Source: Bacteroidia bacterium (GTDB lineage Bacteria; Bacteroidota; Bacteroidia; B-17B0; Aurantibacillaceae). Taken from it: DNA of 47,211 nt. This document shows, piece by piece, positions 1 to 47,211 of this stretch. Both the position numbers and the translations under genes were made by a program. The DNA is taken from assembly GCA_044340865.1 (NCBI GenBank), contig JBIISW010000001.1, positions 1 to 47,211 on the forward strand. The letters are read 5' to 3'. The notes below the pieces were generated by a model that was not told the DNA's origin, ran no database searches, and worked only from the letters and a program-made list of their open reading frames with translations. The first letter of the stretch is position 1. Each line of letters starts with the position of its first letter.

Positions 1-497
1 CACATGAAACTACAGTTAATGACGCGTTTTTAGTCAGTTTTAACTCAAGCGGAGTAAGACAAAGCGGCACCTATTACGGTGGTGTCAGAGCTGTCTGCAC
101 TACCGATGCTTCAGGCAATGTTTACATGACGGGATATACACAATCTAATTCGGGTATAGCCACAGCAGGAGCGCATCAAACCGCTAATGGAAATAATGGT
201 TACAGCGATGCTTTCTTAGTAAAATTTAGTGGCATAAGTGTGGGTATTAATGAAACTATAAATGATAAATTATTTTCAATTTACCCTAACCCTACCCAAA
301 GTATAGTTAACGTAAAAGCAGACACCAAGCTTATTGGCGCTGTTTACAACATATATGACAACACAGGCAAAGTGGTTTTATCAGGGAAAATAAATACTGA
401 AAACACAAGCGTTGATTTGGAAAAATTAGCGGCAGGTATTTATTTGTTCAGTATAGGAGAAAATGTGAAACAGACATTTAAAGTGATTAAGGAATAA
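1..497 (+). CDS. T9SS type A sorting-domain secreted protein with SBBP-type beta-propeller repeats (5'-truncated by the window edge)
   Basis: Frame 3 is open from the window edge (HETTVNDAFLVSFNSSGV...GNVYMTGYT), so the Met at 126 in the ORF track is internal. The DAFLVxF and GNVYxTG motifs are SBBP-like repeats. The last ~75 aa (FSIYPNPTQSIVNV...AGIYLFSI...FKVIKE) match the Por_Secre_tail / T9SS type A C-terminal domain pattern. Confidence 0.75.
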   Translation, partial: HETTVNDAFLVSFNSSGVRQSGTYYGGVRAVCTTDASGNVYMTGYTQSNSGIATAGAHQTANGNNGYSDAFLVKFSGISVGINETINDKLFSIYPNPTQSIVNVKADTKLIGAVYNIYDNTGKVVLSGKINTENTSVDLEKLAAGIYLFSIGENVKQTFKVIKE

Positions 498-511
498 GCC
501 AGCCCTTAACA

Positions 512-570
512 GCGTGCAAGCGCCATAACCCTGCCGCAGGCGCAACACAGGGTTACGAGCGCCTGCACGC
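512..570 (+). terminator. GC-rich extended imperfect hairpin just after the upstream CDS (putative factor-independent terminator or other structured element)
   Basis: GCGTGCAAGCGCC-ATAACCCTG-CCGCAGGCGCAACA-CAGGGTTAC-GAGCGCCTGCACGC. The outer arms GCGTGCA/TGCACGC and GCGC/GCGC pair, as do the inner arms TAACCCTG/CAGGGTTA. It sits 15 nt after the stop at 495-497. It is strongly GC-rich against an AT-rich background. No T-tract follows directly. Confidence 0.35.
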
Positions 571-672
571 AAACCGTTAAAAGGCATACTCAACCTCAAA
601 AAAACGTAATACTTTTTAATTATAAAACAATTCAATACTTAAGTTGTTTTACTTAAAAATCGTATCATTACA

Positions 673-1794
673 GTGATGGAAAATATGAATAAAAAAGGGT
701 TTGCATTTAAAACCTACGAGGCACCTTTCATTTCTCCTTTCGATAAACTATTCGATATTTTTAAGGAATTGATTGTAACCACTTCTGGCGATTTTGATGA
801 AGCCATTGATTGGTTGCGCCTATTAGATAAAGAATACAAACTCACCGATGAAAAATATACTGTTGACGATTTTATTGAAGACCTCAAACAAAAAGGCTAC
901 ATCAAACAAGATGTAAAACCTGATGGTTCGGGAGGAATGGCCATTACCTCAAAAACAGAACGAGCGATTCGGCAAGATGCCCTCGATCAAATTTTTGGAA
1001 AGTTACAGCGTTCTGGTAATGGAAATCATAAAACTAAATACGCTGGGAATGGCGATGAACAAACGGGTGAATTTAGAGCCTACAATTTTGGCGATTCTAT
1101 AGATAACATTTCGCTTACCGAAAGTTTACGGAATGCTCAAATAAATAATGGCGTTGACGATTTTACCCTTACCGAAAATGACTTAGTAGTGGAAGATGCG
1201 CAATACAAAGCTCAAATGAGCACTGTATTGATGATAGACATTAGCCACAGCATGATTTTATATGGCGAAGATAGAATTACACCAGCCAAAAAAGTAGCCA
1301 TGGCATTGGCCCAACTCATTACAACACGTTACCCAAAAGATACCATTGATATTTTAGTATTTGGAAATGATGCTTGGTCAATTCCCATTAAAGACCTACC
1401 CTATTTAACAGTTGGTCCTTACCATACTAACACCGTTGCTGGCCTACAATTAGCCATGGATATTTTGCGAAGAAAACGAAATACCAATAAACAAATTTTT
1501 ATGATCACCGATGGAAAACCAAGCTGCGTGAAAGAAAAAGATGGCCGGTATTACATGAATAGCAACGGATTAGATCCATACATTGTAGAACAGTGTTATA
1601 ACCAAGCACAACAAGCACGTAAACTGCATATTCCAATTACCACGTTTATGATTGCACGTGATGCCTACTTGCAAGAGTTTGTAGATAATTTTACAATAGC
1701 TAATCAAGGCAAAGCGTTTTACACAGGAATAAAAGGATTAGGTGAAATGATATTTGAAGATTACGAAACCAATAGAAAAAAGAAATTAAAATAA
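673..1794 (+). CDS. VWA domain protein (ChlD/CoxE-like, intact MIDAS motif)
   Basis: MIDAS residues are visible: D189-I-S191-H-S193 (nt 1237-1251), then HTNT and MITDGKPS. The GTG at 673 is the first start; ATG at 676 or 685 are alternatives. The stop overlaps the start of the next gene by 1 nt (TAATG). Confidence 0.8.
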   Translation: MMENMNKKGFAFKTYEAPFISPFDKLFDIFKELIVTTSGDFDEAIDWLRLLDKEYKLTDEKYTVDDFIEDLKQKGYIKQDVKPDGSGGMAITSKTERAIRQDALDQIFGKLQRSGNGNHKTKYAGNGDEQTGEFRAYNFGDSIDNISLTESLRNAQINNGVDDFTLTENDLVVEDAQYKAQMSTVLMIDISHSMILYGEDRITPAKKVAMALAQLITTRYPKDTIDILVFGNDAWSIPIKDLPYLTVGPYHTNTVAGLQLAMDILRRKRNTNKQIFMITDGKPSCVKEKDGRYYMNSNGLDPYIVEQCYNQAQQARKLHIPITTFMIARDAYLQEFVDNFTIANQGKAFYTGIKGLGEMIFEDYETNRKKKLK

Positions 1795-3248
1795 TGATTA
1801 TGAAAATTGAAAATATAAAAACACTTGGTGAGCTTAAAAAATCAGGCTATGTTTCTAAAAGCATCAAAGATGAATTAAGACATAATTTAAGAGAGAAAAT
1901 AAAATCAGGTAAACCTGTTTTTGAAGGTGTGCATGGATTTGAAAATACGGTGATACCAGAATTGGAAAGAGCCATCTTGTCTCGTCATAATATTAACTTG
2001 CTTGGCTTGCGCGGACAAGCAAAAACAAGGTTGGCAAGAAAGATGATTGAATTGTTGGATGAATATATGCCCATCGTAGAAGGCTCAGAAATAAATGATG
2101 ATCCATTGAATCCCATTTCACGTTATGCAAAAGAATTGATAGCTGAAAAAAAAGATAAAACACCTATAAGTTGGATACATAGAAACGAGCGGTTTTTTGA
2201 AAAACTAGCCACACCTGATGTAACTGTAGCGGATATTATTGGAGACGTTGATCCCATTAAAGCTACTAATTTAAAACTGTCTTATGCCGACGATAGAGTC
2301 ATTCATTATGGCATGATACCAAGAGCCAACCGTTGCATTTTTGTGATTAATGAATTACCCGATTTACAAGCAAGAATACAAGTAGCCTTATTTAATATAT
2401 TGCAAGAAGGTGATGTGCAAATAAGAGGTTATAAAGTGAGACTTCCACTCGACATGCAATTTGTGTTTACGGCAAATCCTGAAGATTATACCAATAGAGG
2501 AAGTATTGTTACTCCATTAAAAGATAGAATAGGCTCACAAATATTGACACATTACCCGGAAACGATTGAAATAGCTCGTATGATTACGGCTCAAGAAGCT
2601 AAGCTGAACGACATGCAAACGAATTCAGTGTATGTTCCATCATTAGCAAAAGATATTTTAGAACAAATTGGTTTCGAAGCGCGCGAAAGTGAATTCATAG
2701 ATAGCAAAAGTGGTGTAAGTGCGCGAATGAGCATTACAGCCTATGAAAACTTAATTAGCACAGCTGAACGAAGATCATTAAAATTAGGAATAAATAAAAC
2801 GTCTGTTCGATTGGCCGATTTCATGGGAATTATTCCTGCTATTACAGGCAAGGTTGAATTGGTGTATGAAGGAGAGCAAGAAGGCGCTGCAAGCGTAGCG
2901 CAAAAATTAATTTCTGATGCTGTGTTTACCTTGTTTCCTGGTTATTTTCCTAAGATAGAAAAGCTAGAAAAAGAGCCTACTAAAAGTGTATATGCAAACA
3001 TCATAGAATGGTTTTCTAATGAACTTGGCATAGAATTATTGGATGATGCTAGTGATGAAGACTATAAAAAAGAGTTAGACTCAATAAAGCCATTAAACGA
3101 GTTGATAAAAAAATACCAGCCAGAGGCGAGCAAAGAAGATACCTACTTTTTAAAAGAGTTTGTGCTTTGGGCCTTGGTTGAAAATAAAAAACTAAGCAAG
3201 GATAGATTTACAGAAGGATTTCAGTTTAATGATTTGTTCAAGAGGTAA
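1794..3248 (+). CDS. AAA+ ATPase of the Mg-chelatase subunit I (ChlI/BchI)-like / MoxR-like type
   Basis: Walker A-like GLRGQAKT (aa 71-78). The segment ANRCIFVINELPDL aligns by eye to the ChlI ANRG-LYVDEVNLL Walker B region. FTANPEDYTNRGSIVTPLKDRIG resembles the ChlI NPEE...LRPQLLDRFG sensor/arginine-finger region. It is translationally coupled to the upstream VWA gene. Confidence 0.8.
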   Translation: MIMKIENIKTLGELKKSGYVSKSIKDELRHNLREKIKSGKPVFEGVHGFENTVIPELERAILSRHNINLLGLRGQAKTRLARKMIELLDEYMPIVEGSEINDDPLNPISRYAKELIAEKKDKTPISWIHRNERFFEKLATPDVTVADIIGDVDPIKATNLKLSYADDRVIHYGMIPRANRCIFVINELPDLQARIQVALFNILQEGDVQIRGYKVRLPLDMQFVFTANPEDYTNRGSIVTPLKDRIGSQILTHYPETIEIARMITAQEAKLNDMQTNSVYVPSLAKDILEQIGFEARESEFIDSKSGVSARMSITAYENLISTAERRSLKLGINKTSVRLADFMGIIPAITGKVELVYEGEQEGAASVAQKLISDAVFTLFPGYFPKIEKLEKEPTKSVYANIIEWFSNELGIELLDDASDEDYKKELDSIKPLNELIKKYQPEASKEDTYFLKEFVLWALVENKKLSKDRFTEGFQFNDLFKR

Positions 3249-3392
3249 ATTAACCTCATGTTGAACTTTTGCTGAGCGCACCAAAATAAAAAGAATAGTA
3301 GTTAGATGCCCATACCTTATTTTAGTCAATCAATACTTTTCTAAAAAGAAAATTTTATCTTTATCAGAAAATGGCAAAAGCCCGATGAAATT

Positions 3393-4043
3393 ATGTTGAA
3401 ACAAATAAAAGTATCGGTGTTAATGACTGTTTTTAATACCAATTTAGTGTATACAAAAAGAGCTATAGACTCGGTGCTAAATCAAGATTTCCAAGATTTT
3501 GAGCTGATTATTATTGACGATGGTAGCAAGGAAAACAACAGAGAATCCTTAATGGATTATGTTGAAAAATACGAGGACAAAATCAGCTATATCCGTCACA
3601 GCAACCGTGGACAATCAGAATCCGTAAACCGTGGGGTTTTATATAGTTTGGGCGAATACATTACCATTATAGATAGCGACGACGAATACAAATCGAATCA
3701 TTTGAGCACTTGCTTAAAAGAAATAAACGAATTGGACTTAATTTGTTCAACCACAGAAACAATAGTTGATGACGATAACGATTATTATGTGCCCGATAAA
3801 AACGACCAAACGAAACTCATACATTTAGACGAAGTCATTTTGTTTGGCACCTTATTCGGAAGGAAAAAAGTATTTACTACAATTGATTTCAAAACGGGGT
3901 TTGCAGCCGATGCCGATTTTTATGAACAGGCCAATAAACTATTCCGTGTAAAAAAACTTGACTTGCGTACCTATGTTTATCACAGAAATATTCCGAATAG
4001 TATTTGTGCAACTATCAAAAAAGCGAATTTGATTAAACCTTAA
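3393..4043 (+). CDS. Glycosyltransferase family 2 (short, 216 aa)
   Basis: The N-terminal VSVLMTVFNTNLVYTKRAIDSVLNQDFQDFELIIIDDGS plus IIDSDDEY (DxD) is the classic GT2 GT-A signature. Confidence 0.8.
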   Translation: MLKQIKVSVLMTVFNTNLVYTKRAIDSVLNQDFQDFELIIIDDGSKENNRESLMDYVEKYEDKISYIRHSNRGQSESVNRGVLYSLGEYITIIDSDDEYKSNHLSTCLKEINELDLICSTTETIVDDDNDYYVPDKNDQTKLIHLDEVILFGTLFGRKKVFTTIDFKTGFAADADFYEQANKLFRVKKLDLRTYVYHRNIPNSICATIKKANLIKP

Positions 4044-4045
4044 AT

Positions 4046-4813
4046 ATGACTTTCGAATCGCCGTTTACTCAGATAGATACTAATTTAGTAATGGCTTGTC
4101 ATATAACTGGTGTGCATGATGTAAACCGCAACACGACTCTTGTAGACGATTCTTACAAATTAGTTAAAGATTGGGCTGAATCCATAACTGCTGCTAACTT
4201 AAAGGGTATAATTTTTCATAATAACTTCTCAGAAGAAACATGTAAATCTTTTGAAAATGATTCGATTTCTTTCATTAAAATCGAATATGACAACCAATAC
4301 AATCCCAATGTATTTCGTTATTTTATTTACCGTAATTTTTTACAGCAACATATCAAACAAATAAAAGGTGTTTTCATGACTGATATTACCGATGTTGTGC
4401 TCGTTAATAATCCGTTTAAAGACACACTTTTTATTGAAAATCCAACTTCTCTTTTTTGTGGCGACGAACCTAAAACCTTGCACAACGATTGGATGATTGC
4501 TCATAGTGAAAATTTGCGAAAAAACATACAAGATTATGCCACATACGAAAGCACATTTGGCGAAGAGACCTTGTTGAATTGCGGAGTTATTGGAGGTTCA
4601 GCTTCGTTAATATTAGATTTTTTACAACAACTTTCTGCGATTCACCAAAAAGCAAATTGCGAAAATAAAACGGCTTATACTGGCGACATGGGTGCATTCA
4701 ATTATTTAGTTCGTACCCAATTTAATTATCAACTCATACATGGAGCACCAGTAAACACAGTTTTTAAATTGCATGAAAACGAACGAAGCGATTGCTGGTT
4801 TAGGCATAAATAA
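4046..4813 (+). CDS. Hypothetical protein, possibly a second GT-A-fold nucleotide-sugar transferase
   Basis: Its ATG lies 2 nt after the GT2 stop. VFMTDITDVVLVNNPF (DxD-like) and LLNCGVIGGS resemble nucleotide-diphospho-sugar transferase motifs. I do not recognise the family confidently. Confidence 0.5.
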   Translation: MTFESPFTQIDTNLVMACHITGVHDVNRNTTLVDDSYKLVKDWAESITAANLKGIIFHNNFSEETCKSFENDSISFIKIEYDNQYNPNVFRYFIYRNFLQQHIKQIKGVFMTDITDVVLVNNPFKDTLFIENPTSLFCGDEPKTLHNDWMIAHSENLRKNIQDYATYESTFGEETLLNCGVIGGSASLILDFLQQLSAIHQKANCENKTAYTGDMGAFNYLVRTQFNYQLIHGAPVNTVFKLHENERSDCWFRHK

Positions 4814-4932
4814 TTGAATGCAATTCATTGTAAATTTTACTTTCAGATGAATTAGAAAGTGATTATAAAAAAAGAAAATGGTGATTGAAGAATATAATAA
4901 AATTCGAAATCGTCATTCAATAATCCGATTTA

Positions 4933-5367
4933 CTATTTATCTAACAAATCCGCTACGTGTTTGTCAATAATAAAAGTAAAATCATTTTCCGAAATATTTT
5001 CTAAATCAACCCAGCGCATCGATTGAGCGCCTTCTTTTATTTCTTTAAAATCAAACAATTCTGAAGAAATTGAGAAATCAAAGGATTCTGTTGGTTTTAC
5101 TAAATAATAAACACTGATGATTTGACTTTGGTTACTAAAGGCAGAGTTAACAAAAAAATCAGTTGTATAAAAATGAGATAAAATTTCAATATTCAAATTA
5201 AGCTCCTCTTTAAATTCACGCATCAAACATTCTTTGGTTCCTTCGCCGTATTCTAATCCTCCACCAGGAAACTTAGTAATATTATTTCCTTTGATGTATT
5301 CATCAGACACCAACACTTTGCCGTTTTGAATTAAAATTCCATATACTCTTACATTAATATGCGTCAT
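4933..5367 (-). CDS. NUDIX hydrolase
   Basis: Nudix box GGGLEYGEGTKECLMREFKEELNL (GX5EX7REUXEEXGU). Confidence 0.85.
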   Translation of the reverse strand: MTHINVRVYGILIQNGKVLVSDEYIKGNNITKFPGGGLEYGEGTKECLMREFKEELNLNIEILSHFYTTDFFVNSAFSNQSQIISVYYLVKPTESFDFSISSELFDFKEIKEGAQSMRWVDLENISENDFTFIIDKHVADLLDK

Positions 5368-5424
5368 ACTACAAAGCTAAACTTTAAGCCATTTAAAAAC
5401 ACAAAAAGTAAAATAGCTTATCAA

Positions 5425-6495
5425 CTACTTTTTGCTGAAATAATTGAAATTAGTAGTAATACCAAAGGTATGCGCGTTACCCGTCAAGGCATACTTAGAA
5501 AAACCGTAATTAAAATGGAATTTATACACTTTAAAACAAAAACCAAGTGATAAACCGTTAGCTGTTTTTTTATCGGATAACACCATTTCTTTACCAGTTT
5601 TAAAATTATAAGCCACTCGTAAATTAAAGTTTTTAGAGATAACAATTTCAGTTCCTATAACTAAGTGCCTGCCAAATTTATCCAATCCCTTTCTGAAATT
5701 ATCATTTCTAATTTCTCGCTTTGTTTTTACAATGGGTTTATTTGTAAAAGGATCTATGTTCGAATTTTGCACCGAAGGATTATCATAAGTCAAATCCCAT
5801 TTTAAAAGTTGATCATACAAAACAAGTAATCGAAAAGGTGCTTTGTCTAATTTTTTACTTAGTCCGATTTGAACATTGGAAGGTAATTTTTCTTTCTCTC
5901 CAGTTCCAGTGTATGTTCGCCATTGAGAACCATAATTTTTAGCAAGAAGTGTAACCGTTAAGTTATCTTTTGTATGATACGTTAAACCAACATCTACAGC
6001 ACTACCCAAAGCATAATAACTATCAAAATGAGAATAAATGGTTTTTAGTGTGGCTCCAATTGATAATGTACTATCTTCATTAAATGGTTTGGCTACGCTG
6101 AAATTTAAAGAGTAATCAGCGGCTTTAAACGTTCCTGTTTTTTCATCATAATCATCTCTTCCATCAAAATTACCGTAATTAAAATACTGTAATCCTGCTG
6201 CAAAGGTAAATTTATCTTTAACTTGATGGGCATACATGACATTACCATAACTTAAATCCGAAACATAATTAACATGATTATAGGCTAATTGCTTTTTCAT
6301 ACTTGGATTTAGTAAAGCTGGATTACTTGAGGCTAAATTAACATCATCGTCCCAAATAGCGTTGGTTGCTCCGCCTAATGCTGCAGACCTCGCTGGCACC
6401 TGTAAATCAAGCAAACGAAATGCTTTTGTACCACCAATTTGGGCAGGCAACGTAAATGCTAAACTTAAAAAAATATAGAAGCTAATGAGTTTCAC
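5425..6495 (-). CDS. porQ: Type IX secretion system outer-membrane protein PorQ
   Basis: Signal peptide followed by AQIGGTKAFRLLDLQVPARSAALGGA...SSNPALLN, the characteristic PorQ N-terminal motif. Size is ~350 aa. The rest has beta-barrel-like alternating hydrophobicity and ends in an aromatic-rich C-terminus. Confidence 0.7.
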   Translation of the reverse strand: MKLISFYIFLSLAFTLPAQIGGTKAFRLLDLQVPARSAALGGATNAIWDDDVNLASSNPALLNPSMKKQLAYNHVNYVSDLSYGNVMYAHQVKDKFTFAAGLQYFNYGNFDGRDDYDEKTGTFKAADYSLNFSVAKPFNEDSTLSIGATLKTIYSHFDSYYALGSAVDVGLTYHTKDNLTVTLLAKNYGSQWRTYTGTGEKEKLPSNVQIGLSKKLDKAPFRLLVLYDQLLKWDLTYDNPSVQNSNIDPFTNKPIVKTKREIRNDNFRKGLDKFGRHLVIGTEIVISKNFNLRVAYNFKTGKEMVLSDKKTANGLSLGFCFKVYKFHFNYGFSKYALTGNAHTFGITTNFNYFSKK

Positions 6496-6548
6496 TGTGT
6501 ATAATTACGAAAAAAAATGAGATATATTGCTTAAGTAGAGAAAATAAT

Positions 6549-8258
6549 TTATTCGGAAACTCGTATTTCTTCAATCATTAATTGGATGGTCGTTTGTCCC
6601 CTAAATTCATTTTCTTTAATCTTGTAAACGATATCAACTGGGATTTTACGCTGCAAAAAGTTTAAAAAATCACCTTTATTAAAAGCAATAGCCTCAATTT
6701 TTGTTAATTGTGCATTGGGTTGATAAACCTCTAACTTCAAATGATTTTGCCCAACAATTTTTGCAAATCCGGTATCTAAAACCCCTTTACTATAAAATAC
6801 GGGAGTCATATTATGTGGTCCATGAGGTGCAAACTGTTTTAAAATACGAAGCAATTTATCATTGATATCATCTAATTTCAATTCCAAGTCAATTTCAACT
6901 GTTGGCGTTAGCATGTCTGCTTTTATGGTTCGAGCAACTTCATTTTCGAAAGCTTCTACAAACGCTTTCACATTGTTTGGCTTCATGGTTAAACCAGCTG
7001 CAAATTTATGTCCACCAAATTGTTCCAATAAATGACTACAATTTTCGATGGCGGTATATACATCAAAATCTTTTACACTTCTTGCGGAGCCTGAAACGAC
7101 ATCATTTGAGAGCGTTAATACAATGGTAGGTTTATAAAATTTTTCAATTAAACGAGATGCTACAATACCAACTACACCCTTGTGCCAAGATGGATTGTAT
7201 AAAACAACTGATTTTTTAAATGGCGTAATAGGATCGAGTTCTAACATTTCGATAGCTTCATCGGTAATGCTTACATCTAAATCTCTTCGGTGCAAATTAG
7301 TATCATTAATTTTTACTGAAAATGCTGAAGCTTCTTCTGTTGAAGAAATTAATAATTCAACGGCCTTCGACCCATGCTCTATTCTACCAGCCGCATTGAT
7401 ACGCGGTGCAATAGTAAAAACTAATGTACTAACATCTAATACTTTGTTGTCACTTTTTCCAAAGGCAAGTAAGGCTTTAATACCAGGACGCGGATTGGCA
7501 TTTAATTGTTTTAATCCATAATGAGCCAATACTCTGTTTTCATCCGTAATTGGAACAACATCTGCTGCAATACTTGTAACTACTAAATCTAAAAAATGAT
7601 AAACGGTTTCAATGTCAATATTATTCTTAATACAAAATGCTTGGGCTAATTTAAAACCAATACCACAACCTGATAATTCTTTGTAAGGATAATCACAATC
7701 TATTTGTTTAGGATCTAAAACTGCAACTGCCTTTGGAATAATTACTCCTGGCAAATGATGATCACAAATAATAAAATCTATTTGTCGTTCATTAGCATAA
7801 TCAATTTTATCATTGGCTTTAATACCACAATCTAATGCAATGATTAGGCTATAATTATTCTCTTTAGCATAATCAATACTTTTAAATGAAATACCATAGC
7901 CTTCGCTATATCTATCTGGAATATAATATCGAACTTCATGAAGGTAAGACTTAAAAAAACTATATACCAAAGCAACAGCAGTTGTTCCGTCTACATCATA
8001 ATCGCCAAATATTAATACTTTTTCGTTGTTATCAATCGCCTTGTTAATTCGATGAATGGCCGTTTCCATTCCTTTCATTAAAAAAGGATCGTGCAACGAA
8101 TTTAAATTTGGTCTAAAAAAAGTTTTTGCTTCGTTAAACGTCGATATTCCTCTTAAAGCTAACAGCTTAGCAATTGTTTCATCCACAACTAAATTTTGTT
8201 GTAATTCGGAAACTACTTCGGCAGAATAATGCGTATGTGTGAGCCACTGTTTTTTCAA
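6549..8258 (-). CDS. recJ: Single-stranded-DNA-specific exonuclease RecJ
   Basis: DHH family motifs are present (IFGDYDVDGTTA, LDCG, ICDHH), followed by DHHA1-like GGHKFAAG. Length is 569 aa. Confidence 0.9.
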   Translation of the reverse strand: MKKQWLTHTHYSAEVVSELQQNLVVDETIAKLLALRGISTFNEAKTFFRPNLNSLHDPFLMKGMETAIHRINKAIDNNEKVLIFGDYDVDGTTAVALVYSFFKSYLHEVRYYIPDRYSEGYGISFKSIDYAKENNYSLIIALDCGIKANDKIDYANERQIDFIICDHHLPGVIIPKAVAVLDPKQIDCDYPYKELSGCGIGFKLAQAFCIKNNIDIETVYHFLDLVVTSIAADVVPITDENRVLAHYGLKQLNANPRPGIKALLAFGKSDNKVLDVSTLVFTIAPRINAAGRIEHGSKAVELLISSTEEASAFSVKINDTNLHRRDLDVSITDEAIEMLELDPITPFKKSVVLYNPSWHKGVVGIVASRLIEKFYKPTIVLTLSNDVVSGSARSVKDFDVYTAIENCSHLLEQFGGHKFAAGLTMKPNNVKAFVEAFENEVARTIKADMLTPTVEIDLELKLDDINDKLLRILKQFAPHGPHNMTPVFYSKGVLDTGFAKIVGQNHLKLEVYQPNAQLTKIEAIAFNKGDFLNFLQRKIPVDIVYKIKENEFRGQTTIQLMIEEIRVSE

Positions 8259-8313
8259 AGCTTCGAGATTACAAAATTAACGGTTACAATTTGAATGAAT
8301 TTACTTATATTGG

Positions 8314-9027
8314 TTAAGCTATATTATGATAAACAGACATGATATCATCATCATCTTCCATTTTATTTATCATTTTTTCAAATTCAATTTCTTGCTCTTC
8401 AGTTAATTCTTTAGTGATATTTGGGATAAATGTTTTAATGGTTTCTTTTACCATGTATTTTTTTTCTTCTAAACCAGCTTGCATCATACCAAAATCTGTG
8501 AAAGCAACTTGTACAATTAATTCATTCGTTTCATCATCCCACGTTAATTCTTCAGCACCAAAATCAATCAAATCTAACTCTACATCGTCTTTATTTAAGC
8601 CAGTTGAATCTATTTTAAATAGGCCTTTTCGATCAAACATAAAACTTACTGAGCCAGTTGTACCGACTGAACCATTGGATCGACTAAAATAAAGCCTTAA
8701 ATTAGCAATCGTACGTGTTGGATTATCAGTTGCACATTCAACCAAAACAGGCACTCCAAAAGGACCATAACCTTCATAAATAACTTCATCGTAGCTACCA
8801 GTATCTTTTTCTGAGGCACGTTTAATAGCCGCATCAATATTTGCTTTTGGCATATTTACAGCCTTTGCATTAGCTATACAAATTCTTAATCTAGGATTTA
8901 AATCAGGCGTCGGGCCACCAGCCTTTACTGCCATTACAATTTCTTTACCAATTTTAGTAAATTGCTTTGCCATTTTAGCATAACGCTTAAACATGGTTGC
9001 TTTGCGGGTTTGAAAAATACGTCCCAT
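8314..9027 (-). CDS. YebC/PmpR family DNA-binding transcriptional regulator
   Basis: MGRIFQTRKATMFKRYAKMAKQFTKIGKEI...YEGYGPFGVPVLVECATDNPTRT is the conserved YebC-family sequence pattern. Length is 237 aa. Confidence 0.9.
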   Translation of the reverse strand: MGRIFQTRKATMFKRYAKMAKQFTKIGKEIVMAVKAGGPTPDLNPRLRICIANAKAVNMPKANIDAAIKRASEKDTGSYDEVIYEGYGPFGVPVLVECATDNPTRTIANLRLYFSRSNGSVGTTGSVSFMFDRKGLFKIDSTGLNKDDVELDLIDFGAEELTWDDETNELIVQVAFTDFGMMQAGLEEKKYMVKETIKTFIPNITKELTEEQEIEFEKMINKMEDDDDIMSVYHNIA

Positions 9028-9116
9028 AATAAAAATCTTAAAAATTTATAATTTCCGACAAATTTAGTATAAAAAACATGATACTTTAAATACATTTGTT
9101 TTAAATATTAACCATT

Positions 9117-9431
9117 ATGTCCTCAAATCAAACGTTAAGTGTTTTTCAAATTCATATCACTTTACCAAATATGTTTAATCAGCAATTTACTGCGTTAATT
9201 CCTGAGCAAAGAAGAGTCGTTAATAAATTATTAGCGGCACAAGTCATTTTAAGTTATGCGTTGGATATGGAACGTCAAAATTTATGGATCACTATTCAAG
9301 CCAAAAATCAATTGCAGGTGATGGATGTTTTATCTACATTTCCGATTATCAAAGAAGTCAAAGTAGACATTTTTGAATTAGCTTTTTTTGATACAGTACC
9401 TGCCAGTATTCATGAATTTATTATGAATTAA
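9117..9431 (+). CDS. Hypothetical protein (104 aa)
   Basis: Clean ORF in an otherwise unoccupied interval. I recognise no motif. Confidence 0.45.
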   Translation: MSSNQTLSVFQIHITLPNMFNQQFTALIPEQRRVVNKLLAAQVILSYALDMERQNLWITIQAKNQLQVMDVLSTFPIIKEVKVDIFELAFFDTVPASIHEFIMN

Positions 9432-9447
9432 TGGTGATAAAAAAATG

Positions 9448-10320
9448 CTAAATAGCTTTCAAACTCAAATCCATGCTTTTGACATGGTGTGTAAGCGCAC
9501 CAACAGAAATAAAATGGACTCCACATTTGGCATAGCTAACAATGTTTTTTTCGGTAATACCACCAGAACTTTCTACTTCATAAGCATTATTAATGAGAGC
9601 GACCGCTTTTTTAGTATTTGCAATGGTATAATTATCAAGCATAATTCTTTGAAAACCACCATTTTTAAGAACTAGTTTTACATCATGTAATGTTCTAGTC
9701 TCAACTTCAATTGGTAATTTCTTTTTTGTTTTTTTTAGGTAATTGTGCGTTGCATGAAGCGCTTCAATGATTCCACCTGCAAAATCGATGTGATTATCTT
9801 TAATCATAATCATATCGTACAAACCAAATCGATGATTGGCTCCACCACCAATTACGACAGCCCATTTTTCAAAAAATCGAAAATTAGGAGTGGTTTTTCT
9901 AGTGTCAATTACTTTGGCTTTCGTTCCTTTACATAAGCTTTGCAAGTAATTAGTTTTGGTTGCAATGGCGCTCATTCGTTGCATAATATTTAACACTAAA
10001 CGTTCGGCCGTTAATAGTTTTTGAGTATTTCCTTCTATATAAAAAGCAATATCACCAACCTTTACCGAACTTCCGTCTTTTATTAATTCTGTAAATTTAA
10101 ACTTAGGATCAATGATTTTGAAAATCTGTTTAGCAGCCTCAATACCGGCTAATATGCCATTTTCTTTGACTAACAATTTACACTTGCCTTTTTGAGTATT
10201 TGGAATAGTAGCTAAAGCCGAATGATCGCCATCACCAACATCTTCCTGCAAAGCATTTTTTACAAATTGCACTAAACTAAAATGTTTTTTGTGTTGCTGA
10301 AAGTAATTACTCATTTTCAA
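9448..10320 (-). CDS. nadC: Nicotinate-nucleotide pyrophosphorylase (carboxylating), quinolinate phosphoribosyltransferase
   Basis: ALQEDVGDGDHSALATIP, TRKTTPNFR, GGGANHRFGLYDMIMIKDNHI and VEVET are all typical NadC blocks. Confidence 0.9.
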   Translation of the reverse strand: MKMSNYFQQHKKHFSLVQFVKNALQEDVGDGDHSALATIPNTQKGKCKLLVKENGILAGIEAAKQIFKIIDPKFKFTELIKDGSSVKVGDIAFYIEGNTQKLLTAERLVLNIMQRMSAIATKTNYLQSLCKGTKAKVIDTRKTTPNFRFFEKWAVVIGGGANHRFGLYDMIMIKDNHIDFAGGIIEALHATHNYLKKTKKKLPIEVETRTLHDVKLVLKNGGFQRIMLDNYTIANTKKAVALINNAYEVESSGGITEKNIVSYAKCGVHFISVGALTHHVKSMDLSLKAI

Positions 10321-10675
10321 TTCTAAAACCCGAAATTAAATTGCTTCTGATTAATATAGATACACGGTATTTACCAGTATTCGTATCCATCGTTCCTGTA
10401 ATAAATTGTTGGTCACCATTCACAATGCTGGTATGAGCAGTCGTGTAATTCTTTACTTTATTTTTTGAGAAAAAATCTGCAATAATGGCTTGTGCTTGAG
10501 ATTTACTCATTAAATCTTCTTGCGCCAAAACTTTAATTGATAATTTATCAGAAAATAATTTAACTAACTCAACCGCATTTCCTTTTTTTAATGCTAAAGA
10601 AACATCGTCATTTAAATCTTCTACTCCAAAAGAATATGAAAGCAGACTCATGCATATAATTATTATAAACTTCAT
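10307..10675 (-). CDS. DUF4783 domain protein (secreted)
   Basis: Signal peptide. The pattern ALKKGNAVELVKLFSDKLSI...SKSQAQAIIADFF...GKYRVSILIR matches my recollection of DUF4783. The gene overlaps the nadC start by 14 nt. Confidence 0.6.
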   Translation of the reverse strand: MKFIIIICMSLLSYSFGVEDLNDDVSLALKKGNAVELVKLFSDKLSIKVLAQEDLMSKSQAQAIIADFFSKNKVKNYTTAHTSIVNGDQQFITGTMDTNTGKYRVSILIRSNLISGFRIENE

Positions 10676-10739
10676 TACTTTGTAAATTTAAATATTTAAA
10701 TACAATTACTGTGCCTAAAACTTCCTAAATTCGTTAAAA

Positions 10740-11213
10740 ATGAAAATCATATTAGTTCAAATAGAAAAAACCAACGATGTATACCTTAACGAAGGCATAA
10801 AAATTTATACAGATCGGTTGAAAAATTACGTTTCCTTCCAAACAGAAACCATAGTCATGAATAAATTGGTTCGACAAAAGCCATTTGAAGAGCAAAAAAA
10901 GGCAGAAGCTATTGAAATTGAAAAATTACTGTTACCCTCAGATTATTTAGTGTGTTTAGACGAACATGGTAAGCAACTAAAATCAACGTTATTTGCTGAC
11001 TTTTTAAATAAAAGAATGGTTTCTGGATGCAAACGATTGGTCTTTTTAATTGGAGGGCCATTCGGCATTGATCAATCTATTTTAAAAAATAGTTCTTATA
11101 TCATGTCATTATCTGATATGACATTTTCTCACCAAATGATTCGTTTGTTCTTTTGCGAACAATTATATAGAGGTTTTTCAATTTTAAAAAATGAAAAATA
11201 CCATCATGAATAA
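10740..11213 (+). CDS. rlmH: 23S rRNA (pseudouridine1915-N3)-methyltransferase RlmH
   Basis: 157 aa with a SPOUT-type C-terminus: LVFLIGGPFGIDQSIL...LSLSDMTFSHQMIRLFFCEQLYRGFSILKNEKYHH. Confidence 0.9.
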   Translation: MKIILVQIEKTNDVYLNEGIKIYTDRLKNYVSFQTETIVMNKLVRQKPFEEQKKAEAIEIEKLLLPSDYLVCLDEHGKQLKSTLFADFLNKRMVSGCKRLVFLIGGPFGIDQSILKNSSYIMSLSDMTFSHQMIRLFFCEQLYRGFSILKNEKYHHE

Positions 11214-11214
11214 T

Positions 11215-11628
11215 TTAAACTTTTAACTCTTTTTTTATTCCAATCATGGCTAAAAAAATCCAACCAGTTATAAAAAATAAACCTCCTATTGGAGTTATTG
11301 GCCCCAGAAATGAAAGCCAATCAGCATGAAATAAGTTTCGAGTACACAACAGATACAATGAACCGGAAAATAAAATGATGCCAATTAAAAAACAATTAAA
11401 GGCCCACTTCAAATAATTACTTTGAATCTGTTTAGCTAATAAAAAAACGATTAACATAGCTAATGTATGATATATGTGATATTTAACACCTGTGTCGAAG
11501 CCATTCACTTGATCAATTGTGATTAAACCAGTTTCTATCTTACTTTTTAAATAATGTGCTCCTAAGGCTCCTAATGCTACAGCTATTGAACCTAAAATAC
11601 CAATGATGGTTAGTTTATTGTTTTTCAT
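11215..11628 (-). CDS. DUF423 (YgdD-like) membrane protein
   Basis: Four TM helices with the LGALGAHYLK motif typical of DUF423. Confidence 0.8.
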   Translation of the reverse strand: MKNNKLTIIGILGSIAVALGALGAHYLKSKIETGLITIDQVNGFDTGVKYHIYHTLAMLIVFLLAKQIQSNYLKWAFNCFLIGIILFSGSLYLLCTRNLFHADWLSFLGPITPIGGLFFITGWIFLAMIGIKKELKV

Positions 11629-11634
11629 ATAATA

Positions 11635-12726
11635 TTATTTTTTACTGTCGAGGAATTTCGAAAACTCATCGCGCGTTTCTTGAAACTGAAATTCGTTTAT
11701 TAATTTTAAGGTATTTTCTTTATCTACTAAAGCATAATAGGCCGATTTCAAGACGTCTATTTTTTCTCTATCATGACTAAACAGTGTCATGATTTTTTGA
11801 GCTTGTGAAGTACTGACGCAATTAATATACAATTGTTTTTTAGCGGCATCCGTCCTTTCATTTTCGTATTTCTTCCCTTTAATAAAATTCATAACATCAT
11901 TAAATTTTTGATCTGAAATCGCTATTCGACATGCCATACTTTTTTGTTTAAGTATATCTGTTTGATCTTGTAAGAACTGAGAAAAGGCGTCTTTCATTGA
12001 CTCGTATTTTAAAACTTGTAACAGCAACTGTATATTTTCCTTATCTATAACATGAGGATAGCCCTTTTTAACGCCATTTAAAATGTCTAGTTCTAATTTG
12101 AGAACTGAAACTAACTGATTTAATTGTTTAGCAGAATAACAGTTGTTTTCTAAAATTGAATTTAGGTATAGCAATACCAATTGATCATCCTTGCATTTAC
12201 TCAATAAATTTAAAGCATAACTGATTTCAATATCTGTCAAAACAGCATCACATGTTTCTGTTTGAAAATTATAATTATTAAAAAAAATAGGTTTATTGTT
12301 TATTGCTTGATACAATTTACCATAGATACTATTATCAACTAAAGGAATTTCTTTTTTGGGCTCTTCAGGAACATTAGGCGTAGCTGGAGCTGACGGTAAT
12401 TCAATAGAATTAAACGTTAATTTATCTGCCGATTCAGATAAAACATACGTAAATTCTTTATTGGTGTATTTATCTGCAATAAAAAAAGAATCTACTAGAA
12501 TAATTTCTTTATTATCTAACGAGGTTGCAATTTTTATTTTTTGCCAACCTAACCCTAAATTAAACGCTTTCGCGTTTGTTTCAGGAACACTATTAATCTG
12601 TTTGTTGTTTACTTTTAAAGAAAAAACGTGTCCCACATTACTAAATACAATCAATGAATTAGACTGGCTTCTTCCATATAGTGAAATCAACACAGTGAAA
12701 ATAATTGCTAAATTTTTAATAAACAT
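11635..12726 (-). CDS. Secreted DUF4476-like repeat protein
   Basis: Signal peptide. Two copies of a Cys-initiated ~95-aa module (C..VLTD..ISYALNLL...NCYSAKQLNQLVSVL... and CRIAISDQKFNDVMNFI...NCVSTSQAQKIMTLFSHDREKIDVLKSAY) resemble DUF4476. Confidence 0.55.
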   Translation of the reverse strand: MFIKNLAIIFTVLISLYGRSQSNSLIVFSNVGHVFSLKVNNKQINSVPETNAKAFNLGLGWQKIKIATSLDNKEIILVDSFFIADKYTNKEFTYVLSESADKLTFNSIELPSAPATPNVPEEPKKEIPLVDNSIYGKLYQAINNKPIFFNNYNFQTETCDAVLTDIEISYALNLLSKCKDDQLVLLYLNSILENNCYSAKQLNQLVSVLKLELDILNGVKKGYPHVIDKENIQLLLQVLKYESMKDAFSQFLQDQTDILKQKSMACRIAISDQKFNDVMNFIKGKKYENERTDAAKKQLYINCVSTSQAQKIMTLFSHDREKIDVLKSAYYALVDKENTLKLINEFQFQETRDEFSKFLDSKK

Positions 12727-12825
12727 ATATTCTTTCTTTAAGTAACAAATTTAATTTATTTTTGTGGTAATAACACGATTCGTAAAAGTTTAAAGAAATT
12801 TTAGGAATTCCAATTTAACTAACAC

Positions 12826-14154
12826 ATGAGCAACATTTTAATTATCGGAGCTGGCCGCTCATCATCAAGTTTAATTACCTATTTTTTATCAAATGCTAAA
12901 CAATACAATTGGCACATCACCATTGCTGATGCAAATAAAAAAGCAGTAGATTCAAAAATAAGTGCTTATTCGGATGTTGCAACTGCCGTAGAATTTGATG
13001 TATTGAATGTATCGCTGCGCGAAAAACTCATTTCGCAATCCGACTTTGTTATTTCCATGTTACCTGCTTTTATGCATGCTGATGTTGCCAAAGATTGCGT
13101 TAGACTTAGCAAACATCTTGCTACGGCAAGTTATGTAAGTGCCGAAATGAAAGAATTAGATTCAGAAGCCAAAGAAAAAAAAATATTATTACTGAATGAA
13201 TGTGGTTTAGATCCAGGTATTGATCATGCTTCCGCTATGCAGGTCATTCATAGAATTCAAGCTGAAGGTGGAATTATTACAAACTTCCAATCTTTTTGTG
13301 GAGGCTTAGTAGCTCCAGAAAGCAATGATAATCCGTGGGGTTATAAATTCAGTTGGAATCCACGCAATGTTATTTTAGCTGGGCAAGGAACGGCTCAATT
13401 TATTGAGGATGGTCATCTGAAATTCATTCCTTATAATCGTTTATTTACTCAAACTTGCGCCATTCACATTGATGGCTATGGTACATTTGATGGTTATGCA
13501 AATCGAGATAGTATAGGATACAAAGAGCCATATGGTTTATCAGATGTAAAAACGATGTTGCGAGGTACGCTCCGTCAAACAAATTATTGTAAAGCTTGGA
13601 ATGTTTTTGTGAAATTAGGATTAACTGATGATTCGTATAAAATTAAAAACTGTGATTCACTGAATTATACAAGCCTCATTCAATCCTTTTTACCCGCAGG
13701 TGATGGCAGTGTAAAAGAAAAATTAATTTCATTTATGGGCAGCGAGATTGATGCGACCATCATCAGTATGTTAGATTACTTAGAATTATTTGTTAATAAA
13801 CCCATTACATTAAATGAAGCATCTCCAGCCGAATTATTACAACATTTATTGGAAGAAAAATGGGTGTTAAAACCAGGCGATAAAGACATGATTGTGATGC
13901 AACATCTGTTTGAATACGAGCTTAATGGTGAGCACAAAAAACTAACTTCGTCATTGGTTGTTATTGGGGAGGATGAAATACATACAGCCATGGCAAAAAC
14001 GGTAGGTTTGCCTTTAGCTATTTCAATCAAAAACTTTTTAATTGGAAAATTTAAATTGTATGGCATTCAAATCCCTATTGTAAAGGAGATTTACGAACCC
14101 TTACTTACAGAACTAGAAACGTTAGATATTAAATTTATTGAAAAAGAAATGTAA
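12826..14154 (+). CDS. Saccharopine dehydrogenase family protein
   Basis: Rossmann start ILIIGAGRSSSS, then LNECGLDPGIDH and WGYKFSWNPRNV, conserved blocks of saccharopine dehydrogenase (NADP+, L-glutamate-forming)-like enzymes. Confidence 0.85.
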   Translation: MSNILIIGAGRSSSSLITYFLSNAKQYNWHITIADANKKAVDSKISAYSDVATAVEFDVLNVSLREKLISQSDFVISMLPAFMHADVAKDCVRLSKHLATASYVSAEMKELDSEAKEKKILLLNECGLDPGIDHASAMQVIHRIQAEGGIITNFQSFCGGLVAPESNDNPWGYKFSWNPRNVILAGQGTAQFIEDGHLKFIPYNRLFTQTCAIHIDGYGTFDGYANRDSIGYKEPYGLSDVKTMLRGTLRQTNYCKAWNVFVKLGLTDDSYKIKNCDSLNYTSLIQSFLPAGDGSVKEKLISFMGSEIDATIISMLDYLELFVNKPITLNEASPAELLQHLLEEKWVLKPGDKDMIVMQHLFEYELNGEHKKLTSSLVVIGEDEIHTAMAKTVGLPLAISIKNFLIGKFKLYGIQIPIVKEIYEPLLTELETLDIKFIEKEM

Positions 14155-14161
14155 TAGAAAA

Positions 14162-14578
14162 TTACCTTCTGTTGAACGATAAATAATCTTGCAGAATAAT
14201 CGTTGCACTAATCATATCAACGGTGTCTTTGTTAGCTCTATCTTTTCTTTTCAAACCGCCCATTAACATAGCCTGATGTGCCAAAACAGAAGTGAAACGC
14301 TCGTCGTAACGTGCAATTTTTATAGTTGGAAATTTACGAGTAAGGTGAGTTACAAAAGGTTCAATAAAACGGGCACTATCAGAAGCTTCATTTTGTAAAG
14401 TTTTAGGCTCACCAACAACGATGCACTCCACCTGCTCTTTTGCTAAGTAAGCTTCTAAATAGGCAATCAAATCTTTACTATGCACTGTAGTTAAACCAGT
14501 TGCTATAATTTGCAAGGTATCTGTTACCGCAATACCAACACGCTTGCTACCGTAATCTATTGCTAAAATTCTTCCCAT
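14162..14578 (-). CDS. ruvX: Holliday junction resolvase-like nuclease RuvX (YqgF)
   Basis: MGRILAIDYGSKRVGIAVTD...DERFTS...DTVDMISATIILQDYL. Length is 138 aa. Confidence 0.9.
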   Translation of the reverse strand: MGRILAIDYGSKRVGIAVTDTLQIIATGLTTVHSKDLIAYLEAYLAKEQVECIVVGEPKTLQNEASDSARFIEPFVTHLTRKFPTIKIARYDERFTSVLAHQAMLMGGLKRKDRANKDTVDMISATIILQDYLSFNRR

Positions 14579-14673
14579 ATATAAAGTAAAGGTAATTAGA
14601 TTTATAAATAAATGAAATTATAAAACGAATGTTATATTTTGTACTTTTAAAATGAAAATATAAAATTTAGAAA

Positions 14674-14997
14674 ATGACTGCATTATTTTTAGAAACATCA
14701 ACTAGTTCGACAAAAGAAGATGTGTTTATTTTCCTAGGATTTTTTCTTTTTCTAATAGGAGTTGTTCAAATAATTGGGGCAATCGTTCGTACGATAAGTG
14801 CTATAATTTATAAAAAGAACTTGAAGTTACTTTTAATTTATTGGTTACAGGTAGCAATTTTTATCTTTGTATTTTATGGATTTGTCAAATTAAACCATGA
14901 TATTTTTATTTGGATTCCATTTGCTATACTTATTGCTATTTGGTATTGGGTTAAAATTGTTTTCACCAAACAAACAAAAGACTTTTTTGTGCCTTAA
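14674..14997 (+). CDS. Small hypothetical membrane protein (3 predicted TM helices)
   Basis: Only ORF in the interval. It has hydrophobic segments and no recognised motif. Confidence 0.45.
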   Translation: MTALFLETSTSSTKEDVFIFLGFFLFLIGVVQIIGAIVRTISAIIYKKNLKLLLIYWLQVAIFIFVFYGFVKLNHDIFIWIPFAILIAIWYWVKIVFTKQTKDFFVP

Positions 14998-15065
14998 GTT
15001 CATTATTTGAAAATAATCCTTGTAAGATTTCATTATCAAAATTTTAATATTAAAATAAAATGTAA

Positions 15066-15428
15066 ATGCCACACTTTATCGATTCACTTTCCTTTGCCTT
15101 AAATGGTTTAAAATTAGTATTAAAAGAGAAACACTTTAAAATTCATCTGATATCAGCATTGCTTGTATTATCTGCAGGCTTTTACTTTCATATCAGTACA
15201 AATGAATGGTTCGTTGTATTAATTTGCATAAGCATTGTTTTATCACTTGAAATAATCAATTCAGCAATCGAGTATTTTGTAGATTTAGTAGAACCAAATC
15301 AAAACCCTAAAGCTGGGGCAATTAAGGATTTATCAGCTGGTGCAGTGCTTATCGTTTCAATCATTTCAGTCATAATTGCTATTATGATATTCGGTAAATA
15401 TATTTTAGATTTACTTACAACTGTTTAA
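15066..15428 (+). CDS. Diacylglycerol/undecaprenol kinase family protein (DgkA-like)
   Basis: 120 aa, 3 TM helices, with the conserved LSLEIINSAIEYFVDLV and IKDLSAGAVL blocks of prokaryotic DAGK. Confidence 0.85.
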   Translation: MPHFIDSLSFALNGLKLVLKEKHFKIHLISALLVLSAGFYFHISTNEWFVVLICISIVLSLEIINSAIEYFVDLVEPNQNPKAGAIKDLSAGAVLIVSIISVIIAIMIFGKYILDLLTTV

Positions 15429-15457
15429 ACAAGAAATTACGTATTAAACCCACTTAT

Positions 15458-16324
15458 ATGTTTCCAGAAACTGAGCTCATCCTTTCAAAAGAAAATAGAG
15501 TTTATCACATTAATTTAAAAGGAGAAGATATTGCTGATAACGTCATTGTTGTAGGTGATCAAAACCGTGTGGCAGAAATATCAAAATTATTTAGCAAAAT
15601 TGAATTCAAAACTCAACATCGAGAATTTGTAACACATACAGGAATATTCAACGGAAAGCGAATAACGGTTTTATCTACTGGTATCGGCACAGATAACATT
15701 GATATTGTAATGAATGAATTAGATGCTGCAGTCAATATTAATTTAGAAACCCGCGAATTAAACCCAACACACCGTTCATTAAATATTATCAGGCTTGGAA
15801 CTAGCGGGGCATTGCAAGCTGATATTCCTGTAAATGACATTGTAGTTTCATCTCACGGTTTAGGTTTAGATGGCCTATTAAACTTTTATGATAATTGGCA
15901 ATCTATTAATGAAAATGATATCAGTGAGGCTTTTATAAAGCAAACCAATTGGCTACCTAATTTACCGTATCCTTATTGTGTAAAGGCATCAGACTCATTA
16001 ATATCTAAATTTGGAGAAGGAACACATTTGGGGATTACAGCAACTGCACCAGGATTCTATGGTCCACAAGGTCGTCAATTACGATTAAAAGCGGCTATGC
16101 CAACTTTAAATGATTTTTTAACCGATTTTAAATTGGGAGAACATCGTATAACCAATTTCGAAATGGAAACATCGGCCTTATATGGTTTAGGAAAGTTATT
16201 AAACCACCAATGTTTAACAGCATGTGTCATTATCGCAAACCGCGTTCGTAAAGAGTTTACAAGCAATTACACGAAAAGTGTAGAGATATTAATAACAGAA
16301 AGTTTACAACGATTAACAACCTAA
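15458..16324 (+). CDS. Nucleoside phosphorylase (PNP/UDP family, uridine phosphorylase-like)
   Basis: VIVVGDQNRV, VLSTGIGTDNIDI, IIRLGTSGAL and NFEMETSALYGL are typical PNP_UDP_1 blocks. Confidence 0.8.
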   Translation: MFPETELILSKENRVYHINLKGEDIADNVIVVGDQNRVAEISKLFSKIEFKTQHREFVTHTGIFNGKRITVLSTGIGTDNIDIVMNELDAAVNINLETRELNPTHRSLNIIRLGTSGALQADIPVNDIVVSSHGLGLDGLLNFYDNWQSINENDISEAFIKQTNWLPNLPYPYCVKASDSLISKFGEGTHLGITATAPGFYGPQGRQLRLKAAMPTLNDFLTDFKLGEHRITNFEMETSALYGLGKLLNHQCLTACVIIANRVRKEFTSNYTKSVEILITESLQRLTT

Positions 16325-16356
16325 TTGTTCAAAAAATGAAAATATAAGTTAAAAAT

Positions 16357-16385
16357 GGCTCCTATTCGGGGCTATTTTTGTTTTG
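16357..16385 (+). terminator. Putative intrinsic terminator of the nucleoside phosphorylase gene
   Basis: GGCTCC (16357-16362), loop TATTC, GGGGCT (16368-16373): a 6-bp stem including two G-U pairs, followed by ATTTTTGTTTTG. It starts 33 nt after the stop. Confidence 0.4.
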
Positions 16386-16386
16386 T

Positions 16387-17277
16387 ATGAGGCCTAAAAA
16401 AAATGAAATGAATCTAAAGGAAGTAATAGCATTAATTACTTTACTTGATGACCCAGATGATGGAATTTATTCTGAAGTAAAAAACAGATTCATAATTCTT
16501 GGTCCACCAGCAATTCCTCACCTTGAAACTGCTTGGGAAAATAGCTTTGATGCGCTCATGCAAAAACGAATCGAGGGTATTATTCATACCATACAATTTA
16601 AAGCCCTACAAGACGCTCTTAAATATTGGGCAGAATATGAGCAAGAGGACTTATTTAAAGGATGTTCTATTATTGCTCGTTATCAATATCCTGATTTAGA
16701 TGAAACGAAATTAAAAAAGCAGTTACAACAAATCAAACAAGATGTATGGTTAGAATTGCACGATGATTTAACGGCTGTTGAAAAAGTTAAAATAATTAAC
16801 CATATTTTATTTGAAGTACATCAATTTGGAGGTAATATTTCAAATTACCATGCGCCTCAAAATTCATTTATTAATGTTGTATTAGAAACCAAAAAAGGAA
16901 ATCCAGTGATGCTAAGCGTTATTTACGCTTTAATTTGTAAAGAATTGGCTATTCCTATATACGGTATAAATCTACCTCAACACTTCGTTTTAGCTTATGT
17001 AAACGATTACGCAAACCTAATTGATCCATCAGACAGAACATTATCTGAGAATATATTGTTTTACGTTAACCCATTTAGTAAAGGTTTAATTTTTAATCAA
17101 GGAGATATAGAGGCATTTATCAAACAACTGAACCTTGAACCGGAAACTAAACATTTTCTACCATGTTCTAATTTAGATATTATTAAACGTGTATTAAATA
17201 ATTTAATTCATTCGTTTGATAAAATGGGTTATGCCGAAAAAGTAGCAGAGCTAAAGAAATTAGAAAATCAATTGTAG
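16387..17277 (+). CDS. Transglutaminase-like (SirB1/YchA-type, Transglut_core2) family protein
   Basis: NHILFEVHQFGGNISNYHAPQNSFINVVLETKKGNPVMLSVIYALICKELAIPIYGINLPQHFVLAY matches the Transglut_core2 pattern. The ORF track starts at TTG 16378, inside the terminator T-tract, so I prefer ATG 16387 (or ATG 16408). Confidence 0.75.
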   Translation: MRPKKNEMNLKEVIALITLLDDPDDGIYSEVKNRFIILGPPAIPHLETAWENSFDALMQKRIEGIIHTIQFKALQDALKYWAEYEQEDLFKGCSIIARYQYPDLDETKLKKQLQQIKQDVWLELHDDLTAVEKVKIINHILFEVHQFGGNISNYHAPQNSFINVVLETKKGNPVMLSVIYALICKELAIPIYGINLPQHFVLAYVNDYANLIDPSDRTLSENILFYVNPFSKGLIFNQGDIEAFIKQLNLEPETKHFLPCSNLDIIKRVLNNLIHSFDKMGYAEKVAELKKLENQL

Positions 17278-17342
17278 GAGATTCCTTAAAGATAAATCGC
17301 TGTCAATTAATTGCGTTAAACATTTATTTTAATTAAGTACAC

Positions 17343-18209
17343 ATGAATCCAAAAGGGAAATTAGTAATTATTGGGGGGGCTGTAGACAAAGGTAGTTTTA
17401 CTGAAAAAAACTTTGAAAAGCAGGTGGAAAAAAATTTAAATTTTTTTGAAACAGGAATTTTAAAGCGTTTAATTGTTGAGTCAAAACACAAAGAAAATTC
17501 TCGTATTGAAATTATTACCACCGCTTCCAAAATACCAAAAGAAGTTGGTCCAGAATACGCTCGTGCTTTCGAATTTTTGGGAGCAAAGAACGTAGATGTT
17601 TTGTATATCGAAAAAAGAGAACACGCTCTAGAGGAATCTGCTGTTGAACGCTTACGAAAAGCCGATGTGGTTATGTTTACAGGAGGCGATCAACTTCGTC
17701 TCACTTCCATTTTAGGTGGGACGCCCTTTCACGAATTATTGATTCAAAAATACCAAAATGAAGATTTTATTTTTGCTGGTACTTCAGCTGGTGCTGCAGC
17801 AGCATCAAACAATATGATTTACCAAGGTAGTAGTAGTGAAGCATTATTAAAAGGTGAAGTTAAAATTACCAGTGGTTTAGGGTTGATAGACGATGTAGTA
17901 ATAGATACACATTTCGTACACCGAGGGCGAATAGGACGTTTATTTCAAGCTGTAGTTGGTAATCCAAAAATACTTGGAATTGGATTGGGAGAAGATACGG
18001 GACTATTGATAACAGATAAAACAAATATGGAAGCTATTGGATCTGGCTTAGTTATATTAGTAGATGGAAGAAATATTAAAGATACAAACTTAACTTCTGT
18101 AGAAATGGGACAACCTATTTCTATCAAAAATTTAGTTGTACATGTTATGAGTATGGGAGACCATTATGATTTAGCAGCGCATGAAATGACTATCGACTTT
18201 CATGCTTAA
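17343..18209 (+). CDS. cphE: Cyanophycinase (peptidase S51)
   Basis: KLVIIGGAVDK, FTGGDQLRLTSILGGTPF, AGTSAGAAA (nucleophile Ser), IDTHFVHRGRIGRL and GIGLGEDTGLLI are the full set of cyanophycinase blocks. No signal peptide. Confidence 0.85.
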   Translation: MNPKGKLVIIGGAVDKGSFTEKNFEKQVEKNLNFFETGILKRLIVESKHKENSRIEIITTASKIPKEVGPEYARAFEFLGAKNVDVLYIEKREHALEESAVERLRKADVVMFTGGDQLRLTSILGGTPFHELLIQKYQNEDFIFAGTSAGAAAASNNMIYQGSSSEALLKGEVKITSGLGLIDDVVIDTHFVHRGRIGRLFQAVVGNPKILGIGLGEDTGLLITDKTNMEAIGSGLVILVDGRNIKDTNLTSVEMGQPISIKNLVVHVMSMGDHYDLAAHEMTIDFHA

Positions 18210-18210
18210 A

Positions 18211-18247
18211 AAAAAGTCCCTTGCCAAAACGACAAGGGACTTTTTTA
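18211..18247. terminator. Bidirectional intrinsic terminator between convergent cphE and queA
   Basis: A-tract, then stem AAGTCCCTTG (18214-18223), 9-nt loop, stem CAAGGGACTT (18233-18242), then a T-tract. The A-run and T-run flank it symmetrically, so it can act on both strands. Confidence 0.7.
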
Positions 18248-18267
18248 TTATCTATGTGATACTAATT

Positions 18268-19317
18268 CTATAAAATCAACATCGCATCTCCGTATGAATA
18301 GAATCTATATTTTTCTTTAATAGCTTCTTTGTATGCTTTCATAATTAAATCATAACCACCAAAAGCAGCAACTTGCATTAACAAAGTTGATTCAGGCATA
18401 TGAAAATTTGTTATCATACAATTAGCCACTGAAAAATCATAGGGAGGGAAAATGAATTTATTAGTCCAGCCAGCATATGGATTTACATGTCCAGTTGTTG
18501 AAACAGAAGATTCTAATGTTCTCATAACAGTTGTACCAACAGCACATACTTTTTTCTTTTTGTCTTTTGCTTTATTAATTATCTTACAATTGTCTTCTGT
18601 AATTAAAGCATCTTCGCTGTCCATTTTATGTTTAGTTAAATCTTCCACTTCTACCATTCTAAATGTTCCTAAACCAATATGCAATGTTATATTAGCATAA
18701 TCTACCCCTTTAATTTCTAATCGTTTTAACAACTCTCTACTAAAGTGTAACCCTGCTGTTGGAGCTGCAACAGCGCCTTCATTTTTAGCAAATACGGTTT
18801 GATAACGATCAATATCGCTTTCTTCAACAGCACGCTTGATGTATTTTGGTAAAGGTGTTTCACCTAAATCATACAAGGCTTTTCTAAAATCTTCGTAAGG
18901 TCCATCAAATAAAAAACGAAGTGTTCTTCCTCTTGACGTTGTATTATCAATTACTTCAGCAACAACATTGTCATTTTCGCCGAAATATAATTTATTACCA
19001 ATTCTAATTTTACGAGCTGGATCAACTAAAACATCCCATAAACGACTTTCTTTATTTAATTCTCTTAGCAAGAATACTTCAATTTTAGCACCTGTTTTTT
19101 CTTTATTACCATACATTCGAGCCGGAAATACTTTGGTGTCATTTAACACCATAACATCACCTTCGTCAAAGTAGTTAATAACATCTTTAAATTTTTTATG
19201 TGTGATTTTTCCAGTAGCTCTATCAACCACCATTAATTTACTTTCATCACGATTTTTTGAAGGATACTCTGCCAATAATTCTTTAGGCAGATTAAATTTA
19301 AACATGGACAGTTTCAT
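18268..19317 (-). CDS. queA: S-adenosylmethionine:tRNA ribosyltransferase-isomerase QueA
   Basis: [23 protein letters not shown] and [12 protein letters not shown] are QueA-conserved blocks. Length is 349 aa. Confidence 0.92.
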
Positions 19318-19476
19318 ATCTGTTATAATTTTAATATAAGACAGAACAAAATAGGCTTTAACGCCATTTTATAATCTTACGGGATTAATTTAGAGTGCAA
19401 AAGTAAGAAAAATGAATGAATTAATGAAATATATTATTGATTTTGAAGGTTTTCGGTACTAAAAATCAAACATTAA

Positions 19477-19854
19477 TTAGTTTTGACTAATGTAATTAAA
19501 CTTTAAACCTGTTATTTCTTCAAATACCTCTCCTGCTTCTTTTAGTTCAGAATCATCTTCGTCTACTATCCAATTTACAATAGTATTAGATTTAACTTCA
19601 GGAGATGTATTAGCAACTTTAGAGAATAAATTAAGCAAACATTTAGAAGAGCCCGTATTAAAATAATCTAGGTAAATATCAATAATTAATTGGTTGTTAG
19701 AGGTCAAATAATTTTCTAAAATATCTACCACGGGTTGAAAAAAATGAATGGGGTTTTCCGGTGTGCATATCCCTTTGATAAACAATTTATGTTCTTGATC
19801 ATCGAAAATAATTTCGGGTGAACTCTTAGTGGATACGATATGCAATAGTTTCAT
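19477..19854 (-). CDS. DUF1987 (SiaC-like) protein, paralog B
   Basis: 125 aa. SSPEIIFD...LFIKGICTPENPIHFFQPVVD...LDYFNTGSSK...VNWIVDEDD follows the DUF1987 pattern I recall from P. aeruginosa SiaC (TP.I.f....l.i.G.S.PEN..........Y.NTSS.......W.Y...DE). The conserved Thr is T67 (nt 19654-19656). Confidence 0.8.
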   Translation of the reverse strand: MKLLHIVSTKSSPEIIFDDQEHKLFIKGICTPENPIHFFQPVVDILENYLTSNNQLIIDIYLDYFNTGSSKCLLNLFSKVANTSPEVKSNTIVNWIVDEDDSELKEAGEVFEEITGLKFNYISQN

Positions 19855-19893
19855 GATAATAAAATTATAATTTTTAAACTAATTAATTAAAAA

Positions 19894-20265
19894 TTAAATG
19901 ATTTCAAATTCAAACTTTGATTTAGCACTATGTTCTAAATCTTTTCCTAAATCTAAATTATCTTCATCATCTGCTTCATATCGCCAAACAATGGTAATCG
20001 TTTTACATTTGTCTTTTAATAAATTGACCTTTTTAATAATTTCAATAAATGCCCGTGTAGAAGAAGTGTTAATGTATTCGATTTCGAAAACCAACTTAAT
20101 ATCACTAGGCATATTACTTTCTAGATCTTTAATCCAATTGATTACAGGTGTGTAAAAATTAGTAATGTTTTCGGGAATAGAAACCCCTTTAATTACTAAT
20201 TGACCACCTAAATTGAAATTAATTTCAGGAGTTTCAGCTGTTTGTTTTACAATTAAATTTTCCAT
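19894..20265 (-). CDS. DUF1987 (SiaC-like) protein, paralog A
   Basis: 123 aa. ETPEINFNLGGQLVIKGVSIPENITNFYTPVINWI...IEYINTSSTRAF...IVWRYEADDEDN. The conserved Thr is T67 (nt 20065-20067). The gene lies 51 nt downstream of the PP2C receptor gene on the same strand. Confidence 0.8.
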   Translation of the reverse strand: MENLIVKQTAETPEINFNLGGQLVIKGVSIPENITNFYTPVINWIKDLESNMPSDIKLVFEIEYINTSSTRAFIEIIKKVNLLKDKCKTITIVWRYEADDEDNLDLGKDLEHSAKSKFEFEII

Positions 20266-20316
20266 TTTATAATTTATTTTGCTTTTTTAAATGTTATTTA
20301 TGTTTTGTTTATTGGT

Positions 20317-23300
20317 TTAATCAATTACTTTTTTATGAGGAATAATCGAAAATGAAACTACGGTAATGTCATCCGTTTGTTGATGAATACCGATAAATTG
20401 ATCCATCTCTTTGCTTAAAATTTGTTCTTTTTCAATGCCGGATTTAGGTATAATTGATTTCAGTAAATCAATAGTTCGTTTCTTTGAAAAGCGTTTATAA
20501 TGATTACCCCCTAACTGATCTTGATAGCCATCGGTTGCCATATAAAAACATTCATCACCAGTAACGTTAATTTCAATTGTTTTAAACTTAAAATCATCAT
20601 CTCTGTAATCACCAATTGATTTACGTTGTCCTTTTATGTAAAACTCTTGATCATCGATGAAATATAATAATCCTAATCCTGCTCCTGCAAAACTTAACTT
20701 ATTAGCTTTGGTATCAATCACACAAAGCCCAATTTCCATTCCATCTCTAATTATGTCATGCTCTTTATTATTTAATGACAAATAAATTTGATCATCTAAT
20801 TTCATTAAAATCTCTGCAGGATTTGTAATTTTTTCTATATCAACTATTTGTTCCAAAATTCTACTTCCAATTAGTGTTAAGAAAGCACCTGGAACACCGT
20901 GCCCTGTACAATCTGCAACAGCTATAAAGGTTAATCCATTTTTTTCTTTTGCCCAATAAAAATCTCCACTCACAATATTTCTAGGTTTGAAATATAAACT
21001 AATATCACTGAATGTTTTGGTGAGTTTTGTTATCTCAGGTAATATGGTGCGTTGTATATTTTGAGCGTAGTTTAAACTATCAATATTATCTTTATTGATT
21101 TGCAATAGTTCATTTTTTAAATCAAGCTGTTTAATGGCAACAGAAAGTAATAATGTAATCGACTCTAAATTTTTAATTTCATTATCGGTTAAATCAAATA
21201 CACGACCAAGAGAAACATGAATACCCGCAATTAACCTATCACCATCCATAATGGGCAATAATATGTAGGAAATAACATTAATATGCCTATTGTCTAAATC
21301 AGAAACAGAAACCTCTTTCGCGGTTTTAAGATTACGTTCAATAAAAATTTCACCTTTTTGTAAAGTGCTTGTACTTCTTGTAGTAGACATTGGGATGACA
21401 AGTTTATTAAATTGATTGTCTACTATTTCATAACCACTAAAATGATCATTTTTATCATTTACTTTTGCTAATGCTAAACTTACACAACCTTTAGTCTGAC
21501 TTTTTATAAAGCTTAATGTTTTAAAGGCTAGTTCTTCATAAGATTGAGAGTTAATAATATTTTGTTGCAATGTGTTTTTGTATTCTAAATCACTTGATAA
21601 TTGCAACAACACATTTCTATTTTTAACTTTTTCTGTTATTTCTGTAACGACTTCAATTTGTTGAACAACATTTCCATTATCATCTTTTATAACGGTATTA
21701 GTCAACTCCACCCATTTAATTTTTTTACTTGTTGTTATGATTTCGATTTCTTTACTAAAATTAGTACCATTTAATACATCAATTTCATTTTCAAAATCTT
21801 TTCCATTAGGATTGAATAGATCTCTTGGTCTATTACCAATTAAATCCCCTAGAGAGATTTCAACCATATCTAAATAGCCTTGATTAGCCCATATGACTCT
21901 ACCAAGCTGATCAGCCACTAAAATACCATTTGTGGTTTTTTCAGCAACAATAGATAATTGTTTTAACTCTAATTCAATTTTCTTTTTTTCAGTGATGTCT
22001 GAACAAATTCCTGAACTCTTAAAATAAAATCCATTTACATCTTTGATACCAAATGATTTTTCGTGTATCCATTTAATAGAATTATTTACCTTTATTCTAT
22101 ACTCTATTTCATAAAAACCATTTAAGGCTAAATTTTTATGCGAATTGTATATAATACTTTGATCAGATTCGAGAATATAGTTTTTCCAATAATCAAACTG
22201 TGAGTAATACTCGATTGGTTTTACGCCAAATATTTTTTCAGAAGATGGACTTACATAAAGTAATTTCTTTGATTTTAAATCGTATAACCAAAACACATCA
22301 TCAATGGTTTCGTTTAACATTCTAAAATTACTTTCGCTTTCTTTAATTGCTAACTCGGCCGATTTTCTTTTTTCAGTTTCTAATGAAATAGAAATTATTT
22401 CTGCAACAGACCGAGCAAAGTTTAAATCTTCATTATCCCAAACTCTAAAGCTTGTTGTCATTTCACAACAAACTAAGCCAGATAATTTACCATTTAAAAA
22501 CATGGGAACATCTAATAATGATTTAATATCATTGTCAGGAGATAAACAAAAATCACTTGTATAGTCGTGTTCACATATATTGTTGGCTATAATTGTTTTT
22601 CCTTCTGTGAGTGCTGAGAAATACTTAGGGTAATCTTTCCCTAAAATAACTTCACCTTGATCAAAATCTTTCGTTCCTGTACTATATGCATTTAGACTAA
22701 CTACTTTATCATCAAAATGATTCCAAATAGAAATACGATCTATTTTTAATGCATTAGAAGATTTAATTAAAATATCTTGTACTATTTCGTCTAAATTTGA
22801 ATCGGCTGTATTAGGATTAGTAGTTAATTGATGTAACACCTGATTATAGGTATACATTTTTTCTTGTCTTTTAACTTTTTCTAATTCAGTGTTTTTTAAT
22901 GTTGTGATATCCCTTGTGATGGCTGAGAAGGATACTATTTCTCCAACTTCATTTCTATAAACAATTACTTTTTGTGAAACCCAAAACTCTTTTTTGTTTT
23001 TTGAGGTTACAGGAAATTCAAGAACATCAAAGTCATTTTGATTCGTGGATAATTCTGAATAAAATTTTATAACTTGTAATTTATTATTACCACTAACGAT
23101 AGATGTGAAATGTTGTCCTAATAATTCTTCGGAAGAAAAGCCTAAAATTCGTTGCATGGCTTCATTAATGAATGTGAAATAGCCAGAACCATCTGCCTCA
23201 AAAATAATATCTGGGGCATTTTGAACTAAATTCTTATACTGTTCACGAGCTTTTACTTGTTCGGTCACATCCTGCCCAATACCAACAAATAAATCATTTG

Positions 23301-26300
23301 AGTGTTTAGAATCTGTCCATTGAATGTGCTTATAATCACCATTTTTACATTTTAATTTTCTGATGTAAACTCTATCTTTTACATATTTTTCAGAATAATC
23401 AGAAAATGCATATTCTTTATCTTGGGTTAAAGTCCAAAATGCCATTCCTTTAACTTCTTCACTAGTATAGCCTAATATTTTGCTAATATTTTCGCTACAA
23501 TAAATAACCTTTCCCATCTTATCAGTACCGAGTACTAATGAACTACCGTTATTAACGATGTTATTTGTAAATAATAATTTTTCGGTATTATTTAATCGGA
23601 TAATGTACCTCGCATGATTTAATTTAGTGACAAACAATGTAACAAACGCATAAACAATAGCAATATTAAAATCCATATTTGGATTGAAAAATAAAGCAAA
23701 AGAAAATAAAACTAAAAAGAATACATAAATCCAATAATGTTTAATGTTTTTAAAAACAGAAAATGAGAAAAATAAAACTAAACAATGACTTGCAAACGTA
23801 ATTAATTCGAAAGGTAAAACCCAGATTTTTATCGCATGCGACACAAAATAGGCTAAGAATAATATAACAACTGCAACCGAGAGGTATTTGTAAACAAATT
23901 TACTTTTAAAGCTTAAATAGTAAGAAACAATACAGAAAAAACCAATAGAAAAATTGAAATACAGTTCACTATGAACTCTTAAATGAAATATTTCAAAAAA
24001 GAATTCAACTAAAGGTGCAAAAGTTCCAAAAAATAATAGAAACATTCGATTGGCTTTATTATCCTCTTCAAGCGAATTATTTGTCTCTTTTACATAATCA
24101 GGATTAAACGTTGAAAATTTATTAAATAAAAAATAAATAACGAGTGCTAGTAAAATAAAGACACTTGTGATAAACCACCAACTTAAGTAAAATGGTATTT
24201 TAATTGAAAATGATAAACGGGTTTCTTGACTTAAATCTTTACCAGTTACATCAACAAGTTTAACCTTAAAAACATAATCTCCTGAACGAAGTTTAGAGTA
24301 AGTAATTTCATTTAATAAGCTAGGATTTGACCAATCAGCATCTGCACCTTCTAATTTAAATGCAAAATAAAGCTTGTCATTAATTTCAGAATTGATACAA
24401 CTAAAACGAAATGTTAGTTGATTGTCTTCAGTATTAAATATAAATCCACTATCAGGAATATTATTCCATTTATCTTTACTAGCATCTGTTGTCCAATCAA
24501 TATTTTTATTTAATACTTTTAAATCTGTAATAACGACTTGTCGAGGAATTTCATTATCAATTTTTGAGGCAGTCAGGCATTTAACAATTCCTATTCCCGT
24601 TCCTAAATAAATATTTCCTTCGTTATCAATGAATTGAGCTCGTGTGTTGGTTTCTAATCCCTTAAAGCCATTTTTTGAATTATAATTTTTAACAGAAACA
24701 ATTTCTCCCTTATCATTGACGGAAATTTTATCTAATCCTAAATTAGAACCTGCCCAAATGTTACCAAATTTATCTGCAATTAATGTGTAAATGACAGTAG
24801 ATGTTAATCCATTTTTTTTATTGAATTCTTTTTTGCCATTTTTACCATAAGAAAAAATATAATCTAAGCCCGCAAACCAATAATTACCGAAACAATCTTT
24901 AGTTGAAATAGAAAAAGGTGAAACTATTTTAGCATCCGATTTTTTAAAAACATTTGGTGATTCTTCTGTAAGAATAAAAAGGCCATGATTCGAACCTATA
25001 TACCACTTATTTGGTTCAAACTGATTAATGGTATAAACATAATCATCAAGCTCATTAATTTTTTCAGGTATTTTCGTAATGAAATTAAACTTCTCATCGG
25101 TTATTAATAATCCGCCTCCATAACTTCCAAAAAAATACCTGTTTTTTTTATCTTGAAAAATTGCAACAATAGCCTTTGTTTCATCAGTAAAATAAGGAAG
25201 TGAAATGTCAACTAATTTGTCATTCTTGATTATCTGAATTCCTTTTTTTGAACCAAAAATTATTTCATTAGCATTATTTTTAAAAATAACACTTGCTCCT
25301 TTTGAAACGTTTGCATATGTTTTTTGAAACGTTAACTGACCTAAATTATTCTCAGAAAATTTAAGCAGTCCTTTTTTATTCATTCCAACATATACATCTG
25401 ATTTATCTTTCAAAATCGAAAAAATAGCTGGCTTGTTTAATTCTTCAACATTTGTATAACTAATAAATAGTTGCTTTCCAGTTTTTAATAATCCAAAACC
25501 TTGCGTTCCAAAATACATGTTTCCGGAACGATCTTGCATAAAACAAAGGATGTTATCTCCAATAAATCCATTATTCTTATTAAATTTCTCAATTGATTTA
25601 CCATTATACATGAGTAAATCTTGCTGCTGATCGCCTGAAATCCAAAGATTATTTTCTTTACTGACAAATATATATTTCGGTTTAAAATTTAATGGCGTTG
25701 CCATTATTTGAATTGCAGAATAATTTAAATTAGACTGATTTATTTTATAGATACCTCCTTTTTCAGAAATAGCGATAATTTCACTTAAATTATTTTTACA
25801 AATAGATGTGTGCCCATTAAAAAGTTCTGGTAAAAGAGTAATGATAGTTTTATTTAAAACAAAAAGTCCTTTAGAACCACCAATTAATAAATTACCATTA
25901 TTATCAATCTCTGCTGAACTAACTTCACCAAAGGTATTATTATGGTAAATAATATTTTCGACGGAATAATCTCTTTTTAGTAATACGATTTCTTTATCAC
26001 CAATACAATAAATCCCTTTTGTACTTTTTACTAATTTATAGATATAATTAGACTTTAGTGTTTTAGTTAAAATGTCATAAGTTTTGAAAAACTTGTCTCC
26101 ATTAAACACTGAAATACCATTGAATTTAGAGGCTACAATTAAATTTAAATTATCATCTTCAATTATATCTGTAATTGAAGTTCCTTTTAATTCGTTACTA
26201 GCATCGTATATTTTAAAAGACAAACCATCACTTTTAACTAATCCACCTCCATCTGTACCAATCCAAATAAGTCCACGTGAATCTTGTTCAAGTGCAGTTA

Positions 26301-26421
26301 TTACAGAAGATGGAAGACCTTGTTCTTGATTTATTTGCTGAAATTCATAAACCTGAGCGTGACTAATCATGCTCATTATTAAAAACAATATGTTGTAAAA
26401 ATGCTTCAAAAAACAGTTCAA
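20317..26421 (-). CDS. Giant receptor phosphatase: signal peptide, two-component-regulator propeller repeats, Y_Y_Y domain, 7 TM helices, PAS-PAS-GAF-PAS-PAS-GAF array, PP2C/SpoIIE phosphatase (2034 aa)
   Basis: The TTG start at 26421 gives a signal-peptide-like N-terminus (the ATG at codon 16 would remove it). aa ~25-640 carry repeated blades (LIWIGTDGGGL, MYFGTQGFGLL, YFFGSYGGGLL, NIWAGSNLGL, NIYLGTGIGI). The Y_Y_Y-type motif is YSKLRSGDYVFKVKLVD. Seven hydrophobic helices lie at nt ~23640-24190 with positive-inside loops. PAS-like cores include GKVIYCSENISKILGYTSEEVKG, GYFTFINEAMQRILGFSSEELLG, LLYVSPSSEKIFG and GRVIWANQGYLDMVEISLGDLIG. The C-terminal PP2C motifs are SGDFYW, ADCTGHGVPGAF, ATDGYQDQ and TDDITVVSF. 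Confidence 0.85.
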   Translation of the reverse strand: MNCFLKHFYNILFLIMSMISHAQVYEFQQINQEQGLPSSVITALEQDSRGLIWIGTDGGGLVKSDGLSFKIYDASNELKGTSITDIIEDDNLNLIVASKFNGISVFNGDKFFKTYDILTKTLKSNYIYKLVKSTKGIYCIGDKEIVLLKRDYSVENIIYHNNTFGEVSSAEIDNNGNLLIGGSKGLFVLNKTIITLLPELFNGHTSICKNNLSEIIAISEKGGIYKINQSNLNYSAIQIMATPLNFKPKYIFVSKENNLWISGDQQQDLLMYNGKSIEKFNKNNGFIGDNILCFMQDRSGNMYFGTQGFGLLKTGKQLFISYTNVEELNKPAIFSILKDKSDVYVGMNKKGLLKFSENNLGQLTFQKTYANVSKGASVIFKNNANEIIFGSKKGIQIIKNDKLVDISLPYFTDETKAIVAIFQDKKNRYFFGSYGGGLLITDEKFNFITKIPEKINELDDYVYTINQFEPNKWYIGSNHGLFILTEESPNVFKKSDAKIVSPFSISTKDCFGNYWFAGLDYIFSYGKNGKKEFNKKNGLTSTVIYTLIADKFGNIWAGSNLGLDKISVNDKGEIVSVKNYNSKNGFKGLETNTRAQFIDNEGNIYLGTGIGIVKCLTASKIDNEIPRQVVITDLKVLNKNIDWTTDASKDKWNNIPDSGFIFNTEDNQLTFRFSCINSEINDKLYFAFKLEGADADWSNPSLLNEITYSKLRSGDYVFKVKLVDVTGKDLSQETRLSFSIKIPFYLSWWFITSVFILLALVIYFLFNKFSTFNPDYVKETNNSLEEDNKANRMFLLFFGTFAPLVEFFFEIFHLRVHSELYFNFSIGFFCIVSYYLSFKSKFVYKYLSVAVVILFLAYFVSHAIKIWVLPFELITFASHCLVLFFSFSVFKNIKHYWIYVFFLVLFSFALFFNPNMDFNIAIVYAFVTLFVTKLNHARYIIRLNNTEKLLFTNNIVNNGSSLVLGTDKMGKVIYCSENISKILGYTSEEVKGMAFWTLTQDKEYAFSDYSEKYVKDRVYIRKLKCKNGDYKHIQWTDSKHSNDLFVGIGQDVTEQVKAREQYKNLVQNAPDIIFEADGSGYFTFINEAMQRILGFSSEELLGQHFTSIVSGNNKLQVIKFYSELSTNQNDFDVLEFPVTSKNKKEFWVSQKVIVYRNEVGEIVSFSAITRDITTLKNTELEKVKRQEKMYTYNQVLHQLTTNPNTADSNLDEIVQDILIKSSNALKIDRISIWNHFDDKVVSLNAYSTGTKDFDQGEVILGKDYPKYFSALTEGKTIIANNICEHDYTSDFCLSPDNDIKSLLDVPMFLNGKLSGLVCCEMTTSFRVWDNEDLNFARSVAEIISISLETEKRKSAELAIKESESNFRMLNETIDDVFWLYDLKSKKLLYVSPSSEKIFGVKPIEYYSQFDYWKNYILESDQSIIYNSHKNLALNGFYEIEYRIKVNNSIKWIHEKSFGIKDVNGFYFKSSGICSDITEKKKIELELKQLSIVAEKTTNGILVADQLGRVIWANQGYLDMVEISLGDLIGNRPRDLFNPNGKDFENEIDVLNGTNFSKEIEIITTSKKIKWVELTNTVIKDDNGNVVQQIEVVTEITEKVKNRNVLLQLSSDLEYKNTLQQNIINSQSYEELAFKTLSFIKSQTKGCVSLALAKVNDKNDHFSGYEIVDNQFNKLVIPMSTTRSTSTLQKGEIFIERNLKTAKEVSVSDLDNRHINVISYILLPIMDGDRLIAGIHVSLGRVFDLTDNEIKNLESITLLLSVAIKQLDLKNELLQINKDNIDSLNYAQNIQRTILPEITKLTKTFSDISLYFKPRNIVSGDFYWAKEKNGLTFIAVADCTGHGVPGAFLTLIGSRILEQIVDIEKITNPAEILMKLDDQIYLSLNNKEHDIIRDGMEIGLCVIDTKANKLSFAGAGLGLLYFIDDQEFYIKGQRKSIGDYRDDDFKFKTIEINVTGDECFYMATDGYQDQLGGNHYKRFSKKRTIDLLKSIIPKSGIEKEQILSKEMDQFIGIHQQTDDITVVSFSIIPHKKVID

Positions 26422-26543
26422 TTAAGTTCTATTATCATAATTGACAATAGAAGGTACATAATTACATATTGGCAATTGATGTGCTAATATAAGTATTTTA
26501 TCTACATTTATATATATTTACAAGTTATTAAATAATATTAAGT

Positions 26544-27455
26544 TTGAATGTGTTAAAAAAAACAAATAAACATTTTTTATTACTTCATTTAATAGTTTTT
26601 ATATGGGGCTGGTCGCCTATTTTAGGAAAAGGGATTTCTGCAAATGCCATGCAATTAGTATGGTTTCGGATAGCCATTACAATTCTATTAATGGCTATCT
26701 ATTTAATTTATATAAAAGCCAATTTACTTATTTCAAAACAAAAACTGATTCAATTGATTTTAATAGGTTTTATCATTTGCATCCATTGGCTTTGTTTTTA
26801 TGGTGGAATTAAAGTTTCAAATGTTTCTGTAACCATGGCTGCATTTAGCACAGGTACATTTTTTACTGCTATTGTTGAACCTCTTTTATATAAACGAAAA
26901 TTTATATGGTATGAATTACTCATTGGAATAATTATAATGGGCGCCATATTTCTTATTTTTTCAGCTGAAATACAATTTGGCTTAGGAATTTTACTTGGCA
27001 CTTTAGCTGCATTTACAGCGTCCTTATTTAGTGTGTTAAATGGTTTATTAATTCAAGACAGTCAATCACCAATAACATCACCCGTTTTATCATTTATTGA
27101 ATTAACTGCGGCACTTATCGGATTAAGTGTTTATTTATTTTTTAATCATGATTTTTCCGTTTCTTTCTTTTCAATTACGAGTAAAGACATTCTCCTTTTA
27201 TCAATATTAGCAGGAGTTTGCACGGTTTATCCTTTTATTGCAAGTGTTAATCTTATGAAATATATTAGTCCATATACAATTAACTTAACCGTTAATTTAG
27301 AAGGTGTTTATGGTATTATTTTAGCAAGTATTATCTTTCACGAAAACAAGGATTTGTCTGTTACCTTTTACATTGGATTCAGTATCATATTGTTTGCCAT
27401 ATTTTTAAATGCTTTTTTAAAACAACGATTAAACAAAAAAACACTCATTATTTAA
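26544..27455 (+). CDS. EamA/DMT family transporter
   Basis: Ten hydrophobic helices in two EamA-like halves over 303 aa. The start is uncertain (TTG 26544 or GTG 26550; no in-frame ATG before the first TM helix). Confidence 0.75.
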   Translation: MNVLKKTNKHFLLLHLIVFIWGWSPILGKGISANAMQLVWFRIAITILLMAIYLIYIKANLLISKQKLIQLILIGFIICIHWLCFYGGIKVSNVSVTMAAFSTGTFFTAIVEPLLYKRKFIWYELLIGIIIMGAIFLIFSAEIQFGLGILLGTLAAFTASLFSVLNGLLIQDSQSPITSPVLSFIELTAALIGLSVYLFFNHDFSVSFFSITSKDILLLSILAGVCTVYPFIASVNLMKYISPYTINLTVNLEGVYGIILASIIFHENKDLSVTFYIGFSIILFAIFLNAFLKQRLNKKTLII

Positions 27456-27532
27456 AAATTAGCTATTTTAAAATAGTGTATTAACTATTTTATAACATAA
27501 AACAATACCTTTATCACTTTAAAATTAAAGAT

Positions 27533-28888
27533 ATGCAATTTGAGCTCAGTTTAGACTATTTAGAAAAACTAAAAGATGCTATATCAGATAAAGATAATGC
27601 AACATTAACGGCTCAATTAAATGAGTTGTATGAAGTTGACATTGCATCCATTTTAAATAGGTTGGATCTTGAAGAATCAATTTACCTGTATAATTTAATT
27701 GAAGAAGATTTAAAAGCCAATGTATTACTTGAATTAGAGGAAGATAAACGTGAGGCTATTTTATCTACTTTTTCTACCAAAGAAATTGCAGAACAATTAG
27801 ATAATATGGATTCGGATGACGCGGCAGACGTTATCAATGAATTGCCTGAAGAAATTCAGAATGAAGTATTATCACAAATAGAAGATATAGAGCAAGCGAG
27901 TGACATTGCTGATTTGATGGGCTACGAAGAAGGTACTGCTGGTTCATTAATGGCAAAAGAATTAATAAGTGTGTATGCCCACGAAACAGTTTCGGCTTGT
28001 ATTGATGAAATTAGAAGGCAAACAGATAACGTAGAAACCATGTATGCCGTTTACGTTCTAGATATGAATGAGAAATTGATCGGTATGCTTTCGTTAAAAA
28101 AATTAATTATTTCTCATCCATTAGCTAAGGTGGAAGAAATTTTTGATGCAGATATCATTTCATGTAAAACTAGCTCGTCGAGTGAAGAAGTTGCTGAATT
28201 GATTCAAAAATATGATTTAGTTGTTTTGCCCGTTGTGGACCAACTAGGAAGATTAGTAGGTCGTATTACCATTGATGACGTGGTTGACGTGATGAGGGAA
28301 GAAGCTGAAAAAGACATTCAGCGAATGAGTGGTATTACAGACGATGTTGATAGTAATGATACGTTGTGGCGTTTATCAAGAGCTCGTATTCCATGGTTAT
28401 TAGTTGGAATGTGTGGTGGTATTATTGGCTCACGTATTATTGGCAGTTATGAAAATCAGATTCAACTTAGACCAGAAATGGCTTTTTTTATTCCGCTTAT
28501 AGGCGCTATGGGAGGAAATGTAGGAGTTCAATCGTCAGCCATTATCGTTCAAGGATTAGCTAATAATACATTAATTACGGATAAAATTGCTCCTAAATTA
28601 TTAAAAGAATTGGGTGTTGGACTAATAAATGGTTTAATTTGTTCAACATTAATTTTAGGTTATAATTTACTCATCAGCGAATCTTGGGCACTTGCTGCAA
28701 CCGTTAGTTTAGCATTAATTACCGTTATTTTGTGTGCTTCATTTTTAGGAACCTTTGTACCACTTATGATGAATCGATTTAAAGTAAATCCCGCTTTAGC
28801 TACAGGTCCCTTTGTAACAACCTTAAATGACATCATTGGCATTTCAATTTACTTCATTGTAGGAAGGGTACTTTATAGCGTTTTTTAA
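27533..28888 (+). CDS. mgtE: Magnesium transporter MgtE
   Basis: MgtE N-domain (acidic helical repeats with DDAADVINELPEE), a CBS pair (VYVLDMNEKLIGMLSLKKL, LPVVDQLGRLVGRITIDDVVDVM), and a TM domain with GAMGGNVGVQSSAIIVQG and ATGPFVTTLNDIIG. Confidence 0.92.
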   Translation: MQFELSLDYLEKLKDAISDKDNATLTAQLNELYEVDIASILNRLDLEESIYLYNLIEEDLKANVLLELEEDKREAILSTFSTKEIAEQLDNMDSDDAADVINELPEEIQNEVLSQIEDIEQASDIADLMGYEEGTAGSLMAKELISVYAHETVSACIDEIRRQTDNVETMYAVYVLDMNEKLIGMLSLKKLIISHPLAKVEEIFDADIISCKTSSSSEEVAELIQKYDLVVLPVVDQLGRLVGRITIDDVVDVMREEAEKDIQRMSGITDDVDSNDTLWRLSRARIPWLLVGMCGGIIGSRIIGSYENQIQLRPEMAFFIPLIGAMGGNVGVQSSAIIVQGLANNTLITDKIAPKLLKELGVGLINGLICSTLILGYNLLISESWALAATVSLALITVILCASFLGTFVPLMMNRFKVNPALATGPFVTTLNDIIGISIYFIVGRVLYSVF

Positions 28889-30190
28889 ATGCAAACACTA
28901 AAGCAACTTATTTCAGGCGAGTTAAAAGGAACAAAGACACTCAAACTATCTTGCGGAATTACATCATTTCCTCAACACATTTTTGAACTAGCAGATACAT
29001 TAGAAATACTAGATTTATCTGGAAATAATTTATCAGAATTACCATCAAATTTTCATGAATTAAAAAAAATAAAAATTGCATTTTTTTCAGAAAATATATT
29101 CTCCCAATTTCCTGAGGTACTTTCAAAATGCGAAAATTTAACAATGATTGGTTTTAAATCTAATCAGATTCAAACTATTTCTGAAACAGCTTTTCCAAAA
29201 TCATTACGCTGGCTCATATTAACTAACAATCAAATTGAGAAATTACCGAAGAGTATTGGTGATTGTAAAGATTTGCAAAAAGTAGCCTTAGCAGGAAATA
29301 AATTAACAAGTTTACCTGATGAAATGGCACAATGCCAAAACATTGAACTTCTGAGAATATCAGCAAACTATATCGCAGAATTACCTGAATGGTTGCTTTC
29401 TTTGCCGAAATTAGCATGGTTAGCGTACTCAGGAAATCCATGCTGTGTGCAACTAACTCAAAAAAATACCATTCAAGAAATAGAATGGGATGAATTTTCA
29501 TTGAATGAAAAACTAGGAGAAGGCGCCTCGGGAGTCATTTATAAAGCCAATTGGAATAATCCACATTCTAATCAAATTATAGTTGCGATTAAATTATTTA
29601 AAGGTGAAGTAACGAGCGATGGTTATCCAGAGGACGAAATTAATACCTGTTTATCAATAGGTAATCAAAAAAATTTAGTTAAAGTCTTAGGGAAAATAAA
29701 AAACCATCCTCAAAAAACTTCAGGTTTAGTTTTTGAATTAATTCCACCTAACTATTTTAATTTAGGTCATCCTCCAAATTTTGAAACTTGTACAAGAGAT
29801 ACATTCACAATAAAATACACATTTGATCACACATTAATTATCTTAAAAAACATTGCAAATGCTTGTCATCATTTACATTCAAGAGGGATTATGCATGGAG
29901 ATTTGTATGCACATAACACCTTAATTGATGAACAGGGAAATACCATTTTAGGTGATTTTGGTGCAGCATCTATTTATGATTTAAAATCCAATCACACGCA
30001 CAAATTTGAAAAGTTAGACGTTAGAGCCTACGGCTATTTAATAGAAGATTTATTATTAAACCTTTTAGACGATAATTCATTTTTAGAACATAAAGAAAGA
30101 TTAAAAAAAATTAAAAATGATTGTTTAAAAACAGAAATAATTAATAGACCATCATTTTCAGAAATTATAAATGAATTAAATACAATTTGA
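28889..30190 (+). CDS. Leucine-rich-repeat protein kinase family protein (cytoplasmic LRR + eukaryote-like kinase fusion)
   Basis: aa ~35-185 hold about six LRRs (LDLSGNNLSELP, LILTNNQIEKLP, VALAGNKLTSLP, LRISANYIAELP). The kinase core has LGEGASGVIY (G-loop), VAIK with K235 (nt 29591-29593), IMHGDLYAHN with D338 (29900-29902), and GDFG with D356 (29954-29956). No signal peptide or TM helix. The ATG directly abuts the mgtE stop codon. Confidence 0.8.
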   Translation: MQTLKQLISGELKGTKTLKLSCGITSFPQHIFELADTLEILDLSGNNLSELPSNFHELKKIKIAFFSENIFSQFPEVLSKCENLTMIGFKSNQIQTISETAFPKSLRWLILTNNQIEKLPKSIGDCKDLQKVALAGNKLTSLPDEMAQCQNIELLRISANYIAELPEWLLSLPKLAWLAYSGNPCCVQLTQKNTIQEIEWDEFSLNEKLGEGASGVIYKANWNNPHSNQIIVAIKLFKGEVTSDGYPEDEINTCLSIGNQKNLVKVLGKIKNHPQKTSGLVFELIPPNYFNLGHPPNFETCTRDTFTIKYTFDHTLIILKNIANACHHLHSRGIMHGDLYAHNTLIDEQGNTILGDFGAASIYDLKSNHTHKFEKLDVRAYGYLIEDLLLNLLDDNSFLEHKERLKKIKNDCLKTEIINRPSFSEIINELNTI

Positions 30191-30197
30191 ATTGTAT

Positions 30198-30764
30198 TTA
30201 TTCGGCCCAACGAAAACTATCAATTTCAAATCCAGCCAAATCTAACACTCTATCTACTACTGTTGACGCTAAATCCTCAAACGTTGCAGGGTTACTATAA
30301 AATGAAGGCGATGCTGGACATATAATTCCACCAGCTTGCGTTACAACTTGCATATTAGAAATATGAATTAAATTGTAAGGTGTATCTCTAATCATTAAAA
30401 TTAATTTTCTTCTTTCTTTTAAAATAACATCAGCTGCTCTAGAAGTTAAATCATTACTAATGCCTGAAGCTATGCGTGCTAAAGTTCCCATGCTACATGG
30501 ACAAACAATCATGGTTGTGTATTTTGCTGAACCGGAAGCAAAAGGTGCATAAAAATTATTCTTATCATAAAACGTAAATGGATAATTTTTATAATCTTCG
30601 TTTCCTAATTCATGCTTCCAAACATCCTTAGCGTTATCACTCATAACAATACCAACCTCAGCAATTTGATTAGTGAGTTTACTAATTTTATCTAGTAAAA
30701 CTTTTGCATAAATACTACCACTGGCTCCAGTAATACTAATTACTATTTTTTGTTTTGTGTTCAA
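30198..30764 (-). CDS. ubiX: Flavin prenyltransferase UbiX
   Basis: ITGASGSIYA, IVCPCSMGTLARIASG and LKERRKLILMIRDTP are UbiX/Pad1 blocks. Length is 188 aa. Confidence 0.9.
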   Translation of the reverse strand: MNTKQKIVISITGASGSIYAKVLLDKISKLTNQIAEVGIVMSDNAKDVWKHELGNEDYKNYPFTFYDKNNFYAPFASGSAKYTTMIVCPCSMGTLARIASGISNDLTSRAADVILKERRKLILMIRDTPYNLIHISNMQVVTQAGGIICPASPSFYSNPATFEDLASTVVDRVLDLAGFEIDSFRWAE

Positions 30765-30803
30765 ATTATTTTTTTGTTTTTATACGATAACCCAAAGTAA
30801 ATT

Positions 30804-31373
30804 CTAACATATTGTTGTAATATCCTTTGTTAAACAAGCTTGTTTAGTATAATTTGGTCTAATCGTTATAAATGAATTACTACTTCTAAAATTAACAAAC
30901 CATTTTTCATTAATATGATATCCTAATCCAATTTTAACCGAATATTCAAAATTATTAAAAGGATATTTACCAGTAAAATTTCCTTGTTCAGTAGCTTCGT
31001 AATAGTTAATGAGGTAGCCGGCAGAAACACCAATATCAAACAGGTATTTTTTATTTGAAGTATAGGTAAAAAGTAAAGGAACTTCAAGGTAATTTAAATT
31101 TAAATAATAGGCACTAAAATCATTCTTGTTTGGATTTTGATTTTTTTGTGCGCCTTTTTGAATAAATAAAAATGAAAGGCTTGCTTGTAATTGATTCGAT
31201 ACTTTCGTTTCCACTCCTACTCCACCTAAAAATCCAACTTTATGAAAACCACTGTAAGCATCTCCATGAACTTGGGCTGGAGAAACCCCGATATTCAAAA
31301 TCAAATCAAAGGTTGATTTTTTTTCTTGACTAAATAAAACTATCGGAAAAAGTATAAAAAATAAAATCTTCAT
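30804..31373 (-). CDS. Outer-membrane beta-barrel (porin-family) protein
   Basis: Signal peptide MKILFFILFPIVLFSQ (I prefer this Met to the upstream ATG at 31391), then alternating beta-strand pattern and aromatic girdle residues. The C-terminus is atypical (ends ...DITTIC). Confidence 0.55.
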   Translation of the reverse strand: MKILFFILFPIVLFSQEKKSTFDLILNIGVSPAQVHGDAYSGFHKVGFLGGVGVETKVSNQLQASLSFLFIQKGAQKNQNPNKNDFSAYYLNLNYLEVPLLFTYTSNKKYLFDIGVSAGYLINYYEATEQGNFTGKYPFNNFEYSVKIGLGYHINEKWFVNFRSSNSFITIRPNYTKQACLTKDITTIC

Positions 31374-31395
31374 ATTAACACGAAGATACAAAAAT

Positions 31396-31794
31396 CTAAT
31401 TAAACTGTTTTAACCATTTGACTGCATCTTCCTGAGTTGTGAATAAACTAGTAGATCTTTCGGGTGCAACAATCTTTATATAAAAATTACAAATAATTTT
31501 TTGAGAAATAGAATTGATAACAAAGGCATCAGCAGTTGAATATGGGCAATTATGAACCTTAGCCATGTGCTTTAATGTTTCAATATCAGCTGTCGAATAT
31601 TTGCCAAATAAAAACATGGTTGGAAGTTTTCTTGAGCCCATTTCAAGTTGTGCCGAAATGAGTTGTTTTAAATCGCTTAAAGAAAACTCCTTTTTGTCTA
31701 ATATTTCAACAAGGTAATATCTATTCTTATGAATAGATATACTGAAAACATCAGATATTATTTTTTTAGACAAAAGCATAAATTTATAAGACAA
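31396..31794 (-). CDS. Hypothetical protein, possibly SpoIIAA/STAS-like fold
   Basis: 132 aa. The layout (N-terminal strand region, central LPTMFLFGKYSTADIETLKHMAK, C-terminal ...SLFTTQEDAVKWLKQ) resembles STAS/DUF-type SpoIIAA-like proteins. This is pattern-level evidence only. Confidence 0.4.
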   Translation of the reverse strand: MSYKFMLLSKKIISDVFSISIHKNRYYLVEILDKKEFSLSDLKQLISAQLEMGSRKLPTMFLFGKYSTADIETLKHMAKVHNCPYSTADAFVINSISQKIICNFYIKIVAPERSTSLFTTQEDAVKWLKQFN

Positions 31795-31848
31795 ATTTAT
31801 ATATTTAACTTATAAATACCAAATTTTATGTTAAAATTTTATTCTTAT

Positions 31849-33411
31849 TTATTCAAAATTTCTATTTTTTTTTGGTCGTTTATGCTCAAGCCATATAAAG
31901 TTTTTAAGTCTCATGTCTACATCAACTACTTCTTTTAAAGGATAGATGATTGATTCAGGTTTATTTTTAAAAGACATTTTTGACAAACCATCACCATCAA
32001 ACCACATAGTAATTGATTGACAAAGGGTTTTATTGACTCCAGTGTAACTATTTTTTTGTTTTACATAATAAATAATTTCTGCATTACCCTTGATATTTAT
32101 TTTCCGAATTGTATCTCTTTCAAAAAAACCTTCCATATTTTTCCCAGAAACTTGATTAAATTTTTCTTCATCCAAACTATCTGATTGTTGGATTACAAGT
32201 GCATTAGCATTTAATTGAAATGATTTAAGCCCGAATTCAGAAATAATAACATTGATTTGCTTTGCTGTAATTTGAGAGTGTGAGGCCCATAAAACAGGCG
32301 AATTATAAAGCATTAACACAGAATCGTGCATCGAATAATTTAATGAATCACATATTCCTTGTAAATCTGATTTAAAAATTTTAACATGCTGATAAGCCTT
32401 TACATTAGCATGTAAACTGTCTGTCTTGTTATAAAATAAGGTATCTGCCGATAAAAATAACGTGTCCTTCTCTATTTTTTTTGAATAGACTGCGTGACCA
32501 GTAACGATAGATTTTTCCGTCAATTCATAATGTTCTGCGAAATCGCCCATGATAACAGAGGTGTTGCTTGTGTCAATAATTTTAACATGACGCATTGCTC
32601 GACCATACCCCGTTTTTCGATTATAAAAAAGGCTATCGCCAAATAACTTTTGGCTTTTGGTGTTAATCATGGCGTGCTTACTGAATCTCGCCACTTCCTT
32701 TCCAGTATCATACCAACCATTTTCACAATAAATATAATTCTCTTTACTGGTAATAATGGTTGGACCAAAAAAATAAGCTATTTTGCTCAATGTGTTGTAT
32801 CTCAGAGTATCAGATTTCATTTTAATGTTTGAATTTGTTAAAGCAACATCATAATGAAACGATAATTCTTTTGATGCAGAATAATAATGTCCATTTTTAC
32901 TGATTAATGTATTATCCTTATTAACGATTGTACCACCATTATAATAACTTGCAATAGATGTTGATAAATCATATACCAAAATACCAGTAGTGAGCGTCAT
33001 ATCTTTTTCAATACAACGAACACGACCTTTTAAATTTGCAAGTTTAGTATTAGCATCATATTTTAATGAATCTCCATACACAAAAATACTATCTCCTTTT
33101 GTGATTAAAATATGTCCGAATGCTTCAAGTTTTTTATTGTTATATAAATAAGCGCTATCACAATACATTTTTGAACCTTCGTGTTCGCATTCTACTGAAC
33201 CAATTAATCGCTGAGCTTCAATACCAGATTCTTTGTCAAAGAGTAAACGATTTGCATGATTTACTTTTATATACTTTTCTGATTTTGTCTCAATTGATTT
33301 TACTTTATTCTGAGAATGATTATTTAAAATGGAGAAAAAAAGAAAATAAACAATTAAAAAACGCTTAACTGAATAATTAGTAATTTCTGAATATGAAAAG
33401 ATTGAGATCAT
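31849..33411 (-). CDS. OstA-like (LptA/LptD N-terminal-like) repeat protein
   Basis: Hydrophobic N-terminus. Repeated motifs of the form xDSLxYNxxxxxAxFxGxVxI (MYCDSAYLYNNKKLEAFGHILI, GDSLKYDANTKLANLKGRV, SDTLRYNTLSKIAYFFGP, GDSLFYNRKTGYGRAMRHVKI, ADTLFYNKTDSLHANVKAYQHVKI) are typical of OstA-like beta-jellyroll repeats. Confidence 0.55.
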   Translation of the reverse strand: MISIFSYSEITNYSVKRFLIVYFLFFSILNNHSQNKVKSIETKSEKYIKVNHANRLLFDKESGIEAQRLIGSVECEHEGSKMYCDSAYLYNNKKLEAFGHILITKGDSIFVYGDSLKYDANTKLANLKGRVRCIEKDMTLTTGILVYDLSTSIASYYNGGTIVNKDNTLISKNGHYYSASKELSFHYDVALTNSNIKMKSDTLRYNTLSKIAYFFGPTIITSKENYIYCENGWYDTGKEVARFSKHAMINTKSQKLFGDSLFYNRKTGYGRAMRHVKIIDTSNTSVIMGDFAEHYELTEKSIVTGHAVYSKKIEKDTLFLSADTLFYNKTDSLHANVKAYQHVKIFKSDLQGICDSLNYSMHDSVLMLYNSPVLWASHSQITAKQINVIISEFGLKSFQLNANALVIQQSDSLDEEKFNQVSGKNMEGFFERDTIRKINIKGNAEIIYYVKQKNSYTGVNKTLCQSITMWFDGDGLSKMSFKNKPESIIYPLKEVVDVDMRLKNFIWLEHKRPKKNRNFE

Positions 33412-33476
33412 TTTAATCTCTAAATTTAATCATATTAATTTTCAATAAATACGATATTACTTAATTTTAATAAAAT

Positions 33477-35543
33477 TTAATTTTTAAGTAAATTTTTAAG
33501 TGGGTCTTCCTTAATTACTTTAAAAGCTGTCCGCCTATTTTTTTGATGGGCAGCTTCAAACTCCTCACTTTCAGGCACCATTAAGCTAATTTGATCATCT
33601 GTAACAAGTGGGTCGTTTTCTCCATAACCAGTCGGTCGCATTCTTTTGGAATTAATACCTCTTTGAATTAAATAGTTCACACATGATTGTGCTCTAGCTT
33701 GTGATAGCTTTAAATTATGGTTATCACTTCCTCGGGTATCAGTATGTGAATTAATTTCAATTGATATATTTTCATTTAACCGCATTAATTCAACTAAATT
33801 ATTAAGTATTTCTTTTGACTTAGGTCGTAAGGTTGCTTTATCTAAATCATATTCAATTCCTTCGATAATAATATCACCTTCGGGTATTTTCGATAAATAA
33901 AAATCTTGCTTAAAACTTGCAGATTCCGTGAGTCCTTTTGTACTAATACTTGCAGAGCTTGCAAAATATCCTTTTTTTTGAGTTTTAATAAAATAATCTG
34001 TATTAGGATTTAAATTACTCGCATAATATCCATTTTCATTAGTTGATAAATACACTGGTTCTGAATCGCTATGAACATCACTCAATGTAATTAATGCACC
34101 TAATATAGGTTCATTATTGGATGCATCATACACATTACCATCAACATCTAATAAAATAGGCTCGTTATCAAACGCATATATATCATAACAATTTCCACCA
34201 GGACAATCCTCTCTATCACTCGAAAAATAACCTTTCGACTGAAGTGATTCTAAAACGAAATAGGCATCATCCTTACTCGAGTTAATAGGCTTTCCTAAAT
34301 TTTTCGGAACAGAATAGGCAGAATCTTCAATATTTAATGAACTTTTATAAATATCTAAACCTCCAACTCCGGTATTTCCATTCGAACTAAAAAAAAGGGT
34401 ATTTGATAATGTGTGAAAAAAGGGTGTAACTTCATCTTGATTGGTATTAATTAAAAAACCTAAATTTTTGGCTTCACCAGTAAGTCCATTTTCATCAATA
34501 TTACAAACATATAAATCGAATCCACCCATACCTCCTGGTTTATTGGATGAAAAAAATAATTTCGTTCCATCATAAGTAACGAAAGGTTGCATTGCTTTAT
34601 ATCCTTTCAAATTAACTGTTTCATTTAATTTATATGCTTCGAAAAACATACCATCTTTCATTTTTGCCATATAAATAAAAGATTCATTTCTATTTGCATC
34701 GCTCCACCGCGTAAAAAACATCACGTTATCTGATGTCACAACACTTGAACCTTCGTGCAATCCTGTGTTTACTGGGCGTCCATAATTAATTGGTTTTATC
34801 CATGCAGAATCAATAAATTCTGTATAATAGATATCACACAAATACCTCGAATCTTGAGTTTCAGGATCTAATAAAACGCCGCCTTTACGAGCACTTGTAA
34901 ATAGTAGCTTTGTCGGGCTACCATAAAACATCGGAGCAAAATTAGATGTGCCTGAATTAAAAACTAACGTATCTAACTTATAAACCAAAATTTTCTTTTT
35001 AAAACTACTAGTATCAAGAGCAAAGTAACACGAACTAATACTTTTCTGAATACACTTAATTAATGAATCGTTGGAAGTTGACTTAAGAAGTGCTTCCAAT
35101 TTTATTGCAGCAGTTTGATAATCCTTTAAATTTATCAATGACTGGGCATATAAAACAGCATCATTAGGGTATGATTTATTTTCAACAACAATTTTATAAT
35201 ACTTTGCTGCGTTAATATAATCTTTATTTAAACGATAGCATTCTGCTAATTGATGATTTAAATAATTTATTTTTGAGGCAGTATTAACCTTATTTTTTCG
35301 ATGTTTTTTTAACGTATCTGGTTTAAATTCTTTTGATTTTAAATTTATCAATTGCACATCATACGGAAAAACTAATTCCGATAAAATGGTTGTATCATCA
35401 TTTATTTTTGTGTAAAAATCAATTGCTGTAGGATAATCTTTGACTTTAAAAGCATCGTCACCCTTTTTCAACCAAAGTTTTTTAGATTGGGAAAATGAAC
35501 TTAAGAAAGAGAGAAACAATATTATACTAACTATATTTTTCAT
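33477..35543 (-). CDS. TPR / PD40 (TolB-like) beta-propeller / CarboxypepD_reg-like / OmpA-family peptidoglycan-binding protein
   Basis: Signal peptide, then TPR-like helices (DYPTAIDFYTK, DYINAAKYYKIV, DYQTAAIKLEAL). PD40-like repeats follow (FAPMFYGS..LLFTSAR, PFVTYDGTKLFFSSNKPGGMGGFDLY, TPFFHTLSNTLFFSSN). The OmpA_C core is NSHTDTRGSDNHNLKLSQARAQSCVNYLIQRGI...GYGENDP. Confidence 0.85.
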   Translation of the reverse strand: MKNIVSIILFLSFLSSFSQSKKLWLKKGDDAFKVKDYPTAIDFYTKINDDTTILSELVFPYDVQLINLKSKEFKPDTLKKHRKNKVNTASKINYLNHQLAECYRLNKDYINAAKYYKIVVENKSYPNDAVLYAQSLINLKDYQTAAIKLEALLKSTSNDSLIKCIQKSISSCYFALDTSSFKKKILVYKLDTLVFNSGTSNFAPMFYGSPTKLLFTSARKGGVLLDPETQDSRYLCDIYYTEFIDSAWIKPINYGRPVNTGLHEGSSVVTSDNVMFFTRWSDANRNESFIYMAKMKDGMFFEAYKLNETVNLKGYKAMQPFVTYDGTKLFFSSNKPGGMGGFDLYVCNIDENGLTGEAKNLGFLINTNQDEVTPFFHTLSNTLFFSSNGNTGVGGLDIYKSSLNIEDSAYSVPKNLGKPINSSKDDAYFVLESLQSKGYFSSDREDCPGGNCYDIYAFDNEPILLDVDGNVYDASNNEPILGALITLSDVHSDSEPVYLSTNENGYYASNLNPNTDYFIKTQKKGYFASSASISTKGLTESASFKQDFYLSKIPEGDIIIEGIEYDLDKATLRPKSKEILNNLVELMRLNENISIEINSHTDTRGSDNHNLKLSQARAQSCVNYLIQRGINSKRMRPTGYGENDPLVTDDQISLMVPESEEFEAAHQKNRRTAFKVIKEDPLKNLLKN

Positions 35544-35546
35544 ACA

Positions 35547-36545
35547 TTACAATCTAGGACAATGCTTAATTTCTTTTGTTTTATTGGACTTTACAAGGTA
35601 AGTAAAGGATATTTCAAATGCACCTTTGTAATACGAAACGCCCTTCAATGTTGACGTATTGATATCATATCCAAATTTAGCAATGTAATTTTGTTTTTTT
35701 GCACCTACATAAAAAATGCTCGCATCCTTATGTCTGTAGCTAAATCCACCTAGCAAATAAAAAGATTCATTCTTTAAAAAGTATCCAGCATCTATAGAAT
35801 ATAATTGTTCAGTAGCATTTTTTTGAATTGAAAATAATGCCTTTGGTAAAATATAAAATAACTCATTTATATTTATTCTTAATCCTCCATGAAAATAATG
35901 CCTGATAGGCAATTTATTATTTGTCGTATAATACGTTTCTTTTGGATTAGACAAATTAAATGCAGAATAACCGAAAAATGGATTTAGCCTTGCTTGCTGT
36001 TTTGAATAAAAATACATAAAACCAGCATTAATTTGAGGTGTTACGAATGATTGTGTATTGAATTTTTCGCCAGATGGCAATGTATTGTCAAAAGAACCTC
36101 CATTTGATTGAGAATATTGATTATTAAAGGTATACAATGGAGCTTCTATTCTTTTTTGTGTAAAACCAACTTGTAACCCGTAAGAAATATTATTGTATTT
36201 ATTTTTATCTAAGTGCACTGCATATGAGGTAGAAAATAAAACCTGTAATGCATTATAATTTCCAATACCAGCCCTCATATTAATAATTTGTCCACCAAAT
36301 CCCCATTTTCCTTTTGGTGCGTCAACACTAATTAGAGCTGTATTATATGGTTTAAATGCAACGCTTCTCCATTGATTTCTATACTGAGCATGTACTCTTA
36401 ATTTCGAATCAACTAATCCAGTTAATGCTGGATTTAAAAACATAGGGGCTGCATCGTAAATAGATAAATGAAAATCCTGAGCCCTTACTAAATTTGATTT
36501 TAATAAGAATATACAAAATATAATTCTAATCCCTTTATTTTTCAT
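35547..36545 (-). CDS. PorP/SprF family T9SS membrane protein (copy 1)
   Basis: Signal peptide then AQDFHLSIYDAAPMFLNPALTG, the PorP/SprF N-terminal signature. Beta-barrel-like remainder, 332 aa. The stop lies 1 nt before... the start sits 1 nt after the stop of the upstream type-B-CTD gene. Confidence 0.85.
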   Translation of the reverse strand: MKNKGIRIIFCIFLLKSNLVRAQDFHLSIYDAAPMFLNPALTGLVDSKLRVHAQYRNQWRSVAFKPYNTALISVDAPKGKWGFGGQIINMRAGIGNYNALQVLFSTSYAVHLDKNKYNNISYGLQVGFTQKRIEAPLYTFNNQYSQSNGGSFDNTLPSGEKFNTQSFVTPQINAGFMYFYSKQQARLNPFFGYSAFNLSNPKETYYTTNNKLPIRHYFHGGLRININELFYILPKALFSIQKNATEQLYSIDAGYFLKNESFYLLGGFSYRHKDASIFYVGAKKQNYIAKFGYDINTSTLKGVSYYKGAFEISFTYLVKSNKTKEIKHCPRL

Positions 36546-36546
36546 G

Positions 36547-39500
36547 TTATCTAAGAAGTGTTACGTCACCGGTTTTTTTAAACTTCTTACCTGTATACAT
36601 TTCAACTTCAACTACCCAAATGTAAACACCGATAGGTTGCTCAGTTCCATTAAAAGTTCCATCCCATCCCTCTAATTGGTTAATTGTCTCAAAAATTAAT
36701 TGTCCCCAATTATTATATAATTTCACATTGATGGTTTTAAATGGTCCGCCTCTAACTAGAAAAAAATCATTTTGTCCGTCAGCATTTGGACTAAAAGCCG
36801 TTGGAACATCTGGTAATAAAACAACCATAATTTCTCTCCTAGTTGTATCAATACATCCATTAATATCTTTAACAACCAATGTGACTACAAAATTCCCAGG
36901 ATAATTATAATTATGAATCGGATTTTGAATATTAGTAGCTGTACTATCTCCAAAATACCAATTCCAATTAGTTAGAGAACTAACTCCACTTGATAAATCT
37001 ATAAAATTTGCAGATTCGAGTGCTTCTACTGGGTTAGGATTTACACTGAAATTTGCTGTTGGGCCAGGTATTACATTCACTACTTTAACTAATGTATCTT
37101 TACAACCAAATGAAGACGTTACAATTAATGAAACTGAAAAAGTTGTTGCAGTCGCAAATGCATGCTGTGGATTTTGATGTCCTGAAGTATAAAAATCACC
37201 AAAATTCCAATTCCATGAAATTAAACTTCCAGATAAAGTTTTTGAAGAATCTACAAACTGAGTTATATTACCCAGGCAAGGTGTGTTTTGAAAAAATAAA
37301 GCTTCAGGTAAAAAATAAATCGTTATTGGCTTTTTTATGGTATCGTTACATCCATTTGAGGAATAAGCCACATGGCTAACAGTATATGTGCCAGGTGTTG
37401 TATAAATATGGTTAACCGTATTTGCAGCACCGAAAAATCCATCGCCAAAATCCCACCAATATGTGGTTAATGAACCGATTGAAGTACTAGAATTATCATT
37501 AAAAACCGCACTTTTATAAACACATTCGTTATTGGAAATAAAATTTGCGACTGGTGCTGCTTTAAAATTAATTTTTAAAGTGTCTGAAATAGCACTACAG
37601 CCTTTATTAAACGTTGAAGTCAATAATAAATTAACAGATCCATTTGAAATATCTAAAGCAGAGGGTTGATAAAACGAAGTTAATAATGAATCATTAGGAA
37701 TAAAAACACCCGTACCAAAAGTTGACCAAACACCAGAATTTGTAACTCCTGTAACTGTTCCATTAATTGGAACGACTTGATTGTCGCAAAATAAATTATC
37801 AATCCCTGCATTAACTATAGCAGATTTTACAATTACTAAAAGCAATGTATCTCTAACAGGTAAACAAGATGAACCTGTAGAGGTTAGCACTAATTTAACT
37901 TGACCAGCAAGCGTATCAGCACTTCCTAATGTATATATTGTATTTAGAGAGGTTGAACTTGCAAATGTTCCACTTCCGGTCGTAGTCCATATACCTGTGC
38001 TTGCTCCAGCAGAAACATTTCCATTTAAATTATAAAAAATATTACTTGAACATATGGTATCATTTATACCCGCATTTACAATTGGAGAAGGGGTTACAAA
38101 AATATTCAAACTATCAAATACAGATAAACAATTTCCATTAAAGGTTGAAGATAACTTAATTGTAACACTTCCATTAGCAATGTCAGCTGGTGTAAGTTGA
38201 TATATTGAACTTAAACTCGCAGTAGAAGGCGAGAATAATCCTGATCCACTGGTCGTCCATAATCCAGTTGTTGAACCTCCTGTTACAGTTCCTGTTACTG
38301 CTACCGTAGGATTATTTGCACATACTAAAACATCTGGACTTAAAATTACAACAGGAGCATTCGTAAAATTTATTTTTAAACTATCAAAGGTGTTTGGACA
38401 ACTATTAAAACTTCCTGAAGAGGTTAAACTAAGAGTAACACTGCCTGCTAATAAATCTAATGGTGAAGGCAGATAGGTTGTATTTAACGATCCAATACTT
38501 CCAAAAGAACCTGAACCAGAACTTGTCCAATTGGCACCGGCCGCATAATTTAAAGTCCCATTAAGTGATACTGGACTAATATTATTTTTACAAAGGGTGA
38601 AACTTGAACCAGCTGTAACAGTTGGAGATTTAAATATATTCAACGTCATTGTATCCGAAATAGGATTGCAATTTCCTGTTGAAGATAGAACAAATTTAAG
38701 CTCTGAAAGGCTTAAATCTCCTATACTAAGTGAATATGTAGTATTTAAACTTGTTGTACTTGCAAAAGAACCTGTTCCTCCAATTGCTGTCCAAATACCT
38801 GTTGTTGAACCGCCTTCAATATTACCAACTAAATTAATAGTTGAGGTTGAAGTACAAATATTTTGATTAGGTCCAACAGTTGTTTTAGTTTTCCTTAAAA
38901 AAGAAGACATATAATGATAATAACAACCACCAGTAGGATTGCCATTAAATACACCTAATGCAAAAAAAGGTTCAGATGTATTTGTATTAGTGATTAAACT
39001 GGTTATTCCAATTGGAACTTCTGAAAGTGAATAATTCCTTTGAAATCCACTCCAAATTCCACTTGTTCCGGGAACAACCGTAAATTGAGATGCTGGAATT
39101 AGTGCACTACTTCCATTCAACTTAAAATCATTAATAGCAGATGTTTTACAAAGTACATTCAATAAAAAATTATAATTATTAGTCCTTGTAAAACTAATTT
39201 GATTTGAACCAGCACAATTTAATGGAGGTAAAATTGCCTCGCCTAACTCACAACCAAAACCACTTGCGTGTATAACATAAAATGGTTTATCGCCTTTAAC
39301 ATGTGTTAATCCTTGCGTAGCTTTATAAAAATAGGTGTCACCTTTATTAAGATAAACTATTGTAACGGTTCCATCATTTACCGTTAATTGTGTAAAATTT
39401 TGTGTTGCCACTGCATAGAAGCCTTCAAACTGATTTGCACTCAAAGCACCTTTGTTAATAACGTATTCGTTACCAATAACCTCAACTGGCACAATTTGAT

Positions 39501-40245
39501 CACCCATCATATCAGCACATGCTAAAACACCCATCACCGAATCGTCAGTCACTGTTACTGAAATTGGTTTATCGGCAACTATTATAGTACCACTTAAATT
39601 TTGTCCTAAAACGGATGTGAAAATACTTGCATTATCTATATTATAACTTTGGCCATAATTTAATGAAATAGAATACGTAATTCCAGCTAAATGACCAATG
39701 ATATTGCACCTTGGAGTTATCCAAACTGTTGTTAAATTTTGAGTTGCAACAATACTTATCTGAGATTTTGCTAATGGAGAAAAGCCTCCGTTATTACCAT
39801 TAGTTTGAAATGGACATAAAAATTCTAATCCCATTCCATTTTGACCTTTTAATGAAAACGTTTCTGGATTCAATGGTGTTGCACCCGAAGTGGTAATTTC
39901 ATAAACTATTGTAATAGGATTGTTAGATGAAATTTTTAAACCGCGGTTGAAAATAGTATTTGCTGGTGTGTTTTCAATTGATCCAATGATGTGAGATAAT
40001 GATTTAGAAAATAAAGAATTCGCCGCAATTGTAAATGTTGTATCGTAAGTACCTGCAGGTTGTCTAACTCTAACAATAGTTGGGCTAGAAAATGTTGAAA
40101 TACGCAAAATAACAGGTTTATTTCCAGAATGGCCTGGAGTAACCCAAGGTGCTGCAAACCAAAAAACGGTATCAATTTGACTAATTAAAGTATTTTGAAA
40201 TGTCAGAAGTATGAATAGCAAAATTTTATTTAAGTTCTTCCTCAT
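36547..40245 (-). CDS. Gliding-motility-associated C-terminal domain (T9SS type B sorting domain) giant surface protein, paralog 1 (1232 aa)
   Basis: Signal peptide. A ~430-aa N-terminal domain is shared with paralog 2. Then five ~88-aa Cys-bracketed repeats, three PKD-like domains (WWDFGDG, WNWNFGDF, WNWYFGDS), and the C-terminus PTAFSPNADGQNDFFLV...LYNNWGQLIFE...GWDGTFNG...PIGVYIWVV...GDVTLLR (type B CTD). Confidence 0.85.
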   Translation of the reverse strand: MRKNLNKILLFILLTFQNTLISQIDTVFWFAAPWVTPGHSGNKPVILRISTFSSPTIVRVRQPAGTYDTTFTIAANSLFSKSLSHIIGSIENTPANTIFNRGLKISSNNPITIVYEITTSGATPLNPETFSLKGQNGMGLEFLCPFQTNGNNGGFSPLAKSQISIVATQNLTTVWITPRCNIIGHLAGITYSISLNYGQSYNIDNASIFTSVLGQNLSGTIIVADKPISVTVTDDSVMGVLACADMMGDQIVPVEVIGNEYVINKGALSANQFEGFYAVATQNFTQLTVNDGTVTIVYLNKGDTYFYKATQGLTHVKGDKPFYVIHASGFGCELGEAILPPLNCAGSNQISFTRTNNYNFLLNVLCKTSAINDFKLNGSSALIPASQFTVVPGTSGIWSGFQRNYSLSEVPIGITSLITNTNTSEPFFALGVFNGNPTGGCYYHYMSSFLRKTKTTVGPNQNICTSTSTINLVGNIEGGSTTGIWTAIGGTGSFASTTSLNTTYSLSIGDLSLSELKFVLSSTGNCNPISDTMTLNIFKSPTVTAGSSFTLCKNNISPVSLNGTLNYAAGANWTSSGSGSFGSIGSLNTTYLPSPLDLLAGSVTLSLTSSGSFNSCPNTFDSLKINFTNAPVVILSPDVLVCANNPTVAVTGTVTGGSTTGLWTTSGSGLFSPSTASLSSIYQLTPADIANGSVTIKLSSTFNGNCLSVFDSLNIFVTPSPIVNAGINDTICSSNIFYNLNGNVSAGASTGIWTTTGSGTFASSTSLNTIYTLGSADTLAGQVKLVLTSTGSSCLPVRDTLLLVIVKSAIVNAGIDNLFCDNQVVPINGTVTGVTNSGVWSTFGTGVFIPNDSLLTSFYQPSALDISNGSVNLLLTSTFNKGCSAISDTLKINFKAAPVANFISNNECVYKSAVFNDNSSTSIGSLTTYWWDFGDGFFGAANTVNHIYTTPGTYTVSHVAYSSNGCNDTIKKPITIYFLPEALFFQNTPCLGNITQFVDSSKTLSGSLISWNWNFGDFYTSGHQNPQHAFATATTFSVSLIVTSSFGCKDTLVKVVNVIPGPTANFSVNPNPVEALESANFIDLSSGVSSLTNWNWYFGDSTATNIQNPIHNYNYPGNFVVTLVVKDINGCIDTTRREIMVVLLPDVPTAFSPNADGQNDFFLVRGGPFKTINVKLYNNWGQLIFETINQLEGWDGTFNGTEQPIGVYIWVVEVEMYTGKKFKKTGDVTLLR
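37552..38882 (-). repeat. Five tandem ~88-aa protein repeats inside paralog 1
   Basis: Each unit reads [VI]xAGxxxxxCxxxxxxxLxGxVxGGxxTGxWTxxGxGxFxxxxxLxxxYxxSxxDxxxGxVxLxLTSTxxxxCxxxxDxxxIxxxxxP. Confidence 0.6.
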
Positions 40246-41200
40246 TTTGTTTTTTTAATTTTGAACGAATACTATTATCAATATCATTAAATTCTAATTC
40301 ATCTGCATTTAGTTTTTTCTTCTTTTTTATAAATTGATAAGAAATAGATAGTTCATTTGAACCCTTTGTGTATTTCATTATTTTAGAAGTTGTATAATCG
40401 TAAGCAAATGCAATCGTTAATTTTTCTTTTACAATAATTCCAACTAATGCACTTAACGCATCATTCATTCGATAGGATGTTCCAATCCAAAATATATTCT
40501 TATAAATTCCTCTTACGCTAATTTCAGGCTGAATAATAGCAGGATAATTAAACTTCACCAATGCACTTGGTTGGATTGCTAAGTTCTTATTTGCTCTAAT
40601 AGAATAACCAAGTGTAGAATAAAAATGTGGTGTTAAACTGCTTCGCGAATCTTTCCAAGTTATTTTATTGGATAAATATTGGTAGCTTGAAATACCAAAA
40701 AAAAGTTTATCGCTGTATAAATAAAAACCAGCATTTGAATCAAAAACATTATTTGTAAGTAAATTACCAGTTAACAAATCATCGCCAGCATCTGCTATTT
40801 TAGCATCGTACAATTTTATACGATATTGAAGCATGCCAGCCGAAATACCGAAACTTATTTTATATTGATTATTCAATTTTAAATGATAAGCAAACGTTAC
40901 ATAACTTGATGTTTTAGAAAGTAATCCTGTATTTTCAGAATTTATAAAAAAACCAAGTCCAACTTTCTTTTCTTTTCCAATACTATTATGAACACTCAAT
41001 AAGTATGTTGAGGGTGCATCTTGAAAACCCACCCATTGATTTCTGTAATTTAGATTAACAACAGAATGTGGTTTAGATCCAGCAATAGCAGGATTATAAG
41101 CATAGCTATTTAATAGATAATTTGTAGATAATTGAAGTTGCTGAGCCTTTAAATTAAACACAGCAAGTATCAAAAATATAATTAAAACACCTTTTCTCAT
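40226..41200 (-). CDS. PorP/SprF family T9SS membrane protein (copy 2)
   Basis: Signal peptide then AQQLQLSTNYLLNSYAYNPAIAGS. Length is 324 aa. Its last 20 nt overlap the start of paralog 1. Its start lies 1 nt after the stop of paralog 2. Confidence 0.85.
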   Translation of the reverse strand: MRKGVLIIFLILAVFNLKAQQLQLSTNYLLNSYAYNPAIAGSKPHSVVNLNYRNQWVGFQDAPSTYLLSVHNSIGKEKKVGLGFFINSENTGLLSKTSSYVTFAYHLKLNNQYKISFGISAGMLQYRIKLYDAKIADAGDDLLTGNLLTNNVFDSNAGFYLYSDKLFFGISSYQYLSNKITWKDSRSSLTPHFYSTLGYSIRANKNLAIQPSALVKFNYPAIIQPEISVRGIYKNIFWIGTSYRMNDALSALVGIIVKEKLTIAFAYDYTTSKIMKYTKGSNELSISYQFIKKKKKLNADELEFNDIDNSIRSKLKKQNEEELK

Positions 41201-41201
41201 T

Positions 41202-44200
41202 TTATCTAATTAATAAAACTGAACCTTTTATCTGTTCGCTATTATTTGAATCATGTAAATTAATAACATAATAATAATTTCCAACAGGCAAATCGTGACC
41301 ATTAAACCTCCCGTTCCATTGCTCATTATAACCAACAGAATGAAATATATTTTGTCCCCAAACATTAAAAATATCAACTTCTGTTTGAGGATACAAAATT
41401 GAAATAAAATCTAATTTCCAAATATCATTTTTTCCATCTCCATTTGGTGATATAGCATTTGGAATTAGTGAGGATATTTCATTTGTAATATTATTGATAC
41501 GAACAGCTAGCCTCGCTGTATCGGAACATCCATAATTATCATAAGCAATTTGAGTTATTACATAAACACCATTAGAATAATAAACTTGAGATGCATTTTG
41601 AGTTAAAATATTTTGGATTCCATTTCCGAAATTCCAATTCCATTGCGATGTATATTTTGAAGTGTCGATGACATTAACGTTTGTTCCGACAGTTAATCCT
41701 GATGATATGGAATAAGCGAACCCGGCAATGGGTCTTGGACTCAAATTTGTTTGCTTTACGATGGTATCTTTACATCCGTGATTTGAAGTTGTAATTAATG
41801 TAATATTATAAAGTCCTGAACCAGGGAATAATTGAATAGGATTCTGTAAATTACTAATACCTGGTCCACCAAAATCCCAAAAATATTGTGTAATCGTTTC
41901 AGGTGATGCAATTATAGTACTATCAGAAAAAATAAGATTTAAAAATGCTCCAGTACAAATTCTACCAATTCCAAAATTTGAATTTGGTAAAGGAAAAATT
42001 GTAGTTACCCTTTTAATTGTATCTCTGCAACCGTAAGAATTTTGAGCAACCAGTTGTGTTGTAAAAGTTCCTGAACTCGTATACGTATGGACTGGATTTT
42101 GTAGGTTGCTCGATGTAAAATCTCCAAAATTCCAATTCCATTGTGTTATCCCACCGACACCAGCAATTGAATAATCTGTATAAAGAGTTTGCTGATTTAA
42201 GCATACATCATAAAAATTAAAATTAGCAAATGGCTTTGGAACAAAATTAATTTTAACAATATCTGAACTTGCATTACAATTACCATTAGCGGTTGAAGTC
42301 AATAATAAAAAGACGTAACCAGCTGAAACTTCAGCAGCACTTGGTGTATACGTAGAATTTAAAACAGCATTACTCGGTAAATAAGTTCCAGCTCCGCCTG
42401 TCCAAACTCCTGTTGTTGTTGGACCAGAAACAGTGCCAGATAAAACTGAATTTACATTGTTTTTACAAATAAATAAATCCACTCCTGCATTAACACTTGG
42501 TGGGGATGTGAAAACAACTAAAATACTATCTTTTGAAGGGTTACAGGTTAAATTATTTGTTGATGAAAGGTATAATGAAATTTGCCCTGCTGCAACATCT
42601 GCAGAACTTGGAAAATAATTTGTATTCAATATGATATTACTTGGACTAAAATTTCCAGAGCCACTTGTTGTCCATTTTCCTGTGGTTGTTAATCCTCCAA
42701 CAATTCCATTTACGGTTAAAGTCGGATTATTTGCACAAACTGAATAGCTTACTGGACCAGCATTTACAAAAGGTGCAGGTGTAATTGTAATTTTCATTGT
42801 ATCCCTCTCTAAGGAACAAATGCCACTTCCAGTAGACGTTAAAATCAATTTAACTGAACCAGAAGCTATATCTGATACACTTAGCAAATACATAGCATTA
42901 AGTGCTAAATTATTTGGCACAAAAGTTCCTGTTCCTGTGCTGTTCCATATACCTGTAGAAGCTCCACCAATAATAGAACCATTCAAATTTACAGTTCCAA
43001 TATTTGCACAAATAATTTGATCAACCGATGCATTAACGATCGGTGATGGTTTAACAGACAATAATAATGTGTCTTTAGTAATAGGGCACGGACCGTTAGA
43101 TGTTAAGTATAGTTTAACTGGTTTAACTGTGGTATCTATTTGGCTGGGGATATAGGTATTTGATAAAACTGAAAGCGAAGACGTAAATGAACCAAAACCA
43201 TTGGTTGACCAAGTTCCTAAAACATTACCACCTCCAATAATTCCATTCAATTGAATACTTCCGTTCGCGCAAATGGTATAATCTGCACCAGCATTAATTA
43301 ACGCTTGAGTAGAAAAATCAGAAATATAAGCATATGCACTGCCATTTGCATGAGAACCATTTAAAATTCCCAAACCAAAAATATCTCCAGAATTAGTAAT
43401 CGTATTATGAGATCCAACGGGGATTGTTGCCGTATTGAAATACAATTTTGAAGTTTTAATTAACCCAGAAGAACCAGGAACAACTGTAAATGATGAAGAT
43501 GGGATTAATAATGGATTACCATTTAAAGAAAAATTGCCTTCAAATCCTGAACGTGTAAATACATTTATAGCTAAAGAATCTATCGATGTTCTTGTAAAAG
43601 AGGCTGAAAAAGTTCCTGCACAGTAAAAAGCAGGAACTTGCGCACCACTTAATCTACAACCATAACCAGAAACATGAAAAACATAAATAGGCTTATTCGA
43701 TTTAATATATGCAATTGAATTGCTTAAAGAGTAAACATGAGTTTGACTAAAATTTAAAAATGGTGTAAGTGTTGTTGTACCATCATTAATGGTAAGTTGA
43801 GTTCCATTTTGAGTAGCCAAAATAAATACTTTATCAACACTTCCAGCTCCTTTATTAATAATATAATCAGTACCTATAAAAGTAGAATTAGTAATTTGAT
43901 CCCCTACACTGCTTCTACAACCAAATTGACTTAATCCGCTTGATTGAATAGAAATTGCAATTGGATTATTTGATGAAACAATTGAACCAGCTAGACTTGT
44001 AGATGCACTTCTGGAAGAGTCTTGACAAGAAAAGGTTTGTCCACGTTGAAGCAATAGGGTAAATGTAACGTTAGCGAGATGGCCAATGATGTTTGTTTTC
44101 GGAGTAATTAAAACAGTAGTTGTGTTTTGTGAAGCAACAATTTCGAAGGAGGAATATGATTTTGGAGTTGTGGCAGGCAATTGGTTCCAAAATTCTTGCA

Positions 44201-44624
44201 TCGGCACGTAAAAATCTTTACCTAATGCTTTCGATCCTTTAAAAGAAAAAAATTCTTTATTAAAGTTAGCGTTTATTGAGTATAAAACGGAAATTTTTTG
44301 AGTAGATGAAACATAAAGGCCTTTATTTAAAATAGCGTTTGGAAGATTGTTTTCAATATTACTAATAAAAGGAGTTAAATTAATTGAATCAATAGAATTT
44401 GCTGGAATTACTTTAATAATAGGTAAAAAAGTTAAATCTGCAGGCTGAGATAAAGTAACCGTAGAAGGTTGATTATACGTATTGATGTATAAATAGATGG
44501 GGCGATCTCCTAAACCTTGAGAAAAATCAGGTGCAGCGAACCAAAATGCTGTATCTACTTGTGCTTTCGAATAAAAAAGAAAGCAAAGAAAGGAAATAGA
44601 AATAAATATTTTCTTAATGAACAT
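41202..44624 (-). CDS. Gliding-motility-associated C-terminal domain (T9SS type B sorting domain) giant surface protein, paralog 2
   Basis: The preferred start is Met14 of the ORF-track product (MFIKKIFISISFLCFLFYSKAQ, signal peptide); the track start is at 44663. The N-terminal domain is homologous to paralog 1 (QVDTAFWFAAP...). Then four ~89-aa repeats, three PKD-like domains (WNWNFGDF, YFWDFGGPG, WNWNFGNG), and the C-terminus IPNAISPNGDGKNDIWKL...IFNVWGQNIF...WNGRFNG...PVGNYYYVI...GSVLLIR. Confidence 0.85.
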   Translation of the reverse strand: MFIKKIFISISFLCFLFYSKAQVDTAFWFAAPDFSQGLGDRPIYLYINTYNQPSTVTLSQPADLTFLPIIKVIPANSIDSINLTPFISNIENNLPNAILNKGLYVSSTQKISVLYSINANFNKEFFSFKGSKALGKDFYVPMQEFWNQLPATTPKSYSSFEIVASQNTTTVLITPKTNIIGHLANVTFTLLLQRGQTFSCQDSSRSASTSLAGSIVSSNNPIAISIQSSGLSQFGCRSSVGDQITNSTFIGTDYIINKGAGSVDKVFILATQNGTQLTINDGTTTLTPFLNFSQTHVYSLSNSIAYIKSNKPIYVFHVSGYGCRLSGAQVPAFYCAGTFSASFTRTSIDSLAINVFTRSGFEGNFSLNGNPLLIPSSSFTVVPGSSGLIKTSKLYFNTATIPVGSHNTITNSGDIFGLGILNGSHANGSAYAYISDFSTQALINAGADYTICANGSIQLNGIIGGGNVLGTWSTNGFGSFTSSLSVLSNTYIPSQIDTTVKPVKLYLTSNGPCPITKDTLLLSVKPSPIVNASVDQIICANIGTVNLNGSIIGGASTGIWNSTGTGTFVPNNLALNAMYLLSVSDIASGSVKLILTSTGSGICSLERDTMKITITPAPFVNAGPVSYSVCANNPTLTVNGIVGGLTTTGKWTTSGSGNFSPSNIILNTNYFPSSADVAAGQISLYLSSTNNLTCNPSKDSILVVFTSPPSVNAGVDLFICKNNVNSVLSGTVSGPTTTGVWTGGAGTYLPSNAVLNSTYTPSAAEVSAGYVFLLLTSTANGNCNASSDIVKINFVPKPFANFNFYDVCLNQQTLYTDYSIAGVGGITQWNWNFGDFTSSNLQNPVHTYTSSGTFTTQLVAQNSYGCRDTIKRVTTIFPLPNSNFGIGRICTGAFLNLIFSDSTIIASPETITQYFWDFGGPGISNLQNPIQLFPGSGLYNITLITTSNHGCKDTIVKQTNLSPRPIAGFAYSISSGLTVGTNVNVIDTSKYTSQWNWNFGNGIQNILTQNASQVYYSNGVYVITQIAYDNYGCSDTARLAVRINNITNEISSLIPNAISPNGDGKNDIWKLDFISILYPQTEVDIFNVWGQNIFHSVGYNEQWNGRFNGHDLPVGNYYYVINLHDSNNSEQIKGSVLLIR
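42231..43301 (-). repeat. Four tandem ~89-aa protein repeats inside paralog 2
   Basis: Same repeat family as in paralog 1 (for example IVNASVDQIICANIGTVNLNGSIIGGASTGIWNSTGTGTFVPNNLALNAMYLLSVSDIASGSVKLILTSTGSGICSLERDTMKITITPAP). Confidence 0.6.
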
Positions 44625-44685
44625 ATATTTTTCAAAGATAAAACAGTTTTTATAAACGACCAAAATATAATTACAAAAATTTTAC

Positions 44686-44716
44686 AATTTAACAAATACT
44701 AAATAATTGTTAAATT
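44686..44716. promoter_or_regulatory. Perfect 10-bp inverted repeat, candidate TetR operator
   Basis: AATTTAACAA (44686-44695), 11-nt spacer, TTGTTAAATT (44707-44716). It lies 57-87 nt upstream of the TetR start, in the divergent intergenic region. Confidence 0.4.
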
Positions 44717-44728
44717 TTAACAGGAAAC

Positions 44729-44759
44729 TTGTAGAACAAAAATAGTTTATTTAGTTTTG
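44729..44759 (+). promoter_or_regulatory. Candidate Bacteroidota-type promoter (-33 TTG / -7 TAnnTTTG) for the TetR-TolC-adaptor operon
   Basis: TTG at 44729-44731, a 20-nt spacer, then TAGTTTTG at 44752-44759. The ATG is at 44773. Confidence 0.3.
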
Positions 44760-44772
44760 TATTCGAAAAAAA

Positions 44773-45387
44773 ATGGACGCACAAGAAAAAATATTAAAAA
44801 TATCCCTCGATTTATTTTTTAAATACGGAATAAAACGTGTTACCATGGATGATATAGCCAAGGAATTAGGCATGTCTAAGAAAACAATCTACCAGTTTTA
44901 CAAAGAAAAAGATGAACTAGTTGATCAATTATGCCAAATTGAAATGCTGAAGCAAGAAAAACTTTTTAAAGAAATTAATGATTTAGCTATAGACCCTATT
45001 CATGAATTAATGCTTATCTCTTTAAAAATGAGTGATATGATGCAACATATTAATCCTATGTTTTTTATTGATCTACAAAAATATTACCCAAATGCATTCG
45101 CAACATTTCAAAAATTTAAAGAAAACTGCGCGTTTAAAGACATTCTTAGAAATGTGAAAGAAGGTAAAAAAGCAGGTATTTATCGTGCTGACATAAATGA
45201 AAATTTTGCAGCAAGGCATCGATTAGCACAAATAGATATGTTAATGTTCGGTAATTACTTTTCGTTTGAAGAAATAAGCTTTACAAAATCTAACGAACTA
45301 TTACTAGATGTTTTTGTCTATGGCATTTGTACAATTAAAGGTCATAAACTCATTAATAATTACAAAAAAATAAAAGAAGAAGAATAA
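44773..45387 (+). CDS. TetR/AcrR family transcriptional regulator
   Basis: The N-terminal HTH KILKISLDLFFKYGIKRVTMDDIAKELGMSKKTIYQFYKEKDELV is the canonical TetR_N pattern. Confidence 0.85.
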   Translation: MDAQEKILKISLDLFFKYGIKRVTMDDIAKELGMSKKTIYQFYKEKDELVDQLCQIEMLKQEKLFKEINDLAIDPIHELMLISLKMSDMMQHINPMFFIDLQKYYPNAFATFQKFKENCAFKDILRNVKEGKKAGIYRADINENFAARHRLAQIDMLMFGNYFSFEEISFTKSNELLLDVFVYGICTIKGHKLINNYKKIKEEE

Positions 45388-45389
45388 AT

Positions 45390-46745
45390 ATGAATATTAA
45401 AACAATTAAAAATTACGCCGTTGTGTTTTCTATGACCTTTGCTCTATTAACAGCAAAGGGTCAAAACGCTGGCTCGTCTAATTACAGTCTGAAGCAGGCT
45501 ATCGATTATGCATTTAAAAATAGTCCGAACTACCTTAATGCAGAATTGGAAATACAAAATTCTAAATACAGAAAAAGAGAAGTTCTTGGTGTTGGTCTTC
45601 CTCAAATTAACAGCAGTGTAGATTTAAAAGATTATATTGATATTCCTACTTCTTTATTACCTGGTCAATTTTTTGGAGCTCCTGCGGGTACTTTTATTCC
45701 TGTAAAATTTGGAACGAAATATAATGCAACCGCTGGCTTTAGCGCTTCTCAATTAATTTTTAGTAGCGATTATATTGTTGGTGTTAAAGCAGCTAAGGAA
45801 TTAATAAATCTTTCCACTATCAATGTAAATAGAAGTAAAACAGAGTTGGTTTCTTCTGTATCAAAAGCTTACTACAATGTTATTGTTAACAAAGAACGCA
45901 TCAAACTTTTAGATGCGAATATAGTTAAACTAAAAAAAATATTTGATGACACAAAAGCCTTTAACCAAGAAGGTTTTGTTGAGCAAATTGATTTGGAAAG
46001 ATTAGAAGTTCAGTACAATAATTTAGTGGTTGAAAAAGAAAAAACGGATCGCCTAATTGGTTTATCAGAAAATTTATTAAAATTTCAAATGGGTTATAAA
46101 ATTGCTGAACCCATCGTTTTAACTGACTCTCTTACATTTGAAAATAATGATGTGGCATCTTTACTTTCAGGAAAAATGGATATCAGTAAACGTGCGGATT
46201 ATCAGTTATTACAAAGTCAACAACGATTATATCATTTAGATTTAAAACGTCAGCGTTTGGGTTACTTGCCTACAATGGCAGCTTATGGTTCTTACCAATT
46301 TAATGCGCAACGTCAAAAATTTGACTTCACGGACGGCAGTCAATCTTGGTTTAAAATTTCATTAATTGGCGGAACAGTTAACTTAAATATTTTTGATGGA
46401 TTGCAAAGACATAACCGAATTCAACAAGCAAAAATTGCAGTTCAAAAAGGTGAAAATAATTTAAAAAACATTGAGTTAGCTGCGGAAATTGAAGCAAGTA
46501 TTTCTGAAGTTACCTATATTAATGCATACGCGTCTTTACAAACACAAAAAAGAAATATGACTTTGGCTCAACATGTATTTGATGTGTCTCAAAAAAAATA
46601 TGAGCAAGGAGTTGGCAGTAATCTCGAAATCACAAATGCACAAACTGCATTAAAAGAGGCTCAAACGAATTATTATAATGCTGTTTATGATATGATTGTA
46701 TCAAAAATAGATTTTCAAAAGGCAACAGGAACATTAATTAAATAA
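45390..46745 (+). CDS. TolC family outer-membrane efflux protein
   Basis: Signal peptide and two OEP-type repeats (SLKQAIDYAFKNSPNYLNAELE..., coiled-coil-rich, ending ...TALKEAQTNYYNAVYDMIVSKIDFQKATG). Confidence 0.85.
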   Translation: MNIKTIKNYAVVFSMTFALLTAKGQNAGSSNYSLKQAIDYAFKNSPNYLNAELEIQNSKYRKREVLGVGLPQINSSVDLKDYIDIPTSLLPGQFFGAPAGTFIPVKFGTKYNATAGFSASQLIFSSDYIVGVKAAKELINLSTINVNRSKTELVSSVSKAYYNVIVNKERIKLLDANIVKLKKIFDDTKAFNQEGFVEQIDLERLEVQYNNLVVEKEKTDRLIGLSENLLKFQMGYKIAEPIVLTDSLTFENNDVASLLSGKMDISKRADYQLLQSQQRLYHLDLKRQRLGYLPTMAAYGSYQFNAQRQKFDFTDGSQSWFKISLIGGTVNLNIFDGLQRHNRIQQAKIAVQKGENNLKNIELAAEIEASISEVTYINAYASLQTQKRNMTLAQHVFDVSQKKYEQGVGSNLEITNAQTALKEAQTNYYNAVYDMIVSKIDFQKATGTLIK

Positions 46746-46774
46746 ATTTTTAAATAAAAAACAAAACCACACAC

Positions 46775-47211
46775 ATGAAAAATACCATTTTATTCGTCGT
46801 AATTGCCTCTATCGCTATAGCTTGCAGTACACCAGATAAAAAAGCTGAATTAGAAAAGCTAAGAACTGAAAAGGCTGCCATAGAATCTAAAATTACTACC
46901 TTGGAAGAAGAGTTAGCGAAATCAGATACAACTAAAATAAAATTAATTGACATTGTTGCAATGCCTTTAATGCCTCAAACGTTTAAAACATACATTGAAG
47001 TGCAAGGAAGAATTGATGCTGATGAAAACGTATCATTATCCTCAGAAATGCCTGGAACTGTTACAAAAATTAATGTAAATGTTGGTGATGAAGTAGTTAA
47101 AGGACAGGTGTTAGCTGAAACAGATACACGTATTGTAACACAACAAATTTCTGATTTACAAACTAATTTAGATTTAGCAACTCAAGTTTATCAAAAACAA
47201 AAAAACTTATG
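46775..47211 (+). CDS. Efflux RND-type periplasmic adaptor (membrane fusion protein) lipoprotein, 3'-truncated by the window edge
   Basis: My own translation from ATG 46775 gives MKNTILFVVIASIAIACSTPDKKAELEKL...FKTYIEVQGRIDADENVSLSSEMPGTVTKINVNVGDEVVKGQVLAETD. This has a lipobox (IAC) and the biotinyl-lipoyl-like hairpin motif of adaptor subunits. It is missing from the ORF track because it has no stop inside the window. Confidence 0.8.
   Translation, partial: MKNTILFVVIASIAIACSTPDKKAELEKLRTEKAAIESKITTLEEELAKSDTTKIKLIDIVAMPLMPQTFKTYIEVQGRIDADENVSLSSEMPGTVTKINVNVGDEVVKGQVLAETDTRIVTQQISDLQTNLDLATQVYQKQKNL

Follow-up and report, generated by a model that had tools for sequence, protein, structure and literature searches.

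A receptor phosphatase and two SiaC proteins that probably form a trimmed copy of a signalling cassette recurring in uncultured Bacteroidia

In the 47,211-nucleotide stretch of Bacteroidia DNA analysed here (the window), a gene for a large receptor phosphatase is followed by genes for two SiaC-family proteins, SiaC1 and SiaC2. We consider it probable, with moderate confidence, that this locus is a trimmed, lineage-specific offshoot of a cassette found repeatedly in uncultured Bacteroidia, and that deletion of the segment between SiaC1 and SiaC2 has left a switch with a trans-acting kinase and a remote target. The locus would then be a shortened version of a recurring signalling system, and not a system with a mystery kinase. 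The three genes are on the same strand and separated by 51 and 39 nt, as described in an earlier note on this DNA, with queA beyond them:

26421..20317, minus strand: receptor phosphatase gene, an open reading frame (ORF) of 2034 aa with a TTG start
20265..19894, minus strand: SiaC1 gene, an ORF of 123 aa, 51 nt after the receptor gene
19855..19893, minus strand: SiaC1-SiaC2 spacer, 39 nt, AT-rich
19854..19477, minus strand: SiaC2 gene, an ORF of 125 aa, 39 nt after SiaC1
19318..19476, minus strand: SiaC2-queA gap, 159 nt, holding TACTTTTG
19317..18268, minus strand: queA, 159 nt beyond SiaC2

The gap before queA is probably the end of a three-gene unit; no terminator-like hairpin was found within its 159 nt, so that read-through into queA is possible. 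The TACTTTTG motif that had been put forward as a queA promoter element is present (19398-19405, minus strand), but it carries little weight, as TAnnTTTG is no commoner in the window than expected by chance (75 occurrences compared with about 89).

The receptor has a signal/anchor, a periplasmic Reg_prop/Y_Y_Y region, a multi-TM block, a PAS-PAS-GAF-PAS-PAS array and a C-terminal PP2C domain. Its start may be off by about 15 codons, the gene call in a close relative being 2019 aa. The regions are placed as follows:

24187..26349, minus strand: predicted periplasmic sensor region, about aa 25-745, with a Reg_prop repeat (aa 35-58) and Y_Y_Y (aa 679-741)
23602..24180, minus strand: membrane block, about aa 748-940, with 5-7 hydrophobic helices in a Kyte-Doolittle scan
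21589..23277, minus strand: cytoplasmic PAS/GAF array, about aa 1049-1611, with Pfam PAS_9, PAS_3, PAS_4 and GAF
20344..21117, minus strand: SiaA-type PP2C phosphatase domain, aa 1769-2026, identified by NCBIfam SiaA, PDB 6K4E and motifs

The boundaries of the sensor region are approximate and were set by the first strong hydrophobic segment (aa 748-766). Pfam matches include Reg_prop (E 9e-21), Y_Y_Y (E 1.4e-10), several PAS families (E 1.8e-32 for PAS_9), GAF (E 2.4e-15, aa 1209-1347) and SpoIIE/PP2C (E 1.5e-15, aa 1829-2024), while no Pfam family covers the membrane block; the NCBIfam model TIGR00229 sensory_box matches four stretches. The PP2C domain aligns with positions 401-657 of the 658-position NCBIfam SiaA model, corresponding to its PP2C half (E 2.5e-53), and, with the motifs in register, with crystal structure 6K4E of the SiaA PP2C (E 4.8e-41). 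All metal-binding motifs are intact: SGDFYW (aa 1818-1823), ADCTGHGVPGAF (aa 1836-1847), ATDGYQDQ (aa 1962-1969) and TDDITVVSF (aa 2016-2024). The 2034-aa protein thus ends in a complete PP2C/SpoIIE domain as had been claimed, and its input portion greatly exceeds that of SiaA in size, in keeping with its earlier description as far more elaborate.

Assignment of the two small proteins to DUF1987 is borne out by Pfam SiaC/PF09345 scores of 101.6 bits for SiaC1 (E 2.9e-29) and 108.6 bits for SiaC2 (E 2e-31), against a gathering cut-off of 24.5; SiaC1 scores 74 bits with NCBIfam SiaC, under the equivalog cut-off of 150, and SiaC2 matches the SiaC structures 6KKO/6K4F (E 1.8e-9). The phospho-acceptor T68 of Pseudomonas aeruginosa SiaC aligns with Thr67 in both proteins, and in SiaC2 this residue aligns with the NT(S) threonine of 6KKO:

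20065-20067, minus strand: Thr67 codon of SiaC1
19654-19656, minus strand: Thr67 codon of SiaC2

The NT(S/A/P)S motif is invariant among SiaC1 orthologs, Cys30 and Cys72 are near-invariant in the SiaC2 family, and each of the 69 distinct cassette SiaCs has T or S as the acceptor. SiaC1 and SiaC2 are 33% identical (39/120 aligned positions) and occupy different places in relatives, where SiaC1 is always directly behind the receptor and the paralog following the SiaB-like kinase is SiaC2. Among the best 150 SiaC representatives, 17 have SiaC domains in tandem and 16 of these are two-domain proteins of about 250-280 aa, which fits the idea that SiaCs may work paired.

A Pfam scan of window ORFs of at least 100 aa (antisense overlaps left out) detected no GGDEF or HATPase_c/DUF6272 domain, the best match in a six-frame tblastn search of the 47 kb with the SiaB-like proteins of relatives had an E value of 0.04, and the GG[DE]EF motif is in no window ORF of at least 60 aa. 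The earlier claim that the 47 kb lacks a SiaB-like kinase, a GGDEF protein or other recognisable effector therefore holds, although the statement that there is no kinase nearby is literally wrong. Two neighbouring genes are relevant:

28889..30190, plus strand: LRR and Hanks-type Ser/Thr kinase, 433 aa (Pfam Pkinase, PK_Tyr_Ser-Thr, LRR_8)
31396..31794, minus strand: DUF7793 protein, 132 aa (Pfam DUF7793 E 2e-15; own HMM E 5e-39)

The DUF7793 protein is a distant paralog of those encoded ahead of SiaB-SiaC in sister clusters. It has a predicted STAS/SpoIIAA-like fold (AF2 model, pLDDT 76), and Foldseek matched the model to 2q3l, 4xs5 and 1thn and ranked apo-SiaC 32nd; a link to the Sia module is possible.

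Comparison with related bacteria, all represented by MAGs or metagenome contigs, places these genes in a larger context, a cassette on which we found no literature. The usual order is receptor-PP2C, SiaC1, SiaB, SiaC2, and gene maps place the SiaB-like kinase gene of relatives at the site of the 39-nt spacer. Some relatives have, besides the kinase, a second PP2C, a TonB-dependent receptor or FIST-HK-RR-DUF7793 genes at this site. Of the 25 GTDB species-representative loci whose SiaC2 homolog has 41% identity or more (L013-L036 and L038), 23 have a SiaB-like gene or fused domain directly upstream of that homolog; the two without it (L013, L014) both belong to the window's own clade, and L007 and L008 are further independent assemblies lacking the kinase. 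The kinase-less state is thus confined to the window clade, with five assemblies that are 91-99% identical. The three-gene arrangement is conserved, but in these very close relatives only, and the spacer sequence is kept in L007, L013 and L014; tblastn revealed no SiaB remnant in the spacer. The SiaC2-adjacent DUF6272 proteins match NCBIfam NF038262 'SiaB family protein kinase' from end to end (E about 1e-18 to 1e-21) and retain N-box-like E/N/H residues and a GxGLGLLDI motif, with a weak match to the SiaB chain of 6KKO (E 0.02). Loci L009/L016 and L096 share left-flank synteny with the window (EamA, MgtE, LRR-kinase) and have the order receptor-SiaC1-(TonB)-PP2C-SiaB-SiaC2, and sister clusters encode TPR-PP2C-SiaB fusion proteins with FIST-HK-RR genes upstream. 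The genes flanking the cassette vary between lineages, and in most cassette loci the next gene after SiaC2 runs in the opposite direction.

In a simple neighbour-joining tree of PP2C, SiaC1 and SiaC2 (506 columns), the kinase-less clade is monophyletic (100/100) and joins five SiaB-bearing loci (100/100), the group being nested among further SiaB-bearing lineages. Because the clade sits inside kinase-bearing lineages, the absence of a kinase at the window locus is, on this sequence comparison, a derived secondary loss in one shallow clade. The earlier reading of the locus as a Bacteroidota variant with an unknown kinase does not stand, since orthologous loci have a SiaB-family kinase exactly between the SiaC genes. 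The note had also raised the possibility of an adjacent SiaB-like kinase plus a known effector in such loci: the kinase is routine, and a known effector adjoins the cassette in none of about 95 loci, so the earlier reading stands as regards the targets. There is no GGDEF gene in the related loci, and the sole ORF with a GG[DE]EF motif across all loci is a sulfatase. Overall, what was observed in the earlier note is confirmed and its interpretation is partly supported.

The remaining genes are well preserved. In each of five independent assemblies the three ORFs are unbroken, and purifying selection on them is strong (dN/dS 0.03-0.10, dS up to 0.64 in the kinase-less clade), with values of 0.055-0.096 for the receptor (versus L013, L014 and L007), 0.03-0.08 for SiaC1 and 0.06-0.07 for SiaC2; within the receptor, conservation is highest in the PP2C domain (dN/dS 0.03). 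Selection of this strength indicates that the trio still works.

A plausible scheme is that loss of the segment corresponding to the second PP2C and SiaB-like kinase of sister lineages brought SiaC1 and SiaC2 to within 39 nt of each other in the window clade. The receptor would integrate periplasmic (Reg_prop/Y_Y_Y) and cytoplasmic (PAS/GAF) signals to set PP2C activity and, by homology with SiaA-SiaC, the phosphatase would dephosphorylate Thr67 of SiaC1 and probably of SiaC2. The opposing phosphorylation would come from a kinase acting in trans, the likeliest candidate being a SiaB-family enzyme with its gene elsewhere in the genome, and the unphosphorylated SiaCs, possibly as a pair, may bind and regulate a remotely encoded target, presumably other than a SiaD-type diguanylate cyclase. 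A trans kinase is plausible, as several related genomes or loci have more than one Sia-like module (L033 and L034 in one MAG; L038, L040, L042), and would be unusual, as the kinase is encoded in cis in every other lineage.

It is unlikely that the genome has no kinase for SiaC1 and SiaC2, such that they are permanently unphosphorylated, with the receptor controlling them through binding that does not depend on phosphorylation or PP2C now serving other substrates. Consistent with this idea, the window contains no SiaB-like sequence, and none of the homologs traced in a SiaB profile search falls in the window clade: four of the matches that are 58-74% identical to the L009 SiaB appear to lie beside a sister-lineage SiaC2, and one other that was looked up is in a sister-lineage cassette. 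Moreover, Bacteroidales MAGs commonly carry solitary SiaC homologs that have neither a PP2C nor a SiaB within 10 kb, showing that SiaC-family proteins can exist without a local kinase/phosphatase pair. However, the strong conservation of the PP2C domain and its catalytic motifs implies a phosphorylated substrate, Thr67 and its flanking helix are the same as in kinase-bearing sister lineages, and even solitary SiaCs retain Ser at the acceptor site (48/48).

We regard it as improbable that SiaC1 and SiaC2 are now phosphorylated by the LRR-Hanks kinase, a change that would have placed a GHKL-type partner switch under a eukaryotic-like kinase. It is a candidate alternative only: it is not SiaB-like, but is the sole protein kinase gene of the window, three genes from the receptor start on the divergent side, with synteny retained in the close relative L007. 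This synteny is limited to the window clade and the L009/L016 lineage, where the EamA-MgtE-LRR-kinase block flanks a receptor locus that still has SiaB, so the linkage is older than the SiaB loss, and no other cassette locus has the kinase. The kinase gene begins right at the mgtE stop codon, an arrangement that points to joint transcription with transporter genes rather than with the Sia genes. To our knowledge, no Hanks kinase has been described as acting at this site of a SiaC or STAS protein.

An ancestral Bacteroidota DUF1987 switch that never had a SiaB-type kinase, its kinase being truly unknown, would fit the lack of SiaB in the window but is very hard to reconcile with the kinase in 23 of 25 species-level loci and the shallow, nested position of the kinase-less clade. 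Equally improbable is a decaying, functionless remnant: loss of an essential component would normally disable a partner switch, but the ORFs are intact and the low dN/dS is seen at dS 0.3-0.6.

The favoured reading, a trimmed cassette with a trans kinase, invites comparison with SiaABCD of P. aeruginosa (PA0172-PA0169). The PP2C is of the SiaA type, both small proteins are SiaC/DUF1987 with a T68-equivalent threonine where helix alpha-2 begins, the window's relatives encode a SiaB-family GHKL-like kinase, and the PP2C-SiaB-SiaC2 order of sister lineages mirrors siaA-siaB-siaC. In contrast, a SiaD/GGDEF protein is absent from the window and every related locus, there are two SiaC paralogs rather than one, the window locus lacks the kinase gene, the 2034-aa receptor with Reg_prop/Y_Y_Y, multi-TM and PAS/GAF regions compares with a 663-aa SiaA, and all of the proteins score far under the NCBIfam equivalog cut-offs.

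In HptB-HsbR-HsbA and STAS switches, the phosphorylation of a small STAS-like protein is governed by a PP2C together with a GHKL-type kinase, and this protein in turn binds an output protein (PMC8457831). The P. aeruginosa HptB system and other STAS-based partner switches with a bifunctional PP2C + kinase regulator share this logic with the Sia cassette, although the Sia substrate belongs to DUF1987/SiaC instead of being a canonical STAS domain, the window phosphatase has no fused response-regulator receiver, and no counterpart of the output HsbD or FlgM was found for the cassette. HsbR carries phosphatase and kinase in one chain, as do the TPR-PP2C-SiaB fusions of sister clusters. The Bacillus switches SpoIIE-SpoIIAA-SpoIIAB and RsbU/P-RsbV-RsbW likewise pair a SpoIIE-family PP2C with a small antagonist of SpoIIAA-like fold and a GHKL kinase (SpoIIAB/RsbW-like), and the two-tier layout of sister loci, with two PP2Cs and two antagonists, is reminiscent of the RsbRST/RsbUVW cascade; the window locus differs in having SiaC rather than STAS antagonists and neither a kinase nor a sigma factor/anti-sigma target. 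Finally, the receptor N-terminus, a Reg_prop repeat and Y_Y_Y followed by a membrane anchor, is the periplasmic sensor type of Bacteroidetes hybrid two-component systems, but here it leads through a multi-TM block and PAS/GAF domains to a PP2C output instead of a histidine kinase-receiver-AraC arrangement.

The trio lies on the minus strand, with the two short gaps that the earlier note had described, and its features are:

26421..20317, minus strand: receptor phosphatase (receptor-PP2C), an ORF of 2034 aa
20265..19894, minus strand: SiaC1, 123 aa, 51 nt after the receptor
19854..19477, minus strand: SiaC2, 125 aa, 39 nt after SiaC1
159 nt downstream of SiaC2 on the ORF map: queA

Pfam places in the receptor a Reg_prop repeat, a Y_Y_Y domain (aa 679-741), at least four PAS domains, a GAF domain (aa 1209-1347) and a SpoIIE/PP2C domain (aa 1829-2024), and a hydrophobicity scan finds about 5-7 membrane helices (aa 748-940) between Y_Y_Y and the first PAS. 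The domain order and the position of the hydrophobic block therefore predict that the sensor is periplasmic and that the PAS/GAF-PP2C part, beyond the membrane block, is cytoplasmic. This type of sensor is associated with Bacteroidetes hybrid two-component systems. With Reg_prop/Y_Y_Y and PAS/GAF in a protein three times longer, the input module is indeed far larger than that of SiaA, as had been proposed, and the N-terminal 1765 aa have no relation to SiaA. Only positions 401-657 of the 658-position NCBIfam SiaA model align with the receptor (E 2.5e-53), and the score of 181.6 bits, with no full-length match, is below the 700-bit threshold of the SiaA equivalog NF038263. The C-terminal domain is a complete PP2C/SpoIIE domain, by Pfam, the SiaA model, structure and catalytic motifs alike: it matches the SiaA-PP2C crystal structure 6K4E at E 4.8e-41 with GDFY, DCxGHGxPGA, DG..DQ and DDIT conserved, and all of the motifs that hold the catalytic and metal-binding residues of SiaA (D457, D474, G477, D600, G601 and D653; Poh et al., PMC7647112) are found in the alignment. 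The domain is specifically of the SiaA type.

The two small proteins are DUF1987 proteins as suggested, scoring 101.6 bits (SiaC1, E 2.9e-29) and 108.6 bits (SiaC2, E 2e-31) against Pfam PF09345 (SiaC/DUF1987), for which the gathering score is 24.5. They are 33% identical to each other (39 of 120 aligned positions), and a PDB search with SiaC2 matched SiaC (E 1.8e-9). [quoted passage not shown] The acceptor position is T or S in all 69 distinct cassette SiaC homologs. Against the NCBIfam SiaC equivalog NF038265 (cut-off 150 bits) SiaC1 and SiaC2 reach 74.3 and 65.8 bits, and because all three proteins fall far under the NCBIfam equivalog cut-offs we regard the receptor, SiaC1 and SiaC2 as family members and not orthologs of the Pseudomonas proteins.

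The SiaC2 subfamily (family alignment A1) also has two near-invariant cysteines, in GICTPENP and SSKCLL, that are missing from SiaC1 and from P. aeruginosa SiaC. Their codons in the window are:

19765-19767, minus strand: SiaC2 Cys30
19639-19641, minus strand: SiaC2 Cys72

These could constitute a putative redox-sensitive pair beside the phospho-site.

At a threshold of E 1e-3 the SiaC/DUF1987 family numbers 5306 cluster representatives, and among the best 150 of these there are 17 with two SiaC domains in tandem (P0145-P0229; P-handles denote proteins from profile searches), 16 of which contain just those two domains and measure about 250-280 aa. A few of the tandem proteins have no acceptor Thr/Ser in the second domain. 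The occurrence of tandem SiaC-SiaC proteins among these best 150 suggests that SiaC domains may often act in pairs, and the tight spacing of SiaC1 and SiaC2 fits such paired action.

To place the trio among its relatives, one genome per GTDB species was scanned with the SiaC2 alignment and 80 loci were annotated with custom HMMs. SiaC2 homologs were found only in uncultured Bacteroidia, and on the contigs of these relatives a DUF6272 (PF19788) gene of 180-190 aa abuts or overlaps the start of the SiaC2 homolog. The DUF6272 proteins are SiaB-like: they align over the whole length of the NCBIfam model 'SiaB family protein kinase' (66-76 bits against a cut-off of 85, E 2e-18 to 2e-21), they retain the invariant E/N/H residues and the GxGLGLLDI motif, and one gives a weak match to the SiaB chain of 6KKO (E 0.02). 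Of the 25 loci whose SiaC2 homolog is at least 41% identical (L013-L036 and L038; L-handles denote loci from related genomes or metagenome contigs), 23 have SiaB immediately upstream of that homolog, either as a SiaB-like gene or as a fused domain. Only L013 (99% identical) and L014 (91%) depart from this; their gene order is exactly that of the window, and the metagenome contigs L007 and L008 share it. Since five independent assemblies show the same order, the kinase-less arrangement is real, and it is confined to one shallow clade. The neighbourhood whose conservation across Bacteroidota the earlier note proposed to test is conserved in its kinase-less form only in these four loci, whereas other lineages carry SiaB.

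The commonest layout in the relatives is receptor-PP2C, SiaC1, SiaB, SiaC2, and richer cassettes add a TonB-dependent receptor, a second PP2C (often TPR-PP2C, sometimes fused to SiaB) or a FIST-HK-RR-DUF7793 block. SiaC1 is always directly 3' of the receptor, with overlapping stop and start codons in some relatives, and SiaC2 always directly follows SiaB in kinase-bearing relatives. By custom HMMs, gene maps, a concatenated tree and synteny, the receptor PP2C, SiaC1 and SiaC2 of the window are orthologous to these cassette members and in the same order; no SiaB-like gene is present between SiaC1 and SiaC2, and its position corresponds to the 39-nt spacer.

Several of the relatives' proteins join parts of the switch. 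TPR-PP2C-SiaB fusions, about 1060 aa where complete, place its phosphatase and kinase in one chain:

L010 3364-6546: TPR-PP2C-SiaB fusion
L015 4824-6545: TPR-PP2C-SiaB fusion
L024 2169-5369: TPR-PP2C-SiaB fusion
L025 6797-9997: TPR-PP2C-SiaB fusion
L034 4251-7433: TPR-PP2C-SiaB fusion

There are also SiaB-SiaC fusions (P0131, P0177, P0281), a SiaB-SiaC x3 protein (P0162) and tandem double-SiaB proteins (P0076, P0090). Solitary SiaC homologs in Bacteroidales MAGs (L044-L092) are 33-38% identical to SiaC2 and have Ser at the acceptor position in 48 of 48 distinct proteins; no PP2C or SiaB is present within 10 kb of them, and many lie in a conserved tsaD / HD / SiaC / DUF3108 / RseC-Rnf neighbourhood.

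A neighbour-joining tree of the concatenated PP2C domain, SiaC1 and SiaC2 (506 columns, 100 bootstraps) recovers the kinase-less clade as monophyletic (100/100) and joins it (100/100) to five loci, all with a second PP2C and SiaB, and this larger group is nested among other SiaB-bearing lineages. The left flank, where EamA and the receptor diverge, is common to the window, L009/L016 and L096, and MgtE and the LRR-kinase are also shared by L009 and the window. The simplest history is deletion of a (TonB)-PP2C2-SiaB segment that left behind the 39-nt spacer, which is conserved within the kinase-less clade. The observation of the earlier note is confirmed, and its interpretation holds in part. 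The trio is an orphan because its lineage recently lost a kinase gene of a known family, not because it is a new kind of switch, and the window is best classed as a reduced version derived from the Bacteroidia Sia-like cassette.

The remainder of the window was examined for a kinase or an output gene. A Pfam scan of all ORFs of at least 100 aa, except three antisense-overlapping ones, found no GGDEF, HATPase_c or DUF6272 domain, a six-frame tblastn search of the window with the relatives' SiaB-like proteins found no SiaB homolog (best E 0.04), and a motif scan found GG[DE]EF in no window ORF. The claim that the 47 kb contain neither kinase nor GGDEF gene thus stands for SiaB and GGDEF, but it overlooked an LRR-Hanks kinase close to the receptor. 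The other features of the window are:

673-3248, plus strand: VWA-domain protein (373 aa) and AAA_5/MoxR-like ATPase (484 aa), the VWA stop overlapping the ATPase start
4046-4813, plus strand: ORF of 255 aa without a Pfam match at E 0.001 or better
9117-9431, plus strand: ORF of 104 aa without a Pfam match at E 0.001 or better
14674-14997, plus strand: ORF of 107 aa without a Pfam match at E 0.001 or better
27533-28888: mgtE, its stop abutting the start codon of the LRR-kinase
28889-30190, plus strand: LRR and Hanks-type Ser/Thr kinase of 433 aa, lying three genes away from the start of the receptor
31396-31794, minus strand: DUF7793 protein, 132 aa, 5 kb from the receptor
33477-44663, minus strand: T9SS cargo operon with two giant PKD/CHU_C proteins (1153 and 1232 aa)

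In L007 and L009/L016, as in the window, the receptor is flanked by the EamA-MgtE-LRR-kinase block, which runs divergently from it. In the cargo operon each PKD/CHU_C gene is followed by a PorP/SprF gene and an OmpA/TPR/PD40 protein comes next; genes for an OstA_2 protein and DUF7793 lie further downstream. The VWA and AAA_5 genes are a typical VWA-MoxR pair. The window resembles Bacteroidota DNA in its T9SS PorP/SprF, CHU_C and Por_Secre_tail genes and in its GC content of about 30%. No Rfam families or tRNA genes were found in the 47 kb, a sigma-70 promoter scan did no better than on shuffles, and no terminator was found after SiaC2. The Bacteroidetes -7-like motif TAnnTTTG is not enriched in the window (75 matches, with about 89 expected), so an individual match is weak evidence of a promoter.

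In several lineages, gliding/T9SS genes are found no more than a few kb from a Sia-like cassette:

L003 14753-19554: gldKLMN
L005/L028 from ~6734: sprA
window 35547-41200: PorP/SprF

This proximity may be coincidence, because such genes are numerous in Bacteroidia. In several sister clusters DUF7793 genes are directly upstream of SiaB-SiaC, in the order FIST-HK-RR-DUF7793-SiaB-SiaC, and the window DUF7793 is a distant paralog of these. The best matches of its AF2 model (pLDDT 76) are the SpoIIAA-like/STAS folds 2q3l, 4xs5 and 1thn, with apo-SiaC 6kkp at rank 32. We rejected DUF7793 as a diverged SiaC: hhalign gives a probability of 5%, and the fold search indicates only a general SpoIIAA/STAS-like fold.

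Within the kinase-less clade, dN/dS is 0.055-0.096 for the receptor, 0.03 for its PP2C domain, 0.03-0.08 for SiaC1 and 0.06-0.07 for SiaC2. As these values span 0.03-0.096 at dS of up to 0.64, the trio is not decaying. The catalytic PP2C domain is the best-conserved part and would be pointless without a phosphorylated substrate, and purifying selection on the trio suggests that a phosphorylation cycle may still be at work.

The overall picture that we lean towards, at somewhat better than even confidence, is a trimmed cassette in which a sensor-gated PP2C acts on the SiaCs, with a kinase supplied in trans and a target elsewhere. The receptor's sensor domains would gate its PP2C domain, which would dephosphorylate pThr67 of SiaC1 and probably of SiaC2 too, one phosphatase serving both as in single-PP2C cassettes such as L017. 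Phosphorylation would come from a kinase encoded elsewhere, most likely of the SiaB family, and the unphosphorylated SiaCs would bind a target encoded elsewhere. The trans kinase is the weakest link; it is plausible because multiple Sia-like modules are present per genome in relatives, with more than one in related genomes or loci (L033 + L034, L038, L040, L042). A profile search for a relocated SiaB of the clade gave nine homologs 58-74% identical to the SiaB of L009; four of these seem to adjoin a sister-lineage SiaC2, and the SiaB homolog P0087 sits in another sister-lineage cassette.

A less likely possibility, to which we nevertheless give some weight, is that the trio runs without SiaB, either rewired to another kinase class (LRR-Hanks, for example) or through phosphorylation-independent binding of the PP2C to SiaC1 and SiaC2, with a target outside c-di-GMP signalling. 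If so, the DUF1987 module would be able to operate apart from the kinase and the output that are canonical for it. That the window SiaCs have no kinase at all is unlikely, as both the PP2C domain and Thr67 are conserved. We doubt that the LRR-Hanks kinase (28889-30190) took over SiaC phosphorylation, given that its synteny predates the loss of SiaB and that it is missing from the cassette loci of other lineages. Very improbable is the reading of the earlier note, an ancestral Bacteroidota variant of the switch with an unknown kinase: SiaB sits next to the SiaC2 homolog in 23 of the 25 related loci, and the tree nests the clade in SiaB-bearing lineages and makes the loss secondary. A decaying remnant is equally improbable in view of the purifying selection on all three genes.

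For the trans target of the favoured trimmed cassette, the loci offer no candidate in cis in any cassette lineage examined. Clustering of the flanking ORFs of 34 cassette loci yielded no conserved effector; the only recurrent genes, each present in 6-9 loci, are those for the TonB-dependent receptor, FIST, HK, RR and DUF7793, and the same-strand upstream genes and the downstream genes are unrelated housekeeping or miscellaneous ones. No GGDEF protein was found in the window or in about 95 related loci, and the one GG[DE]EF match among all loci is a sulfatase. GGDEF signalling is rare in the phylum Bacteroidota. The alternative that the earlier note had set against its own reading, orthologous loci with an adjacent SiaB and a known effector, is thus borne out for the kinase but not for the effector. 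Among the best 150 SiaC representatives there is no SiaC-effector fusion, and the fusions are SiaC-SiaC, SiaB-SiaC and SiaB-SiaC x3. In four proteins (P0182, P0190, P0255, P0288) SiaC carries a fused N-terminal extension, about 100-245 aa long, that matches nothing in Pfam and in which the conserved stretch 'INGxxIEPNKVYPMxEGDVL' by eye appears to resemble the end of an FHA domain.

We found no earlier description of the Bacteroidia cassette in the searchable literature, which holds no mention of DUF6272, 'SiaB family', 'SiaB-like' or DUF7793 and mentions DUF1987 only in the SiaC-SiaD structure paper (PMC8457831). The Sia literature consulted, including PMC7647112 and the DUF1987 passages of PMC8457831, does not cover Bacteroidota, and the only SiaC/DUF1987 mechanism described in the searchable literature is that of P. 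aeruginosa, where SiaC activates the diguanylate cyclase SiaD. A proposal in PMC8457831, that DUF1987 proteins regulate adjacent proteins generally, does not obviously apply here. Because the cassette never has a cyclase or a conserved neighbouring effector, it points to a second, non-cyclase output for the SiaC switch. The kinase-less clade is a natural kinase-deletion version kept under selection, and offers a comparison for identifying the indispensable parts of the switch. The value of the locus is moderate: its components belong to known families, gene loss accounts for the missing kinase, and no carrier has been cultured.

Among known systems, SiaABCD of P. aeruginosa comes nearest (PMC7647112, PMC8457831). 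That system has SiaD, whereas the window and related loci are without SiaD or any GGDEF protein, and it has SiaB, whereas the kinase-less clade is without a local kinase; it has one SiaC where the window has two, and SiaA is a third of the length of the window receptor, with a different sensor. The phosphatase type, substrate family and acceptor residue are common to SiaABCD and the window, and the kinase family and PP2C-SiaB-SiaC gene order to SiaABCD and the window's relatives. The partner-switch components of the window are a phosphatase and two antagonist-like proteins, with no kinase gene for the switch in the 47 kb; it falls outside the four-gene Sia system on kinase and cyclase, but probably works like a partner switch.
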